Source: Fidelibacterota bacterium UBA2986 (lineage in GTDB: Bacteria > Fidelibacterota > Marinisomatia > Marinisomatales > AB-629-J13). Taken from it: 64,000 nucleotides of DNA. A program made the position numbers and the translations under genes. Below, one piece after another: positions 1 to 64,000 of this stretch. The stretch lies in NCBI GenBank assembly GCA_002346675.1, contig DEAI01000011.1, forward strand, positions 194,710-258,709. The letters run 5' to 3'. Numbering within the stretch: the stretch's first letter is position 1; each line of letters starts with the position of its first letter. Below the pieces are notes generated by a model. It did no database searches. It saw nothing but the letters and a program-made list of their open reading frames with translations, and was not told the DNA's origin.

Positions 1-352
1 CTAAATAGTCTTCTGCTAGCGCTCTGCTTCCGGCCTGTAAAACAATATTTTCGATTTGTTGTTCTAGGGCATCATCCACATCTTTTTCCTTTACCTCTAC
101 GGAATCTAGTTTAGCCATTTCTAGAATGACTCTTTGGCTAATTAGATTTTCCAGAACCTGCTTCTCTATTATTGAGTAATAGTCCGGATTTTTTCTAAGA
201 TCAACTTTTTGCTGTAAAGCGGTCATTGATACAAGCTGTGAGACATCACTTTTTAAAATTATATTGTTACCAACGACGGCTGAAACACCCTCAAAAACAG
301 GCGTTTGGGCAAAAAGGGAAACAAAAAAAAATAAAAATAAAAAAAATTTCAT
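1..352 (-). CDS. SurA-like periplasmic chaperone, N-terminal part (gene runs off the left edge of the window)
   Basis: This gene is not in the ORF track. My minus-strand translation from the ATG at 352..350 is MKFFLFLFFFVSLFAQTPVFEGVSAVVGNNIILKSDVSQLVSMTALQQKVDLRKNPDYYSIIEKQVLENLISQRVILEMAKLDSVEVKEKDVDDALEQQIENIVLQAGSRALAEDYL, with no stop before position 1. It has a signal peptide followed by a SurA N-terminal-domain-like pattern. Its ATG overlaps the TGA of the upstream gene (ATGA). Confidence 0.6.
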   Translation of the reverse strand, partial: MKFFLFLFFFVSLFAQTPVFEGVSAVVGNNIILKSDVSQLVSMTALQQKVDLRKNPDYYSIIEKQVLENLISQRVILEMAKLDSVEVKEKDVDDALEQQIENIVLQAGSRALAEDYL

Positions 353-1179
353 TTGGTAAACATTCTCCTGATTTTATGAATATCAATGGTTACTGGGTAT
401 TCGAAAGAAAGGCTATCAATAATTTGTTGATATCTTACAGAGTAGGCCTCGTTTTTGAGTCTTTGATATATTTCATCATAAACAGACTCTATCTTTAACT
501 GATCACCAGCTCTATAAATGTTTTCAATTTTGATAACGTGATATTTTTTTTCTACTAAATAGGGACCCAAAAGGTTTCCTGTTTTAAAACTAGCCTTACT
601 GAATATTTTAGAATTTAGTTTTTCTGGAAGCTCACCAAAACGAATTTTTTTATAAATACCACCATGTTTAAATAGTACCCGCGAAAGGTCTTTTTTTTGA
701 GTTTTTTTAATTTCTTTTTTAATTTTTAATGCTGCCGATCTACTATCAACGAGAAAACAAAAAACATCTGCCTCTCTTTCTTTTCTAACAAACTGAGCTT
801 TGTTTGAATTATAATAATTTTTGATAAGCACATCGTCTATAGATATATTATGCGAACTTAAATTAAGGTAACTTTCTCCAACTATTTGACGCTCATATTC
901 AAATATTTTTTTTATTAGAGAGCTGTCATATAAAAGCCCGAGAGAGACCCCCTCCTGATAAAGAAGCTCTTTTTCTATCCACCCTGAAATGTAGTTGAAA
1001 ACTTTTGTGCTATCAGAAGAATATCCGGAAAATTGTTTTTTCAGCTCATCAAAAGCTAGAGACCTGTTTCCAACGGTAATCACAGCCTTTGAGCTCGCTT
1101 CACGGTTTTTGTCTGAACACCCCACAAATACAAGGAAAAACGAAAAAACAACATAACTTTTTACAAAACAGGAGTCCAT
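349..1179 (-). CDS. Parvulin/PpiC-like peptidyl-prolyl isomerase family lipoprotein (SurA/PrsA-like chaperone)
   Basis: 276 aa. Lipoprotein signal FFLVFVGCSD. The C-terminal half (ADVFCFLV...GELPEKLNSKIFSKASFKTGNLLGPYLVEKKYHVIKIENI) looks like a degenerate parvulin domain. It is translationally coupled to the downstream SurA-like gene. Confidence 0.5.
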   Translation of the reverse strand: MDSCFVKSYVVFSFFLVFVGCSDKNREASSKAVITVGNRSLAFDELKKQFSGYSSDSTKVFNYISGWIEKELLYQEGVSLGLLYDSSLIKKIFEYERQIVGESYLNLSSHNISIDDVLIKNYYNSNKAQFVRKEREADVFCFLVDSRSAALKIKKEIKKTQKKDLSRVLFKHGGIYKKIRFGELPEKLNSKIFSKASFKTGNLLGPYLVEKKYHVIKIENIYRAGDQLKIESVYDEIYQRLKNEAYSVRYQQIIDSLSFEYPVTIDIHKIRRMFTK

Positions 1180-1196
1180 AAACAGAGAATACCCGG

Positions 1197-4100
1197 CTAC
1201 GATAAAAACAGCCTATTCAAAGAAGACTCAAAGTGCCCGAAAGACGCCCGGGCAACCGCAAGGCCAGCAATTTTGGCGGAGAGGAGACCGTTTGAGGCAT
1301 TTTTTAGAACAACCTTATTTTTATTAAGATCGAATGCTTTTTCTATTCCCAGCAAAAGTTTTTCCACCGACAAAAAAGGCTCAATAGACCTAAAAAAAAG
1401 TTCAACAAATTTATCTTGTATATTAAGCTTGGCAACAGAAGTCCCAGCTAGAAAGACTCGAAGCCTTGCAGTAGAAACAAGGAAAAAGGCTTCGTCTGGT
1501 AGAGGGCCATATCGATCTTTTAGTTCGTTTTCAATGTCACAGACTTTTTCTTTAGTATCAGAAATAGCAAGAGACTGATAAAAGTAAAGACGGTCTTCCA
1601 AAAGAGGTACGTAAGACTCAGGAAAGTTACAGGAATAATGAACAATGATATTTGGTGGGGGATCTTCCTTCTTTTTTCCTCTAGCCTCATCAACAGCCTC
1701 TTTTAATATTTTGTTATAGAGGTGAAAACCAACGCTTGAAACTGCTCCACTTTGTTTTTCCCCAAAAAGATTTCCTGGACCTCTTATGTCCAAATCTTTT
1801 AGGGCTATTTTATAGCCTGATCCTAGGGCGGTGTTTTGTTCCATTGTTTTTAATCTTTGAAAAGAGGGCTCATTCAGTTTTAAGCTTTTTGGAACAAACA
1901 AATAACAATATGCCTGGCTCGGGCTTCTTCCAACCCTGCCACGCAATTGATAAAGCTGAGACAATCCAAAATAATGGGCATTGTTAATTATTATTGTGTT
2001 AGCGCTTGAAACATCTAACCCCGAACCTACGATTGTAGTACAGCACAAAACATCAATTTCGTTCTTAAAAAAATCAAGCATTACTGACTCAAGCCTACGG
2101 CTAGATAGCTGTCCGTGAGCGACATTCACTTTAATGTTTTTGAAGTTATTTTGAATTTTATTTGCTAAAAAGGACAGAGTGTCTATATCGTTGTGAACGA
2201 AATACAGCTGACCCCCTCTATTTATCTCTATTTCTATAGCCTTAAAAATGTTTTTCCAATCAAAATATGAAACAAAGGTTTTTACTGGGCGACGAGACTT
2301 TGGAGGTGTGTCTATTATGCTTACATTTTTAAGGCCCACTAATGACTGCTTTAGCGTTCTTGGAATTGGCGTTGCTGTGAAAGACAGAACATCCACAAAG
2401 GGTTTTAACTTTTTTATTTTTTCTTTCTGTTTAACACCAAACCGATGTTCTTCATCTATTATAAACAACCCTAAGCTTTCTACTTTAACATCCTCAGAAA
2501 GAAGCCTGTGAGTACCAATCAAAATATCAACATGGCCGCGGACAGCCCTATTAATAATTTCTTTTTGCTCTGCCCTTGAGCGGAACCTTGACAGGAGCTC
2601 AACAGAAATTCCTAAAGGAGAAAACCTTTTCAAAAAGCTGATATAGTGTTGGTTGGCCAAAACAGTTGTAGGGGTTAATATAAAAACAGCCCTCCCACTC
2701 TCAACAGCCCTTACAGATGCGCGAATAGCCACCTCTGTTTTGCCAAAGCCCACATCACCACAAACAAGCCTGTCGATAGGCTGAGGCTTCTCCATGTCCG
2801 CCAAAACATCCTCTATCGCTGATAGCTGTCCCCCGGTCTCGGTAAAAGAAAAAGTTTCACAAACAGCCCTATAAAACTCCCCTCTTTTTTCATATTTAAA
2901 ATCTCTATACCCCCGTCTCTGGGAATAGCTTTTAATTAAATCACCAGCAATGCTAGTAACATATTTTTTAACTGAGCTCTTTTTTCTTTTCCAGCTTCCG
3001 GAGCCAAGAGAAGAAATTTTAACAGAGCCCCTTGGAACCCCCACAAGCTTGTGTATTTTTTCAAAACTATCAACAGGAACAAAGACAACACCACCATCCT
3101 TATATTTTATTTTTATACAGTCCGCCCCACCAGTCACCTCAAGCCCACGATACTCTCCAACGCCAAAGCTCTCATGAACCATCGGCTGTCCCCACTTAAG
3201 GTCTGATATATCTAAAACTCCAGCAGGCCTCCGTGCTCCATCCCCGCTAATCATCCACCTGGTTTTTAGATCGCCTGACACTCCAGGTATGTTGTCAGAG
3301 CCCAAGACAACGGCGCTAAAATCTTTTAAAATAAAACCTTTTTTTATTGAACCATAAACCCGGTCAAACAAAAAATCTTTTGGCAGGAAGGAGGGAGCCT
3401 TAAGCCCATCACCTTTAGGAGAAAAAACAAAAAGATTAGAGACAGTCTTGTTGGCAAGCATCTCAATAAAAACCTTTTCGGAGTATGGCTGTATATCTAT
3501 GTCGGCGGAAACACAACCAACGATTTTAATAGCCTTTTTGGCTGGACCAGCGGAACCCGAAGACAGAACAGAAAAAAACTTTTTACTTGAAGAAAAAAGA
3601 CTAAACAAAGGCGGAGATTCATGGCCCCCTTTTTGTAGGCGAGAAAACAAAAAAACACTATTGATTACCTTTATTGTTCTTTGTGAATAGGGATTAAAAA
3701 GACGTATAGAGTCAACCATATCTCCATAGAACTCTATTCGGACGGGATTTCTTGACTGAACAAGGAAAACGTCTAAAATCCCACCTCGGACGGTATAGTA
3801 GAGAGGGTTTTTCACACTGTCGGCCCTAGTGTATCCCCATTTTTTTAGCCGTTCAAGCAAAGACTTCATTTTTGTTTTTTCTCCCACCCGAAGATCAATA
3901 CCCCTTAACCTATTTTGGTCGCCAGGTAGGCTGTGCTGTTTTAAAGCCTTATCAGTGGAAAAAATAATACCACGCACTCCCGAAGAAGACAACACAAAGA
4001 GAGCCTCCTCGGTGTAGCGCTGGTTTTCAGACAAAAAACCAGGAACAGCAAGGGGGTCGCTATTCTTGCCTGGTAAATAATAAGAACCCTTGGGGGAGAG

Positions 4101-4316
4101 GTTGTAGCAAGTGGAATATAAACTAAAAGAGAGCGCCTCACTATCACAAGAGACAACAAACAAGGACCGCTCAGCCATTATTTTAGAAAGGAAAAACAAA
4201 ACAGCAGACTCGCGGGTCATATATGAAGAAGTAGAAGATCTTTTTGTATTTAAGGGGGCGCTATACCAGCCTAAAAAACGATCAAGGCTCCACCCAGACG
4301 TTTCACGTGAAACCAT
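1197..4316 (-). CDS. mfd: Transcription-repair coupling factor Mfd
   Basis: 1039 aa. Superfamily-2 helicase motifs GDVGFGKTEVA, IIDEEHRFGV and FTATPIPRTL, plus QLYQLRGRVGRS. Size and architecture are typical of Mfd. Confidence 0.95.
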   Translation of the reverse strand: MVSRETSGWSLDRFLGWYSAPLNTKRSSTSSYMTRESAVLFFLSKIMAERSLFVVSCDSEALSFSLYSTCYNLSPKGSYYLPGKNSDPLAVPGFLSENQRYTEEALFVLSSSGVRGIIFSTDKALKQHSLPGDQNRLRGIDLRVGEKTKMKSLLERLKKWGYTRADSVKNPLYYTVRGGILDVFLVQSRNPVRIEFYGDMVDSIRLFNPYSQRTIKVINSVFLFSRLQKGGHESPPLFSLFSSSKKFFSVLSSGSAGPAKKAIKIVGCVSADIDIQPYSEKVFIEMLANKTVSNLFVFSPKGDGLKAPSFLPKDFLFDRVYGSIKKGFILKDFSAVVLGSDNIPGVSGDLKTRWMISGDGARRPAGVLDISDLKWGQPMVHESFGVGEYRGLEVTGGADCIKIKYKDGGVVFVPVDSFEKIHKLVGVPRGSVKISSLGSGSWKRKKSSVKKYVTSIAGDLIKSYSQRRGYRDFKYEKRGEFYRAVCETFSFTETGGQLSAIEDVLADMEKPQPIDRLVCGDVGFGKTEVAIRASVRAVESGRAVFILTPTTVLANQHYISFLKRFSPLGISVELLSRFRSRAEQKEIINRAVRGHVDILIGTHRLLSEDVKVESLGLFIIDEEHRFGVKQKEKIKKLKPFVDVLSFTATPIPRTLKQSLVGLKNVSIIDTPPKSRRPVKTFVSYFDWKNIFKAIEIEINRGGQLYFVHNDIDTLSFLANKIQNNFKNIKVNVAHGQLSSRRLESVMLDFFKNEIDVLCCTTIVGSGLDVSSANTIIINNAHYFGLSQLYQLRGRVGRSPSQAYCYLFVPKSLKLNEPSFQRLKTMEQNTALGSGYKIALKDLDIRGPGNLFGEKQSGAVSSVGFHLYNKILKEAVDEARGKKKEDPPPNIIVHYSCNFPESYVPLLEDRLYFYQSLAISDTKEKVCDIENELKDRYGPLPDEAFFLVSTARLRVFLAGTSVAKLNIQDKFVELFFRSIEPFLSVEKLLLGIEKAFDLNKNKVVLKNASNGLLSAKIAGLAVARASFGHFESSLNRLFLS
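4298..4313. repeat. 16-nt element ACGTTTCACGTGAAAC containing the perfect 14-bp palindrome GTTTCACGTGAAAC, copy 1
   Basis: Read directly from the sequence. It lies immediately 3' of the mfd ATG (4316..4314 on the minus strand) and encodes codons 2-6 of mfd. It is identical to the copy at 6192..6207. Confidence 0.8.
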
Positions 4317-4319
4317 AGT

Positions 4320-6200
4320 TTATTTAAATAAAAAAACCGAAAGCACAGAAATATCAGAGGGCGTAACCCCAGAGATTCTCGTTGCCTGGCCAAGGGTTTC
4401 CGGCTTTATGTTAATTAGCTTGTGTTTAGCTTCTGACGAAAGACCTACAACCTCTTCATATCTAAAAGAACTGGGAATTCTTTTCATATTAAGGGATTTA
4501 ACCTTTTTTATTTGATCTGTCTGTCTTTTAATATACCCTTCATATTTAATTAGAGTTTCTGCTTCAGCGAGAGCCTCGCCCACCAAAGAGCTATTAAGGC
4601 CTTTAGTGGGGGCGCCACCTTTTAACACAAAACTTTTAAATTCTTCTATTGAAACAGAGGGACGCTTTAAAACTTCTCTGAGAGGTCTTTTTTGTTTGAT
4701 AGCACCGCTGTTCGTTTTTGACAAAATAGGGTTAACCAACTCCGGAGAAAAAGACGCAGAGGCCTCTCTAACGATCTCATCAGCCAACAGTACCTTTGTT
4801 TTTAAAAAGGTTATTTCTTTTTTTGAAAGCAGCCCATGTTTTTGAGATACATCAACAAGCCTTCGGTCTGTGTTAGAATATCTAAGAAGGAGACGATATT
4901 CAGCCCTAGATGTAAACATTCGGTAGGGCTCCATCGTGTCTTTTGTAATTAAATCATCGATCATTACACCGAGGTAAGAGGTGTCTCTAGAAAGGGAAAG
5001 GGGCTCTTTTTTAAAGGTCGTCATTGCCGCATTAATTCCAGCTACCAGTCCCTGACCAGCGGCCTCCTCATATCCAGAGGTGCCATTAATTTGTCCTGCA
5101 AGAAAGAGACCGGAAAGGGCCTTTGTTTCAAGGGTAGACTTTAACTGTGATGGAGGAAAAAAATCATATTCAATAGCGTAACCAGGCCTTAAAAACTCTA
5201 CACGCTCAAAGCCTGGAACTTGCCTTAAAGATGACAGTTGTATTTGCTCGGGAAGACTGGTGGAGAACCCGTTTAAATACACCTGGTCAGAGTCTTTCCA
5301 CTCGGGCTCAAGGTATAAAAAATGTCCATCTTTATGGGAAAACCGAAAAACCTTATCTTCTATAGAGGGACAGTAGCGCGGGCCTGTGCCCCCGATGTCT
5401 CCCGAAAACATCGGAGAGGTAGAAATATTGTCTTTAATTATATTATGACATGCGGGGTTTGAGAGCGCTATATAGCAAGGGACATTTGGGGAATATATAG
5501 AGCTCGTGAAGTGTGAAAACTGAGTGGGGATCCTGTCTCCCTCGGAGCGAGTGCAGGCTGAATAATTTATTGAGGAAGCCTTAAGGCGGGGGGGTGTACC
5601 TGTTTTTAGGCGCCCAACCGAAAAGCCGAGCTCTATAAGAGACTCTGTAATACCGCCACTTGGAGACTCCCCCATTCTGCCCGCGCTTGTTTTTTGGTCT
5701 CCAATATGAATTAAACCATTAAGAAAGGTTCCGCAAGTTATTATTAGAGAGCTACACGCCAACCTGTTGCCGTCCCTTAATAAGACCCCAGAAACAGACC
5801 CGCCCGCCGTTAGAATATTAACAGCCTCACCACGAACAACAGAAAGGCGGACACAGTCGGAAACAAGCTTTCTTATATTGGTTTCGTATGTCCTCTTATC
5901 AACCTGTGCGCGGGGAGACCAGACGGCCTTCCCCTTTGATCTGTTTAACATTTTATATTGAAGGGCCGACATATCTGCTACCCGAGCCATTATACCGCCC
6001 AAAACATCTATCTCTCGAACCATTTGTCCTTTAGCAATACCACCAATAGAGGGGTTGCATGACATGCGTCCAATAGCCAAAGGGTCTATAGTAACAAGCC
6101 CAACATTAAGACCAAGTTTAGCACAAATTAAAGCCGCCTCTACGCCCGCGTGACCACCGCCCGCAACAATAATATCAAAGTGGTTATTAAAACGTTTCAC
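4320..6200 (-). CDS. mnmG: tRNA uridine-5-carboxymethylaminomethyl modification enzyme MnmG (GidA)
   Basis: 626 aa. N-terminal FAD-binding motif FDIIVAGGGHAGVEAAL. Full-length GidA-like sequence ending in the typical GVTPSDISVL region. The start codon is GTG. Confidence 0.96.
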   Translation of the reverse strand: MKRFNNHFDIIVAGGGHAGVEAALICAKLGLNVGLVTIDPLAIGRMSCNPSIGGIAKGQMVREIDVLGGIMARVADMSALQYKMLNRSKGKAVWSPRAQVDKRTYETNIRKLVSDCVRLSVVRGEAVNILTAGGSVSGVLLRDGNRLACSSLIITCGTFLNGLIHIGDQKTSAGRMGESPSGGITESLIELGFSVGRLKTGTPPRLKASSINYSACTRSEGDRIPTQFSHFTSSIYSPNVPCYIALSNPACHNIIKDNISTSPMFSGDIGGTGPRYCPSIEDKVFRFSHKDGHFLYLEPEWKDSDQVYLNGFSTSLPEQIQLSSLRQVPGFERVEFLRPGYAIEYDFFPPSQLKSTLETKALSGLFLAGQINGTSGYEEAAGQGLVAGINAAMTTFKKEPLSLSRDTSYLGVMIDDLITKDTMEPYRMFTSRAEYRLLLRYSNTDRRLVDVSQKHGLLSKKEITFLKTKVLLADEIVREASASFSPELVNPILSKTNSGAIKQKRPLREVLKRPSVSIEEFKSFVLKGGAPTKGLNSSLVGEALAEAETLIKYEGYIKRQTDQIKKVKSLNMKRIPSSFRYEEVVGLSSEAKHKLINIKPETLGQATRISGVTPSDISVLSVFLFK

Positions 6201-6207
6201 GTGAAAC
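6192..6207. repeat. 16-nt element ACGTTTCACGTGAAAC containing the perfect 14-bp palindrome GTTTCACGTGAAAC, copy 2
   Basis: Read directly from the sequence. It spans the mnmE stop (6209..6207), the 6-nt spacer and the mnmG GTG start (6200..6198). It is identical to the copy at 4298..4313. Confidence 0.8.
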
Positions 6208-7568
6208 TATTTTCCTACACAAAAACTATTAAAAACCAGATCAAGAATATCGTCTGTAACGGTCTTTCCCAAAACGCTGTCTAGTTGAATTAGGGCATCA
6301 CGAAGCTCAATAGACACCAGGTCATAGTGAACGTCTTCTTTTTGAGAGAGAAGAAGAAGGGTGTTTTGGATGTGGTCTTGAATTTTTAATATAATATTTT
6401 TTTGTCTTTGGGTTATGATTGGAACAGAAGAGCTTAGAGAGGGGGAGGGGAGTATGTTGTTTTTTATTAAGTCTAACAAAACCCCTGTTCCGTAACCAGT
6501 TTTAGCTGAGACAAAGCAGTGATCAGGGTGTTGTTTTTTTAAAAGAGATAGAGTTTTGTTATTAATAAGGTCTGACTTATTAACAACAAAAACATGACTT
6601 TTTCCTAGCTCTTTAGGGCTGACTCTAGATATATTATCAATGTCGGATAAGTGGACAGAGCAGTCGGCAGACAAGATCCTCTCTTTTGCCCTAACCACAC
6701 CCTCGCTCTCAATCTCGTCGCCAGACGACCTCAGCCCCGCTGTGTCAATTAGGGTTGCGGGTAGACCGCCAAGAGAAACAGATCCCTCAATAGCGTCTCT
6801 TGTTGTGCCTGGTTGAGGGCTGGTTATAGCCAAATCTGAGCCAGCCAGGAAATTTAAAAGGGTAGACTTTCCTACGTTTGGGGGGCCACAAAGAACAACG
6901 CTTGCCCCCCTGTTTAATATACGATATGCGCTGTGGTTGTTTAGGGCCTTTTGAAGAAACATCTTACAGCTTTTTAAAAGAGTGTGAGACTCTTTTTGCA
7001 GATTTGGCTGAAGATCCTCCTCGCTAATATCTAGCTCGAACTCTATTTTTGAGAGAAGGGTAATTAAATCTTGCTTAAGGTTTTTTATAACAGAGGAGAG
7101 CTCTCCTCTAAGCATTTTGAAGTTTAAAGAGGCGGTCTCTTCTGTTTTTGAATGTATTAAGGACGCTACAGCTTCTGCCTGTACTAAATCTATCTTTCCA
7201 TTAAGAAACGAGCGCTTAGTGAACTCTCCAGGCTCAGCCAGTCTAGCCCCATTTAAACAACAAATAGAGAGTATTTTGTTTACAATAGAGGGGTTTCCAT
7301 GACAAGAGATTTCAAACAAATCCTCGCCAGTATAGGACTCAGGAGCTTTAAAAAAAGCGATGACAGCATCCTCAAAAATATTATTGTTTTGGTCTTTTAG
7401 TTTAACTAGAGTTATTGTTCTATGTTTAAACGACAGAGCCCTTTTTGAAGAGCTGACAGAAACAGAGAGAACAATATTTTTAGAGGATGAACCGCTAAGC
7501 CTAACCACAGATATGCCGCCAAACCCATGTGGAGTTGCGACTGCAACTATGGTATCCGGTGAAATCAT
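6207..7568 (-). CDS. mnmE: tRNA modification GTPase MnmE (TrmE)
   Basis: 453 aa. G1 motif GPPNVGKSTLLN, DTAGLR, and the characteristic C-terminal CVGK. ATGA overlap with the yidC stop. Confidence 0.95.
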   Translation of the reverse strand: MISPDTIVAVATPHGFGGISVVRLSGSSSKNIVLSVSVSSSKRALSFKHRTITLVKLKDQNNNIFEDAVIAFFKAPESYTGEDLFEISCHGNPSIVNKILSICCLNGARLAEPGEFTKRSFLNGKIDLVQAEAVASLIHSKTEETASLNFKMLRGELSSVIKNLKQDLITLLSKIEFELDISEEDLQPNLQKESHTLLKSCKMFLQKALNNHSAYRILNRGASVVLCGPPNVGKSTLLNFLAGSDLAITSPQPGTTRDAIEGSVSLGGLPATLIDTAGLRSSGDEIESEGVVRAKERILSADCSVHLSDIDNISRVSPKELGKSHVFVVNKSDLINNKTLSLLKKQHPDHCFVSAKTGYGTGVLLDLIKNNILPSPSLSSSVPIITQRQKNIILKIQDHIQNTLLLLSQKEDVHYDLVSIELRDALIQLDSVLGKTVTDDILDLVFNSFCVGK

Positions 7569-9247
7569 TTTTTTCTTATTTTTTTACTGCTTTTGTTGGG
7601 TGGTGGGGTTAAATATTTTTGCTGAAGAATTGTAAGCACATTAAAAAGAGTATAATATAGGTTTAGACCTGAAGGAAAACCATTAAACAAAAGAATAAAA
7701 AACCCTGTCATAAAATATGACATAAACTTCTGCTGTCCAGAGGCCTGGGTGGGCATCATTTTTTGTTGGAGAAACATTGTTATACCCATAAGTAAGGGTA
7801 AAACGGCGACGCCGCTACCATATAGAGGAATAGAGAAGGGTAGAGAAAATATAACATCAGGTGCAGAGAGGTCTCTGACCCACCAAATAAAAGGAGCACC
7901 CCGGAGCTCTATGGTGGAGCGAAACACCTGAAAAAGAGAAAAGAGAAGGGGCATTTGTATTAGGATAGGTAGGCACCCCCCCAGTGGGTTTACTCCACGC
8001 TCTTTATAGAGGTTCATTGTTGCTTGTTGGACCTTTTGAGGGTTGTTTTTATGTTTTTCTTTTAGGGCCGCGATTTCAGGCTGTAGAGATTGCATTTCTT
8101 TTGATGATTGGTGACTCTTTTTTGTTAAAGGAAACACAGCCAGCTTTACTAAAACCGAGAAGATTATCAAAACCACACCATAGTTTGGCACCCAAAGGTG
8201 TATTGTTTTTAAAAGCCAAAGAACGCCCCTGCTTATAGGTCTAATTATTGACCAGCCAAAGTTCATGATAGAGGGTATTCCGCTGTTTACTTTTTTTACT
8301 GTCTCGTACTCAAGGGGCCCTAAATATAGAGAAACTGAAGACTCCATATTTTTATCTAAACCAAGGGCAACACTATATAATGGAATTATGTGAGAGTTAA
8401 CTTCAGTTTCGTTGTGACCGGCCCAGCAGAGTTCGCTTGAGGTTTTAGGAATTAAAACGGAAACAAAATATTTTGATCTTAGCGCAATCCAATCTGTTTT
8501 ACCCCTAACCACCTCAAGAGATTCGTTTTGGGGTTGTTTTATTTTTGGGGCGACCTTTTTTAATCCATATGCATCGCCGGCTTGATAAACATATCCATTA
8601 AAATATGTAATATCGTCTTTAATGTTGGTTTCTGTTGGGGGTACTCCACCATCCCATCCGAGAGAGTAAGTGTTTCCAGACATAATACTAGAGAGTCCAG
8701 AAAGGTCTGTGTTAATTTCGATTACATATGTTTTATGGCTAAAGACAAGCGTTTTTTTGATTAAAAACCCTCCATAAGATAAATAAAAACTCAAAGGTTG
8801 AGGTTCGTCAAAAACCTCTATAGCGGAGGCGTCTGCGTCTGTATACCACCCCTCTTCTAAAACGACAGGCTCTCCCTCAATACTTGTATACCCTATATAA
8901 AGGTTTTTCTGGTTGTTTTTATTGATAAGGTTTACAAAGGTAGAGTCACCCGCTATATAGTTGTTTAGCTCATAGCTGGCGAGAGACCCCCCAAAACGTG
9001 TGGAAATTTTTGCAGTATAAAGGGGGGTAACTATAGAAATAAACTTTTCTTTATAGGGGGCCTTTGGTTTTAGGGTAGGTATGTTTTTCTTTTCAGCTTC
9101 ACGCTCGAGAGGGCTATCTTCTATCGTGTTGTTTTCGGTGGGAAGCTCTTTCTCGGGAAGGGGGGGTGAGATTATTTGATAATAATATGGCGTTATTATC
9201 AACACTAGAGCAATCAGAAAAAAAGCAAGAAGAGAACGCTTGTCCAT
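7565..9247 (-). CDS. yidC: Membrane protein insertase YidC
   Basis: The track ORF is 7565..9289. I trimmed it to the internal ATG at 9247 (MDKRSLLAFFLIALVLI..., an N-terminal TM), which overlaps the yidD stop by 1 nt. It has a large periplasmic domain and then the conserved C-terminal 5-TM core (GGCLPILIQMPLLFSLF). Confidence 0.92.
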   Translation of the reverse strand: MDKRSLLAFFLIALVLIITPYYYQIISPPLPEKELPTENNTIEDSPLEREAEKKNIPTLKPKAPYKEKFISIVTPLYTAKISTRFGGSLASYELNNYIAGDSTFVNLINKNNQKNLYIGYTSIEGEPVVLEEGWYTDADASAIEVFDEPQPLSFYLSYGGFLIKKTLVFSHKTYVIEINTDLSGLSSIMSGNTYSLGWDGGVPPTETNIKDDITYFNGYVYQAGDAYGLKKVAPKIKQPQNESLEVVRGKTDWIALRSKYFVSVLIPKTSSELCWAGHNETEVNSHIIPLYSVALGLDKNMESSVSLYLGPLEYETVKKVNSGIPSIMNFGWSIIRPISRGVLWLLKTIHLWVPNYGVVLIIFSVLVKLAVFPLTKKSHQSSKEMQSLQPEIAALKEKHKNNPQKVQQATMNLYKERGVNPLGGCLPILIQMPLLFSLFQVFRSTIELRGAPFIWWVRDLSAPDVIFSLPFSIPLYGSGVAVLPLLMGITMFLQQKMMPTQASGQQKFMSYFMTGFFILLFNGFPSGLNLYYTLFNVLTILQQKYLTPPPNKSSKKIRKK

Positions 9248-9495
9248 TATTGTACAGGATCTACGCCCCCAGGGTGAAGGGGGTGACACTTAGAGAGCCT
9301 TTTTATAATATACCACATAGCCTTAGGAGATGTGTGTTTTTCTGCAGAGCGAAGTGCATATTCGGAACAGGTTGGATAAAAACGACAACGAGGGAAGAAA
9401 AAAGTAGAGATGCGGGCCTGATATACCTTAATAGATTTTTTAATTATTAACAGAACAATACTGTCAAGCGCTCTGTAGGCGGTTTTTAAATACAC
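9247..9495 (-). CDS. yidD: Membrane protein insertion efficiency factor YidD
   Basis: 82 aa. Hallmark motif CRFYPTCSEYA...KRLSKCHPLHPGGVDPV. Confidence 0.9.
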   Translation of the reverse strand: MYLKTAYRALDSIVLLIIKKSIKVYQARISTFFFPRCRFYPTCSEYALRSAEKHTSPKAMWYIIKRLSKCHPLHPGGVDPVQ

Positions 9496-9503
9496 CCTCT
9501 TAC

Positions 9504-9638
9504 TTATACAACAAGAGATTTGCGTCCTCGCTGACGCCGCCTGGACAGAACCCTTCTACCGGCCTTAGTAGACATTCTTTTTCTAAAGCCGTGGGTACGC
9601 TTTCTTTTTTTGTTTCGAGGTTGGTATGTCCTTTTCAT
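9504..9638 (-). CDS. rpmH: 50S ribosomal protein L34
   Basis: Too short for the ORF track. My translation is [44 protein letters not shown], which is canonical L34. Confidence 0.95.
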
Positions 9639-9802
9639 GTTTAATCTCTCTTAAATAGCCGGCAAAAGTACACAGAACACTTTAAATAAGACAATTTTTT
9701 TTAAAATCAACAACAATATAAAAACAAAACAATCTAATAAAATTTTATAGGAACAAGAAACAAAACGTCTTTAATTTTTCATTTAATCAACACAAAACCA
9801 AA

Positions 9803-9811
9803 TGTGGATAA
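9803..9811. promoter_or_regulatory. Perfect DnaA box (TGTGGATAA, the reverse complement of TTATCCACA) in the rpmH-dnaA spacer
   Basis: Exact match to the 9-mer consensus, 16 nt upstream of the dnaA ATG, inside a 188-bp very AT-rich spacer (9639..9826). Confidence 0.6.
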
Positions 9812-9826
9812 CCTGTTAATAACATT

Positions 9827-11170
9827 ATGATACACCAAGAAATATGGGATACGGCTAAAGCTTCCCTAAAAAAAGATATACCGAGCCATGCATTTAACAC
9901 CTGGATTGTTCCAATTAGGCCTGTAGCCTTTAGTGATAATAAATTACTTTTAGAAGTTCCTAATCAGTTCTTTTTTGAGTGGTTAGATACCCACTATAAA
10001 GAAATAATAGAAAAAAAGGTTGTTGATAAAAAAGGGAAACGCTTAAAAATAGACTACACAATATCTGCCGAAACAAAAAGAATAAAAAACGAAGCAGATG
10101 ACGAGGTCTATAAACCTAAACACTTAGAAAGACCACCTGCTTTTATCAATAAAAACCAAAGGTTTTCCAACTTTATTGAGGGATCAAACAATCAGTTCGC
10201 AAAAGCTGCCGCGGCATCTATAGCAAAAAACCCAGGGGCCTCTAACTATAACCCCCTTGTTATATATGGGGGTGTTGGGCTAGGAAAAACACACCTTTTA
10301 CATGCAATAGGAAATTTGGTTATGTCTAACGAAAAAAAACGAAGAGTAGTGCTTGAAACAAGCGAGCGTTTCACACAAGAGTTTATAAATAGCATTCAAA
10401 AAAATATTACAGAGGACTTTACAAAAAAATATAGGAAGGCCGATGTTTTACTTATTGACGACATACAATTTTTCAAAGGAAAAGAACAGACACAGGAGCA
10501 GTTTTTTCACACCTTCAATGAGTTACACCAACTAAACAAACAAATTGTACTGTCGGCAGATACATACCCAGGAGACATGGAGGGCCTTCAAGAGCGGCTT
10601 GTTTCTAGATTTCAGTCTGGCCTGTCCGTTGATATACAGCCGCCCGACTTTGAAACAAGGGTGGCTATTTTATTAGAAAAAGCACAACAGAACGGGCTTG
10701 AACTTTCTTATGACCTAGTGGAACTAATAGCGACACACATAAAAACAAATATTAGGGTTTTAGAAGGTATAATTATTCGTTTATTAGCAAACTCATCTCT
10801 GTATGGAAAAGAAATTGATAGAGAATTAGTAGAAAAAGTTATTCGAGAAAAACTAGGCAACGAGATGGTTTTAGAGTTGAGTATAGAAGATGTGGTTAAA
10901 AAAGTTTCAGAAATTAGAAGCATCCCAATGAAAGTGCTCATAGGGCCCTCAAGAAGGAGAGAAATAGTGAAAACAAGGCACCTTGCGATGTACCTCTGTA
11001 GAGAGCTAACAAACAATACTTTAACTTCAGTCGGCCTGTTTTTTGGTGGAAGAGACCACACAACCGTTTTACATGCCTGCTCCCAGGTTGAAAAGGTTTA
11101 TAAAAAGAAAAAAGCGGTATCAAAGTTCATAAGTCAGATTAGTAAGGACATGTCTGTGGCAAACTTTTAA
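9827..11170 (+). CDS. dnaA: Chromosomal replication initiator protein DnaA
   Basis: 447 aa. AAA+ Walker A GGVGLGKTHLLHA, Walker B LLIDDIQF, and the C-terminal DNA-binding region (RHLAMYLCRELT...GGRDHTTVLHA). Confidence 0.97.
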   Translation: MIHQEIWDTAKASLKKDIPSHAFNTWIVPIRPVAFSDNKLLLEVPNQFFFEWLDTHYKEIIEKKVVDKKGKRLKIDYTISAETKRIKNEADDEVYKPKHLERPPAFINKNQRFSNFIEGSNNQFAKAAAASIAKNPGASNYNPLVIYGGVGLGKTHLLHAIGNLVMSNEKKRRVVLETSERFTQEFINSIQKNITEDFTKKYRKADVLLIDDIQFFKGKEQTQEQFFHTFNELHQLNKQIVLSADTYPGDMEGLQERLVSRFQSGLSVDIQPPDFETRVAILLEKAQQNGLELSYDLVELIATHIKTNIRVLEGIIIRLLANSSLYGKEIDRELVEKVIREKLGNEMVLELSIEDVVKKVSEIRSIPMKVLIGPSRRREIVKTRHLAMYLCRELTNNTLTSVGLFFGGRDHTTVLHACSQVEKVYKKKKAVSKFISQISKDMSVANF

Positions 11171-11186
11171 TATTAAGGAAGGCCTT

Positions 11187-12380
11187 TTAATCAACAGTAG
11201 ACTCTAATATTTTATAAACATCTCCATCATAATCTAGAAAATAAAGCTCTCCAAGGCCATCTTGACCAAAGGAAGAAACATAGAGTTGTTTCTTACCGGT
11301 TCCCTTTCGAAGCTCATTTGTGCGGTTTGTAAGTTTGGTGACAACACCATTTTTATAGACAAAGCTCCAAAACTTCCCTGTGCAATAGTCAGCAAAAATA
11401 TAATGTCCTTGAAACTTGGGAATTGTTTCTCCTCTATAGACATAGCCTCCCGTAACAGAGCACCCCTGAACCTCAGGTTTGTTTTGAGAAAATCCTATTA
11501 AGGTTTTCATATAGTTGGCATCGTTAGGATACTCAAAAACAGGCAAAACAAGCCCTGAAGTATCACAGTCCTTTTCGGGGGAATAGCAGCTTGAACCCTC
11601 TAACACGCTCCACCCTAGATTTGATCCACCATCGTCCATAGAAAGCACATGAATCTCTTCCCACCTGCTTTGTCCTACATCACCAATGTAAATCTCGTTA
11701 GTCAAAAAATCAAAAGAAAAACGCCAAGGATTTCTAAGCCCAATAAGCCAAATTTCGCCCAAAGAGTTTTTTATATTAACAAAGGGGTTTGATTTAGGAA
11801 TTTTATAAGGATCTCCACTGTCAACGTCAATTCGCAAAACAGTACCAAAGAGAGAGTTTTTATTTTGACCATTGTTTTCAGGGTCTCCCGCAGACCCCCC
11901 ATCTCCAACTCCAATATATAAATATCCGTCTGGACCAAAAGCTAGCTGTCCTCCGTTGTGATTCATATACGGCTGAACAAGGTCAATCAAAACAAACTCA
12001 CTATCTTTTAGAGGATTAGGACCCCTAACACTAAACCTCGATATAATTGTGTGTTGATTTTTAGACACATAATTTAAAAATAAAAACCCATTGTTGTAAA
12101 AATTTGGGTGGAAGGCCATTCCTAAGAGCCCCCTTTCGTCTCCGGGAAAAACTGGATTATGAACCCTGTCTGAGATATCTATAAAAGGTTTTTTTATCAA
12201 CTTACCTGAACCTATTTTTTTTACACGACCACCCTGCTCTAAAACATAAAGGGTGTCTCTTTCACCCTCTGGGGCAGTCAGATATACTGGGCTATCCAAA
12301 CCACGCGCAACAATTTGTGATGAAAGTACGGGGCCATCTGCGAACAAAAACGAAATAAATGTAATTATAAAGAAAATCAT
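11187..12380 (-). CDS. PQQ-dependent sugar (glucose/sorbosone) dehydrogenase family beta-propeller protein
   Basis: 397 aa with a signal peptide. Motifs HNGGQLAFGPDGYLYIGVGDGGSAGDP and GLRNPWRFSFD are typical of the soluble GSDH family. Confidence 0.8.
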   Translation of the reverse strand: MIFFIITFISFLFADGPVLSSQIVARGLDSPVYLTAPEGERDTLYVLEQGGRVKKIGSGKLIKKPFIDISDRVHNPVFPGDERGLLGMAFHPNFYNNGFLFLNYVSKNQHTIISRFSVRGPNPLKDSEFVLIDLVQPYMNHNGGQLAFGPDGYLYIGVGDGGSAGDPENNGQNKNSLFGTVLRIDVDSGDPYKIPKSNPFVNIKNSLGEIWLIGLRNPWRFSFDFLTNEIYIGDVGQSRWEEIHVLSMDDGGSNLGWSVLEGSSCYSPEKDCDTSGLVLPVFEYPNDANYMKTLIGFSQNKPEVQGCSVTGGYVYRGETIPKFQGHYIFADYCTGKFWSFVYKNGVVTKLTNRTNELRKGTGKKQLYVSSFGQDGLGELYFLDYDGDVYKILESTVD

Positions 12381-12383
12381 AAA

Positions 12384-12854
12384 CTATAGAACCTTTAAAG
12401 AGAGGGTTTCCGTAAACTCAGCGACAATTTCATTAGAAACTGAGGGAACTTTTGCAAAAATATTTATAGTTTCGTTTTCCCTGCTACCAGAGCTAACTGT
12501 TTTTTTAACAAGAGTGTCTATTTTTTCACCTTCGTTGCAATAAAAATGAACATCTCCCTCAGCTCTCATTTTAAAATTTGCGTGGAAGTCTTTAAAAACA
12601 AGGCTGATCTTCTGGTTGCTCTTTTTAATAGAGCGCATTGCAAGGGCTCCGGCCGTTAGGTCAGACCCGACAGCAAAAACACCAAAATATAATGAATTCA
12701 GGTGATTTTTTGTTCGTCTTCTCAGTGGAATTTTTAACTCAACGTAAGAGTTATTAATAGATATAACTTTTGGGCGGCAATAGAGAATCATAGGAACCTT
12801 TAAAAACCCGAACGCTCGAATCATCATTGTAGTTTTGAATTCAGAGGAAAACAT
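12384..12854 (-). CDS. Hotdog-fold protein, DUF4442/YiiD_C-like (possible thioesterase)
   Basis: 156 aa. The segment RRRTKNHLNSLYFGVFAVGSDLTAGALAM resembles the DUF4442 hotdog family. There is a 3-nt gap to the downstream dehydrogenase gene. Confidence 0.5.
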   Translation of the reverse strand: MFSSEFKTTMMIRAFGFLKVPMILYCRPKVISINNSYVELKIPLRRRTKNHLNSLYFGVFAVGSDLTAGALAMRSIKKSNQKISLVFKDFHANFKMRAEGDVHFYCNEGEKIDTLVKKTVSSGSRENETINIFAKVPSVSNEIVAEFTETLSLKVL

Positions 12855-13006
12855 TGGTTTTTAATAAAGATTATATACAGATATCACCAATAAAAATACA
12901 GCATCTAGTTTTTTTCCGGAACGAATAAAATGAGTTCTGGTATGTTTTACAGTTTATTAGATAGATTCAACAACTAACATAGGCAGTGTAACCACTAGAG
13001 ATATTT

Positions 13007-14611
13007 ATGAAATTTAAGAAAACAGCTTTGATTGTTCTGTTTGGTTTTTCGCTATTGATGGTACCAATATATCAGTCAGCTTATAGTCAAGGACAAAATG
13101 TCTATGGGGCCATTAAGCTGAAGATGCAGGTTCTCACTCAAATCATGAACTATATTAATGAGCTGCATTTTGAGAAAGCAGATTTAGGAAAATTAATGGA
13201 CGGTGCCTTTGAGGGAATAATGAAAAAACTAGATCCCCACTCCGTTTATATTCCACCAAAAGAACTTGAAGATATAGACGAAAAGTTTAAGGGAAAGTTT
13301 CAGGGAATAGGTATTGAATTTGACATTTTAAATGGCTATATCACCGTCATTACTCCAGTGGCAGATAGCCCTTCTGAGCGCGTAGGGCTACAGCCCGGAG
13401 ATCAAATTATTGAAATTAATGGTGAGGATGCCTACGAAATAACAAAGGATGAAGTATTTAAAAAACTAAGAGGAAAGAAGGGGACATCAGTAAACGTTAC
13501 CATCAGACGAATTGGAGAACCAAAGCCATTTATTGTAAATATAACTAGAGACAATATACCTATTTATAGTGTGTGGGCAGAAACCATGGTTGACGACTCC
13601 ACAGGGTATATTCGACTTACAAGGTTTTCCGCGTCTACCAGTAAAGAGGTAGAAAAAGCAATAAACCAGTTAAAGGAGAGAGGAATGAAAAGACTTCTTC
13701 TTGATCTCAGAAATAACAGTGGAGGGTATCTTGAGCAGGCCGCGGGGATAGCGGACCTGTTTATTGTAAAAAGAGACACACTGGTGTATACTAAAGGAAA
13801 AAACGCTAGAGCGAGACAGATTTTTTTAGCAGACCCACAAAAAGGGGGAGATGATATACCGCTTATTGTTTTAGTAAACCGCGGAAGCGCAAGCGCAAGC
13901 GAAATTGTTTCAGGGGCAGTTCAAGATTTAGATAGAGGGCTAGTGGTTGGAGAAACAACCTTTGGAAAAGGGTTAGTTCAAAAACAAATACCACTAAAAG
14001 ATGGCTCCGCGATTCGAATTACGACATCTAGATATTTTACACCAAGCGGGAGGCTTATTCAGCGCCCCTACGAAGAGGGAAAAGATAGAGCATATTATCT
14101 TGAGCTATATTCAGCAAACAGAGAATCAATATTAGACTCCCTTAAAGAAACGAGACCTAAATATAAAACCAGAAAAGGCAGAACGGTCTATGGGGGTGGG
14201 GGGATAACTCCCGACAAATATATTCCCTATGAATCAAAAATAAGCAACTCTGTACAAAAAGTTTTAGGAAACTCAAAGCGGCCACTGTTCAATTGGGCAT
14301 CAACATTTACCGCAAGCCAAAATTCTAACAGCCAGTTTTCAAACTATAAAAATTTCAAAAAAAACTGGAAACTCTCCTCCGACCAACTTTTTAGTTTTAT
14401 TGAATTTCTTGAAACAGAAAATATGGGCCCTGATTCATCTTTTACAAAAACGGACAAGGAAATATTAATGTTAAGAATCAAAGCTGAAATAGCGGGAGTT
14501 GTTTGGGGGAGAGACGAGGCGGTTGGTATTAGGCTGATGGAGGACAACCAGGTTCAAGAGGGAATAAAATATTTTGATGAAGCTTCGGTTTTCATCAATC
14601 ATTCTTTTTAA
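13007..14611 (+). CDS. Carboxy-terminal processing protease, peptidase S41 family
   Basis: 534 aa. Signal peptide, PDZ segment (GLQPGDQIIEINGED) and S41 catalytic region VLVNRGSASASEIVSGAVQD...GETTFGKG. Confidence 0.9.
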   Translation: MKFKKTALIVLFGFSLLMVPIYQSAYSQGQNVYGAIKLKMQVLTQIMNYINELHFEKADLGKLMDGAFEGIMKKLDPHSVYIPPKELEDIDEKFKGKFQGIGIEFDILNGYITVITPVADSPSERVGLQPGDQIIEINGEDAYEITKDEVFKKLRGKKGTSVNVTIRRIGEPKPFIVNITRDNIPIYSVWAETMVDDSTGYIRLTRFSASTSKEVEKAINQLKERGMKRLLLDLRNNSGGYLEQAAGIADLFIVKRDTLVYTKGKNARARQIFLADPQKGGDDIPLIVLVNRGSASASEIVSGAVQDLDRGLVVGETTFGKGLVQKQIPLKDGSAIRITTSRYFTPSGRLIQRPYEEGKDRAYYLELYSANRESILDSLKETRPKYKTRKGRTVYGGGGITPDKYIPYESKISNSVQKVLGNSKRPLFNWASTFTASQNSNSQFSNYKNFKKNWKLSSDQLFSFIEFLETENMGPDSSFTKTDKEILMLRIKAEIAGVVWGRDEAVGIRLMEDNQVQEGIKYFDEASVFINHSF

Positions 14612-14692
14612 ATTAGAATTCTGTATGTTAATAGTTTTCGTACAACTAGGTATAATTTTGAATATATTTATTAACAAAATTTGGAGGTATAA

Positions 14693-15310
14693 ATGGTAGA
14701 GTATTTTGTTAACGGTGGACCGTTTATGTGGCCCATCTTAATATCGCTGATTTTTGGATTGTGTTTTGTTCTTGAGAGACTATATTCTCTTTTGATGTCT
14801 TCAGTAAACACAAAAAAATTCTTTGAAGAAATATCAGAAACCTTAGACTCTAGCGGCGAAAAGGCTGCACTCGACCTTTGTGAGACAACACGAGGGCCTG
14901 TTGCTGCAATTTTTCGTGCCGGACTTTCGAAAAAAGATAGAGGGCTGGAAGAGGTGGAAAAAGCTATTCAAAACGCAGGACCAGTAGAGATGGCTTTTTT
15001 GGAAAGAAACATGATTTGGTTAAATGCCGTTATAACAATTGCACCAATGATAGGGTTTACTGGAACAGTAGTAGGAATGATTGCAGCTTTTGATGCTATC
15101 AAAGCGGCCAATGATATATCTCCCGCGGTAGTTGCAGGGGGAATTTCTCAAGCGCTACTAACAACAGCTTTTGGGTTAATTACAGCAATGATTATTCAAA
15201 TATTTCAAAATATTTTTGTTAATAGAATTGATGGGTTAATTCTAGACATGGAAGAGCACTCCGTAAAGCTTGTAGACCACCTCTATGAGCTAGAAACAAA
15301 AAACAAATAG
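14693..15310 (+). CDS. exbB: MotA/TolQ/ExbB proton-channel family protein (ExbB-like)
   Basis: 205 aa with 3 TMs. Conserved C-terminal GISQALLTTAFGLITAM region. Followed by two exbD-like genes and tonB. Confidence 0.85.
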   Translation: MVEYFVNGGPFMWPILISLIFGLCFVLERLYSLLMSSVNTKKFFEEISETLDSSGEKAALDLCETTRGPVAAIFRAGLSKKDRGLEEVEKAIQNAGPVEMAFLERNMIWLNAVITIAPMIGFTGTVVGMIAAFDAIKAANDISPAVVAGGISQALLTTAFGLITAMIIQIFQNIFVNRIDGLILDMEEHSVKLVDHLYELETKNK

Positions 15311-15322
15311 CCTAAGAACACA

Positions 15323-15721
15323 ATGGCTCTGACAAAGAGACGGCTTAAGGGCGGGGAAATACCCACCTCTTCTATGGCAGATATAGCATTTCTGCTTCTT
15401 ATTTTCTTCCTCGTAACAACAACCATAGATATGGACAAGGGATTGGGAATCGTTCTTCCTCCAGAAGGGGATACCATTGAAATTAGAAAAAAGAACATTC
15501 TTAACTGTCTTATTAACTCTCAGGGTAAGGTTTTATTGGGAGGAGAGCCTGTCGAGACAAAAAACATTAACAGAGCCATTAAAGAGAGGCTAAGAGAAAA
15601 CGAAAAGCTAATAATTTCGGTAAAATCTCACGAAAGAACACGCTATAAAGATTATGTAGCTGTAATTGATCAACTTAAAATTGCAAACGCGACAAGAATA
15701 TCAATAGCAGAAACTGACTAA
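15323..15721 (+). CDS. exbD: Biopolymer transport protein ExbD/TolR
   Basis: 132 aa. The N-terminal IPTSSMADIAFLLLIFFLVTT matches the ExbD TM segment with its conserved Asp. Confidence 0.85.
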   Translation: MALTKRRLKGGEIPTSSMADIAFLLLIFFLVTTTIDMDKGLGIVLPPEGDTIEIRKKNILNCLINSQGKVLLGGEPVETKNINRAIKERLRENEKLIISVKSHERTRYKDYVAVIDQLKIANATRISIAETD

Positions 15722-16131
15722 TGAAGTTTTCAAAAAAAATAAAGCTAAACTCAGATATTCCTACCGCGTCTATGCCTGACATTATTTTTATGCTTCTCAT
15801 TTTTTTTATGGTTACAACAGTTCTTAGGGAGTATTCTGGACTGCCAATCAACTTACCTAAGGCAAAGAGAATTGAAAAATTAAAATCAAAAAGACATACA
15901 ACTCATATATGGGTATCAAAAGAGGGATTGATTTCAATAGAAGATAAATTATATCCAGTTGATGATGTGCGTCATATCATGTATGAAAAACGATCAACTA
16001 ACCCTCAAATTGTTACATCTTTGAAAGCGGACGAAGAGGCAAGAATGGGGCTGGTTTCTGGAATACATAATGAGCTTAGAAAGGCAGACGCTTTAAAGCT
16101 CAACTATTCAACAAAAACTGCTGTTGATTGA
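15721..16131 (+). CDS. exbD: Biopolymer transport protein ExbD/TolR (second paralog)
   Basis: 136 aa. IPTASMPDIIFMLLIFFMVTT. The start overlaps the previous stop. Confidence 0.85.
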   Translation: MKFSKKIKLNSDIPTASMPDIIFMLLIFFMVTTVLREYSGLPINLPKAKRIEKLKSKRHTTHIWVSKEGLISIEDKLYPVDDVRHIMYEKRSTNPQIVTSLKADEEARMGLVSGIHNELRKADALKLNYSTKTAVD

Positions 16132-16757
16132 TGCAAACTGCCGAACATACTGGATCTTTAAGGACAACCTACCCCCTTATAGTAAGGGTTATGGCACTTT
16201 TGTCTGTGTTTATTCTAGTTTTTATGTTTTTGTTGTTTCCCCGGTTTGGTGGAAAGCTGGTTTTAGAGGAGCAGGCACAGATAATTATAGAGCAGATTGA
16301 GATACCACAGACCCAACAGATAAATCGCCCACCTCCGCCCGCTAGGCCGTCAATTCCAATAGAATCTGAGAGTGAGGATATATCTGAAGACCTTACGATG
16401 GACGAACTAGACCTTGAAAGTTTTGAGGCCTGGGACGCACCCCCTCCCCCACCAGAAGGGCCTCAGGTTAAGTTTATTCCATATGATGACCCACCAGTTC
16501 CCAAAACTCCAATTAGACCAGAATATCCTGAGATTGCGCAGGAAGCGGGAATTGAGGGGACTGTTTATGTTCAGGCCTTTATTGACGAAAGAGGAAGAGT
16601 AAAAGAGGTGTTGATAGCAAAAGGCATTCCAAACACAGGGCTTAATGAGGCCGCAATGGAGGCAATTCGAAAAACTCGATTTAACCCTGCAAAACAAAGA
16701 GAGAGAGCGGTGGGGGTTTGGATATCTATTCCAGTTAACTTCAAACTGAAAAACTAA
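16128..16757 (+). CDS. tonB: Energy transducer TonB
   Basis: 209 aa. N-terminal TM, Pro-rich linker (PPPPARPSIP...PPPPPEGP) and TonB C-terminal domain (GIEGTVYVQAFIDERGRV...AVGVWISIPVNFKL). Confidence 0.82.
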   Translation: MMQTAEHTGSLRTTYPLIVRVMALLSVFILVFMFLLFPRFGGKLVLEEQAQIIIEQIEIPQTQQINRPPPPARPSIPIESESEDISEDLTMDELDLESFEAWDAPPPPPEGPQVKFIPYDDPPVPKTPIRPEYPEIAQEAGIEGTVYVQAFIDERGRVKEVLIAKGIPNTGLNEAAMEAIRKTRFNPAKQRERAVGVWISIPVNFKLKN

Positions 16758-16836
16758 ACTTTCTTTTTGGGAGGCCTGTTTTTAAAAGAGAAGAGAGTTT
16801 TCTCAATATAAAAAAACAGGGAATAACTTTAAAACG

Positions 16837-16875
16837 CTAGGCGACAAAAGACAATCTATAGCGCTTGTCGCTTGG
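16837..16875. terminator. Inverted repeat between convergent tonB and sdhB, a possible bidirectional terminator
   Basis: The core stem is GCGACAA (16841..16847) pairing with TTGTCGC (16865..16871), extendable with wobble pairs. The 17-nt loop is longer than in a classic terminator. On the minus strand it is followed by CGTTTT. Confidence 0.3.
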
Positions 16876-16876
16876 T

Positions 16877-17614
16877 TTAAAAACTAGCCCTCACGAACTC
16901 TCGGTTTAGACGGGCTATATTCACAATAGATATTTCTTTAGGGCACTCTACCTCACAGGCTGAGGTATTAGTGCAGTTTCCAAAACCCTCTGTGTCCATT
17001 TGTTTTACCATATTTTTTGCCCGAGAGGCTCTCTCTACCTGCCCCTGAGGCAAAAGCGCATATTGTGAAACCTTTGCGCCCACAAAAAGCATAGCAGAGG
17101 AGTTTTTACATGCAGCAACACATGCGCCGCAACCTATACAGGCTGCAGCGTCAAAGGAAAGGTCAGCATTCTTTTTTGAAACAGGAAGAGTGTTTGCATC
17201 TGGGACTCCACCAGTACTGACAGAAACATACCCTCCGGCTTCCATTATTCTATCGAACCCTTTTCGGTCTACAACCAAATCTCGTATTACGGGGAACGCT
17301 GCAGCCCTCCAAGGCTCTACAATCAAAACATCACCATCTTTAAAGCTGCGCATGTGTAATTGGCAGCTGGTGGTTCCGCTTAGGGGACCATGAGCTCTAC
17401 CGTTAATCATAACACCACATGTTCCGCAGATTCCCTCACGGCAGTCGTGGTCAAAAGATATAGGATCTTTTCCCTCGAGAATAAGTTGATTGTTGAGCAT
17501 ATCCAACATTTCAAAGAAGGACATATCCTCAGATACATTATCAACACTATAAGACTCAAATCGTCCCTCTGCATTGCGATGATTTTGGCGCCATGCTTGA
17601 ACGGTAATTTTCAT
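16877..17614 (-). CDS. sdhB: Succinate dehydrogenase/fumarate reductase iron-sulfur subunit
   Basis: 245 aa. Cys clusters [21 protein letters not shown] and [12 protein letters not shown]. Confidence 0.93.
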
Positions 17615-19527
17615 TATTTATAACTCCTTGTAGTCAGGTCTACTTCTTCAAAATCGAGCTCCTCTTTATGGAGCTTTGGAACAGAATCGCTTCCTTTGTG
17701 TTCCCAGGCGGCCGCATAAGAAAACGACTCATCATTTCTTTTTGCTTCATTTTCTTCGGTTTGATATTCTTCACGAAAATGCCCTCCGCAGGATTCTTCC
17801 CTGTGCAGGGCATCTCTTGCCATAAGCTCCCCTAGCTCTAAAAAATCTGCCAGACGACTGGCTTTTTCAAGCTCGGGATTGTATTCATTCATATCGCCAG
17901 GAACGTGAACACTTTTCCAAAAGTCTTCTTTAAGTTTCGGGATAAGCTCAAGAGCTTTTTTTAACCCTACCTTGTTGCGCGCCATACCTACATGTTCCCA
18001 CATAATTTTCCCTAATTCTTTATGAATATCGTCCACAGTTTTTGAGCCTTTTATAGATAACATTTTTTCTAGATTTTCTTTTACAACCTTTTCAGCTCTA
18101 AGGAAGTGATCATCTGATGTTTTAACTGTACACATTTTCTCTCTTGCAAGATAATCTCCAATAGTATATGGTATAATAAAATATCCATCTGCGAGACCCT
18201 GCATAAGAGCGCTGGCTCCTAACCTATTGGCTCCATGGTCAGAAAAATTAGCTTCACCGAGAACGTGTAAACCGGGGACGGATGACATAAGGTTATAGTC
18301 CACCCAGAGTCCACCCATGGTATAATGTACTGCGGGATATATTTTCATAGGGGTTTCATAGGGGTTTTCACCTGTAATCTGACGGTACATATCAAAAAGA
18401 TTTCCATATTTTTCTGAGACCCACTCCTTTCCTTTACGGCTGATTACATCTTCAAAATCTAAATAGACGGACAGCTTTGTGGCCCCGACACCATGACCTT
18501 TGTCACACATTTCTTTTGCCCTGCGTGAGGCTACGTCGCGGGGCACTAAATTTCCAAAAGAGGGATACAGACGCTCTAGGTAATAGTCTCTATCTTCTTC
18601 AGGAATATCGTTAGGGTTTCGATAGTCACCGGCCTTTTTAGGAACCCAGACCCGGCCATCATTTCTTAAGCTTTCGCTCATAAGGGTAAGTTTTGACTGA
18701 TGTTCGCTGGAAACGGGGATGCATGTAGGGTGAATCTGTGTAAAACAGGGGTTCGCAAAGTATGCACCCTGTTTGTGTGCCCGCCAAGATGCCGTAACAT
18801 TAGATGCCATCGCATTAGTAGAAAGAAAAAACACATTTCCATAGCCACCTGTTGCTAGAATTACAGCATCCGCAGAGTGAGAACAAATTTCTCCTGTCTC
18901 CAGGTTTCTAGTTACAATTCCTCGGGCCCTACCCTCTACTTTTACAATATCTAACATATCATGACGGGGATAAAAGGCGACCTTTCCTGCGTTCATCTGT
19001 CTAACCAAAGCAGAATAAACACCTAACAACAGCTGCTGCCCTGTTTGTCCTCGGGCATAAAAAGTACGGGACACTTGGGCACCGCCGAAAGAGCGGTTGT
19101 CTAACAGACCACCATATTCCCTGGCAAACGGAACACCCTGCGCTACACACTGATCGATGATATTACTACTAACCTCTGCTAGACGATAGACGTTGGCCTC
19201 TCTGGCTCGGTAGTCACCGCCCTTGATTGTATCATAAAACAGGCGATAAACGCTGTCTCCGTCGTTTGGATAGTTTTTTGCTGCGTTGATTCCTCCTTGA
19301 GCTGCAATACTGTGAGCGCGACGAGGAGATTCATGATAAGAGAAAGCCTTCACATTATAACCCAGTTCTGCTAGGGTTGCGGCAGCGGACCCCCCAGCCA
19401 ACCCAGTTCCAACAACAATAATATCATATTTTCGTTTATTAGAGGGATTAACAAGCTTCATAGAAAACTTATGATTGCTCCACTTTTTAGAAATGGGTCC
19501 TTTAGGGGTTTTCGAATTAAGACTCAC
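17614..19527 (-). CDS. sdhA: Succinate dehydrogenase/fumarate reductase flavoprotein subunit
   Basis: 637 aa. FAD motif [15 protein letters not shown], the [12 protein letters not shown] covalent-FAD His region, and HYTMGG. Confidence 0.95.
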
Positions 19528-19536
19528 AATAATTTA

Positions 19537-20199
19537 TTATTTAATAAACCCGAAATACAGCGGAATTGAAACAAAACCAAGGGGAATGATAAGCCAAAAA
19601 AGAACAGAGACCTTTTCTATGGCTCCTTTATAGCGAGACTCTCCCAAACCAAAGGTCTGAAAGGCAGACTGAAATCCATGGCGTAAATGTATAGCCAACA
19701 ACAAGAGAGCTATAATATAGAACAAAGCAATAGCAGGGTTTTTATAGCCAACAGAGCTATTTACAACAATCTCATAGAAGCCCGTATCATTGCCTTGTTT
19801 TTTTTGAAAACTCCACCAAAAAGTTTGAAGATGGAAAACAAGAAAGATAAAAATAACGCTTCCAGAAACAGCCATAGTTCTGCTGTAAAACTTAGAAGTT
19901 GAACTTCCTGGAGACACTCGGTATGGTTGGGGCTTTGCTTTTCTGTTTTCCAGAGTAACCTGGATTCCCGAAAAAATATGACAAATGAAAATTAAAACAA
20001 GGACTACCTCGGCAATTCGAATAAGGGGCTTTATAGACCTTAAGGAAAGAACATAGTTATTAAACATTTCAGCACCACCAAACAGCATAAGGTTTCCAGC
20101 TAAATGCGTGATAAGAAAAAAAACCAGCATTATGCCGGTGACCGCCATAAGAAACTTTTTTCCGATGGAAGTTTGAAAAAACTGAATGAGCCAGGTCAT
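19537..20199 (-). CDS. sdhC: Succinate dehydrogenase cytochrome b subunit (b558-type, 5 TM)
   Basis: 220 aa polytopic membrane protein with conserved His residues (ITHLAGN, ICHIF, AIHLRHG), directly upstream of sdhA and sdhB. Confidence 0.8.
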   Translation of the reverse strand: MTWLIQFFQTSIGKKFLMAVTGIMLVFFLITHLAGNLMLFGGAEMFNNYVLSLRSIKPLIRIAEVVLVLIFICHIFSGIQVTLENRKAKPQPYRVSPGSSTSKFYSRTMAVSGSVIFIFLVFHLQTFWWSFQKKQGNDTGFYEIVVNSSVGYKNPAIALFYIIALLLLAIHLRHGFQSAFQTFGLGESRYKGAIEKVSVLFWLIIPLGFVSIPLYFGFIK

Positions 20200-20311
20200 A
20201 TTTATATTATATTGAAACTATCATTCCCAAAAAAGTGCTCGCCACAATAATAATTAGATTACATAGTATATAGAAATTAACTAAAAACAACAGCCAAACG
20301 AAAGAAGAGCG

Positions 20312-20728
20312 TTATATCCTTCCCGCTAAAACAGCCCCCAGGTGTGATCCATAAAACAGAAAAACAATGGCCAAACCTCCAAGCATAAAATATAAAACAA
20401 GCGCCCACCTAGTGTCTGGTAGTTTTTTTTCAAACTTGAGTCTTAAAGCAAACATTACAACAAAAAGTAATATTGATATAATTTGTAAAGAACCGTGAGA
20501 TTTAAAAACAGGAAAGGGGTTTTCAAAATGACCATAGTTCCAATCTGCTATAAACCCAGAGAGAACAGAAAAAGAAGAAGCAAGAATTCCCGAAAAAAGA
20601 TTCCACCACCCTGCGGTTTCAAGGCCTCTTTTCTTTAGGACAAGGGATAAACCATCAAAAAGATATCCAACAGAAAGAAGAGCGATGGGAAAATGAACCA
20701 CTAAAGGGTGTATATCGGTTATTTCCAT
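20312..20728 (-). CDS. DUF2231-family membrane protein
   Basis: 138 aa with 4 TMs. The N-terminal HPLVVHFPIALLSVGYLFD matches the DUF2231 signature. Confidence 0.6.
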   Translation of the reverse strand: MEITDIHPLVVHFPIALLSVGYLFDGLSLVLKKRGLETAGWWNLFSGILASSFSVLSGFIADWNYGHFENPFPVFKSHGSLQIISILLFVVMFALRLKFEKKLPDTRWALVLYFMLGGLAIVFLFYGSHLGAVLAGRI

Positions 20729-20755
20729 TTTATAGCACCGAAAATCAACAAACAG

Positions 20756-21217
20756 TTAAAGGTTATCATACTTTTTTATTTTTATAGATCCATAGATACT
20801 CACAATCAACAAAAAAGTAATAATATGTGTTAACCATATAAACGGGGTGGTTGGTATAAAAGAAAACTCAACATAATAAATACCAGCCACAACAAACAAA
20901 AGAGCAGAATGGAGGCTGTTTCTTGCTAGCGCTGTTCCCATTTTAGTAACTAAAACATAGAGAACAATTAAAAAACCAACAGAGCCAAGCCATAAACCAA
21001 AAAACCTATAAAGTAGAGACAGGTAGAGATGTAACTCGCTGTTTATACCTTTGCTTAACAGGTCTTTGAAGGAGACAGTTAAAAGCAGTTCGTTTGCCTT
21101 TTTATCTAAAAGCCAGGGTTCCCCGATTGTAAAATATGTTATTCCAACTGCTAGAGCAATTAATCCAACTAAAAATATAGGTACCCAAACCAAATTATGA
21201 TATTGTCTGCCATTCAT
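20756..21217 (-). CDS. Hypothetical integral membrane protein
   Basis: 153 aa with about 4 predicted TM segments and no motif I recognise. Called as a gene because of its operon context and hydrophobic periodicity. Confidence 0.45.
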   Translation of the reverse strand: MNGRQYHNLVWVPIFLVGLIALAVGITYFTIGEPWLLDKKANELLLTVSFKDLLSKGINSELHLYLSLLYRFFGLWLGSVGFLIVLYVLVTKMGTALARNSLHSALLFVVAGIYYVEFSFIPTTPFIWLTHIITFLLIVSIYGSIKIKKYDNL

Positions 21218-21238
21218 TGCCTAAACTTAATAATGTAT

Positions 21239-22024
21239 TTAAAGAAAAACCCTAAGTTCTGCAATTGAATCTATGATAGCGTCTGGCACAATGTCTGACT
21301 GCTCTAAAATATCCTGATCATACTTTCCGGTTTTAACCAAAACCGATTTTATTCCGACGGCCTGTGCCCCCCCTATATCGTTTATCAGGTCATCCCCTAT
21401 CATCGTAACACACTGGGGTGGTAGCTGTAGGTCCGATAGGGCAGCACAAAAGAAATCTTTGTTTGGTTTTCCCAGAGAGATTGCTTTTTTCCCTGTTACA
21501 TATTCCAGTCCCGCAACAATTGCACCAATATCCATATCTAGCCCCCCACTCACCTTAAAGTATTTTCCCTTATGCAGAGCCAGCAACTCAGCTCCTCGCA
21601 TAATATAGCGGAAGGCCCGGTTAATATCATTATATGTCCAATTGTGCCCCCGGTCGCCTATGACCACCCAGCTTGGCTCGTCTCTTTCACAATCAAACCG
21701 ACGGTAGTCTTCCATAAGCTCGTCGCTGATGAGCAAATGACATTTTGGAGATCCAAGTGAGTCTAAATATATTTCTCCAGCCCTACCAGCGCTTATAATT
21801 TCATCTTCTTTTATATCTAAACCAAGATTGCCTAGTTTTTCTGTCAGCTGTTTTCGTGTTTTTGAGGTGGTATTAGTAATAAAACGAAACGGAAAGTTTT
21901 TTTTACGTAGCTGTGATATTATTTCTGCCCCCCCCTGAATAAGCTTTTCGGAAATATAAAACACTCCATCTAGGTCCAACAGGAATGCTTTTTGTTTCAA
22001 TGATTTGCTTTTCACAACCAACAC
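21239..22024 (-). CDS. HAD-superfamily hydrolase, subfamily IIA (NagD/LHPP-like phosphatase)
   Basis: 261 aa. Motif I FLLDLDGVFY, motif II FITNTTS, and C-terminal MIGDDLINDIGGAQ. Confidence 0.8.
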   Translation of the reverse strand: MLVVKSKSLKQKAFLLDLDGVFYISEKLIQGGAEIISQLRKKNFPFRFITNTTSKTRKQLTEKLGNLGLDIKEDEIISAGRAGEIYLDSLGSPKCHLLISDELMEDYRRFDCERDEPSWVVIGDRGHNWTYNDINRAFRYIMRGAELLALHKGKYFKVSGGLDMDIGAIVAGLEYVTGKKAISLGKPNKDFFCAALSDLQLPPQCVTMIGDDLINDIGGAQAVGIKSVLVKTGKYDQDILEQSDIVPDAIIDSIAELRVFL

Positions 22025-22063
22025 ACTACCTTTATAAAAACAAGAATAATAAACATATTAAGA

Positions 22064-22792
22064 TTAGAGATGACTTCTTTTAAGGCTGTTAAAGCATAGC
22101 CATTGAAATAGTTTAAGCTGGGTTTCGTCGTCTGTCATTATTTCTGGATGCCACTGAACGGCGAGAAATAATTCGGGAGAAGCTAGGTCCTCGATTGATT
22201 CAACAAGACCGTCCGGGGCCGTCCCGGAGACACCTAAACCTTCCCCCAGTCTGTGGATTCCCTGGTGATGTGTGCTGGCTACTTTAATATTTGTTTTTTT
22301 TAAAACAGAAAACAGATAGCTTTTTTTGTTTAGAAAAACATCATGGTATGAAACCTTTCCGTTAAATTCGCCGTGATCAATTTCTGAAGGGTTAAGCGTT
22401 TTTAAATCCTCATAAAGGGAGCCCCCATAAATAACATTAATATGTTGCAGCCCGACGCAAATGCCCAGAACTGGTTTTTTAAATTGTTTAGCTGTTAAAA
22501 ACAGCTGTCTATCAAAGGACTCTCTTTCAGGTAGCATTACATCTTTATCAAGAAGCTCAGCGTTGTTTCCTTTATATAGATTACAGGGAATGTCTGGCCC
22601 GCCCACCATAACAAATCCATCGATTTTTTTTACAAGATCAAACACAGAACGTTTTTCTAGAGAATGGTGGACTGTAACTGGAACACCCCCGGCTTTCCAT
22701 ATAGCGGTATAATACTTATCTCTTGTTCCGTTCCAAAAAGAATTTCTATAATTAAAATAATAAGGATTTATTCCGATAAGAGGTTTTTTCAT
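22064..22792 (-). CDS. Class I glutamine amidotransferase-like, peptidase C26 family (gamma-glutamyl hydrolase, PuuD-like)
   Basis: 242 aa. Nucleophile elbow GICVGLQHINV and the His region VQWHPE. Confidence 0.8.
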   Translation of the reverse strand: MKKPLIGINPYYFNYRNSFWNGTRDKYYTAIWKAGGVPVTVHHSLEKRSVFDLVKKIDGFVMVGGPDIPCNLYKGNNAELLDKDVMLPERESFDRQLFLTAKQFKKPVLGICVGLQHINVIYGGSLYEDLKTLNPSEIDHGEFNGKVSYHDVFLNKKSYLFSVLKKTNIKVASTHHQGIHRLGEGLGVSGTAPDGLVESIEDLASPELFLAVQWHPEIMTDDETQLKLFQWLCFNSLKRSHL

Positions 22793-22802
22793 TTTATAGG
22801 CT

Positions 22803-24104
22803 TTAAAAATTCTTCAAATAGTTTTCTCTAATAAAAAAGCCCAAATCTCTGCTCTCTAGAGAAAACAAATCTTGGTTTTTTAATGTCCAGGCACGGTCTA
22901 GAGCTGACTCTAAAAAGCTTTCTAAGAAAACAGTCTCAGACTTTATTTTTAAAAACCTTTTACGCTCTTCTAGACCACGGAGCGCACAGTCAGCTATAAT
23001 TTTTAACCACTGCCCACAGGTTTTTCCTTCTGGGCCTTTTTGAGACAGGTCTAAACGGAGCGCGGCTGCATTCAGAGATTTCCTTTCTATGTTTGACCAA
23101 CAAGAAACTCTTTCCCGAAGCTCTTCCCTGACATTTTCTGCTGTCAGGAGCCCACACCAAAAAGCTGCAGGGGCCAACTCATATCCAAAAGGGGGACGGT
23201 CGGACCCGCGGACCTCTAAGACGCTCTTAAAACGAATGTGTGTAAATATTTGACGGAGGGCAGACTGTATATGTTTATCTGAGAGGGTGCGGTCATTGTA
23301 AAGAGATTTCAGCCACTCCCCCAAGGTGCCACCAAAAGCCCTTGTTTTTAAAAAGTTGTCTAGAATAAAAATAGCCGGGACAGATAAAATATGTTCAACA
23401 AAAGAATAAATTAAATTCTGATGTTTAATAATACCATGGTCAAACAAATTTCCACATCGAGGAGAGTCTGTATCGTTCCAAATTTCAAGCCTTAAGTTTC
23501 TGTTTTCAGCAGGGCTTCCTTTTAGGAAGGGTGAGTTCGAAAACAACAAAAAACCAAAAGGCTGGAGACAGTCTGCCACATAAGCCATACTTTCTCCATC
23601 CTTTTCGCTTGTCATATCAATATTTACCTGAACACTGGCTGTGTTTCTCATCATCCACGGGCCGTGTTTACCTGTTGAACAAAAACGCTTGTTCATTAAT
23701 TGATACTTTTTGATGTTTATTAATTTTACCTTTTCAGGATTATAAATTGGGTCCAGGGAAAACCCCAAAGGAAAAACCTTATAGCTATCACATAAAGACC
23801 TAAGGCCCTTATTGTGGCTGTCTAGCTGTGCCTGTATATCATGAAGGGACACAAAAGGTGCAGAGGCCCACTCAACCTGTCCTCCGGGCTCTAAAGAATA
23901 TGAGCCCACCCCTCTTCCCTGATGCTTTTCTAGCTTATCCACAAGCTCTGTAGATGACATCTGGTCTCCAGGGTTGACAGGGAGCCTTCTCATTTGGTTG
24001 TCAAAAAAAATTGTTTCTATTTCAACGCCTATTCGCCGGTCTTTTGGGTGCTGAAAATTGGAAAAAATAAACTGTAAAACCTTTTCTATTATAGGGCTGT
24101 CCAC
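22803..24104 (-). CDS. Glutamate-cysteine ligase family protein (plant/GCS2 type); true substrate unknown
   Basis: 433 aa. RIGVEIETIFF and SLEPGGQVEWASAP parallel the IGTEHEKFGF and EPGGQFELSGAP segments that I recall from plant-type GCL. Confidence 0.68.
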   Translation of the reverse strand: MDSPIIEKVLQFIFSNFQHPKDRRIGVEIETIFFDNQMRRLPVNPGDQMSSTELVDKLEKHQGRGVGSYSLEPGGQVEWASAPFVSLHDIQAQLDSHNKGLRSLCDSYKVFPLGFSLDPIYNPEKVKLINIKKYQLMNKRFCSTGKHGPWMMRNTASVQVNIDMTSEKDGESMAYVADCLQPFGFLLFSNSPFLKGSPAENRNLRLEIWNDTDSPRCGNLFDHGIIKHQNLIYSFVEHILSVPAIFILDNFLKTRAFGGTLGEWLKSLYNDRTLSDKHIQSALRQIFTHIRFKSVLEVRGSDRPPFGYELAPAAFWCGLLTAENVREELRERVSCWSNIERKSLNAAALRLDLSQKGPEGKTCGQWLKIIADCALRGLEERKRFLKIKSETVFLESFLESALDRAWTLKNQDLFSLESRDLGFFIRENYLKNF

Positions 24105-24106
24105 AG

Positions 24107-24649
24107 TTAGGATTTATATAGAGATTTTGTTTTTAATATCATTCTTTTAATAGAGGGCTCAGAATTTAAATTAAATATTTTATGAATTGGAACCCACGCT
24201 AAGTCGTGAGACTCGTGGTTAGCTATTATAAGCTCTTTTTCTGGATTTGCCTGTAGCAAGAAGCGAACATCATAGTGATAGTGAGAGGGCTCATCAGCAA
24301 ATTGTGGGACTTTATGAATATCAAGGTCAAAAATATATTCACTTAATATTTTAAAAATTTTTAAGCCAGACTCTTCTTTAGCCTCTCTAACAGCAACCTC
24401 AAGCAAGTTTTTCTCTCCATCTGAATGACCACCCAACTGAAGCCACTTGTTTAGTTTTTTATGATGGGTCAAAAGAACTTTAGATCTGTCAGGACTTACA
24501 ATCCACGCCGAACCAGTGAAATGCCCAAGAAAATTTTTTCTGGAAAAAACGCTGGACTGGTTTATTAGAAATCCTAACATCTTAGAGGGGGCCCTTTCAT
24601 GAGGGTGGTCTAGAATATATTGATCAATTAGTTTTTTTAAGGTGTTCAT
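24107..24649 (-). CDS. NUDIX hydrolase
   Basis: 180 aa. Nudix box GGHSDGEKNLLEVAVREAKEESGL. Its start overlaps the permease stop by 4 nt. Confidence 0.85.
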   Translation of the reverse strand: MNTLKKLIDQYILDHPHERAPSKMLGFLINQSSVFSRKNFLGHFTGSAWIVSPDRSKVLLTHHKKLNKWLQLGGHSDGEKNLLEVAVREAKEESGLKIFKILSEYIFDLDIHKVPQFADEPSHYHYDVRFLLQANPEKELIIANHESHDLAWVPIHKIFNLNSEPSIKRMILKTKSLYKS

Positions 24650-25656
24650 TTTTTCATATGTGGGTCTAGATGGTCTCTTATACTGTCACCTAAGAGGTTG
24701 AACGCTAAAACAGTTATAGCTATAGCAACACCGGGAGCAACCGATATCCACGGAGCTGTTCTTATAAAGTCCTTTCCTAAATTAATCATGGAGCCCCAGC
24801 TGGGTGTGGGGGGCTGTGCGCCAAGGCCCAAAAAAGAGAGGCTTGCCTCCGCCAGAATGGCCGAGCCGATTCCTAGGGTATAGGTAACAACAATAGGAGA
24901 AATACAGTTTGGTAGAATATGCCTCCATAAAATCTTACCTGAGTTCAGCCCTATAGTTTGTGCTGCTAAAACGTATTCCTGGTGTTTTACAGAGAGAACC
25001 TGACCTCTAACAAGCCGAACAATGCCAGGCCAAGAAACCAACCCAATAGCAATAAACACCACCAAAAGGCTTGGCTCAAAAATTGATGTAATTGCAATTA
25101 AAAACAACAAAACAGGAAACCCAAACATCATATCTGTTACACGCATAATAATAGTTTCTGTCCACCTCCCGAAGTAGCCAGCAAGTCCCCCCAATAAAAC
25201 ACCAACCAGCAAAGAGAGGGTGCTTGCACATACGCCAACAGCAAGTGATATCCTCGTCCCAAACAAAACCCTAGACAGCACATCTCTTCCAAACTGATCT
25301 GACCCCAATATAAAAGTAAAAGATTTAATCCAATCCCTCTCAAGCTTTTCTTTAGATATAAAAAACTGCCTTCCAATTAAATCATCGTAATATACACCCT
25401 CTTGAGACTCTTGATATGTTTCTATTGCAACTGTCTGTATTGGGAGGTTTTTACGGTGCCGAAAACGGATTACCTGACCTCTAAAACCAGGAGGTTTATT
25501 TCTAAACTCCAAAACCTGAGAGTTTGGAGGGGCAGGAGAAATTTTATGGGCAAACAAACCCAGAAGAACAAGTAATATGATAAAAAAAACACCAAACCAA
25601 ACAGAGAAAGGCAAGCTGTTTATTGAACAATATATTTTGCTTTTTGTTATTCTCAA
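24646..25656 (-). CDS. ABC transporter permease, peptide/nickel type (DppC/OppC-like)
   Basis: 336 aa. The EAA-loop region EASLSFLGLGAQPPTPSWG is typical of DppC/OppC. Confidence 0.9.
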   Translation of the reverse strand: MRITKSKIYCSINSLPFSVWFGVFFIILLVLLGLFAHKISPAPPNSQVLEFRNKPPGFRGQVIRFRHRKNLPIQTVAIETYQESQEGVYYDDLIGRQFFISKEKLERDWIKSFTFILGSDQFGRDVLSRVLFGTRISLAVGVCASTLSLLVGVLLGGLAGYFGRWTETIIMRVTDMMFGFPVLLFLIAITSIFEPSLLVVFIAIGLVSWPGIVRLVRGQVLSVKHQEYVLAAQTIGLNSGKILWRHILPNCISPIVVTYTLGIGSAILAEASLSFLGLGAQPPTPSWGSMINLGKDFIRTAPWISVAPGVAIAITVLAFNLLGDSIRDHLDPHMKK

Positions 25657-26618
25657 TTGCGCTCTCCGGCCCTAATGCGGGGATCAATTGTTCCATATAG
25701 TATATCAACAATTAAGTTAACCAAAATAAAGATTATTGCCATAAAGAGAACTGTCCCCTGAATTACAGGAAAGTCTCGCTTTAAAATAGACTCAAGGACC
25801 AGCCTTCCTATTCCCGGCCAACCAAAGATTGATTCTGTGAGAACTGCGCCAGAAAGATAGCTTCCAAAGTCCGTTCCGATGATGGTCAAAACAGGAATTA
25901 AGGAGTTTGGTAGCGCATGTTTTGTTATTATTTTCCAGCGAGGTAGCCTCTTGGCACGTGCCGTTCTAATAAAGTCCTGGTTTAGTGTTTCCAACATGGA
26001 GGCCCTGGTAAGCCGGGTGATTTGGGCTGCAGAACGAAGCCCAAGCGTTAGAGATGGAAGAATGATGTACTCAACTCCTCCGTATCCGGTGGGCGGCAGC
26101 CAGGCTAAGTGTACACCAAAAACTAAAACAAAAACCAACCCCGTCCAAAAAACAGGAGAAGATATTCCCGCTAAAGCAAAAACCATTACCGCTTTATCTA
26201 TCCACGACCCAGGGACAAGCGAAGTATAAACCCCCAAAGATACCCCAACCAAGACAGCTATAAACATTGCCGAAACTGCGAGAATAAGTGTGTTTGGGAA
26301 TTTTTCCATAATCTCACTTAATACAGGCCTATTTGTTATAAAAGAGGTTCCCAGGTCTCCCCTAACGGTATTGCTAATAAAATGAAAAAACCGGAAAGAA
26401 AGAGGTTTATCTATATTCAATTTGTCTCTCATAATCTCTACTGTTTTTTCATCATATCTCTCTCCCACTATAGATAAAACCGGATCTCCAGGAAGAACGA
26501 TCATAAGAAAAAAGGAAATTATCAAGACCCCAAAAATAACGGGAAGGGTCTGAAAAATTCTGCTTAAAACATACTTACCCAACGGATTTCTTCTCCCAAT
26601 AAATATAACGCTCAGCAT
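25653..26618 (-). CDS. ABC transporter permease, peptide/nickel type (DppB/OppB-like)
   Basis: The track ORF is 25653..26759. Its first ~47 codons overlap the SBP gene and look non-genic, so I trimmed to the ATG at 26618. A TTG at 26582, just before GKYVLSRIFQTLPVIF, is an alternative start. The body is typical DppB (FIRTARAKRL...). Confidence 0.85.
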   Translation of the reverse strand: MLSVIFIGRRNPLGKYVLSRIFQTLPVIFGVLIISFFLMIVLPGDPVLSIVGERYDEKTVEIMRDKLNIDKPLSFRFFHFISNTVRGDLGTSFITNRPVLSEIMEKFPNTLILAVSAMFIAVLVGVSLGVYTSLVPGSWIDKAVMVFALAGISSPVFWTGLVFVLVFGVHLAWLPPTGYGGVEYIILPSLTLGLRSAAQITRLTRASMLETLNQDFIRTARAKRLPRWKIITKHALPNSLIPVLTIIGTDFGSYLSGAVLTESIFGWPGIGRLVLESILKRDFPVIQGTVLFMAIIFILVNLIVDILYGTIDPRIRAGERN

Positions 26619-28125
26619 TAAAAACAAGTTTAGGTTTATATCCAAAGATATAGCTTTGAGTGAGAGTGTAGCTACCCTTGTGCCACAGAAATATCCAGGG
26701 AGCGTCGTTGTGTAAAAGAAGACACGCTTTTTGAATAAGCTTGTCCCGAACCTGGCCATGTGATGAGGACTGTATTTTTAGAATAATTTCATCAAGGTTT
26801 GGATTGGAATAGCGGTTCCTTTTTTTCATTGATTGTTCAGAGAAAAAAAGAGGATAAAGAAAGTTTTCTGCGTCTGGATAGTCTGCCGTCCAGTTTAGGT
26901 AATACATAGGAGGTCTTCCATTTCTAACGGAAGCTTTAAATACATTCCAATCACTGTGAAGAATGCTCACATTTATCCCGATAGAGGCCCAGTCAGCCTG
27001 AAAGGCTTCAAGAACGTGAAACATTTCTGAGCCACCCCCAACCCACAGCTCAGTATCAAACCCACCAGCAAAACCAGCCTCTTCCAATAAACCAATAGCG
27101 CCCTCAGGGTCATAGGGGTATGGATTAATTTTATGGTTGCCAGCCAATAGAGAAGGCGGAACTGCGCTTGAAGAGAGCTCACCACCAGGGATAAGCAGGT
27201 GAAGATGTTTTTCTCTATCAAGCGATAGGTTCATAGCCCGCCTTACACGGTAATCGTCAAAGGGAGGCCTTGAACAGTTTAATCCTATATACCAAATATT
27301 TAATTCATCAGAGTATTCTATATGATTTTTGTGTTTATCTTTTTGTTTCCATCTATTTATCTCTGTTGGTGGTATTGATAAAAAATCCAAGTTTCCAGCT
27401 TCAAACTCAGCGGACTGAGTAATAGCCTCAGATAAAATTCTAAACCTAAGTGTATTTTCTAAGGGCTTTTCTCCCCAATAGTTTTCATTTCGGACAAGGT
27501 TAATTTCACCATCTCTATTCCAACCTAAAAGCTTCCAGGGGCCGCTTCCTGCGGGAAGTTCGTTTATTAATTTTTCCATTTTGCGGTTTATAATTGAAGC
27601 CGCAGGCATTGCAAGATATTGAATAAAGGGAGAAAAAGGGGCTTTTAGTTTTATAATTAAGGTGCTATCGTTTTTAGCTGTTAGGCCTCTTACAGATAAA
27701 GACTTTTTATTCATAAAAGCATCAGCCCCATCAATCTTTAAGAACATCCAAGACTGGGGAGACAAAACCTCAGGACTTAAAATGCGACTAATCGAATAAA
27801 CTACATCCTGAGCTTTTAGGGAGCTTCCATCATGAAAGAAAATACTGTCCCTAATAGTAAATCTATATTCCAGATCATCTTTAGAAATTCTCCAGCTTTT
27901 GGCAATTCCTGGTAATATTTCAGTGGAGTCACCAAAATGAACAAGATTATCATAAACAAGAGAAATTAATTTGCCGGATCTTACATCTACTGCGAGAGCC
28001 GGATCAAACCCACGAATATCAGCGGAAAGGGCTAGCTGGAGGCTGCTATCGGGAACAGAGTTTTTACACCCAACAAAAACAAATAAAATCGAAACAGCGG
28101 CAACGCCCCGAAAATTAACACACAT
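26575..28125 (-). CDS. ABC transporter substrate-binding lipoprotein, family 5 (peptide/nickel/glutathione type)
   Basis: 516 aa. Lipobox FVFVGCKN. DppA/OppA/GsiB-like length and sequence pattern (LVYDNLV..., ENYWGEKP). Confidence 0.9.
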   Translation of the reverse strand: MCVNFRGVAAVSILFVFVGCKNSVPDSSLQLALSADIRGFDPALAVDVRSGKLISLVYDNLVHFGDSTEILPGIAKSWRISKDDLEYRFTIRDSIFFHDGSSLKAQDVVYSISRILSPEVLSPQSWMFLKIDGADAFMNKKSLSVRGLTAKNDSTLIIKLKAPFSPFIQYLAMPAASIINRKMEKLINELPAGSGPWKLLGWNRDGEINLVRNENYWGEKPLENTLRFRILSEAITQSAEFEAGNLDFLSIPPTEINRWKQKDKHKNHIEYSDELNIWYIGLNCSRPPFDDYRVRRAMNLSLDREKHLHLLIPGGELSSSAVPPSLLAGNHKINPYPYDPEGAIGLLEEAGFAGGFDTELWVGGGSEMFHVLEAFQADWASIGINVSILHSDWNVFKASVRNGRPPMYYLNWTADYPDAENFLYPLFFSEQSMKKRNRYSNPNLDEIILKIQSSSHGQVRDKLIQKACLLLHNDAPWIFLWHKGSYTLTQSYIFGYKPKLVFNAERYIYWEKKSVG

Positions 28126-28264
28126 GATGTTACAAAAATACGATATTTAAATAGCTAACTCTAAACGCATTAATAAAAGAGAAAGAGCACCTTTTACGCG
28201 TAATTATGATTATTTGACCACCTTAAATTTCTGCCTTATTTTTATGTAATATTAAAGGATATCT

Positions 28265-30967
28265 ATGAACAAATACGTTTACTTTTTTGGAAATGGAACA
28301 GCTGATGGCAGGGCTGATATGAAAAACTTATTAGGGGGAAAGGGAGCCAATCTGGCTGAAATGAATCATTTAAATATCCCCGTTCCGCCGGGTTTTACAA
28401 TAACCACTGAGGTGTGTACCCATTTTTATAGCAATGACCACCATTTACCAGAAAAACTAGAGAAGGAGGTAAACGAGGCACTAGCAAAGACTGAAAAAAT
28501 CATGTGCACAAAATTTGGAGATAAAAGCGAACCTCTTTTGGTGTCTGTTCGTTCTGGTGCACGCTCTTCGATGCCGGGAATGATGGAAACCGTATTAAAT
28601 GTTGGTTTAACAACGGAGACCATACCGGGCATCATTAAAAAAACAAATAACCCCAGGTTTGTTTATGATGCATACAGGCGGTTAATTATGATGTATGCTG
28701 ATGTCGTTATGGAAAAGGCTACAGGGGTCGAACCGAAAGACGGATACGGCATTCGGCATAGACTGGAGTCTATCCTTGATGTTTATAAAGAAAAAAATAA
28801 TTACAAAAATGATACAGACCTTTCGGGCGATGATTGGAAAAGGTTAACCGAAGTATTTAAATCTGAAATAAAAACAGTGTTGGGGTCTGACTTTCCAGAT
28901 GACCCTATGGAACAGCTTTGGGGTGGAATTAAAGCTGTTTTTCAAAGTTGGAATGGAGTAAGAGCTATTAATTACCGTCGCATCGAAAACATTCCCGATG
29001 AATGGGGGACGGCCGTTAATGTCCAGTCCATGGTGTTTGGGAATATGGGCAACAGCTCTGCTACCGGTGTTGCCTTTACCAGAAACCCCGCAACAGGAGA
29101 AAATAATTTTTTTGGTGAGTGGTTAACCAACGCCCAAGGAGAGGATGTAGTGGCGGGTCTGCGAACACCAAACCCTCTAAATGAGGCAACAAAAACAGCA
29201 GACACCCAAAATCTCCCATCACTTGAAACATCAATGCCAGAAATTTATACACAGCTGGATACGATCCGAACTAATCTGGAAAAACACTATACAGATATGC
29301 AGGACATTGAGTTTACAATCCAAGAGGGCAGACTATGGATGCTTCAGACACGAGTTGGAAAGCGAAATGGTAGCGCAGCGATTAAAATGGCTGTGGAGAT
29401 GGCTAACGAAGGTTTAATTGACAAAAAGACGGCCATCATGAGGGTCAAACCAGAACAGCTGGACGAACTGCTTCATCCGATGTTAGATAGTGAATCAGAA
29501 AAAACCGCCAATCTGCTTGCTAAAGGGTTGCCTGCGGGTCCAGGTGGAGCCAAAGGAAGAGTTGTTTTTACGGCTGATGATGCTGAAGAGTGGCACAAGA
29601 ATGGTGAACAGGTAATTTTAATTCGAGAAGAGACCTCGCCCGAGGATGTACACGGTATGCACGCTGCAGAAGCTATTCTCACAGCAAAAGGGGGGATGAC
29701 ATCCCACGCTGCCCTTGTTGCACGTGGTTGGGGAAAATGCTGTATCGTTGGGTGTAGCGACCTACACATAAATGCACCAGCGAAAGAGGTTTCCATTGGC
29801 GACTCTGTTTTAAGAGAAGGTGATTGGATTACTATGAACGGTACAGTGGGACACCTCTATATAGGTCAGCTGGATTTAATTCCCGCAGACCCGGATACTC
29901 ACAGAGAATATAAAGAATTAATGAGATGGGCAGATGAGTTTCGCTCTATGAAAATCCGGACTAATGCCGAAAGTCCGGCAGATGCTGCACAGGCAATCCG
30001 GTTTGGGGCCGAAGGAATTGGGCTGTGTCGTACAGAGCACATGTTCTTTGATGAAACACGAATTCTTGCGATGCGAAAAATGATTTTGGCAGACAATGAA
30101 TCCGATCGCAGGGCGGCTGTTATGGAGCTACTTCCATTTCAAAAAGAAGATTTTAAGGGAATTTTAACAGCCATGAAGGATAAGCCTGTTACTATTCGTC
30201 TTTTGGATCCACCTCTTCATGAATTTATGACTCTAACAGATGGTCAAGTTAAAGAGCTGGCAACCCATGTGGGTCTGGAAATATCAAAACTAGAAAAACG
30301 AATTTCAGGGCTTCACGAGCTGAACCCTATGTTGGGACACCGTGGATGTAGATTAGGGATTGCCTATCCAGAAATTACGGAGATGCAAGCAAGGGCAATT
30401 TTAGAAGCCACAGCCGAGCTGACACAAGAAAATATCTCTGTTTTTCCCGAAATTATGATTCCACTGGTGGGGACTGTCACAGAATATATAGATCAAGAAA
30501 CTATTGTTCGAGCAGTTGGAAAAGAGGTCGAAATAGAAAAAGGAATTAAACTCAATTATATGGTAGGAACAATGATTGAACTGCCAAGAGCCTGCCTTAC
30601 GGCAGATGAGATTGCCCAACATGCAGAGTTTTTTAGTTTTGGAACCAATGACCTCACTCAAACAACCTACGGTTTCAGTCGAGATGATATTGGTTCTTTC
30701 CTGCCAGACTATTTGGACAGGAATATATTAGATGGAGACCCCTTCCAAAGTTTGGACGTGAATGGTGTAGGAAAGCTCGTATCTATGGCAGTGAAACAGG
30801 GGCGTGGTGTAAATAGGAGATTAAAGATTGGAATTTGTGGCGAGCATGGTGGAGATCCTTTTTCAATTCATTTTTGTAAAGAAAACGGGCTAGATTATGT
30901 GAGCTGTTCTCCTTTCCGCGTACCAATTGCTAGGCTCGCAGCAGCCCAAGCGAGCATCAGTGAATAA
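28265..30967 (+). CDS. ppdK: Pyruvate, phosphate dikinase
   Basis: 900 aa. Phospho-His motif GGMTSHAALVARGWGKCCIVG and the C-terminal PEP-utilising TIM-barrel motif GICGEHGGDP. Confidence 0.97.
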   Translation: MNKYVYFFGNGTADGRADMKNLLGGKGANLAEMNHLNIPVPPGFTITTEVCTHFYSNDHHLPEKLEKEVNEALAKTEKIMCTKFGDKSEPLLVSVRSGARSSMPGMMETVLNVGLTTETIPGIIKKTNNPRFVYDAYRRLIMMYADVVMEKATGVEPKDGYGIRHRLESILDVYKEKNNYKNDTDLSGDDWKRLTEVFKSEIKTVLGSDFPDDPMEQLWGGIKAVFQSWNGVRAINYRRIENIPDEWGTAVNVQSMVFGNMGNSSATGVAFTRNPATGENNFFGEWLTNAQGEDVVAGLRTPNPLNEATKTADTQNLPSLETSMPEIYTQLDTIRTNLEKHYTDMQDIEFTIQEGRLWMLQTRVGKRNGSAAIKMAVEMANEGLIDKKTAIMRVKPEQLDELLHPMLDSESEKTANLLAKGLPAGPGGAKGRVVFTADDAEEWHKNGEQVILIREETSPEDVHGMHAAEAILTAKGGMTSHAALVARGWGKCCIVGCSDLHINAPAKEVSIGDSVLREGDWITMNGTVGHLYIGQLDLIPADPDTHREYKELMRWADEFRSMKIRTNAESPADAAQAIRFGAEGIGLCRTEHMFFDETRILAMRKMILADNESDRRAAVMELLPFQKEDFKGILTAMKDKPVTIRLLDPPLHEFMTLTDGQVKELATHVGLEISKLEKRISGLHELNPMLGHRGCRLGIAYPEITEMQARAILEATAELTQENISVFPEIMIPLVGTVTEYIDQETIVRAVGKEVEIEKGIKLNYMVGTMIELPRACLTADEIAQHAEFFSFGTNDLTQTTYGFSRDDIGSFLPDYLDRNILDGDPFQSLDVNGVGKLVSMAVKQGRGVNRRLKIGICGEHGGDPFSIHFCKENGLDYVSCSPFRVPIARLAAAQASISE

Positions 30968-31005
30968 AACAAACACAATATATAACTAATTTAAATATTG
31001 TTATA

Positions 31006-31034
31006 AAAAAACCTCAAAACAATTAAGGTTTTTT
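31006..31034. terminator. AT-rich hairpin between convergent ppdK and motB, a possible bidirectional terminator
   Basis: AAAAAACC (31006..31013) pairs with GGTTTTTT (31027..31034). The stem is weak, with only 2 GC pairs. Confidence 0.3.
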
Positions 31035-31061
31035 AAAGTTGTTTTTATAACAAAGAAGCTT

Positions 31062-31859
31062 TTATTCAGACGAGGCGGTTTCTATAACCTCCTCAACTTT
31101 TGGTCCCATTTGATCTTTCATGGTCTTTTTAGGGAACACAATTTCCACACGTCTATTTTCTGCTCTTCCCTCAGGGCTGTTGTTGGTTTCAGCTATCCAC
31201 GACTGGTCTAACAACCTTGGAAAAGGGGGCTTTTTCCTTGGGGAAAACTCAGCCATACCTGTGGCCTCAAGACGTAAAGGGTCTACCTCCATGGTTAAAA
31301 GTTTTCTAACAATTGAAGAAGCCCTCGCAGATGATAGCTCCCAATTAGTAGGAAACACCCTTTGAAGCCGCTTAGGAATAGGCCTGTCATCGGTATGCCC
31401 TTCAATTAACACAGGGTGATAATTATTAGGGGCATTAATAATGGGAACAAGTTTATCCAAAATAGATTGAAACCCTTTTTTGGGAGTGGCCGACCCAGGA
31501 TCAAAACTGGCCTCTTGTGAAATAGATATTACCAAACCTTTTGGGGAGGAATAAACTTCCATCTGCTCTTTCATTGCTTCATTTTCTTGTTCTTCAAGCA
31601 TAGCAACGACCTCAGATTTTATATCAGCCAGGTCCATTGCTCCCTCCATTTTCTTTGTTGATCCCACAGATTTTCCCATAGAGTCAGCCATTTCTTGCAG
31701 TTTCACAGGATCCAAAGTGGACATTGCTACGAGCAACACAAAAAACGCCATCAAAAGGGTCATCATATCAGCGAAGGTTCCAAACCATCCGGGAAGACCC
31801 TCATCAACAGAGCTTACCCCGGCTTTGAATCCTTTTTTAAAGTTTAAGGTTTTTGGCAA
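31062..31859 (-). CDS. motB: MotB/PomB-like stator protein (OmpA-type peptidoglycan-binding C-terminus)
   Basis: 265 aa. N-terminal TM with the conserved Asp (TFADMMTLLMAFFVLL). OmpA-like C-terminus (IEGHTDDRP...NWELSSARASSIVR...NRRVEIVF). It starts immediately after the motA stop. Confidence 0.85.
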   Translation of the reverse strand: MPKTLNFKKGFKAGVSSVDEGLPGWFGTFADMMTLLMAFFVLLVAMSTLDPVKLQEMADSMGKSVGSTKKMEGAMDLADIKSEVVAMLEEQENEAMKEQMEVYSSPKGLVISISQEASFDPGSATPKKGFQSILDKLVPIINAPNNYHPVLIEGHTDDRPIPKRLQRVFPTNWELSSARASSIVRKLLTMEVDPLRLEATGMAEFSPRKKPPFPRLLDQSWIAETNNSPEGRAENRRVEIVFPKKTMKDQMGPKVEEVIETASSE

Positions 31860-32642
31860 CTATCCCTCCCTTTTCCACTCTTTTGGAGGAATAAAGGAAT
31901 TTAGTTTTTCCCTTACAATAATAGGATGTTTTTTCTGATGAATCAGCTTGGCACCTTCTACAAGTAATGATTGGATAGTGGAGGTAAACTGGATTCGACT
32001 TCCTACCTTTGCAGCCATTGGGAGGAAAAATAAGTTAGCTAAAACGGAACCATAAAAGGTAGTTATAAGAGCAGCTGACATACCCGCGCCTAGCGCATCT
32101 GTACCACCAGCGCCTCCAAAACCTGAAAGCATAATAACCAGACCGATTAGTGTACCAACCATACCCCAGGCTGGCGCCATATTTCCCATTGTTTTAAATA
32201 AATCTGCTTGCGCTTTTTCCCTAACCTCCCTGTAGTCAATTCTAGTATTAAGAATATCTGAAATTTCATCCTCTCCATATCCATCTACAACCATCTGAAG
32301 ACCATCCCGAAAAAAGAAGTTTTTTACAGTGCCAAGTTTTCCCTCTAACTCTGTCGTTCCCTTTCTAGCAACCTCGGCAACCTCTACAGCTTCGTCAACA
32401 TATGTCCCTAATTTGTCACCACTTCCCTTAAAAGTAGCACCTATAGCTGCCCCCAATTGTAAAACATCATTCAACGGAAAAGCAACAGCGACTGAAGCTA
32501 TCATTCCCCCAAATACGATAATGAAACTACTAGGCGAAATAAAGACACCTGTCCCTGCGCCAGCCGCGGCAGCAGCAGTAAATATACCACCACCAATCAT
32601 ACCAAGGCCCGAAAGAATACCTATTAACGTTGCAATATCCAT
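31860..32642 (-). CDS. motA: MotA/PomA-like stator proton/ion channel protein
   Basis: 260 aa with 4 TMs. N-terminus MDIATLIGILSGLG resembles PomA/MotA. Conserved C-terminal ALITTFYGSVLANLFFLPMAAK. AAAGGAG RBS upstream. Confidence 0.85.
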   Translation of the reverse strand: MDIATLIGILSGLGMIGGGIFTAAAAAGAGTGVFISPSSFIIVFGGMIASVAVAFPLNDVLQLGAAIGATFKGSGDKLGTYVDEAVEVAEVARKGTTELEGKLGTVKNFFFRDGLQMVVDGYGEDEISDILNTRIDYREVREKAQADLFKTMGNMAPAWGMVGTLIGLVIMLSGFGGAGGTDALGAGMSAALITTFYGSVLANLFFLPMAAKVGSRIQFTSTIQSLLVEGAKLIHQKKHPIIVREKLNSFIPPKEWKREG

Positions 32643-32680
32643 AAACTAGTTACTCCTTTAAAAAAATCTCATTCTATTTA

Positions 32681-32914
32681 CTAATAATCGTTTGAAAACT
32701 GAAAATATTTAATTTTCTTTGAAATTATATACCTCAATTTAAACAATGCACTGCTTAGTATACAGCTAATAGTGAAAAGTACTTTATATAATAATTTCTG
32801 GTGGGTGAATTTAAGGTTTAGGTCAAGATCTGAGGTAAGGGGGATGCGGATTCCCATTTTTTTCCTATACCGAACAAACTCACCCACAAAACTATTCATG
32901 TAAGCCATATACAT
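32681..32914 (-). CDS. Hypothetical 77-aa ORF in an AT-rich gap (may not be a gene)
   Basis: This is only an ORF-track entry, with no recognisable motif and AT-rich codon content. Confidence 0.2.
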   Translation of the reverse strand: MYMAYMNSFVGEFVRYRKKMGIRIPLTSDLDLNLKFTHQKLLYKVLFTISCILSSALFKLRYIISKKIKYFQFSNDY

Positions 32915-33195
32915 CTCAATATGTTTTTGTAGTGGAACATATATTTTTTCATAACCTAAACAAAAAACAGAAAGGATACATAAAAAAACAGTAAAAATCG
33001 TTTCCTTTAGAATTGTTTACATTCCTGAAACGCTTATTTGAATTGACCATTATTTTTTTACCTCGGATATTCTATATAATGACAATTCCTGTCATTTTCA
33101 AATATTACTTCGAAACATACAAGAGTGTCAAGAAAATTTTTAAAACACTTTCGCTAAAATATTAACAAAGGTAGGTAATATTTAAGTATAAAAAT

Positions 33196-33519
33196 TTACC
33201 AAAACCAGAGATAGGTAATAGCTCGATTTTTACGTCCCAAATCTAAATCATAAGGGTTTCCACAGTCTGATCTCATAGAAACAGAGGTTTTATGAAAAAT
33301 ATCATAATCTTCACCAAAAACGACCGCCTGAAACCGACCCTCATGTTCACGGCACCAGTCTCTCACAGCTTCTCTTAGTTTTCCTCTCCCGTGACCATGA
33401 ACTATTTTTATACAGCGAGTGTTTCCTTCGTACTGTAACCTGCTTACCTCCGTTTCAAGAACAGAAACAGCCGTATCCAAACAATTATTTTGATGTCCAA
33501 TATCTAATACTTCAAACAT
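33196..33519 (-). CDS. Smr (small MutS-related) domain protein
   Basis: 107 aa. LDIGH...CIKIVHGHGRGKLREAVRDW matches the Smr pattern LDLHG...IIHGKGxGxLrxaV. Confidence 0.6.
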   Translation of the reverse strand: MFEVLDIGHQNNCLDTAVSVLETEVSRLQYEGNTRCIKIVHGHGRGKLREAVRDWCREHEGRFQAVVFGEDYDIFHKTSVSMRSDCGNPYDLDLGRKNRAITYLWFW

Positions 33520-33618
33520 GAGACAATCAATCTATATAAACCATAATAACCTCTTTTATTAAAGTGTTTTTTGAATTATTTCTAATATTTTTATTTATTA
33601 ATAGTTAACTTCACGATA

Positions 33619-35094
33619 ATGACTGATAAACTATTATCTTATAATCCTATAACACAAGAAGTTGTGGGAACGGTGCCCTTGACAACCGATGAGGAACTAA
33701 AAGATGTTCTTGAAAGAAGTAAAAAGGGTGAAAAGATATGGAGCACACTAAGAGTATCAGACAGGGCGGAAATACTTAATGGTATCAGAAAAAATCTAGT
33801 CAAAAAGTCTGATGAGTTTATTTCTACTATATCAAATGAGACAGGCAAGCCCTATTGGGATAGTTTTGTAGAGGTAATGACCGTGGCGGAACACCTGAAA
33901 TATATGTGCCGCCATGCTCCTGTTATTTTATCAAGAGAGAAACGACCAACAGGAATTCTTGTTCACAAAAGAGGTTACGTTCAATATTTTCCTCATGGGA
34001 CGGCAGGAATTATTTCACCCTGGAACTACCCATTAATATTAGCTATATCTCCTGTGGTAGAAGCTCTCCTTGCAGGAAACAGCGTTGTTCTGAAGCCTTC
34101 AGAGGTCACACCAATAACAGGAGATAAAATACACAGACTGTTTTTGGATGGGGGGGTCCACGAAAGTGTTTTTCAAATAATTCAAGGATACGGAGATATA
34201 GGGTCTAAGTTAGTTGAAAGCCCACAATCTGATATCATTTGTTTTACAGGAAGTGTGAAGGTGGGAAAACTGATTTCTGAACACTGTGCCAAGCAACTTA
34301 AGCCCTCTATTCTTGAGTTGGGAGGAAACGACCCTATGATAATATTAGAAGATGCGGATATAGACCGCGCAGTCTCTGCTGCGATATGGGGGGGGCTTTC
34401 AAACAACGGACAAACCTGCATTGCTGTAGAACGAATTTATGTAATGGAGTCTATTGCTGATGTGTTTTTAGAGCTCCTCAAAAAAAGAGCTAAAGAATTA
34501 AATATTTCTGATGACAAAAAATCTGCTGACATTGGTTCAATGATTAACCAAAAGCAAAAGGAAACCGTTATATCGTTCATCGATGAGGCAAAAAAAGAAG
34601 GAGCCACTTTTCATTTAGACTATAATCAGAAAACAAAAGACAGTTCTTGTTTTTTGTACCCAACAATTATTGAAGAAAAAAACAGAAAAAGTAAAATTAT
34701 GCAATCTGAAATATTTGGCCCTGTGATTACTGTTTTTAGGGTCAGCTCAGAGCGTGAAGCTATTTCAGAAGCAAACTCCAGTGGCTATGGACTAAGTGCA
34801 TCAGTATTTTCCAAAAACTTACGAAAAGGGCGTGAAATAGCTAAACAGATAAAAGCGGGTTCCGTATGTATAAATGATGTTAACTCAAACTATGGCTGTG
34901 CGTCACTACCGTTTGGAGGTGTTGGAATCTCTGGAATTGGTAGGGTTCGTGGAGAGGAGGGGCTGAAGGCCTTTTCCCGGGTTCAAGCGGTTTATGAGGA
35001 CCGCTTAGGATTAAAAAAAGAGCCATGGTGGTTTCCAGTGTCAGACCATACTAAAAAATGGTTTAAGAGATTTTTTAGATATTGGTATAGCTGA
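33619..35094 (+). CDS. NAD(P)-dependent aldehyde dehydrogenase family protein
   Basis: 491 aa. LELGGNDP (catalytic Glu), the catalytic Cys in NNGQTCIAVERIYV, and EIFGPV. Confidence 0.92.
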   Translation: MTDKLLSYNPITQEVVGTVPLTTDEELKDVLERSKKGEKIWSTLRVSDRAEILNGIRKNLVKKSDEFISTISNETGKPYWDSFVEVMTVAEHLKYMCRHAPVILSREKRPTGILVHKRGYVQYFPHGTAGIISPWNYPLILAISPVVEALLAGNSVVLKPSEVTPITGDKIHRLFLDGGVHESVFQIIQGYGDIGSKLVESPQSDIICFTGSVKVGKLISEHCAKQLKPSILELGGNDPMIILEDADIDRAVSAAIWGGLSNNGQTCIAVERIYVMESIADVFLELLKKRAKELNISDDKKSADIGSMINQKQKETVISFIDEAKKEGATFHLDYNQKTKDSSCFLYPTIIEEKNRKSKIMQSEIFGPVITVFRVSSEREAISEANSSGYGLSASVFSKNLRKGREIAKQIKAGSVCINDVNSNYGCASLPFGGVGISGIGRVRGEEGLKAFSRVQAVYEDRLGLKKEPWWFPVSDHTKKWFKRFFRYWYS

Positions 35095-35099
35095 AAAAC

Positions 35100-35933
35100 C
35101 TAATTTTTTGTGATTCTTTCTTTGTATTCTAAACGCAGATCAAGCACAGCCCTCACATAGTTTTCACTATGGTTGTATGCATAGACTGATTTCCAGTTTC
35201 TAGAGCCTTTAGTAAAGGGACCACCTGTTTCGTAGCCATTTTTCAAAAGGTAATTTGATATACTCGCTAAAACATCTCCCCACTCGTTAAATCGACGGAC
35301 ACCATCACTGTCAAAATCAACAGTGTATCGATTAAAACTAGAGGGGATAAACTGTCCAAAACCAAAAGCCCCAGCATATGATCCGGTTACAGAATATGCC
35401 TGAACATTGTCACGGTAGCAATAGTCAATAAACTCTGCCAGCTCTTTTGAGGCCCAGTTTTTTCTTTTTGGAATAGATGAAACAATTGTGTATAGTGCAT
35501 TAAACACCTCATATTTTCCAGGGTGCGCTCCAAAGTTACTCTCAATCCCAGAAATACTTAATATTAAAAAAGGGTCCACCCCTAAACTATCATACACAGC
35601 CTTAATTATTTCAACATTCTTATTATAAAACGCCACGCCGTCATTTATTCTTTTTCTTGTAACAAATAGTTTTTTATAACTTGAATAATTCTTTTTTTCA
35701 TAGGCATATTCAAATTTATCCGGAATATCTTCATATAGCTCCAAGGAGTCGGAGCTGAACAAATCAATAACATAACTCAAGGGGATATCTTTTTCTTCTA
35801 TAAAAGGTAACACAGACTGGAGAGAGGCATATCTTTCTGCTTCATCAGGTTTCGCTCCTAAAACTACAGAAACAAGAATCAAATAAAAAGAGAGAGCTGA
35901 TTTTAGTGTTGTTACCTTAGGGTATCTTAACAT
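35100..35933 (-). CDS. Lytic murein transglycosylase (MltB/SLT_2-like)
   Basis: 277 aa with a signal peptide. GIESNFG (catalytic Glu region) and GAFGFGQFIPSSF. Confidence 0.8.
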   Translation of the reverse strand: MLRYPKVTTLKSALSFYLILVSVVLGAKPDEAERYASLQSVLPFIEEKDIPLSYVIDLFSSDSLELYEDIPDKFEYAYEKKNYSSYKKLFVTRKRINDGVAFYNKNVEIIKAVYDSLGVDPFLILSISGIESNFGAHPGKYEVFNALYTIVSSIPKRKNWASKELAEFIDYCYRDNVQAYSVTGSYAGAFGFGQFIPSSFNRYTVDFDSDGVRRFNEWGDVLASISNYLLKNGYETGGPFTKGSRNWKSVYAYNHSENYVRAVLDLRLEYKERITKN

Positions 35934-36063
35934 AGAGATGGTGTAAAATTAATTTCCTTTTATAATGACTTTATATAATTTAATTTATTAGTGCAAGCCT
36001 TAGGATACGAGGGCTATAATAACTAAACTTACCGTAGATAAACATTAAAAAAATGAGGGTAAA

Positions 36064-37188
36064 ATGAAAAAAATAATTCTGGCTTTTTTATACCTTAACA
36101 TAGCAATTCTTTTTTCTCAAGATACGAAAGAGTTTTATTTAAAAAGTGGTGACAGGGTTTCGGGTACAGTTTCAAGCGAAACTGACAGCACCTATACCCT
36201 TGAAACGACATTTGGTGCGGTGACACTTAACAAGGCGGACATCCAGCCAGATGAGGTAATGATATATCTTAAATCTGGAGATAAAGTAAAGGGTATCTTG
36301 ATATTGGAGAGCAATGATGGATTTAGAATTAAATCGCAGCTTGGAGAATTGTTTATAGAGCGGACAAAGGTTGATAGAGTTGAGTTTATATCTCGCCTCT
36401 CAAAAGGAACCGAGGGAACATCAAAACCAGGAGAAGAAGACTCTGGACGCTGGTATTACGGAGAGGAAAGGCTTAACGATATATTTTTTGACCCTACAGG
36501 GTATACCCTAAAAGAAAATGTATTATATTTAAGTGGTCTCTCTTGGGGATATGGGCTTACAGACAGATTTCAAATTATGTCAAAATGGGGAGGATATTTA
36601 TTTGGAGATTTAAATTTTCGTCCAAAATATATGGTATTTAAAAAGGGGGATGTAAAATCTGAACAGGCACTTTCAATTGGAGGGCATTTTCATTTAAGAG
36701 GATATCCCAATAAACATAACTTTAAGAAGGTTGAAGAAAACAACTGGAGCGGCACTAATGGTGATGGTATACGAACAGAGTGGGTGCGGGTTGGCGATGA
36801 ATGTAATTTTATAGAGGAAGAGTTTACAGAATGTGAAGACGAAGAAAGCATGTGGTATGAATTTTTTGCTGCCTATACTGTTTCTAATCTAAAAAAGTCC
36901 GGGCAGGGACGGATTAACCATACCATCGGAGCTACAATAACCTCTTATCCTGGTTATGACACAATGCCACGCGCATATTATGCTGTCAGCGCGGACGCCA
37001 GAAAAAGTCTTAAGTTGATTTTTGAAGTGTTTTGGGATCCATATTGGGCCTCAATGCTTGAAATTATGGAAGAAGAAAAAATTTCTGACATAGATTTTGA
37101 TTTTGGTTTTATTTATGCCCGAAGTGAGAATTTCAGAATAGGAATTCACTTTCAAAGACCTTTTTTAGCATTCTATTATAAATTTTAA
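36064..37188 (+). CDS. Hypothetical secreted protein, probable outer-membrane protein with an N-terminal tandem repeat
   Basis: 374 aa with a signal peptide. Two ~40-aa repeats (YLKSGDRVSGTV...LNKADIQ and YLKSGDKVKGIL...RTKVDRVEF). The C-terminus FLAFYYKF ends in Phe, like an OMP beta-signal. Confidence 0.5.
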   Translation: MKKIILAFLYLNIAILFSQDTKEFYLKSGDRVSGTVSSETDSTYTLETTFGAVTLNKADIQPDEVMIYLKSGDKVKGILILESNDGFRIKSQLGELFIERTKVDRVEFISRLSKGTEGTSKPGEEDSGRWYYGEERLNDIFFDPTGYTLKENVLYLSGLSWGYGLTDRFQIMSKWGGYLFGDLNFRPKYMVFKKGDVKSEQALSIGGHFHLRGYPNKHNFKKVEENNWSGTNGDGIRTEWVRVGDECNFIEEEFTECEDEESMWYEFFAAYTVSNLKKSGQGRINHTIGATITSYPGYDTMPRAYYAVSADARKSLKLIFEVFWDPYWASMLEIMEEEKISDIDFDFGFIYARSENFRIGIHFQRPFLAFYYKF

Positions 37189-37247
37189 TTTAAAGAAAGT
37201 ATTTAAATTTTACCCAAAGGAAGTCGATTTAATAATCTTTCTTTATC

Positions 37248-38138
37248 GTGAGAAACATTAAGAAGGCTAATCTAGCCTGGCTGGTCATAGCTCTTTTTTC
37301 GGTTAGCTCTTCTTCAATTATAGTACGTTTTCTTCCGAGCATCTCTGCAGAGGTAATTGCCTTTTGGAGGATGGCTCTGTCATCTTTTATGCTGTGGTTT
37401 TATAGTGGGGTAAAAAGGCAGGGACACTTAAACTCTTCATTTAAAAAGCCTGTTATCATTGCAGGCATATTTCTTGGGTTTCACTTTGGACTGTTTTTTT
37501 CAGCAGTCAAACTCACAACTATTTCTAATGCAACTCTATTAGGAACAACTGCACCCCTATTTTCTCTTATAATTGAAATATTTGTTTTAAAGAGGCAATT
37601 TCCTGTTGTCACGATATTTGGTGTTTTTTTAGCATTTTTTGGTGTTTTGGTTGTTCAAGATTTTTCAATTGATTTTAATACAGAAGAGTCAAAGGGGAAT
37701 CTATTTGCCATTTTATGCTCCCTATGTATCGCCCTTGTATTTATTATTGCAGAAAAGGTCAGACAACACACCTCAACTATTGTTTATTGTAGGCACCTGT
37801 TTATGTGGGCAGCTATCACATTGGCGGTCATTTCAGTATTAGGGAATAAATCTCTTTTTTGTTTTTCAGGGGAGGATTTTTTCCTGTTTTTTCTATTAGC
37901 ACTGTTCCCCTCAATTTTTGGACACGTTGTCTTTAATTATTTTATCAAATATTTCCGCCCATCTATAATTATATCGATTCCCCTGGGCGAGCCGCTTATC
38001 GCTTCATTTTTGGCGCTTGTATTCCTTTCGGAAGAGCCACTAACAAACACTTTAGTTGGAGGTGTTATTACTATTACAGGACTATTTATTCTGGGAGTTA
38101 AAAGTCAGGAAAGCCATTTTGCTTCCGAAAACGATTAA
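37248..38138 (+). CDS. EamA/DMT-family transporter
   Basis: 296 aa with about 10 TMs and a two-fold EamA-like organisation. GTG start. Confidence 0.78.
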   Translation: MRNIKKANLAWLVIALFSVSSSSIIVRFLPSISAEVIAFWRMALSSFMLWFYSGVKRQGHLNSSFKKPVIIAGIFLGFHFGLFFSAVKLTTISNATLLGTTAPLFSLIIEIFVLKRQFPVVTIFGVFLAFFGVLVVQDFSIDFNTEESKGNLFAILCSLCIALVFIIAEKVRQHTSTIVYCRHLFMWAAITLAVISVLGNKSLFCFSGEDFFLFFLLALFPSIFGHVVFNYFIKYFRPSIIISIPLGEPLIASFLALVFLSEEPLTNTLVGGVITITGLFILGVKSQESHFASEND

Positions 38139-38760
38139 TCCTTTTGTCTCCCATAAAATGTCCGTGCCTTTCTTCAGGAAGCAAAGCTCCAATTCTGCAC
38201 ATAATCTCTTCACCAACTCTTTTTAAATCACGTTCTTTTTCTTCTTTAGCCTTTGAAATTGAAAAAGGCCCAAAAGGCTTCCCAATGTTAATTTGAACCT
38301 TCGGACGTATTCCCCTAAAAAGCCCATCCAAGCCATCCTCTAATCCAACTATTCCTACAGGAAGCATGGGGGTGTTCCCCGCAGCAGAAAGAAAGGCAGC
38401 ACCGTTTTTTGCTGGGCGCAACACCCTAGAGAGAGATGTTCCTTCTGGAAAAATTCCCAAGATGTCACCGGATTTTAAAGCGTGGATTGATTTTTTAATT
38501 GTAGAAGGAGCTAGTCTGGTACGGTCTGTGGGAATAAAACCATACAGAAAGGGTGCCCAAAGATATAGAGGTGTAATTACTTGGTCGCTGGCTGCTAAAA
38601 AACTAATTGGCCTCTGAACAGCATGAATAACAAAAGGAGGGTCAATATAGCTAAAGTGATTTACAACAACCACAAAAGGACCATTTTTGGGAACATTGTG
38701 TCTTCCATACACCTTTATTTTTGCTCCCAGACTACAAATAAACATTGAAAAAAAACCCAA
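38098..38760 (-). CDS. plsC: 1-acyl-sn-glycerol-3-phosphate acyltransferase family (PlsC-like)
   Basis: 220 aa. HX4D motif NHFSYID and the FPEGT motif. The start is uncertain: TTG at 38760 or ATG at 38745. Confidence 0.8.
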   Translation of the reverse strand: MGFFSMFICSLGAKIKVYGRHNVPKNGPFVVVVNHFSYIDPPFVIHAVQRPISFLAASDQVITPLYLWAPFLYGFIPTDRTRLAPSTIKKSIHALKSGDILGIFPEGTSLSRVLRPAKNGAAFLSAAGNTPMLPVGIVGLEDGLDGLFRGIRPKVQINIGKPFGPFSISKAKEEKERDLKRVGEEIMCRIGALLPEERHGHFMGDKRINRFRKQNGFPDF

Positions 38761-38895
38761 AAGGTAACGAACCCACCTTGGTCTCGGGGAATATCTATTT
38801 AAAAACTGGTATTTTTTAGGATTGTCTATTTTTTAAGTGAGACAGGGTGGATAAATAAAAGCCTAACTCGGAAACTAAAAACAGCTTAAACCGCC

Positions 38896-39294
38896 TTAAA
38901 AGGGGAGATCGTCATCGGAGCTATCATTTACTTCTCTAGAGCCACCCCCTACGTCAGTTTTTTTACCCAACATGGTTACCTCAGAGCCAACAACTTCTGT
39001 TTTATATTTTTTTGTACCACTGTCGTCTTCCCAAGATCGAGTTTGAAGTCTTCCTTCTATATAAATTAGTTGCCCTTTTTTTAAATATTCCCCAGCAAAC
39101 TCTGCTCGCTTTCCAAATAATACACAGCTGTGCCATTCTGTATGATCTACAAACGCTCCTTCAGCATTCTTTCGAGATTCATTAGTGGCTATATTAAAAT
39201 TAGCTACCGCCGTTCCTGATGGAGTAAACCTTGTTTCTGGATTAGCGCCCATATGACCTACTAATACGACCTTATTTACACTTCCTTTTTGCAT
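38896..39294 (-). CDS. ssb: Single-stranded DNA-binding protein
   Basis: 132 aa. OB-fold N-terminus (NKVVLVGHMGANPETRFTPSG...) and an acidic tail ending DDDLPF. Confidence 0.95.
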   Translation of the reverse strand: MQKGSVNKVVLVGHMGANPETRFTPSGTAVANFNIATNESRKNAEGAFVDHTEWHSCVLFGKRAEFAGEYLKKGQLIYIEGRLQTRSWEDDSGTKKYKTEVVGSEVTMLGKKTDVGGGSREVNDSSDDDLPF

Positions 39295-39386
39295 GTTGCC
39301 CCTCGTTTTTATGGTTAAAGTTTTGATAATTCATTTTGTAAAAGTTAAGGGAAAAATTCGCACAAAAAAAGGGGTGTCTAATAAAT

Positions 39387-40430
39387 TCAAAAAACCGACC
39401 TGTAAATTTCATCCAAAGCGTCCTTTGTAAATATAAAATAAACAGGGAGACTGTAAACCTCACAAGGAAAACTAACATCAGAAGTTTTATTCAAAAAAGA
39501 TGTCAGTTTAAACATATCTTTTTCTGTTGTTAAGATGAAATCGCTACCACTTGTTTTTACCTTTGATATAATATTTTCAATCATCTTTTTTGTATATATC
39601 TGATGATCTCTAAAGGACAGGTGGATTGAAATATTTAATTTTAAACTTTCAGCAGTTTTTAAAAACCCTGAGGGGTTACCAACACCAGAGACCAGCACAC
39701 CAACCTTGTCTCGCACTTCTTGAATTGAGACATTTTTTCCGTTTTTGTCCAAGAGAAAACCGGTTGGGCTAAGTGAGCCTTTGTAAATATTGGCTTTTGA
39801 TCTTTTATCAACATTAACTGAACGAGATGGAAAACTTCCCAAATTTGACTTACTTAGAACTATCAGGTCAGCTCTTCTTAGTTGTGATAAAGGTTCTCTT
39901 AAGTTACCAAAAGGAATTAGTCGATATTTTTCTCTACTATCTAAGCAATTTAAAAGCACAAGGTCAAGATCTCGTTTGATCCGACGGTGTTGAAAGGCGT
40001 CATCTAGAATAATAACATCGGGATTAAACCTTTCAATTAGATATTGACCTCCCCTAATACGGTTTGGGTCAACTACGATAGGAATAGACTTAAGAGAGTG
40101 TGCTGTAAAAAACGCCTCATCTCCAACAGACCGCCAATCAGAACAAATAGTTTTACCATCAGAGACAAGAACGGTTCCTTTTATTTTTTTTCTATATCCC
40201 CGACTAAGTATTGCAGCTGAAATATGTTTATCTTGGAAATATTTTGCTAAGGCAATCACAGCTGGGGTTTTTCCTGTCCCCCCTATACTAATATTTCCGA
40301 CACTAACGACCTTACACTTAAGACGAAAGGAAGGCAATATCATCAAATCATAACATATGTTTCGTATCTTTACAACAATTCTATAAATGACCCCTATAGG
40401 AGAAAGAATAAATCTAAATAATTTATTCAA
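39387..40430 (-). CDS. lpxK: Tetraacyldisaccharide 4'-kinase
   Basis: 347 aa. P-loop VGNISIGGTGKTP, then ILSRGY and ILDDAFQH. Confidence 0.9.
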   Translation of the reverse strand: MNKLFRFILSPIGVIYRIVVKIRNICYDLMILPSFRLKCKVVSVGNISIGGTGKTPAVIALAKYFQDKHISAAILSRGYRKKIKGTVLVSDGKTICSDWRSVGDEAFFTAHSLKSIPIVVDPNRIRGGQYLIERFNPDVIILDDAFQHRRIKRDLDLVLLNCLDSREKYRLIPFGNLREPLSQLRRADLIVLSKSNLGSFPSRSVNVDKRSKANIYKGSLSPTGFLLDKNGKNVSIQEVRDKVGVLVSGVGNPSGFLKTAESLKLNISIHLSFRDHQIYTKKMIENIISKVKTSGSDFILTTEKDMFKLTSFLNKTSDVSFPCEVYSLPVYFIFTKDALDEIYRSVF

Positions 40431-40436
40431 GCTAGT

Positions 40437-41075
40437 TTAGCCTTCCAGAATCATATCTACTTCAAGCTCAAGAGAGTCTAGCGCTTGTTTTAGTGTGTCT
40501 GCACATTCTTGAAAATCACCAGACGTATCAAACCGTAAAGGGTTTCCATAACGCAAGACAATTTTACTAAAAGGTTTAGAAACATAAAATGTATCCCAAT
40601 TGGTAAAGCCCCACCTGCTTTTTGCTTGGCCAATTGCGGGAATCACAATCGCACCTGTTTTTTGGGCAGCTCGTATTACACCTGGTTTTGGGATTTTTGC
40701 AGGGCCCTTTGGACCATCTGGAGTCATAGCAATAACTTCCCCGGGCCTAGATAAAACAGTGATCATTTCTTTAAACACCTCTTTTCCTCTGTCAGAGCTG
40801 GACCCTCGAAGCAATTTCCAGCCCACCTGTGCTCCAATTTGAGATATAAGCTCTGCGTCTTTATGCATTCCGGCCAAGGCATAATAATTATAAGAAGCTA
40901 GGTCCATAAAAACAGGCAGAACCTTACCATGCCAGATGGCAATAATAACGGTTTTTCCTGACCTGGTTAGCTCTTCTATTTGTTTGCGCCCCCTTACATC
41001 CCATCGGCATGTACCATAAAGAAACTTTAGTAAATATTTACTAAACAAGGATTTTAACTTCATTTTTGTAAACAT
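40437..41075 (-). CDS. DUF374-family lysophospholipid acyltransferase-like protein (LpxJ-like candidate)
   Basis: 212 aa. IIAIWHGKVLP...SSSDRGKEVF...MTPDGPKGPA is the DUF374 pattern. Sandwiched between lpxB and lpxK, with a 1-nt overlap on the lpxB stop. Confidence 0.7.
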   Translation of the reverse strand: MFTKMKLKSLFSKYLLKFLYGTCRWDVRGRKQIEELTRSGKTVIIAIWHGKVLPVFMDLASYNYYALAGMHKDAELISQIGAQVGWKLLRGSSSDRGKEVFKEMITVLSRPGEVIAMTPDGPKGPAKIPKPGVIRAAQKTGAIVIPAIGQAKSRWGFTNWDTFYVSKPFSKIVLRYGNPLRFDTSGDFQECADTLKQALDSLELEVDMILEG

Positions 41076-42199
41076 TAAAAATGTTTATTTAAAACAGCCT
41101 CAGCAGCTCTATCATATACTCCAGGAAGGCCCAAACTTCGTCTTACAGCCTCAAACTGAAGCAGCATGTTTTTGCGTTCACCAGAGCGATTGAAAAGATT
41201 TAAAACAGAGCCCGCAATGAGCTTTGGTTTCATGGCTGTTTGTAAGAACTCAGGCACTATTTTTTTTCCTGCAATTAAATTTACCATAGACGCGAAAGGA
41301 ACATTGGTAAGATGTTTAATTATCTGCCATGAAAACCAAGACATCCTGTAACATACAACGACAGGAGTATCATGAACCGCACATTCAAGTGTCGCTGTTC
41401 CCGATGAGGATAGAGCGGCATCAGCATAGAGTATGGAACATTTTGTAAGCTTGTTCTCTGTTCGAATAAAACTCGGAATTGGATTTAAAGTTACAGCCGG
41501 ACTTTTTGCAACACAAAACTGGACATTTGGGTTTTCTGCTTTAATAAACTCAACGGATTTCAAAAAAACACTCCAGTGGCGGTCAACTTCCTGCTGTCTA
41601 CTTCCCGGAAGAAGGACAAGCAGCGGGTCTGATTTCTCAAAGTTGTGACGTAAAAAAAACGCATCCTTTGTTTCTTCTGGAAAATATTGTTCTGAAAAGG
41701 GATGTCCTGGATAGTGAACGGAAACCCCACGGTCTTCAAACCATTTTTGTTCAAACGGAAAAATACACAGAGATTGATTTACATATTTTTTTAATATTTC
41801 GACACGCTTTTCTTTCCAAGCCCAAACCTGTGGAAGAATAAAATAGGTAATAGGGATATAGCTCATCTTCAACCTCTTTGCAAGTCTAAGGTTAAACCCA
41901 GGATAGTCAATTAAAATAACCCTATCAGGTCTCAGTTTTTCAATAGCCTTAACTGTTTCTCCCATAACTTTTATCATAAAAGGTAGGTGTTTTAAGACCT
42001 CTGAAAATCCCATCATAGAAAGAGAGTCCACATGTCTTAATATTTGGAGACCCTCCCCTTTCATTCTATTTCCTCCATGTCCAATAAACCGAGAGGAGGG
42101 GTGTATCTTTTTTAACGATCGCATTAGTCGAGACCCATGAAGGTCTCCAGATTCTTCTCCAGCAACCACAAAAAAAGTCAGAGCGCGAGAATCAGTCAT
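41075..42199 (-). CDS. lpxB: Lipid-A-disaccharide synthase
   Basis: 374 aa. N-terminal FVVAGEESGDLHGSRLM, DYPGFNLRLAK, and LLPGSRQQEV. Confidence 0.93.
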   Translation of the reverse strand: MTDSRALTFFVVAGEESGDLHGSRLMRSLKKIHPSSRFIGHGGNRMKGEGLQILRHVDSLSMMGFSEVLKHLPFMIKVMGETVKAIEKLRPDRVILIDYPGFNLRLAKRLKMSYIPITYFILPQVWAWKEKRVEILKKYVNQSLCIFPFEQKWFEDRGVSVHYPGHPFSEQYFPEETKDAFFLRHNFEKSDPLLVLLPGSRQQEVDRHWSVFLKSVEFIKAENPNVQFCVAKSPAVTLNPIPSFIRTENKLTKCSILYADAALSSSGTATLECAVHDTPVVVCYRMSWFSWQIIKHLTNVPFASMVNLIAGKKIVPEFLQTAMKPKLIAGSVLNLFNRSGERKNMLLQFEAVRRSLGLPGVYDRAAEAVLNKHF

Positions 42200-42208
42200 A
42201 TTTTTGTG

Positions 42209-42781
42209 TTATATTTGGTTTCGAATAAAAACCAGCAATAGAACAAAAACGATATTCTGTAAGGTACGTTTTTCTGTTTTTAGTGTATCAAAAATCGGTT
42301 TGGGTGATATAGGTTTTTCGGTTTTCCAGGGCCTCACTCGAGGAAGAAGAGAAGGTACGTTTTGTTTATATTTTATATACTCTTTACCAAAAAGCTTATA
42401 CAAAGATTCCTCTTCTAGAGACACGATCAAACTATATTGTACAATAAAAAACAACCAAGTAACACTCACCATTACCCAAAGGTTTTCATTTCCTGCTATA
42501 AAAACGAAAGCCGTATAGAGAATCATATTTCCTATATACAAAGGATTTCTCACTCTTGAATACGGCCCAGACGTACACAGAAAAGGTGCGCCAACCTTTG
42601 TTGTGCGTGTGGCTCCTCCAGCATATCGAACTGCCCAGATTCTGATAGATTCTCCCAAAAACAATAAAGCTATACCCCAACTCAAAAACGAATGGTTTGG
42701 TGAAGCAAAAAATATAATTAGTAAGGCAAGAGGAATAGGTGTAAAGCTTCTGTATTTAAAAAATGTGTTCCGGATATTCAT
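42209..42781 (-). CDS. Isoprenylcysteine carboxyl methyltransferase (ICMT/Ste14/PEMT)-family membrane methyltransferase
   Basis: 190 aa polytopic protein. GPYSRVRNPLYIGNMILYTAF and EEESLYKLFGKEYIKYKQNV are the ICMT-family C-terminal signature. Confidence 0.75.
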   Translation of the reverse strand: MNIRNTFFKYRSFTPIPLALLIIFFASPNHSFLSWGIALLFLGESIRIWAVRYAGGATRTTKVGAPFLCTSGPYSRVRNPLYIGNMILYTAFVFIAGNENLWVMVSVTWLFFIVQYSLIVSLEEESLYKLFGKEYIKYKQNVPSLLPRVRPWKTEKPISPKPIFDTLKTEKRTLQNIVFVLLLVFIRNQI

Positions 42782-42790
42782 AAATAATTA

Positions 42791-43774
42791 TTAGTGGAGA
42801 TCTTCCAAAATTAAATCATGAATTTGCTCTGCTATCGCTAAAACGTTTCTCCCAGATATTCCTGTTACTGCTGGAGTTGAATTTCCCCTTAAAGAATCTG
42901 CAAAGTTTTCTAGCTCCATTTTTAGGGCGTCATTGTGTAAAACCGTAGGTTTTTTATAAACGATTTCTTTTTGTGTTCCCTTATAATTTAAGGGAGCTGT
43001 CAATTCAGTGTGAGTACTATCTTTATTAACAACCTGATACACTTCCGTGAGATTTAAAAGCATATCAATGGTTACATACATGTTCTTTTGAAAAAGCTTT
43101 ATTTTTCGCACCTTATCTTTTGCGATTCGGCTGGATGTAAGGCTGGCAACAGTACCGTTTTCGAACCGTATTCTTGCATGTGCGATATCTACAGAGTCAG
43201 TCATAATAGATAGACCTGTGGCGGCAACACTTTTTACTCCCGAATCAACAAAACTTAGTAGAATGTCTATATCGTGTGTCATAAGGTCTAAAACCACAGG
43301 AACATCTGTTCCACGGGAGGTGTAGGGCGCGAGTCTTTGAACTTCGATAAATTTTGGGTTAAGTTGACAGTCTTTTACTGCCAAAAGAGCAGGGTTAAAT
43401 CTCTCAATGTGTCCAACCTGGATAAACACGTTATTTTCTTCTGCAGCACTTAATAAAGAGTCCGCAGACTGTACAGAATGAGAAATAGGCTTTTCAATAA
43501 AAACACTTTTTCCTTTTTGAATACATTCCAAGGCTGTGTGAAAATGATCAGCTGTTGGCGTTACAATAGTTAAACCATCGCTCTTATCTATAAGTTTTTC
43601 TAGGCTATAAAAAGACTTAACGCGATAGGTAGAAGCAATTTCTTCGGATCTAGCTTTGTTTTTATCATATATACCGGAAAAACTAAGATTGTCCATTTCC
43701 ACTAAATGTTTAACATGGTGCTGTCCTAAATGCCCCACTCCAATGACGCCTATTTTGGGTTGGTTATTTTCCAT
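42791..43774 (-). CDS. Gfo/Idh/MocA-family NAD(P)-dependent oxidoreductase (sugar-nucleotide dehydrogenase-like)
   Basis: 327 aa. Rossmann N-terminus KIGVIGVGHLGQHH, then FIEKP and VGHIERFNPA. Confidence 0.85.
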   Translation of the reverse strand: MENNQPKIGVIGVGHLGQHHVKHLVEMDNLSFSGIYDKNKARSEEIASTYRVKSFYSLEKLIDKSDGLTIVTPTADHFHTALECIQKGKSVFIEKPISHSVQSADSLLSAAEENNVFIQVGHIERFNPALLAVKDCQLNPKFIEVQRLAPYTSRGTDVPVVLDLMTHDIDILLSFVDSGVKSVAATGLSIMTDSVDIAHARIRFENGTVASLTSSRIAKDKVRKIKLFQKNMYVTIDMLLNLTEVYQVVNKDSTHTELTAPLNYKGTQKEIVYKKPTVLHNDALKMELENFADSLRGNSTPAVTGISGRNVLAIAEQIHDLILEDLH

Positions 43775-43797
43775 TTTAATCTTTAATACAGTAGAAT

Positions 43798-44892
43798 TTA
43801 AACATTAAATCGAAAATAAATACAGTCCCCATCGTTCACAATATAATTTTTCCCTTCCATTTTAGCTAAACCACGGTCTCTTACAGACTTTTCAGATCCA
43901 AACTGATCTAAATCATTATACTTATAGACCTCTGCCTTAATAAAACCTCTCTGAAAATCCGAGTGAATAACTCCGGCTGCTTCAGGAGCAGTTAATCCTT
44001 TTTTTATAGTCCAAGCTCTCACCTCTTTTGATCCACCTGTAAAGTAAGTGTGCAGCCCCAAAAGATCAAAAGATGCGCGGATGACCTTGCCCAACCCTGC
44101 TTCTTTTAATCTATACTCATTTAAAAATTCAGTTTTTTCTTCTGGAGGTAAGGAAGCTATTTCTTGTTCGATTTGTCCACAAATTCTGATAGCGGTGTTT
44201 CCTTCTTTTTTTGCAAAATTAAAAAGTTGTTGAACAATGGCCCCTCTCTCTTTTGAAGTAATTTCTTGTTCATCTACATTTGAAATATATAGAATAGGTT
44301 TTGCAGAAAGAAGATGGAGCCCACGAAGTATAATGTTTTCTTCTTTATCTCTTTTTATCATTCTAGCTTGATGTCCTTCGTTGCAGTGTTTGGTTAGTTT
44401 AGATAAAAAACCATACTCCTTTTTAATTTTTTTATCTCCAGTTTTTATTAGCTTTTCTGTTTTCTCCAACCTCTTCCGTATGGTTTCCAGGTCAGACAAA
44501 AGAAGTTCTGTTTCAATAATTTCTGCATCTCGAACGGGGTTGACTGAGCCATCAACATGGGTTATGTTTTTATTTTCAAAACACCTCACCACATGTACCA
44601 GAGCATCAACCTGCCTAATCTGCCCTAAAAAACGATTTCCCAACCCCTCTCCTTTGCTGGCGCCTTTAACCAGACCAGCAATATCAGTAAACTCAACTGT
44701 AGCCGAAGTCACAGTTTCAGGATTAAAAATTTCTCTTAACCGATTGAGCCTTAAGTCCGGAAGTTGCACAACACCGACATGAGGGTCAATAGTACAAAAT
44801 GGATAGTTTTCCGCAGGAACTGAAGAAGCAGTCAAAGCATTAAACAATGTGGACTTACCTACATTTGGTAAGCCAATAATTCCACAGCGCAT
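43798..44892 (-). CDS. ychF: Redox-regulated ribosome-binding ATPase YchF
   Basis: 364 aa. GIIGLPNVGKSTLFNALT, DIAGLVKGAS, and a C-terminal TGS-like region. Confidence 0.95.
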   Translation of the reverse strand: MRCGIIGLPNVGKSTLFNALTASSVPAENYPFCTIDPHVGVVQLPDLRLNRLREIFNPETVTSATVEFTDIAGLVKGASKGEGLGNRFLGQIRQVDALVHVVRCFENKNITHVDGSVNPVRDAEIIETELLLSDLETIRKRLEKTEKLIKTGDKKIKKEYGFLSKLTKHCNEGHQARMIKRDKEENIILRGLHLLSAKPILYISNVDEQEITSKERGAIVQQLFNFAKKEGNTAIRICGQIEQEIASLPPEEKTEFLNEYRLKEAGLGKVIRASFDLLGLHTYFTGGSKEVRAWTIKKGLTAPEAAGVIHSDFQRGFIKAEVYKYNDLDQFGSEKSVRDRGLAKMEGKNYIVNDGDCIYFRFNV

Positions 44893-44901
44893 TTATTTTA
44901 T

Positions 44902-45447
44902 TTAAAAAGGATCTAAACGGGGGTCCATTCCGGTATCCCATACCAGTTTATCAAATAACCCCACCTGCAAATCTTTGGCAAAATATATTTCTTTTTTGTT
45001 AGCCTTTACCACTGCATCTCCCCACACCATATACATAGACCTAGAAACTAACTTACGGACATCAATTGTATAGATTATTGAGTTGTGATATGGACGAACC
45101 TGTCCTTTGAATTTTAGTTCTTTAACACCCAGCGCTCTTCCTCTTCCTCTTCCCCCAGTCCACGAAAGGAAAAAGCCAAGGAGCTGCCACAGTCCGTCTA
45201 GCCCAAGACAGCCAGGCATAACAGGATCATTTTCAAAGTGACACTTAAAAAACCAGAGGTTAGGATCTATGTTCATCTCAGCGATTATTTTTCCTTTTTT
45301 ATACTTTCCTCCATTGTCTGAAATATGAGAAATTCTATCCACCATAAGCATAGGAGGTTTTGGTAGTTTTCCATTTTTTTCTCCGAACATAATACCATTA
45401 GAGGCCTCAATGATGTCTTCTTTAGTATAAGATGATTTACGTTTCAT
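44902..45447 (-). CDS. fabA: 3-hydroxydecanoyl-ACP dehydratase / trans-2-decenoyl-ACP isomerase
   Basis: 181 aa. The active-site region FFKCHFENDPVMPGCLGLDGLWQLLGFFL closely parallels E. coli FabA. Confidence 0.87.
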   Translation of the reverse strand: MKRKSSYTKEDIIEASNGIMFGEKNGKLPKPPMLMVDRISHISDNGGKYKKGKIIAEMNIDPNLWFFKCHFENDPVMPGCLGLDGLWQLLGFFLSWTGGRGRGRALGVKELKFKGQVRPYHNSIIYTIDVRKLVSRSMYMVWGDAVVKANKKEIYFAKDLQVGLFDKLVWDTGMDPRLDPF

Positions 45448-45570
45448 TATTTACTTTTGATAATCTTTAAATTTACGATGGATATACAGACACATCAGCA
45501 GAGATTGTATACACATAATTTTTAAATTCTAGATAAGAATTGGTTTTGAAAATAATCATAAGGATTTATT

Positions 45571-46353
45571 ATGTCTAAATGGGCTTTAATATTAGGATGT
45601 TCCACTGGTCACGGGGGAGCTACAGCAAAAAAACTCGCAGGTAAAGGATATGGAATCGTTGGTTTTCACTTTGATAGAGGGGAACTAAAAAAAGAAGCAG
45701 AAAAAACAAAAGAAGAAATTTCAGATTTAAATGGTGGTATGGTAGAGTTTTGGAACACCAATGCTGCTTCACTGGAGACTATGGATAAATATATTCCACA
45801 GATAAAAGATATAACCAAGGGAACACCACTAAAACTACTGCTTCACTCTATAGCCTTTGGAACCACCACAAACTTTTTTAGTGACAAGCCTGTAAGTCAA
45901 AAACAAATGGATATGACTGTTCATGTCATGGGAAATTCACTTTTATATTGGACACAAAAATTGTTTAAAGCAGACCTAATAGCAAAGGGCTCTAGAATTA
46001 TGGGACTTACAAGCGAAGGTAATTACGTAGCAATGGAAGGTTATGGACCCGTTAGTGTTGCAAAAGTTGCCATGGAAGCCATAATTAGGCAAATCGGCTG
46101 GGAACTAGGACAATACGGAATTACCTCAAATGCTATCCAGGCGGGAGTGACCCCCACAAGAGCACTGACAAAAATAACTGACAGATGGGAGGACTGGGTA
46201 GAGAACACAAAAAAACGCAACCCCATGAGAAGAACAACAACACCGCAAGATGTTGCAAATACTGTATCACTTTTAATGAAACCAGAGGCAGATTTCATTA
46301 ATTGTTCCATCATTTACTGTGACGGAGGAGAACACCGTTCAGGAATGGTGTAA
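45571..46353 (+). CDS. SDR-family protein with a FabI/FabL-type Y-x6-K motif (candidate enoyl-ACP reductase)
   Basis: 260 aa. Gly-rich N-terminus ALILGCSTGHGGATAKKLA. YGPVSVAKVAMEA has Y-x6-K spacing rather than the classical SDR Y-x3-K, and it aligns by eye with B. subtilis FabL YTTVGVSKAALEA. Confidence 0.6.
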   Translation: MSKWALILGCSTGHGGATAKKLAGKGYGIVGFHFDRGELKKEAEKTKEEISDLNGGMVEFWNTNAASLETMDKYIPQIKDITKGTPLKLLLHSIAFGTTTNFFSDKPVSQKQMDMTVHVMGNSLLYWTQKLFKADLIAKGSRIMGLTSEGNYVAMEGYGPVSVAKVAMEAIIRQIGWELGQYGITSNAIQAGVTPTRALTKITDRWEDWVENTKKRNPMRRTTTPQDVANTVSLLMKPEADFINCSIIYCDGGEHRSGMV

Positions 46354-46374
46354 AAGCAAACTTAATATTGCTTT
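46353..46374 (+). terminator. Hairpin directly after the SDR gene stop
   Basis: AAAGCAA (46353..46359) pairs with TTGCTTT (46368..46374) around an 8-nt loop. A T-rich tract follows a few nt downstream. Confidence 0.35.
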
Positions 46375-46453
46375 AAGTAGATTTTTTTAGTTTTTTTTAG
46401 ACGCTGAATTGGTGTCCTATTGCTCAGGTTATAAAAAGACTTAAGGCCTAAAT

Positions 46454-47791
46454 CTAATATCCGGGGTTTTGTACCAATTGATTTCCATCTATTTCGAACT
46501 CTCTGGCAGGGATAGGATATATTTTTCTAAAAGATTCAATCTCTAAAATCTCCTCAGCTTTATTAATTCTAACTAATGTGTGGAGGCGTTTTCCTTCTGC
46601 AAAAAGCTCCCATTTGTTTTCATTTATATATTTATCCAAAAAATTATTTGAATCAGCATGTGGATTAAGACCAGCCCTGGTCCTTACAGCGTTTAAATTT
46701 TCAAGAGCATCATTAGAATTGCCCAAAAAGTGATTTGCCTCAGCTCTGTAAAAGTATAACTCAGCAATCCGTATTATGTATGCCGGATTGGCGTGACTTG
46801 AAAAGTCTTCTGCCTTCAAAAAACGTTCATATGGTTTTCCTTCTACATTTCCAATGAGTTCTCTCCGCTGATCACCTTCAGAGAAGGATGCAATTAAGCT
46901 TTCTTCAGGGAGGACCTCATCACGTAGAACTGTCCAAAGAGCTAAATTACTTATATCAAGAGAGCTAGAAACAAGCTCAAAAATAGATTCGTTTGTTAAT
47001 TCACTTTGAAAGATATCTAAAAATGAAGGATTAAGAGAATAGTTGGCATTGTCAATGACAAGAGTAGAGTAATTGATTGCAGACTCATAACCTTTCATAT
47101 GAAGGTATGTTTTTGCTAAAAGACTTTGAGCAAGAGCTTTGGTAGCCACAGCTCTGTTATCACTATTAGGCAAGCCCGCTTCAGCAGTTTCTAAATCATT
47201 CAAAATAAAATCGTAGGTTTCTTGCACAGTGCTTCTTGAAATCATTTCTACATTTGCATAATCGCTGTTGGTCGATCGTGTTACTAGAGGCAATCCATAT
47301 TCAGAGTCTAGGTTCCAATGTTCTCCAAAATGGACTAACAGGTCTAAATATCCTAGACCCCTGAGACATTTAGCTTCCGCAATAACAGCAACCCTTTCGT
47401 CTTCTGTAAACCCAATGTCATCAACCCCAGGAACGCCGCTAACAATTTCGTTAGCTCCATTTATAACCCTGTAAGCACCGAGCCAAATTTTTTCCACAAG
47501 TAAATTTGTGGGCGGGATAATCCCCTCACCTGCCTCTTGATATTCAATATTAAAACCTGCATAGGTAGAAACATCAGTATAATTATCTGAAGCATACTGA
47601 ATAGACGCCCCATAATAATCATCGGACTGTAGCTGATGATACAAACCAACAATAGCAGACCGAACAGATGACTCTGAATCAAATGCTTGTTTAGGGACAA
47701 TGGCATCTTGTGGGTCATGATCTAAAACACTGCATGCAGAAACAAAAAGAAAAGAAAATGTTAGAATTAATTTTGTGTTAAATATTTTCAT
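46454..47791 (-). CDS. SusD/RagB-family nutrient-binding outer-membrane lipoprotein
   Basis: 445 aa. Lipobox FVSACS, TPR-like body, and a C-terminal NENKWELFAEGKRLHTLVR motif. Immediately downstream of susC. Confidence 0.85.
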   Translation of the reverse strand: MKIFNTKLILTFSFLFVSACSVLDHDPQDAIVPKQAFDSESSVRSAIVGLYHQLQSDDYYGASIQYASDNYTDVSTYAGFNIEYQEAGEGIIPPTNLLVEKIWLGAYRVINGANEIVSGVPGVDDIGFTEDERVAVIAEAKCLRGLGYLDLLVHFGEHWNLDSEYGLPLVTRSTNSDYANVEMISRSTVQETYDFILNDLETAEAGLPNSDNRAVATKALAQSLLAKTYLHMKGYESAINYSTLVIDNANYSLNPSFLDIFQSELTNESIFELVSSSLDISNLALWTVLRDEVLPEESLIASFSEGDQRRELIGNVEGKPYERFLKAEDFSSHANPAYIIRIAELYFYRAEANHFLGNSNDALENLNAVRTRAGLNPHADSNNFLDKYINENKWELFAEGKRLHTLVRINKAEEILEIESFRKIYPIPAREFEIDGNQLVQNPGY

Positions 47792-47801
47792 TATAGCCGC
47801 C

Positions 47802-50800
47802 CTATATTCCTACGTTTATACCAAAGTAAACAGTTTTTGGTTGTCCCAACCCACCGTAATCTTCACCTATTCGGGTAATATTTTCTCCATTTGAGCTTAC
47901 CTCTGGGTCTACGCCGAGGTAAGCTGTTTTTGTCCAGAGGTTTTGACCTAAAATATATATCCTCAATGAAGATAGCCCATATTGCTCCGCAAAGTAAGAT
48001 GGGACAGTATAGCCAAACTCAAAAGTTTTCAATCTTATATATGAGGCATCCTCTAGCCATTGATCACAGTCCTCCATCCAGTTAGGCTGTAAAGCACTAA
48101 TTGCATTTCCTTCTTCGTCAAATTCATATCCTAGGCTTGCCCGAGGAACATCGGTTACATCTCCCGGGTTTTGCCACCGTTCGTTTTCAACTCTTTCGGT
48201 GTTGTTACCATAAGGAATAAAAAACCCTCCATAATTAAAGCTCCAGCCAACCTGCTCCTGTGCATACCTTGAGTGATTAAAAATGTAGTTACCTTGTGAA
48301 TACTGAAAGAAAACATTTAGATCAAATCCTTTCCACGAGAGCGAGTTTCCAAATCCACCGAAATAGTCAGGCCAAGGGGTTTTGTCTTCAATGAGCTGCA
48401 TGTCGCCTGAATTAATTACACCATCGCCATTGACATCTGTATAGTTTGAATTTCCTGTTTGGGGATTTACACCTTCCCAGTGTATAAGATAAAATGTTCC
48501 CAAGGGATAGCCTTCTTTCATAATATTTGTTCCACCAACAGCGCGCTCATTATCCTGTTCCAACTTAGTTATTTCATTTTTAATTGTTGAAATATTAAAT
48601 GTAGTGGTCCAGGTAAAATCATCAGTATCAATATTGAAAGATCTAATTGAAAACTCTGTTCCGCTGTTTTTAACCTCTCCAATATTTCTAGTTACAGTGG
48701 TGAAACCGGTATAGCCGGGGACGTTGGAATCTAGAAGCAAACCGGTAGTAAGTTTTTGATATGTATCAAAAGTCACAGAAAAACGATTATCCATAAAACT
48801 GGCATCTACCCCAAAATTATTTTGTGTAGTGGTCTCCCACTCAAGCTCAGCATTTCCCATTCGATTAGGGCTTATTCCAGCAGAGCCGTTATACGCAGCT
48901 GCCACCGTCCAAAGGGCCCTTGAAGCAAAATTATTTATTCCATCCTGGTTCCCTGTTTTTCCATAACTATATCTCAGCTTCATATCTGAAAGAAAATTAA
49001 AATCAGACATAAAAGGCTCCTTTGTTATTCTCCAGGCCGCCGAAAAAGATGGGAATACACCATACTTTCTGTCTGCCCCAAACCGTGAGGAGCCATCCCG
49101 CCTAATTGAGCCTGTAAAGTAATATTTGTAATCCAAATTATAATTTATACGGGAGACCAAAGATTCAATTCCCCAAGATGTTCCCATGGTAGACGCGTCA
49201 ACTATATCTGCTGCAAGCTCTAGAGCGCCTAAATTATCATTGCTATAATTTTGTGCCGCGATACTGGCAACATTGTTAGATGCTGTTTGTGTTGTGTAAA
49301 CCAACAATAAATTAAGATGATGCTTTTGATGAAAGCTGATTTCATAGGTAAGCATATTTTCAGTGAGCCATGTGAGATTTTCTGAATTTGCAAATAAGCC
49401 TTTTCCGGTTACTCCTGACTGCCAAGATTCCGCTGCAGTTGACGGATAGTGCATTACATCTTTTAGGTAAGAATAATCTAATGAATAAGAGTTTTTAAAT
49501 TTAAGTTTATCGATAATATTATATTCCGCAAAAACGGAACCAAGAAATCGATTTGTAGAAGTGTTCCTTTTATAGAGATCAGCTGCCGCTGCTGGATTTT
49601 CTAGAGCCCACCATGAATAGTAGTGGAAGGGATTAGAATAGGAACCATCCTCATCAAACACAGGCATAGTGGGATCAGCTGCTAAAGTGTTTATCATAAC
49701 TCCAAAATATGAGTTATCACCTATTGTAGATAACGCATCGCTTTTACTGATATACACATTAGTTCCTATATTCGTTTTGTCGTTTATTTTAGCATCTATA
49801 TTTGTTCTGAAGCTCAATCGATTATAGTTTGTTCCCTTTTGTATTCCTGCCTGATCAAACAGAGAACCATTTATAAAATATTTTAGTTTATCGCTACCGC
49901 CACGAACACTGAGAGATGTGTTTTCAATGGGAGCATCTTTTCTGAGAACTTCTCCATACCAGTCTGTATTAACGAGGTTTGGATCAGCGGGGTCGCCAAT
50001 CCGATTCCAGTCTGGACCGCTTGAAGAAAAATAATCTGCAGGAAGACCATCGTTTTGCGCAGCCTCATTCATCATTTCTATAAATTGTTTACTGTTCATC
50101 ATTGGAACTATATACGCTGGAGACTGTGTCCCTGTATAACGGTCAAAGACAATAGAGGTTTTTCCGGATTTAGAGCCCCGTTTGGTGGTAATCTGAACGA
50201 CTCCATTGGCGCCACGAGCGCCATAGATAGCTGACGCTGACGCATCCTTTAAAATATCGATAGACTCAATATCGTCCGGATTGATATCTGACATAGAGTT
50301 AAAGTTGTATCCCCCCGTTTCTAGTATAGAGTTATTGTCTGATGTCATAGGTATTCCATCAACCACGTACAGCGGTTCACTACTTGCAGTAATGGACGTT
50401 GCTCCACGGATTAAAATTTTAACTGCAGCTCCTGGCTGTCCGGAGGAACTCGCCACGCTTACCCCAGACGCTCTTCCCTGAAGAGCTAAATCAAGATTCG
50501 CTACTGGCTGGTTAATTACATCCTTACCTTTTACAGATGTTATTGCCGTTGAAAGGTCACCTCTTTTTTGAGTACCGTAACCAACAATTACAACAGACTG
50601 AAAGCCAATCACATCGTCCTCTAAAACAAAATCCCTACTAAGTACTCCCATAGATGGAAGGGCAACAGATATGGATTGGTTTTTATATCCAATATACGTT
50701 GCCGTTAGTGTAATGTTTTCACTAGTTGGGAACCCCCTTGGAAGGTCAATATTATAGTATCCACTAACATCACAAGCACCACCAAGCATTGTGTTTTTAA

Positions 50801-50927
50801 TAGAAACGTTTGCACCTATTAGTGGTTCTTGATTGTTATTTTTAACGTACCCAGAAATAGATGTTTGTCCAAATATATTAAAAGTGAACAATAAAAAAAA
50901 TGGGATTAGCTTACAGGTGGTTTTCAT
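47802..50927 (-). CDS. SusC/RagA-family TonB-dependent outer-membrane transporter
   Basis: 1041 aa. N-terminal carboxypeptidase-regulatory-like domain (ISGYVKNNNQEPLIGANVSI), hallmark VVIVGYGTQKRGDLSTAITSV, plug, barrel, and a terminal aromatic-rich strand. Confidence 0.92.
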   Translation of the reverse strand: MKTTCKLIPFFLLFTFNIFGQTSISGYVKNNNQEPLIGANVSIKNTMLGGACDVSGYYNIDLPRGFPTSENITLTATYIGYKNQSISVALPSMGVLSRDFVLEDDVIGFQSVVIVGYGTQKRGDLSTAITSVKGKDVINQPVANLDLALQGRASGVSVASSSGQPGAAVKILIRGATSITASSEPLYVVDGIPMTSDNNSILETGGYNFNSMSDINPDDIESIDILKDASASAIYGARGANGVVQITTKRGSKSGKTSIVFDRYTGTQSPAYIVPMMNSKQFIEMMNEAAQNDGLPADYFSSSGPDWNRIGDPADPNLVNTDWYGEVLRKDAPIENTSLSVRGGSDKLKYFINGSLFDQAGIQKGTNYNRLSFRTNIDAKINDKTNIGTNVYISKSDALSTIGDNSYFGVMINTLAADPTMPVFDEDGSYSNPFHYYSWWALENPAAAADLYKRNTSTNRFLGSVFAEYNIIDKLKFKNSYSLDYSYLKDVMHYPSTAAESWQSGVTGKGLFANSENLTWLTENMLTYEISFHQKHHLNLLLVYTTQTASNNVASIAAQNYSNDNLGALELAADIVDASTMGTSWGIESLVSRINYNLDYKYYFTGSIRRDGSSRFGADRKYGVFPSFSAAWRITKEPFMSDFNFLSDMKLRYSYGKTGNQDGINNFASRALWTVAAAYNGSAGISPNRMGNAELEWETTTQNNFGVDASFMDNRFSVTFDTYQKLTTGLLLDSNVPGYTGFTTVTRNIGEVKNSGTEFSIRSFNIDTDDFTWTTTFNISTIKNEITKLEQDNERAVGGTNIMKEGYPLGTFYLIHWEGVNPQTGNSNYTDVNGDGVINSGDMQLIEDKTPWPDYFGGFGNSLSWKGFDLNVFFQYSQGNYIFNHSRYAQEQVGWSFNYGGFFIPYGNNTERVENERWQNPGDVTDVPRASLGYEFDEEGNAISALQPNWMEDCDQWLEDASYIRLKTFEFGYTVPSYFAEQYGLSSLRIYILGQNLWTKTAYLGVDPEVSSNGENITRIGEDYGGLGQPKTVYFGINVGI

Positions 50928-51068
50928 CAGATATAGCCTCCTACTAATTAGTTATCTTCCATAGGTCAACAGTAAACTTAGTTTAAGTTACGGTTGAATA
51001 AAAAATAAAAACTGAACGAGTTAATTATTTAGAACGACAATATTTCAGGAAAGAGAAACTAAAAACAA

Positions 51069-53489
51069 TTAACTTAATTTGTATAAATCAATCAGTTTTT
51101 TAAACCTTGTTTCATTTCGAAACTGATCGAGCTTAGGATCCACCTTTAAATATATATACGGATTTTGGTCCAATATCCCATTGTTAATTGCATTATACCC
51201 CTTATCTGTATTTCCTAAATATAAATGAATAATGCCTTTTAAGCTTTCTATGCCATCTGCACCACCAAACTTTGTTAATTCATTTATTACCGAAAGAGCC
51301 TCTTCTCTTTTTTCCTGTTGAGCATATATCAAGCCCTGACTGTATAATGCTAAAGCTTCATGGAATGCAGATAGACCTAAAAACCCTTTTTTGGATTCAC
51401 TAAGTATATCTAATGCGGAGCTGTAGTCTTTTTTTTCAAAAAATATCCAGCCCTCTACCAGATTTGCCAGAGGTGCAAAGGGGGTTAATCCATATATTTT
51501 TTCAACTGTTTCTAATGCTCTATCATAATTTTTATCAAAATAATAGCCAAAAGATAGGTGTTCCAAGGCCATAGAAGAGGAGGGGTTTAAACTAACATAT
51601 TTTTTGTATGCCTTAATTCCTTCTTTTGTTTTTCCTTGAGCTGTTAATATTTCAGCGAGCTCTGACCAGGAGCGGCCGTCATCTGGCTTTATTTCTGTTA
51701 CCTTTAGAGCGGTTTGTTCTGACTTTTCCCACAAACCCTGTGTTTTATAAACCTTACTTAGAACAAGATATCCCTGTAAAAACTTTGGATGGACCTCTAA
51801 AATATTTTTAAGCGTTTTGCTTGCATCATTCTTTTTGTTTAGAGCTATTTGTGCCTGAGCTAGATTTATTGCAATAATTCCTGAAAGTGGATCCAGACCT
51901 TGTGCTGCCTTACCATATGATAAAGCTTTTTCATAGTCTTTTACAACCATTCTTAAAAAATCAGAATACCAGTGGTGCGCTGTTGCATAATTTGGATTTA
52001 ATTCAATTGCTTTTAGATAATAAGATTCTGTTTTAATAGGATCTTCTTTTTTCATGAGACTTACATATGCGTTTGCAGAATGAACCTCTGCAGACTCTGG
52101 GTTTAGCTCCATGGCTTTTGATGCATTAAACTCAGCGAGAGGAATGTTTTCATCGAAGCTAGCGTATCCATAATCAGCTAATAGTAAATAGGTATTTGCG
52201 AGTCCTACATAGGCTAACTCATAATTTTGATCCTCGCGTATAGTGTTTTTGAAGAAAGTTAGAGCTTTTCTCATTCCCTCTTCATCCCTTCGGTCTTGGA
52301 AGTGAACGCCCTGTAAATACATATTGTATGCCTCAACGGATGTTTTTGTCTTTTTTAGTTCTTTATTTCCAGTGTGTCCAATGTAATCCATCTTAAGGGT
52401 GTTGACTATAGTTTGTGCAATCTCATCTTGCACAGCAAAAATATCTTCTAAATTTCTATCATATGTTTCAGACCAAAGATGAGCATCATCTTTTGATCTA
52501 ATAAGCTGAGCAGTGATACGCACCTTGTTTGCGGCCTTACGTACGCTTCCCTCTAAAACATGAGACACATTTAACTGTTTACCTATTTCAGCAAGACTGA
52601 TGTCCTTTTTATCTTTGTATGTAAAAACTGAGGTTCGGGAAATAACCCGTAGGTTTTTTATTTTAGCAAGATAATTCAATATTTCTTCGGTGATTCCATC
52701 GCTAAAATATTCATTATCCCTATCTGCACTCATATTGACAAAAGGAAGACAGGCAATGGAAACCTTATTTGAATCATCTTCCGAGGCCTTTTCAGAACCG
52801 CCTGCCATGAATATAGCTACTACAGCAATGATAGCAACCCCTGCAATAGCACCAGAAATTAATAGTAGAGGATTTTTTTTATCCTTTATTGAAGGCTGAG
52901 TTTGGCTATTAGTTTTTTCGGATGTAACAGCAGGTGTAGTTGATGGATCCAATTTAGCTGAAACTTTGGATAGGTCAGTTTCAGGAAGTCCATGGGAAAC
53001 AATACAATGTAGCTTTACATCCTGTCTTACCCCTTTCAATTTTGGTTCACCAATTAATTTGGTTTGATAAACAGGATCCCTCAATAAAGATGCGTTAATT
53101 GGGTTTGTTACAACTATTCCGCCGGGGCTTGCAAAGGGTTCAATTCTTGAAGCTACATTAACATCATCACCAATCACATCATTACCCTGAATAACAACCT
53201 CTCCCTGATGTATTCCAATCCGAAGGTCTAGGTTAGCAACATTCTTTACAGTATGCTGCATTTCTATAGAACAGTCCACCGCATCTTTTGTGGTGTCAAA
53301 GGTTAGCAACAAACCATCACCCAACTCTTTCAACCAATGTCCATTATGTCGCTCAACAATGGGCTTTAAGGTGGTTCGCTGGGTTTCCAAAAGCTGTACA
53401 GCTAAAGGCTCATTCTCAGCAGATAATTTGGTAAAGCCAACGATGTCTGTGAATACAATTGTGGCCAGTTTTCGAACGGGCCCAGCCAT
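51069..53489 (-). CDS. Membrane-anchored class III adenylate/guanylate cyclase with an extracytoplasmic TolB-N-like domain and TPR repeats
   Basis: 806 aa. Cyclase motifs ATIVFTDIVGFT, GDGLLLTF, RIGIHQGEVV and GDDVNVASRIE. One TM (LLLISGAIAGVAIIAVVAIFMAG). Then SIACLPFVNMSADRDNEYFSDGITEEI and a long TPR region. Confidence 0.85.
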   Translation of the reverse strand: MAGPVRKLATIVFTDIVGFTKLSAENEPLAVQLLETQRTTLKPIVERHNGHWLKELGDGLLLTFDTTKDAVDCSIEMQHTVKNVANLDLRIGIHQGEVVIQGNDVIGDDVNVASRIEPFASPGGIVVTNPINASLLRDPVYQTKLIGEPKLKGVRQDVKLHCIVSHGLPETDLSKVSAKLDPSTTPAVTSEKTNSQTQPSIKDKKNPLLLISGAIAGVAIIAVVAIFMAGGSEKASEDDSNKVSIACLPFVNMSADRDNEYFSDGITEEILNYLAKIKNLRVISRTSVFTYKDKKDISLAEIGKQLNVSHVLEGSVRKAANKVRITAQLIRSKDDAHLWSETYDRNLEDIFAVQDEIAQTIVNTLKMDYIGHTGNKELKKTKTSVEAYNMYLQGVHFQDRRDEEGMRKALTFFKNTIREDQNYELAYVGLANTYLLLADYGYASFDENIPLAEFNASKAMELNPESAEVHSANAYVSLMKKEDPIKTESYYLKAIELNPNYATAHHWYSDFLRMVVKDYEKALSYGKAAQGLDPLSGIIAINLAQAQIALNKKNDASKTLKNILEVHPKFLQGYLVLSKVYKTQGLWEKSEQTALKVTEIKPDDGRSWSELAEILTAQGKTKEGIKAYKKYVSLNPSSSMALEHLSFGYYFDKNYDRALETVEKIYGLTPFAPLANLVEGWIFFEKKDYSSALDILSESKKGFLGLSAFHEALALYSQGLIYAQQEKREEALSVINELTKFGGADGIESLKGIIHLYLGNTDKGYNAINNGILDQNPYIYLKVDPKLDQFRNETRFKKLIDLYKLS

Positions 53490-53569
53490 CAGATAGATAA
53501 AGAATTATATTTTTTTACGGTTGTTTTTATGACAGTTTTCATAAATATGATTTAACTTGTAAATAACAT

Positions 53570-54829
53570 TTATTTTTCAATACTAAACTTAGGAAATAAT
53601 CCAGGGTCTTTTACAAAAAGAATCAACACCATAAATCCAACAAAAAGACTTCCTCCAATGGCAATAAGGGCGATAAAAAACAGCTTTAATTCAGTTAATA
53701 TACCCACCAATACAATGAATAAAATAACAAAAGGTGCTAAAACAGAATCTATAAGGGCAATATACAATTTATTATCCCGATCTCCTGCAAAATCGTAGAC
53801 CAAATTCATGGCTGAGGGCATAAAAGCTCCGTTTGCAATTCCAACACAAAGAAAAACTCCATAGACCCAGATCATGTTTTGTGAGAAGATTGCCATCACA
53901 ACAGCCAGAATATGGGCAACATAAGAGATCGCCAACCCTGACTTGTGGCCGTAAAGCTGCCCAACTTTTCCTGCGAAGTAGCTTGCAACTCCGGATGCTA
54001 TGACAGTTATAATGGTAAAGTTTCCAGCTTCGCCGAGTTTAAATCCAAATTTATTTTGACAGTAAATAGGATATAAGCTTACTGCAGGGAAAAACGCACA
54101 ATAGAAGATTCTTGATAGAATATATTTTTGAAGGTTTTTGTGCCCCCTGACAACAGTTTTTGTAAGTTTTAAAAACTCCGCAAGGGATAATTTTTTTCTT
54201 TTGGGCCTATTTTCATTTACACGATAACCAAAGTATATAACCGTAGCAATTACCGTAGAGCCAAAGAAAACAAAAAAACCAACGCCAAAATTTCTTGGAA
54301 AGGCAAGGTTGCTCTCTAAAATATATTTTAACAATATACCACCCAAAAAACTCCCAATACTTCCAAACGCAAAAGAAAACCCAAAAAAGGTTCCTCGTAC
54401 CTTTCGAAGGGTAACTGCATTTAAAAAATCTGCCCAGATGGGAACGACAATACCAAGCCCCAAACTATAGATAGCAAAAAGAAATAAATAGAAAATCCAT
54501 GCAGACTGACCAGATAGAGAAAAAAAAGTAAAGACAAACCCCATAATAAAAAGTGGAACACATATTAGGGAGTGAACAAGCAGAACAGCAAACTTTAAAT
54601 TGCGGATATTTCTTCCTAAAACAGCAGTGGTCAGTTGAGGAACTGCCATCAAAAAAGTGAAAAGACCGCCAACAGAAACAGCAATACCATTTGGAGCTCC
54701 TAGCTCACGGAGAAACAGGGGAATCACCGCATAAACGGTATGAAAGGCCAATCCGAACCCCCAAAAAAATTCATGAACGAGGTTTAGTCTTAAGTTATGA
54801 TTATGATCTTGAAGAGTGAATTGAGACAC
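53570..54829 (-). CDS. MFS transporter
   Basis: 419 aa with about 12 TMs and a central basic loop (NENRPKRKKLS). Confidence 0.78.
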   Translation of the reverse strand: MSQFTLQDHNHNLRLNLVHEFFWGFGLAFHTVYAVIPLFLRELGAPNGIAVSVGGLFTFLMAVPQLTTAVLGRNIRNLKFAVLLVHSLICVPLFIMGFVFTFFSLSGQSAWIFYLFLFAIYSLGLGIVVPIWADFLNAVTLRKVRGTFFGFSFAFGSIGSFLGGILLKYILESNLAFPRNFGVGFFVFFGSTVIATVIYFGYRVNENRPKRKKLSLAEFLKLTKTVVRGHKNLQKYILSRIFYCAFFPAVSLYPIYCQNKFGFKLGEAGNFTIITVIASGVASYFAGKVGQLYGHKSGLAISYVAHILAVVMAIFSQNMIWVYGVFLCVGIANGAFMPSAMNLVYDFAGDRDNKLYIALIDSVLAPFVILFIVLVGILTELKLFFIALIAIGGSLFVGFMVLILFVKDPGLFPKFSIEK

Positions 54830-54907
54830 ACTTAAGTCAACTTAGAATATCACACAAATTATAAGAGGGTATCAAATAAACGTTATACTGCTTTTTATAA
54901 AGGCAGT

Positions 54908-55465
54908 TTACGCCAAACCACCATGCCCCGAAAACTCTGAAGGGCTGATACCAAAAGAAAGCGCTGCCTGATTCCACATAAGTTCATCCGGTGTGTTGAA
55001 TATGAAATCACCTGTTGTATCCTGAATTAACCAGTCGCCGTTTTCAATTTCACTTTCTAACTGTCCACCTGTCCATCCTGCATGCCCTATGGCTAGTTTG
55101 TAATTTGAAGCAGGAATATCTTTATCTAAGCTTTCTATAATTTCTTTATGAGCTGTTAAAGCAAAATCATCAGAAACGCTAATGGTTCCATTTAGTGAAA
55201 TTTCCGGAGTGTGTAAAACAATTCCTCTTTCAATCATAACGGGACCTCCAAAATAAACGGAAGGATTTTTTTTTAAAATACGTTTACCATCAGGGTAGAC
55301 CTCAGAAAACAACTTTCTAAGATCTGGGTCGGAAATCGGTCGGTTTACGACCAACCCCATGGCACCCTCTTTAGAGTGGTCGCACATTAGAACAACGGAT
55401 TTCCCAAAATAAGGATCAGTCATGTGCGGCATGGCAATGAGAATTCGATTTTTAAGAGAATTCAT
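54908..55465 (-). CDS. YqgE/AlgH-family protein (UPF0301)
   Basis: 185 aa. ILIAMPHMTDPYFGKSVVLMCDHSKEGAMGLVVNRP is the family signature. Confidence 0.85.
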   Translation of the reverse strand: MNSLKNRILIAMPHMTDPYFGKSVVLMCDHSKEGAMGLVVNRPISDPDLRKLFSEVYPDGKRILKKNPSVYFGGPVMIERGIVLHTPEISLNGTISVSDDFALTAHKEIIESLDKDIPASNYKLAIGHAGWTGGQLESEIENGDWLIQDTTGDFIFNTPDELMWNQAALSFGISPSEFSGHGGLA

Positions 55466-55602
55466 TATTAATAATAATTACTGAAAGTTTAGAATCAAAA
55501 CTACACCATGTAAACATTATATATAAAATAAAATCGGTTTTGTTACAAATTTGTTTATGTAAGTAAATTGATAGTTGTCCTGATTTAGCTATGTAGTATT
55601 GA

Positions 55603-58434
55603 ATGAATAAAAAAGCTCTAAAAAAAATTATCATCCGGGGTGCCAGAAAGCACAATCTAAAAAACATTGATTTAGACATTCCGAGAGATAAGCTAACAGT
55701 TATAACCGGGCTTTCCGGGTCGGGGAAATCGTCCCTAGCGTTTGATACTATCTATGCAGAAGGACAGCGGAGATATGTAGAGTCGCTTTCATCTTATGCA
55801 AGGCAGTTTATAGGGCTTATGGATAAACCAGAAATGGATACTATAGAAGGCCTCTCTCCTGCTATTTCCATTGAACAACGAACCACATCTAGGAATCCCC
55901 GCTCTACAGTGGGAACTGTAACAGAAATTCATGATTACCTTAGATTGCTATTTTCTCATGTGGGAAAACCCCACTGCTGGAAGTGTGACCGCAGAATACA
56001 GAAACAAAGTGTACAACAAATTGTTGATGCGGTAAACGATTTCAAAAATGGAACAAAAATCTGTCTACTTTCTCCTATAGTTCAAATGAGAAAAGGTCAA
56101 CACAAGGCTGTGTTCGAGGGAATTAAAAGAGATGGTTTTTTAAGGGCAAGAGTAAATGGTGAAATTCTCTCTATAAGCAAAGCACCTGAACTAAAAAAGA
56201 ATAAAAAACATACAATAGAGGTTGTTGTAGATAGGCTCATTATTGAAAAGGGTTGTGGGGAGAGGTTAACTGAGTCAGTAGAATTAGCATTAAAGCTTGG
56301 CTCAGGACTGGTTATCGTTAGTGAATATCCAGACAAAGATCACCTATTCAGCGAACATTTTTCTTGTCCCCACTGCAATGTCTCTATGGCGGAACTAAGC
56401 CCAAGAATGTTTTCCTTTAACTCTCCATTTGGCGCATGTCCACACTGCGATGGAATTGGATCACATATGGATATTAACCCAGACTTGATAGTTCCTGATA
56501 AATCGAAATCAATTATTCAGGGGGCTCTGGTTCCGCTTGGAGAGCAACCAAGGGGAAACTGGTATGGGAATATTCTTAGAAGTTTATCTAGTCACTATCA
56601 TTTCAATTTTACAACACCATGGAAAATGATTAATTCGGAGATTAGAAAGATATTATTGTTTGGCACCGGAAATAAGCAGATGAAAATGAAATATAAATCC
56701 AGGCGGTGGTCCGGAACCTATACCGGAGGATGGGAAGGTGTGGTTCCTAATTTAATGAGACGTTACAACCAAACCAAATCCAATGGAATAAGAGAGTGGA
56801 TTGAACAATTTATGAGCATGAGATCCTGTCCCGCATGTGGAGGAGCAAGACTAAAAAAAGAGAGTCTCTCTGTGACGATAGAAAAATCAAATCTTGGCGA
56901 GTTTTCAAGAATGTCTATCAAAGAAGCCTTGAGTTTTATTAAAACGCTAAAGTTAAATAAAACAGACCGCATAATTAGCCAAGAAATCTTGAAGGAAATA
57001 AATGAACGTCTGGGTTTTCTATATGATGTGGGGCTAGACTATCTAACACTTGACCGATCAGCTTCCACCCTTTCAGGTGGAGAGGCACAGCGTATTCGTC
57101 TTGCTACTCAAATTGGTTCTCAGTTGGTGGGCGTTCTGTACATATTAGATGAGCCATCTATTGGTCTCCACCCCAGAGATAACTCTAGACTACTTAGTAC
57201 CTTAAAAAAACTAAGAGACTTAGGAAACACTATATTGGTTGTTGAGCACGATAAAGAGACAATGGAAGCGGCAGACTTTCTCGTTGATCTTGGCCCTGGA
57301 GCCGGTGAAAACGGAGGGGAAGTTGTTTTTTCTGGTGAACCAAAAAAAATATATAAATCCATAAAATCACTAACCGGAAAATATTTAGCTGGGAAAAAAC
57401 AGATTCCCACGCCAAAGGCAAGAAGAACACAAAAGGGCAATATGCTTGTAGTTTCTGGAGCATCGGGAAATAATTTAAAATCAATTGAAGTGGCGTTTCC
57501 ATTAGGTAAGCTTGTATTGGTGACTGGTGTTTCTGGTAGCGGAAAAAGTACTCTTGTAAACGAAACACTTTATCCTATATTGGCAAAAGAACTTCATAGG
57601 GCCCGCATGTATCCTCTTAATTATACAGAAATAAAGGGAACTAAATATATAAATAAGGTTGTAAATATTAACCAAAAACCCATTGGAAGAACCCCACGCT
57701 CCAACCCTGCGACCTACACAGGAGTATTTACATTTATTCGTGATATTTTTAGTCAGCTACCTGAGTCAAAATTGCGGGGATACAAGCCGGGGAGGTTTTC
57801 TTTTAATGTGAAAGGAGGAAGGTGTGGAGAGTGTGAGGGAGATGGAATTATAAAGATTGAAATGAATTTTCTTCCAGATGTCTATGTAACCTGCGAAACA
57901 TGCAATGGTAGTAGGTATAATCGCGAAACCTTGGAAGTGAAGTATAAAGATAAAACTATAGCGGATGTGTTAAATATGTCCACTGAGGAAGCGCTTGGTT
58001 TTTTTAAAAACATTCCTTCTGTCAAGAAAAAACTCGAAACTTTAGTTGAGGTAGGGTTAGGATATATCAGACTAGGACAGCAAGCGACAACACTCTCCGG
58101 AGGAGAGGCACAGAGAGTAAAACTTGCCACAGAACTTTCACGAGCGAGCAATGACAGTACATTTTATATTTTGGACGAACCAACCACAGGTCTTCATTTT
58201 GAAGATATTAAAATGCTTTTAAAAGTTCTTCAGGAGCTAGTGAACAGGGGAAACACTGTTGCTGTTATTGAACACAACCTGGAGGTTATTAAATGTGCAG
58301 ACTGGGTTATCGACCTAGGCCCTGAAGGTGGGGATGAAGGTGGGGAGGTTTTATTTATGGGTACACCAGAAAACTTATCTAACCATAATGTGTCTTACAC
58401 AGGACGCTTTTTAAAAAAAGAGCTTAAAAACTAA
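55603..58434 (+). CDS. uvrA: Excinuclease ABC subunit A
   Basis: 943 aa. Two ABC modules ([23 protein letters not shown]; [24 protein letters not shown]) and zinc-finger Cys pairs. Confidence 0.97.
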
Positions 58435-58532
58435 GCGCTATAAATAAGATAATCTGGCCTTGATATATCCTGTTTAAAACCCTTACTTTTAATACTCCGA
58501 AATGTACCCAATTTATTGTTCATATTACTCCC

Positions 58533-59555
58533 GTGACTGATACCTCTCTTACTGACCCTGCTCCACTAGAAGAAGAAATTGTAGTTGAAAAATCTCTTAG
58601 GCCGTCCCATTTTGACGAATTTATCGGTCAAAAAGATATTGTTGGTAGCCTAAAGCTTTATATTGAGGCTGCGAACAAAAGAGAAGAAGCCTTGGACCAT
58701 GTTTTATTATTTGGCCCTCCTGGGTTGGGGAAAACCACTCTCGCAAATATTATATCTCGAGAGTTGAATGTAAGTATTAAACAGACATCAGGTCCCGTTA
58801 TGGAAAGAGCTGGAGATTTAGCTGGAATGTTAACTAACCTTCAAAAAAGGGATGTTTTTTTTATTGATGAGATCCATCGGTTGAACAGTGTAGTTGAAGA
58901 ATATCTTTATTCCGCTATGGAAGACTATACTATTGATATCATGATAGACAAAGGTCCCAGCGCCAGAAGTGTACAGCTAAATATTGAAAACTTTACGTTA
59001 ACCGGAGCTACAACACGCTTAGGAAATTTGACCTCCCCCTTGAGAGATAGATTTGGTATCATATTGAGGGTAGACTATTACGATTCCGAAGAGCTGTTTC
59101 ATATTGTAAACCGTTCAGCAGAAATATTAGATATTAAAACTGACGATGAGGGGGCAATGGAAATTTCTAGTAGATCTAGAGGGACCCCCAGGGTTGCAAA
59201 CAGAATTTTACGCCGTACACGTGACTTTGCTGAAGTGAAAGCTAACGGTACTATAACTCAAGAGGTAGCAAGGGCCTCACTAGACGGTATGGGGATTGAT
59301 GAAAACGGATTGGATAATATGGACAGAAAAATTTTAGAGGCACTGGTAGATAAATTTAACGGAGGCCCCGTAGGGGTAAACTCACTTGCCGTTGCCATAA
59401 GCGAAGACTCCACTACCGTTGAGGATGTATATGAGCCCTTTTTAATTAAAGAGGGCTATCTTCAGCGGACATCTAGAGGTAGAATTGCACAGAAAAAAGC
59501 GTTTCAGCTTTTAGGACTTAACCATAAATATCAACAAGGACTTTTTAATGATTGA
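58533..59555 (+). CDS. ruvB: Holliday junction branch migration helicase RuvB
   Basis: 340 aa. [12 protein letters not shown], Walker [12 protein letters not shown], Walker B FIDEIHRL, and GATTR. GTG start. Confidence 0.96.
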
Positions 59556-60600
59556 AAAAAGAAAAAAATATAAACTGAGTGACTTTGACTTCCCTTTGCC
59601 AAAGAAGTTTATAGCCCAACACCCATCCTCCCGTAGAGACCTGGCGAAGCTTATTGTCGTACACAAAGATACCGGAAAGATAGAACACAAACTTTTCTAT
59701 AATATTTCTGATTATATGAGTAAAAATGATTTAATTCTATTGAATAACACAAAGGTGTTTCCTGCCCGATTGTTTGCTATAAAAGATAAAACAGATGCAC
59801 AGGTAGAAGTGTTTCTTTTAAGGGAGCTTGAAAATAATCTATGGGAAGCTATGGTGCGACCCGCAAGAAAAGTGAGGATTGGAAACAAGCTCGTATTCAC
59901 ACCAAAAATTCACTGTGATGTAATTGATAATACTATATCAGGTGGCAGAGTAATTCGCTTTGAACATGGTGACGAACCCATTTACGATGTAATAGAAAGA
60001 GTCGGAAACTCTCCCCTCCCACCCTACATTAATAGACCCGCAGAAGCAAAAGATAAAGTTCGGTACCAGACAGTGTATGCTCAGGAGCGAGGGGCTGTAG
60101 CAGCTCCAACTGCAGGGCTTCATTTTACAAATAGTTTGTTAGGTAAATTAGAAAGAAAGGGAGTAAAGCATGATTTTGTTACACTTCATATTGGGCTAGG
60201 TACATTCCGGACCATTCAGGTGGAAGATCTAAATCGACACCAGATGGACTCAGAGTATTTTGAGGTTCCCCCTAAGACAGCTCTTTCTATAAACGAAACA
60301 AAGAAAAAACGCCGAAAAGTAATTGCAGTCGGAACTTCTTGTGTTAGGGCGCTGGAAACTGTTGCGGTATCTGGCTTTCAGGTTACACCTAAAAGAGGGT
60401 GGACAGATAAATTTATATATCCTCCTTACAAGTTTAGAATGATTGATGGAATTATTACAAACCTCCATATGCCAAAGAGCACCCTTATTATGATGATTTC
60501 TGCGTTTGCAGACGTTGATTTAATTAAAAAGGCTTACAGGGAAGCAAAAAAGAAGGATTATAAATTTTTAAGTTATGGCGATGCCATGCTAGTTATATAG
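59548..60600 (+). CDS. queA: S-adenosylmethionine:tRNA ribosyltransferase-isomerase
   Basis: 350 aa. [22 protein letters not shown]...[13 protein letters not shown], and [10 protein letters not shown]. Confidence 0.95.
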
Positions 60601-60612
60601 AGCTGTAAATTT

Positions 60613-61302
60613 ATGCCCACAGCAGCAATCATACCTGCAGCGGGGTCCGGTCTTCGATTCGGAGAGCAAAAACAATTTAAATTACTAGGGAAAAAACCTC
60701 TTTTACTTCATTCTATTGAACCATTTATTCGGTCTAATGAAATTCAAGAAATAGTGGTCGTTGTACCCTCCGAAATGGTGAAAGAGTCAAAGAGGATATT
60801 TTCCAATTATTTTGGAATCGGAATAAGGGTTGTTTCTGGAGGCGAACATCGCCAGATATCTGTATATAACGGATTAAAAGCAGTATCTAAAGATTGCAAT
60901 CTGGTCTGTGTTCATGATGGAGCCAGGCCTTTTGTTACCGTCAAATTGATTGAGTCAACAATTCATGCAACCAAAAAATTTGATGGCGTTATAGCAGCGG
61001 TTAAGGCGACTGACACAGTAAAACAAAGTTCAAACAATACTGTTCAGGCTACATTAAATAGGGATATAGTTTGGCTTGCTCAGACACCGCAGGTGTTTGA
61101 TAAAAACATGCTAAAAAAAGCACTATCATCTTTAAATGAAAAAAACGATTTAGAAACCGATGAGGCTATGACAATGGAAAAAATGGGTTACTCAATTGGA
61201 ATTGTTGAAGGTAGCAGGTTTAATATAAAAATTACAACACAGGAAGATTGGGTGTTCGCAGAGGCTATCATAAACTCAAAACCTTTAAAAACGTTTCAAT
61301 GA
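60613..61302 (+). CDS. ispD: 2-C-methyl-D-erythritol 4-phosphate cytidylyltransferase
   Basis: 229 aa. AIIPAAGSGLRFG, VHDGARPF, and QTPQVF. Confidence 0.92.
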   Translation: MPTAAIIPAAGSGLRFGEQKQFKLLGKKPLLLHSIEPFIRSNEIQEIVVVVPSEMVKESKRIFSNYFGIGIRVVSGGEHRQISVYNGLKAVSKDCNLVCVHDGARPFVTVKLIESTIHATKKFDGVIAAVKATDTVKQSSNNTVQATLNRDIVWLAQTPQVFDKNMLKKALSSLNEKNDLETDEAMTMEKMGYSIGIVEGSRFNIKITTQEDWVFAEAIINSKPLKTFQ

Positions 61303-61790
61303 GTAACTCTGTCGGTATGCGAGTCGGAATAGGATACGACGCTCACCCACTGGTCAGAGAGAGATCTCTGATAGTTGGTGGTGTTGATATCCCTTCAGGT
61401 CTAGGTTCAGATGGACATTCAGATGGAGATGCATTAATTCACTCTATCGTGGATGCTCTTTTAGGTGCTGTGGGGCTCGGAGATATTGGAAGCTATTTCC
61501 CCAGTGATGACAACCAATGGAAAAATGTAGAAAGTAAACTATTTTTACAACATGCCACTATAAAGATAAAAAAAATAGGTTGGGAAATTGAAAACATAGA
61601 TAGTGTGATTTTGCTTCAAAAACCTAAAATTGCACACCACATTCCCAGTATAAAAAGAGGTCTTTCTAAAATCATGAATATAAAAGAGTCACAGCTATCT
61701 ATTAAGGCGACAACTACAGATCGTTTAGGTTATATTGGCAAACAACAGGGCTGGGCTGCTCAGGCAGTTGCTTTAGTAAGAAAAATTTAA
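61299..61790 (+). CDS. ispF: 2-C-methyl-D-erythritol 2,4-cyclodiphosphate synthase
   Basis: The track ORF starts at 61248 inside ispD. I trimmed to the ATG at 61299, which overlaps the ispD TGA (ATGA). MRVGIGYDAHPL, HSDGDALIHSIVDALLGA, GDIGSYFP. Confidence 0.92.
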   Translation: MSNSVGMRVGIGYDAHPLVRERSLIVGGVDIPSGLGSDGHSDGDALIHSIVDALLGAVGLGDIGSYFPSDDNQWKNVESKLFLQHATIKIKKIGWEIENIDSVILLQKPKIAHHIPSIKRGLSKIMNIKESQLSIKATTTDRLGYIGKQQGWAAQAVALVRKI

Positions 61791-61798
61791 AACAAACC

Positions 61799-62635
61799 TT
61801 GAAACTTAAATCTGGAGCAAAAATAAATATTGGTCTAAAGGTTTTGAACCGCAGGTCAGATGGCTATCATAATATTTTAACTGTATTTCAGGAACTGAAC
61901 TTTGGGGATGATTTAGAAGTTGTAAAATCAGATAACGGGTGTGAATTTTCCTCTAATGTAAGCTGGCTTAAAAATGATAAATCTAATTTATGTGTAAGTG
62001 CATGGATAAAAATGAGGGATAGTTTTTCAAAACTAAGGGGAGTGAAAATAAGGTTAAAAAAGAGGATACCTAAAGGCTCAGGCTTAGGAGGGGGGTCTTC
62101 TAATGCGGCAGGAGTTATTAAGTGCTTGAACTCAATTTTCAGCTTGAATATGACCCACAAAAAAATGGAGAACGTTGCAGCTGATTTGGGGGCAGATGTA
62201 GCATTTTTTATTCAAGGAGGGACACAAATAGGTAAAGGAATCGGGGAGGATTTAAAAACTCTTTCAAGCCCACCTTCCGGAACTGTTCTGTTGGTCTTCC
62301 CAAATATCCATATTAATACAGCCCAAGCTTTTGGCTTACTAAAAAACAAGTTGGAAGATATTAATGAATCCCCTAACTTCGCCAGCTTTTTTCAGGAAAA
62401 TAGTTTTCCTGAAGAGATCTTTAAAAATGATTTTGAAAAAGTAATTTTTCCAGCATATCCAGAGATCGGTCGGATAAAAAAAACACTGATTGAATTAGGT
62501 GCTGTGTTTGCCGGTTTGTCGGGTAGTGGCTCGACTGTGTATGGAATATTTAATGATGTGTCTTCTGCGGTATCTGCAGAATCACAATTTAAATCAACCT
62601 ACCATACAATAGTTACCTCTCCCGCAAACTCTTGA
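61799..62635 (+). CDS. ispE: 4-diphosphocytidyl-2-C-methyl-D-erythritol kinase
   Basis: 278 aa. KINIGLKV, the GHMP kinase motif IPKGSGLGGGSSNAA, and GLSGSGSTVYG. TTG start. Confidence 0.9.
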   Translation: MKLKSGAKINIGLKVLNRRSDGYHNILTVFQELNFGDDLEVVKSDNGCEFSSNVSWLKNDKSNLCVSAWIKMRDSFSKLRGVKIRLKKRIPKGSGLGGGSSNAAGVIKCLNSIFSLNMTHKKMENVAADLGADVAFFIQGGTQIGKGIGEDLKTLSSPPSGTVLLVFPNIHINTAQAFGLLKNKLEDINESPNFASFFQENSFPEEIFKNDFEKVIFPAYPEIGRIKKTLIELGAVFAGLSGSGSTVYGIFNDVSSAVSAESQFKSTYHTIVTSPANS

Positions 62636-62677
62636 TTTTATCAACTTTCTGGTTACTTAGGAAATAGTACTGGTTTT

Positions 62678-62748
62678 TGGGGCGTCGTCTAACGGCAGGA
62701 CATCGGGTTTTGGTCCCGACAGTCGGGGTTCGAGTCCCTGCGCCCCAG
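62678..62748 (+). tRNA. tRNA-Gln (anticodon UUG)
   Basis: Folded by hand. The acceptor stem TGGGGCG/CGCCCCA is 7 bp. The anticodon stem TCGGG/CCCGA carries the loop TTTTGGT, giving anticodon TTG. The T arm is CGGGG/CCCTG with the loop TTCGAGT. The discriminator is G and no CCA is encoded. Confidence 0.9.
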
Positions 62749-62789
62749 CAGATTATTAATGACGAATCAACTAAAAAAATAAAAATTGC

Positions 62790-63743
62790 ATGAATTCAAA
62801 TACTAACAGTTTGAAAATTTTTTCTGGCAGAAGTAATGTTCAGCTAGCAAAAAGGATTGCACAGAATCTTGGGGTTCCCTTAGGTGAAATTTCCATTAGG
62901 AGTTTTGCTGATGGTGAACTTTGGGTAAAGTACGAAGAAAACATCAGGGGTAAGGATGTTTTTATTGTTCAATCGACGAACAGCCCGGCTGAAAATATAA
63001 TTGAATTGATTTTAATGTTAGATGCTGCTGTCCGCGCCTCTGCAAAGAGAGTTACAGCTGTAGTGCCTTATTTTGGATATGCTAGGCAGGACAGAAAAGA
63101 CACCCCACGAGTTCCTATTTCTTCTCGAGTTATGGTTGATTTATTTTCAACAACTGGTGCAGATCGGATTATAAGTATGGACTTACACTCCACCCAAATT
63201 CAGGGTTTTGCATCTATTCCGTTTGACCATTTATATAGCAGAATAGTTTTGCTAGATGAAATCAAAGGACGATATAAAGACCCGGATAACACAGTGGTTC
63301 TTTCACCAGATGTAGGCTCGGTTCCTATAAGCCAGGCATATGCAAAGAGATTGGGCATGCACTTTGCACTTATTGATAAAAGAAGATACTCGCCGAACAA
63401 AGCGGAAGTGATGCATCTTATTGGTAACCTTGAGGGAAAAGATGTGTTGATTGTCGATGATATGATTGATACAGCGGGTACTACTGTAAATGCCGCTGAA
63501 GCTGCCCTAAAGCATGGTGCGAGATCAGTCTCTTCGGTTGCAACCCATGCGGTTCTGTCTGACCCTGCGATTGATCGATTAAAAAACTCAAAAATAGATC
63601 ATATTTTATTTACAGACACAATATATATTTCAAATGAAAGAAAACTGCCAAACATTGACTTTGTATCTGTGGCAGGTATTTTTGGAGAAGCAATAAAACG
63701 GATCCACAAAGGTGAATCTGTAAGCGCGCTTTTTGATTTTTAA
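62790..63743 (+). CDS. prs: Ribose-phosphate pyrophosphokinase
   Basis: 317 aa. VPYFGYARQDRK and the PRPP-binding loop VLIVDDMIDTAGT. Confidence 0.96.
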   Translation: MNSNTNSLKIFSGRSNVQLAKRIAQNLGVPLGEISIRSFADGELWVKYEENIRGKDVFIVQSTNSPAENIIELILMLDAAVRASAKRVTAVVPYFGYARQDRKDTPRVPISSRVMVDLFSTTGADRIISMDLHSTQIQGFASIPFDHLYSRIVLLDEIKGRYKDPDNTVVLSPDVGSVPISQAYAKRLGMHFALIDKRRYSPNKAEVMHLIGNLEGKDVLIVDDMIDTAGTTVNAAEAALKHGARSVSSVATHAVLSDPAIDRLKNSKIDHILFTDTIYISNERKLPNIDFVSVAGIFGEAIKRIHKGESVSALFDF

Positions 63744-63756
63744 AAGGAGATAGAAA

Positions 63757-64000
63757 ATGGCACAACAATATGAACAATTAAATATTGCGGATAGGACCGA
63801 GACGGGTGGTCGTTCAGCACGCTCTATAAGAAACAGCGGGCTGATTCCAGTAAATTATTATTACAAAGGGGAAGAAAATATAAACCTTACTGTAATTCAA
63901 AATGAATTTTTGAAATCTATGAGATCGGGACATCGTATTTTTAAGGTTGATTTAAAGGGCAGCACCCAGTACGTGATGGTAAAAGAGATTCAATATCATC
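63757..64000 (+). CDS. rplY: 50S ribosomal protein L25 / general stress protein Ctc, N-terminal part (runs off the right edge of the window)
   Basis: Not in the ORF track. My translation from the ATG at 63757 (AAGGAGA RBS at 63744..63750) is MAQQYEQLNIADRTETGGRSARSIRNSGLIPVNYYYKGEENINLTVIQNEFLKSMRSGHRIFKVDLKGSTQYVMVKEIQYH. The pattern is L25-like, and ispE-tRNA-Gln-prs-rplY is a common gene order. Confidence 0.85.
   Translation, partial: MAQQYEQLNIADRTETGGRSARSIRNSGLIPVNYYYKGEENINLTVIQNEFLKSMRSGHRIFKVDLKGSTQYVMVKEIQYH

Follow-up and report, generated by a model that had tools for sequence, protein, structure and literature searches.

The locus analyzed here raises the question of whether nine consecutive minus-strand genes, which encode a peptide-type ABC importer, a Nudix hydrolase, a GCS2-family ligase, a C26 hydrolase, a HAD phosphatase, and two membrane proteins, form a single functional unit, as an earlier note on this DNA had suggested. 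The window, i.e., the whole stretch of DNA that was analyzed, comprises 64,000 nt, and the locus lies about 10 kb from dnaA. The nine ORFs described in that note are all found at the same positions in the ORF map (Table 1), the junctions given for them (-4, -4, 2, 10, 39, 21, and 27 nt) all match, and profile HMM searches bore out the family assigned to every gene.

Table 1. Features of the nine-gene run and of its surroundings in the window.
Feature	Positions	Strand	Size and evidence
Binding protein (SBP, SBP_bac_5)	26575-28125	minus	PF00496, E 4e-86 (profile HMM)
DppB/GsiC-type permease (PermB)	25653-~26582	minus	BPD_transp_1, E 7.5e-44, and BPD_transp_1_N
DppC/GsiD-type permease (PermC)	24646-25656	minus	BPD_transp_1, E 9e-37; weak OppC_N match
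Nudix hydrolase	24107-24649	minus	180 aa; PF00293, E 2e-11
GCS2-family ligase	22803-24104	minus	433 aa, GTG start; PF04107, E 3e-23
Peptidase_C26 hydrolase	22064-22792	minus	242 aa; PF07722, E 7e-49
HAD-IIA phosphatase	21239-22024	minus	TIGR01458, 202 bits (cutoff 176)
TM153, multi-pass membrane protein	20756-21217	minus	153 aa; no Pfam or NCBIfam family
DUF2231 membrane protein	20312-20728	minus	PF09990, E 2e-18
sdhC, sdhA, sdhB (cytochrome b, flavoprotein, Fe-S subunit)	16877-20199	minus	translations
Divergent intergenic region between SBP gene and PPDK	28126-28264		139 nt; ORF map
PPDK	28265-30967	plus	
Aldehyde dehydrogenase	33619-35094	opposite to ligase and C26	

Gene spacing in a compact genome

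The overlap between the second permease and the Nudix gene, read directly from the sequence, is an ATGA, and 2 nt precede the GTG start of the ligase. The starts of both permeases are ambiguous. That of PermB could be a TTG at 26582 or an ATG at 26618, the latter chosen in a public annotation of this contig; we prefer the TTG, which overlaps the stop of the SBP gene by 8 nt. PermC could begin at a TTG at 25656 or at another TTG located 14 codons downstream; the same public annotation places its start 38 nt past the PermB stop, and the PermC proteins of relatives are called at 336-337 aa.

The co-directional run passes position 20312 and, after 112 nt, goes on into the succinate dehydrogenase/fumarate reductase (SDH) operon, reaching a total of 12 genes. 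The window is about 94% coding, and its same-strand gaps have a median of 9 nt (30 of 41 are of 40 nt or less). A second co-directional run of nine genes (38098-45447) mixes SSB, LpxK, LpxB, YchF, and FabZ-like genes with gaps that are mostly of 23 nt or less, two being longer. The tight spacing of the run under study is no more than chance would give in such a compact genome. The spacing of the ligase to whatever gene adjoins it varies, relative by relative, from -38 to +34 nt. A functional coupling of the permease, Nudix, and ligase genes did not withstand this comparison: junctions this short are usual throughout the genome, the ligase sits just as close to any neighbor, and Nudix orthologs sharing 54-57% identity are located in unrelated neighborhoods (L173-L176).

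A promoter for the run would most likely lie in the divergent intergenic region upstream of the SBP gene. An Rfam scan of the window gave nothing in this region, its sole match being a tRNA-Gln at 62678, and a promoter-like scan of it, which may not fit the host phylum, was at chance level. No terminator-like site was detected inside any intergenic gap of the run by a scan that likewise did no better than chance and may be ill suited to the phylum.

Conservation of the genes among relatives

Using the ligase as anchor, we compared 19 related loci, all of which contain it by search design. The importer adjoins the ligase in five of these loci (and also in L095), the Nudix gene is upstream of the ligase in seven, C26 is present in seven, TM153 in nine, in each case located after the ligase block and before SDH, DUF2231 in seven, immediately upstream of SDH, and HAD in none of the 19, these absence counts being approximate because several of the relatives' contigs are truncated. 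The most constant downstream neighbor of the ligase is SDH (16/19 loci). L001 and L002 (ligase identity 54-59%) retain the whole order SBP-PermB-PermC-Nudix-ligase-C26, and the modules are otherwise found apart: Nudix-ligase without importer or C26 (L009, L010, L012, L013, and L024), ligase-C26 without importer or Nudix (L003, L005, L007, and L018), and importer-ligase without Nudix (L006, L008, and L011). Synteny thus dissolves the proposed nine-gene functional unit into independent modules.

In our reading, the Nudix, HAD, and two membrane protein genes are independent genes and neighbors only. The Nudix gene is a recurrent, not obligate, neighbor of the ligase; its product has the uncharacterized 3fcm as best PDB match and scores 23 bits against the NudB model (cutoff 103). 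The family of the HAD protein is HDHD2/LHPP-like (PDB matches 2ho4 and 2x4d), and its gene, which apart from the window's own contig was seen solely in L089 (ligase identity 89%), is by this distribution a putative insertion specific to the window's own clade. TM153 and DUF2231 go with the SDH operon.

The importer, composed of a family-5 binding protein and DppB- and DppC-like permeases, resembles the DppABCDF/GbpA and GsiABCD systems. Unlike these systems, no ATPase genes accompany it in the locus, anywhere in the 64-kb window, or in any Marinimicrobia relative examined, and its ATPases would be encoded elsewhere. All its genes score under every NCBIfam Dpp, Gsi, and Nik equivalog cutoff. 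SBP, which carries a lipobox-like N-terminus (FVGC), belongs to the DppA/GbpA clade of family 5, with GbpA (3m8u, 5e-59), DppA (1dpp, 2.5e-53), and GsiB (1uqw, 1e-40) as best PDB matches. However, GbpA is a Pasteurellaceae-specific offshoot of DppA (PMC3295651), and thus, the best match is no guide to specificity. Like DppA, SBP keeps the Asp for the free amino group of the ligand (DppA D408), whereas it has a Glu, in a shorter loop, at the position aligned with R355 of DppA. The relatives in which the importer adjoins the ligase range from 42 to 60% in ligase identity, and Dpp-type transporter genes are located near distant C26 genes in other phyla (L124, L136, and L145); a real link between the importer and the ligase-C26 pair is possible.

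The ligase and the C26 hydrolase

By sequence and modeled fold, the ligase is a divergent homolog of the plant-type (group 3) glutamate-cysteine ligases (GCL). Its best PDB sequence matches are the plant GCLs 2gwc and 6gmo (E 1e-34), and its AF2 model (pLDDT 94) gives a TM of 0.86-0.87 to 2GWC (rmsd 2.5 A) vs 0.6 to YbdK. Like the group 3 enzymes GshA/GSH1 (2GWC and 6GMO), it has the full-length fold of the ~430-450 aa class and the motifs LEPGGQxE, VQVNxD, NSPF, RxxIWxDTDxxR, and VRFKxxLExRGxD. Unlike them, it shows only ~25-31% identity and reaches 153.7 bits against TIGR01436, far under the cutoff of 463. From the 116 columns that are invariant in 67 proteobacterial GshA proteins, the ligase keeps 43, including the catalytic-motif residues, and carries another, conserved residue in 14. 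This low score and the 14 replaced positions make a non-cysteine amine possible as its substrate. Around the 67 proteobacterial gshA genes, no C26, importer, or Nudix gene lies within 10 kb.

The catalytic triad of C26 (Cys112, His215, and Glu217) is invariant in the family alignment. Its AF2 model (pLDDT 88) matches SpuA (7D50/7D53) and PuuD (6VTV) with TM 0.86-0.88, which are also its closest relatives by sequence, vs TM 0.60-0.67 to GATase subunits and 0.62 to GGP1. The protein scores 86.5 bits against the PuuD equivalog model, whose cutoff is 266. The triad and the similarity in fold and sequence predict a PuuD/SpuA-type stand-alone gamma-glutamyl-amide hydrolase.

A GCS2-type ligase gene is directly upstream of C26 in all six C26-anchored Marinimicrobia-type loci (L087, L088, and L093-L096), and none of the six has a C26 gene without it. 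In L087, SDH is 5.5 kb away from the pair with other genes between, and L088 has as its ligase a YbdK-type paralog, located in a different genomic context and preceded by a GGT-like gene. Five of the six loci also have a GGT-like gene; in L093-L097 such a gene follows C26 in convergent orientation, its product being leaderless and bearing a GSTTH motif. The gamma-glutamyl theme that the earlier note had proposed therefore stands for the ligase and C26, upheld by this adjacency and by the GGT-like genes of relatives, and falls for the nine-gene set. We lean, if only slightly, toward a reading in which the nine genes, rather than encoding a single pathway, lie together by lineage-specific juxtaposition in the very compact genome of a Marinimicrobia (SAR406) bacterium; the one functional module conserved among them would consist of the GCS2 ligase and, after it, the C26 hydrolase, acting as a make-and-break pair.

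A single operon-encoded pathway, in which the import of a gamma-glutamyl peptide, a thiol peptide, or a nucleotide-linked precursor would be followed by its processing by the Nudix, ligase, C26, and HAD enzymes with the membrane proteins as accessories, is highly improbable. The overlapping or short junctions of the co-directional genes would agree with it, but they are the genome norm and the run goes on into SDH; the gaps devoid of terminator-like sites would also agree, but neither the promoter nor the terminator scan rose above chance level, and both may be unsuited to the phylum. The glutathione binder GbpA is the closest solved relative of SBP, a match that is not indicative of specificity (PMC3295651). 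The order from SBP to C26 persists in two relatives, but every module is found without the others, the Nudix orthologs occupy unrelated contexts, and HAD is missing from the 19 related loci, so that synteny has already largely refuted this proposal. It is also unlikely, though less so, that nothing is linked, the ligase being the housekeeping gshA of the phylum, with gshB elsewhere, and C26 an unrelated amidohydrolase left beside it by inherited gene order. The gene order of the region is indeed strongly inherited, nearly all relatives having the ligase in a conserved core region PPDK...ligase...SDH near dnaA, and the ligase, with its plant-type GCL fold, is alone in 12 of the 19 loci. However, the adjacency of C26 and the ligase outlives the rearrangements of L087 and L088, even with another GCS2 subfamily in the latter, the ligase is upstream in every C26-anchored locus, and GGT-like genes accompany the pair in five further loci.

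We assign a low, yet appreciable, probability to a pair acting on a non-cysteine amine. It might work in a Puu-like manner, the ligase gamma-glutamylating an imported amine and C26 removing the glutamate, a protecting or handling group, once the amine has been modified, or as a two-subunit amidotransferase in which C26 would pass glutamine ammonia to the ligase. The proximity of C26 to PuuD/SpuA in sequence and fold, its pairing with a YbdK-type carboxylate-amine ligase as well, and the departures of the ligase from canonical GshA (14 conserved positions and the missed equivalog cutoff) point in this direction. On the other hand, the genes conserved beside the pair include no modifying enzyme such as an oxidase or an aldehyde dehydrogenase (the aldehyde dehydrogenase of the window is apart from it on the other strand), the Puu ligase is GS-like and not GCS2, the ligase occurs without C26 in most lineages, and the nearest characterized ligase families, i.e., plant-type GCL and EgtA, both make gamma-Glu-Cys. 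The amidotransferase version has in addition against it the distance of C26 from true amidotransferase subunits.

Proposed role of the pair and known systems

In the make-and-break reading that we favor, the ligase would spend ATP on linking an amine, most probably that of cysteine, to the gamma-carboxyl group of glutamate, yielding gamma-glutamylcysteine, which is probably the compound of the pair. C26, through its Cys-His-Glu triad and a glutamyl-thioester intermediate, would hydrolyze the same kind of gamma-glutamyl amide bond, and both enzymes together could set the size of a pool of gamma-glutamyl (thiol) peptides or recycle it. Without regulation, or different substrates for its two members, such a pair would seem futile. 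As a counterpoint, C26 is structurally nearer to the gamma-glutamyl-amine hydrolases PuuD/SpuA than to the glutathione-cleaving GGP1. The importer would be an old but dispensable neighbor that may feed peptides, e.g., Cys-Gly or gamma-glutamyl peptides, and nothing ties it to the pair.

The combination of a gamma-glutamyl-amide ligase with a glutamate-removing C26 enzyme resembles PuuA/PuuD of E. coli and SpuA/PauD of Pseudomonas, which act in polyamine catabolism. Nevertheless, the ligase of the window is of the GCS2/GCL type and not glutamine-synthetase-like, and PuuB- or PuuC-type oxidation enzymes are not conserved alongside. The pair also recalls EgtA and EgtC of ergothioneine synthesis, where a GCS2-family ligase acts and the glutamyl group is later removed by hydrolysis. 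Unlike EgtA, the ligase misses the cutoff of the EgtA model (98 bits vs 371). EgtC is a class II (Ntn) amidohydrolase and not a C26 enzyme, and the ergothioneine pathway also needs EgtB and EgtD, for which no match appeared among the general family matches of the window ORFs or of the neighborhood tables of relatives.

In Arabidopsis, the C26 enzyme GGP1 degrades glutathione alongside its synthesis (PMC9804317; PMC12958103). GGP1 acts on glutathione and its conjugates, its gene and that of GSH1 are unlinked, unlike those of the pair, and its fold is matched by the C26 of the window only at TM 0.62. Like the pair, GSH1 and GGP1 combine a plant-type GCL with a C26 peptidase on the same gamma-Glu-Cys bond (PMC9804317; PMC12958103), and they provide, in the plant cytosol, the precedent for reading the ligase and C26 as a make-and-break pair.

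Gene content, packing and surroundings of the run

The earlier note had described nine co-directional genes on the minus strand between positions 20312 and 28125, and the ORF map places all of them there. The profile-HMM assignment of each ORF agrees with the families that had been named, and the junction lengths are found in the sequence as described, including the ATGA overlap of the permease and Nudix genes and the 2 nt that separate the Nudix gene from the GTG start codon of the ligase gene. The starts of the permease genes are ambiguous; a public gene call for the same contig puts the DppC-type gene 38 nt past the DppB-type gene.

Features of the window considered in this work
Feature	Coordinates	Strand	Basis or remark
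Replication origin region (probable)	9290-11170		
DnaA box, single perfect	9803-9811		upstream of dnaA
dnaA	9827-11170	+	diverges from yidC-mnmE-mnmG-mfd
Succinate dehydrogenase (SDH) genes, three	16877-20199	-	run continues into them 112 nt past 20312
DUF2231	20312-20728	-	profile search
153-aa membrane protein (TM153), no family	20756-21217	-	profile search
HAD-IIA phosphatase, TIGR01458 family	21239-22024	-	profile search
Peptidase C26	22064-22792	-	profile search
GCS2 ligase	22803-24104	-	profile search
Nudix hydrolase	24107-24649	-	profile search
DppC-type permease	24646-25656	-	profile search
DppB-type permease	25653-~26582	-	profile search
Family-5 solute-binding protein (SBP)	26575-28125	-	profile search
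PPDK	28265-30967	+	divergent gene upstream of SBP
ORF-free stretch, 553 nt	32643-33195		between motA-like and Smr-domain genes
Functionally mixed co-directional run	38098-45447		acyltransferase, SSB, LpxK, DUF374, LpxB, methyltransferase-like, oxidoreductase, YchF, FabZ-like
SusD-like gene and TonB-dependent receptor (SusC-like) pair	46454-50927		
Adenylate/guanylate cyclase with TPR repeats	51069-53489		after the SusD-like/SusC-like pair
tRNA-Gln	62678		sole Rfam match in the window

The packing of the genes was assessed on a simple non-overlapping ORF set across the 64-kb window. About 94% of the window is coding. The same-strand gaps have a median of 9 nt; of the 41 gaps, 23 are of 10 nt or less and 30 of 40 nt or less. 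The functionally mixed run listed in the table is packed in a similar way: most of its gaps do not exceed 23 nt, and two are longer. The tight spacing of the nine genes is not meaningful for a shared function; by default, the genes of streamlined marine genomes stand in long co-directional runs and overlap at their stop and start codons, which is a weak sign of common purpose. A consensus scan of positions 16500-28500 gave promoter-like sites at chance level (27 versus 25.4 expected, with a sigma-70 consensus that may not suit this phylum) and terminator-like sites also at chance level (17 versus 12.6 expected). No terminator-like site of this chance-level scan falls in any intergenic gap of the run, a result that speaks neither for an operon nor for a split one. 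The Rfam scan revealed no riboswitch or leader RNA in the region of the run.

The presence of dnaA together with yidC, mnmE, mnmG and mfd, the last four on the minus strand, places the nine genes in a core, origin-proximal region. The segment that contains dnaA is probably the replication origin region; it holds one perfect DnaA box, and DnaA boxes are not enriched over chance. Elsewhere, the SusD-like/SusC-like pair is followed by the cyclase gene, and the stretch between the motA-like and Smr-domain genes, which has no ORF of at least 90 aa and no Rfam match, is unusually long for so densely coding a window.

Synteny around the ligase and around the hydrolase

Conservation was scored with the proteins of the window in 19 Marinimicrobia loci, collected with the ligase as anchor (39-60% ligase identity). 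The SDH operon lies downstream of the ligase in 16 of the 19 loci, and the PPDK gene is divergent and upstream in most of them. The TM153 gene is found near the ligase in nine loci, the C26, Nudix and DUF2231 genes in seven each, the importer (SBP plus both permeases) in five, and the HAD gene in none (0/19). The ligase, C26 and Nudix proteins have homologs that carry the names Marinimicrobia, Neomarinimicrobiota or Fidelibacterota. Some loci hold Nudix and ligase without other modules (L009, L010, L012, L013, L024), others ligase and C26 alone (L003, L005, L007, L018), importer and ligase without Nudix (L006, L008, L011), or the ligase without any module (L004, L017), and the ligase abuts whatever neighbour each locus offers, at gaps of -38 to +34 nt. 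In one of these loci (L006, 10001-12944), which has neither C26 nor Nudix, a 474-aa protein of no family sits between importer and ligase. Downstream of this ligase, with overlapping junctions, come genes of the Aldolase_II and IF-2B families, similar to MtnB and MtnA from methionine salvage.

No contig other than that of the window itself (L090) was seen to hold the complete nine-gene set. A close relative with 89% ligase identity (L089) keeps the genes from the ligase through SDH, including HAD; its contig starts at the ligase, and the importer/Nudix side lies beyond it. Relatives at 60% ligase identity or less have a mosaic gene content. Thus, the idea of a nine-gene unit leading from importer to processing did not survive the test of conserved synteny that the note itself had set, the modules being separate across the 19 relatives, and as submitted it is mainly an example of the pitfall that compact genomes pose.

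TM153 and DUF2231 (20312-21217) co-travel in many Marinimicrobia, always immediately upstream of SDH and equally with a close SdhA (67-79% identity) or a distant one (26-30%), which hints at a respiratory role. The HAD protein passes the curated cutoff of TIGR01458, a family without assigned function (202.2 bits, cutoff 175.95), and is found only in the contig of the window and in its close relative. The Nudix protein has an uncharacterised structure, 3fcm, as closest solved relative, and its orthologs (54-57% identity) occur in two unrelated neighbourhoods without any gene of the run.

The picture from the side of the hydrolase is different. The six C26-anchored loci of Marinimicrobia type with upstream sequence, namely two divergent matches on long contigs (L087, L088) and four from the metagenome scan (L093-L096), have a GCS2-type ligase directly upstream in all cases (6/6). 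In L088 (5300-8726), in surroundings that have nothing to do with SDH, a GGT-like gene comes first, then a YbdK-type GCS2 and then C26; this 365-aa ligase has no detectable similarity to that of the window. GGT-like genes (PF01019) also lie convergent and directly after C26 in five loci (L093-L097); their products lack a signal peptide and all except that of L097 have the GSTTH nucleophile motif. Taken from both sides, the hydrolase is tied to having a ligase next to it, and the ligase can do without the hydrolase. No C26, importer, Nudix or other partner was found within 10 kb of the plant-type gshA in 67 proteobacterial loci, and no plant-type ligase beside distant C26 genes of other phyla (75 loci, 30-39% identity), among which a YbdK-type gene lies 3.3 kb off in one and Dpp-type transporter genes are near three. 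On two unrelated metagenome contigs, a distant C26 gene has an SBP_bac_5 gene 9 nt past its end (L124, 1217-3592), and DppB, DppC, DppD, DppF, an RpiR regulator and C26 stand in this order (L136, 615-6708).

The earlier interpretation is partly supported: the gamma-glutamyl theme that had been proposed for the whole cluster holds for the ligase and the C26 hydrolase only, and a pathway of all nine genes lacks support. In the conserved pair of ligase and hydrolase, enzyme kinds that were already known are combined in a new way. The literature searched for Marinimicrobia/SAR406 with glutathione, or for GCL with peptidase C26, gave general statements or nothing.

Identity of the ligase, the hydrolase and the importer

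The ligase scores 82.9 bits against the Pfam family GCS2 (PF04107; gathering threshold 21) and 153.7 bits against the GshA equivalog TIGR01436, below its cutoff of 463.15; the next-best model is EgtA, likewise a gamma-Glu-Cys ligase. Its best solved sequence relatives are plant glutamate-cysteine ligases (E 1e-34), and the AF2 model (pLDDT 94) is colinear over its full length with 2GWC (TM 0.86-0.87, rmsd 2.5-2.6 Å, E 1e-26), as against a TM of 0.6 to YbdK. It retains 43 of the 116 columns that are invariant in 67 proteobacterial GshA proteins, covering the shared catalytic motifs with their Glu, Gln, Asn, Asp and Arg residues, and 14 GshA-invariant columns hold another conserved residue. Plant GCL has a conserved Arg220 (PMC6463388), and both ligase candidates for this position, R205 and R216, are kept. 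No gshB-like family was found among the ORFs of the 64-kb window.

The hydrolase scores 167 bits against PF07722 (threshold 20.5), and its triad C112-H215-E217 is invariant across 14 sequences; so is Q116, which stands four positions past the Cys. Its model (pLDDT 88) superposes on SpuA and PuuD with a TM of 0.86-0.88, versus 0.60-0.67 on the GATase domains of GMP and CTP synthases and 0.62 on plant GGP1; on this model, the predicted fold is nearer the stand-alone hydrolases than the amidotransferase subunits. Against NF008471, the equivalog of the gamma-Glu-GABA hydrolase PuuD, it reaches 86.5 bits, under the cutoff of 266.

According to the profile search, the importer consists of a family-5 SBP and two BPD_transp_1 permeases. 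No ATPase genes for it (DppD/F, GsiA) were found at the locus, and the 64-kb window encodes no transporter ATPase at any other place; the ATPases must therefore be shared or come from genes outside it. None were found in six relatives either (L001, L002, L006, L008, L011, L095). All its components stay under the equivalog cutoffs: the SBP with 159.5 versus 594 for GsiB and 171 versus 1005 for DppA, and the permeases with 301 versus 463 for GsiC and 249 versus 484 for GsiD. The SBP has a lipoprotein-like N-terminal signal (...FVFVGC, Cys20) and retains the Asp equivalent to D408 of DppA, the binder of the free amino group. In place of the Arg (R355) of DppA and GbpA, which binds the carboxylate of the ligand, the SBP has a Glu, and the loop that holds it is shorter by five residues. 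This alignment supports only a peptide-type ligand bearing a free amino group. GbpA and DppA are the closest solved relatives of the SBP; the former was dropped as a hint of glutathione binding, since it derives from DppA and is specific to the Pasteurellaceae (PMC3295651).

A putative gamma-glutamyl module and its counterparts

In the most likely mechanism, the ligase would use ATP to activate the gamma-carboxyl of glutamate and then couple an amine. Cysteine is the favoured candidate for this amine, since gamma-Glu-Cys is the product of both of the nearest characterised families, plant-type GCL and EgtA. The C26 enzyme would split gamma-glutamyl amide bonds, with a glutamyl thioester as the intermediate. 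The pair, joined in some lineages by the cytoplasmic GGT-like enzyme, may build and recycle a pool of gamma-glutamyl thiol peptides.

Other readings were weighed against this one. Synthesis of ergothioneine, suggested by the EgtA match of the ligase, was discarded: the score is under the cutoff, and no EgtB- or EgtD-like match was seen in the annotation of the window. A folate or pterin pathway, which would combine a NudB-like Nudix with a gamma-glutamyl hydrolase and a phosphatase, was also rejected, since the Nudix protein is far below the cutoff of the NudB (dihydroneopterin triphosphate diphosphatase) equivalog (23.3 bits, cutoff 103), the fold of the ligase is clearly that of a GCL, and neither HAD nor Nudix is a conserved partner. 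The substrate may also be other than cysteine, given that the hydrolase is nearer the gamma-glutamyl-amine hydrolases and that the ligase has the 14 altered positions; a ligase switched to a non-cysteine amine would be part of a GCS2-based counterpart of the Puu pathway. Alternatively, the ATPase-less Dpp-like importer would feed the module, and these oligotrophs would thereby draw cysteine from dissolved glutathione or gamma-glutamyl peptides and buffer it. The importer stands beside the ligase in relatives at 42-60% identity, which makes the arrangement an old one, and is absent from most lineages, so that its link to the ligase, if any, is facultative. That the ligase and the PuuD-like C26 enzyme, with the GGT-like one in some lineages, form an undescribed dedicated cytoplasmic gamma-glutamyl module in either its importer-fed or its non-cysteine version seems to us unlikely.

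A GCL-like ligase in strict company with a gamma-glutamyl hydrolase, and at times with a GGT-like enzyme, is a modest lead from an ocean phylum that is both abundant and uncultured. If the pair acts on gamma-glutamylcysteine or glutathione, it is relevant to the ways in which SAR406 cells acquire and buffer reduced sulfur; if the ligase takes another amine, it would be a new type of ligase for gamma-glutamyl tagging. The Puu pathway differs from the pair in its GS-like ligase, which is here a GCS2 enzyme, and in the oxidase and aldehyde dehydrogenase encoded with its hydrolase, neither of which is conserved beside the pair in any locus. The precedent for building and recycling by such a pair is GSH1 of plants with the C26 peptidase GGP1, which degrades glutathione within the compartment of its use (PMC9804317, PMC12958103).
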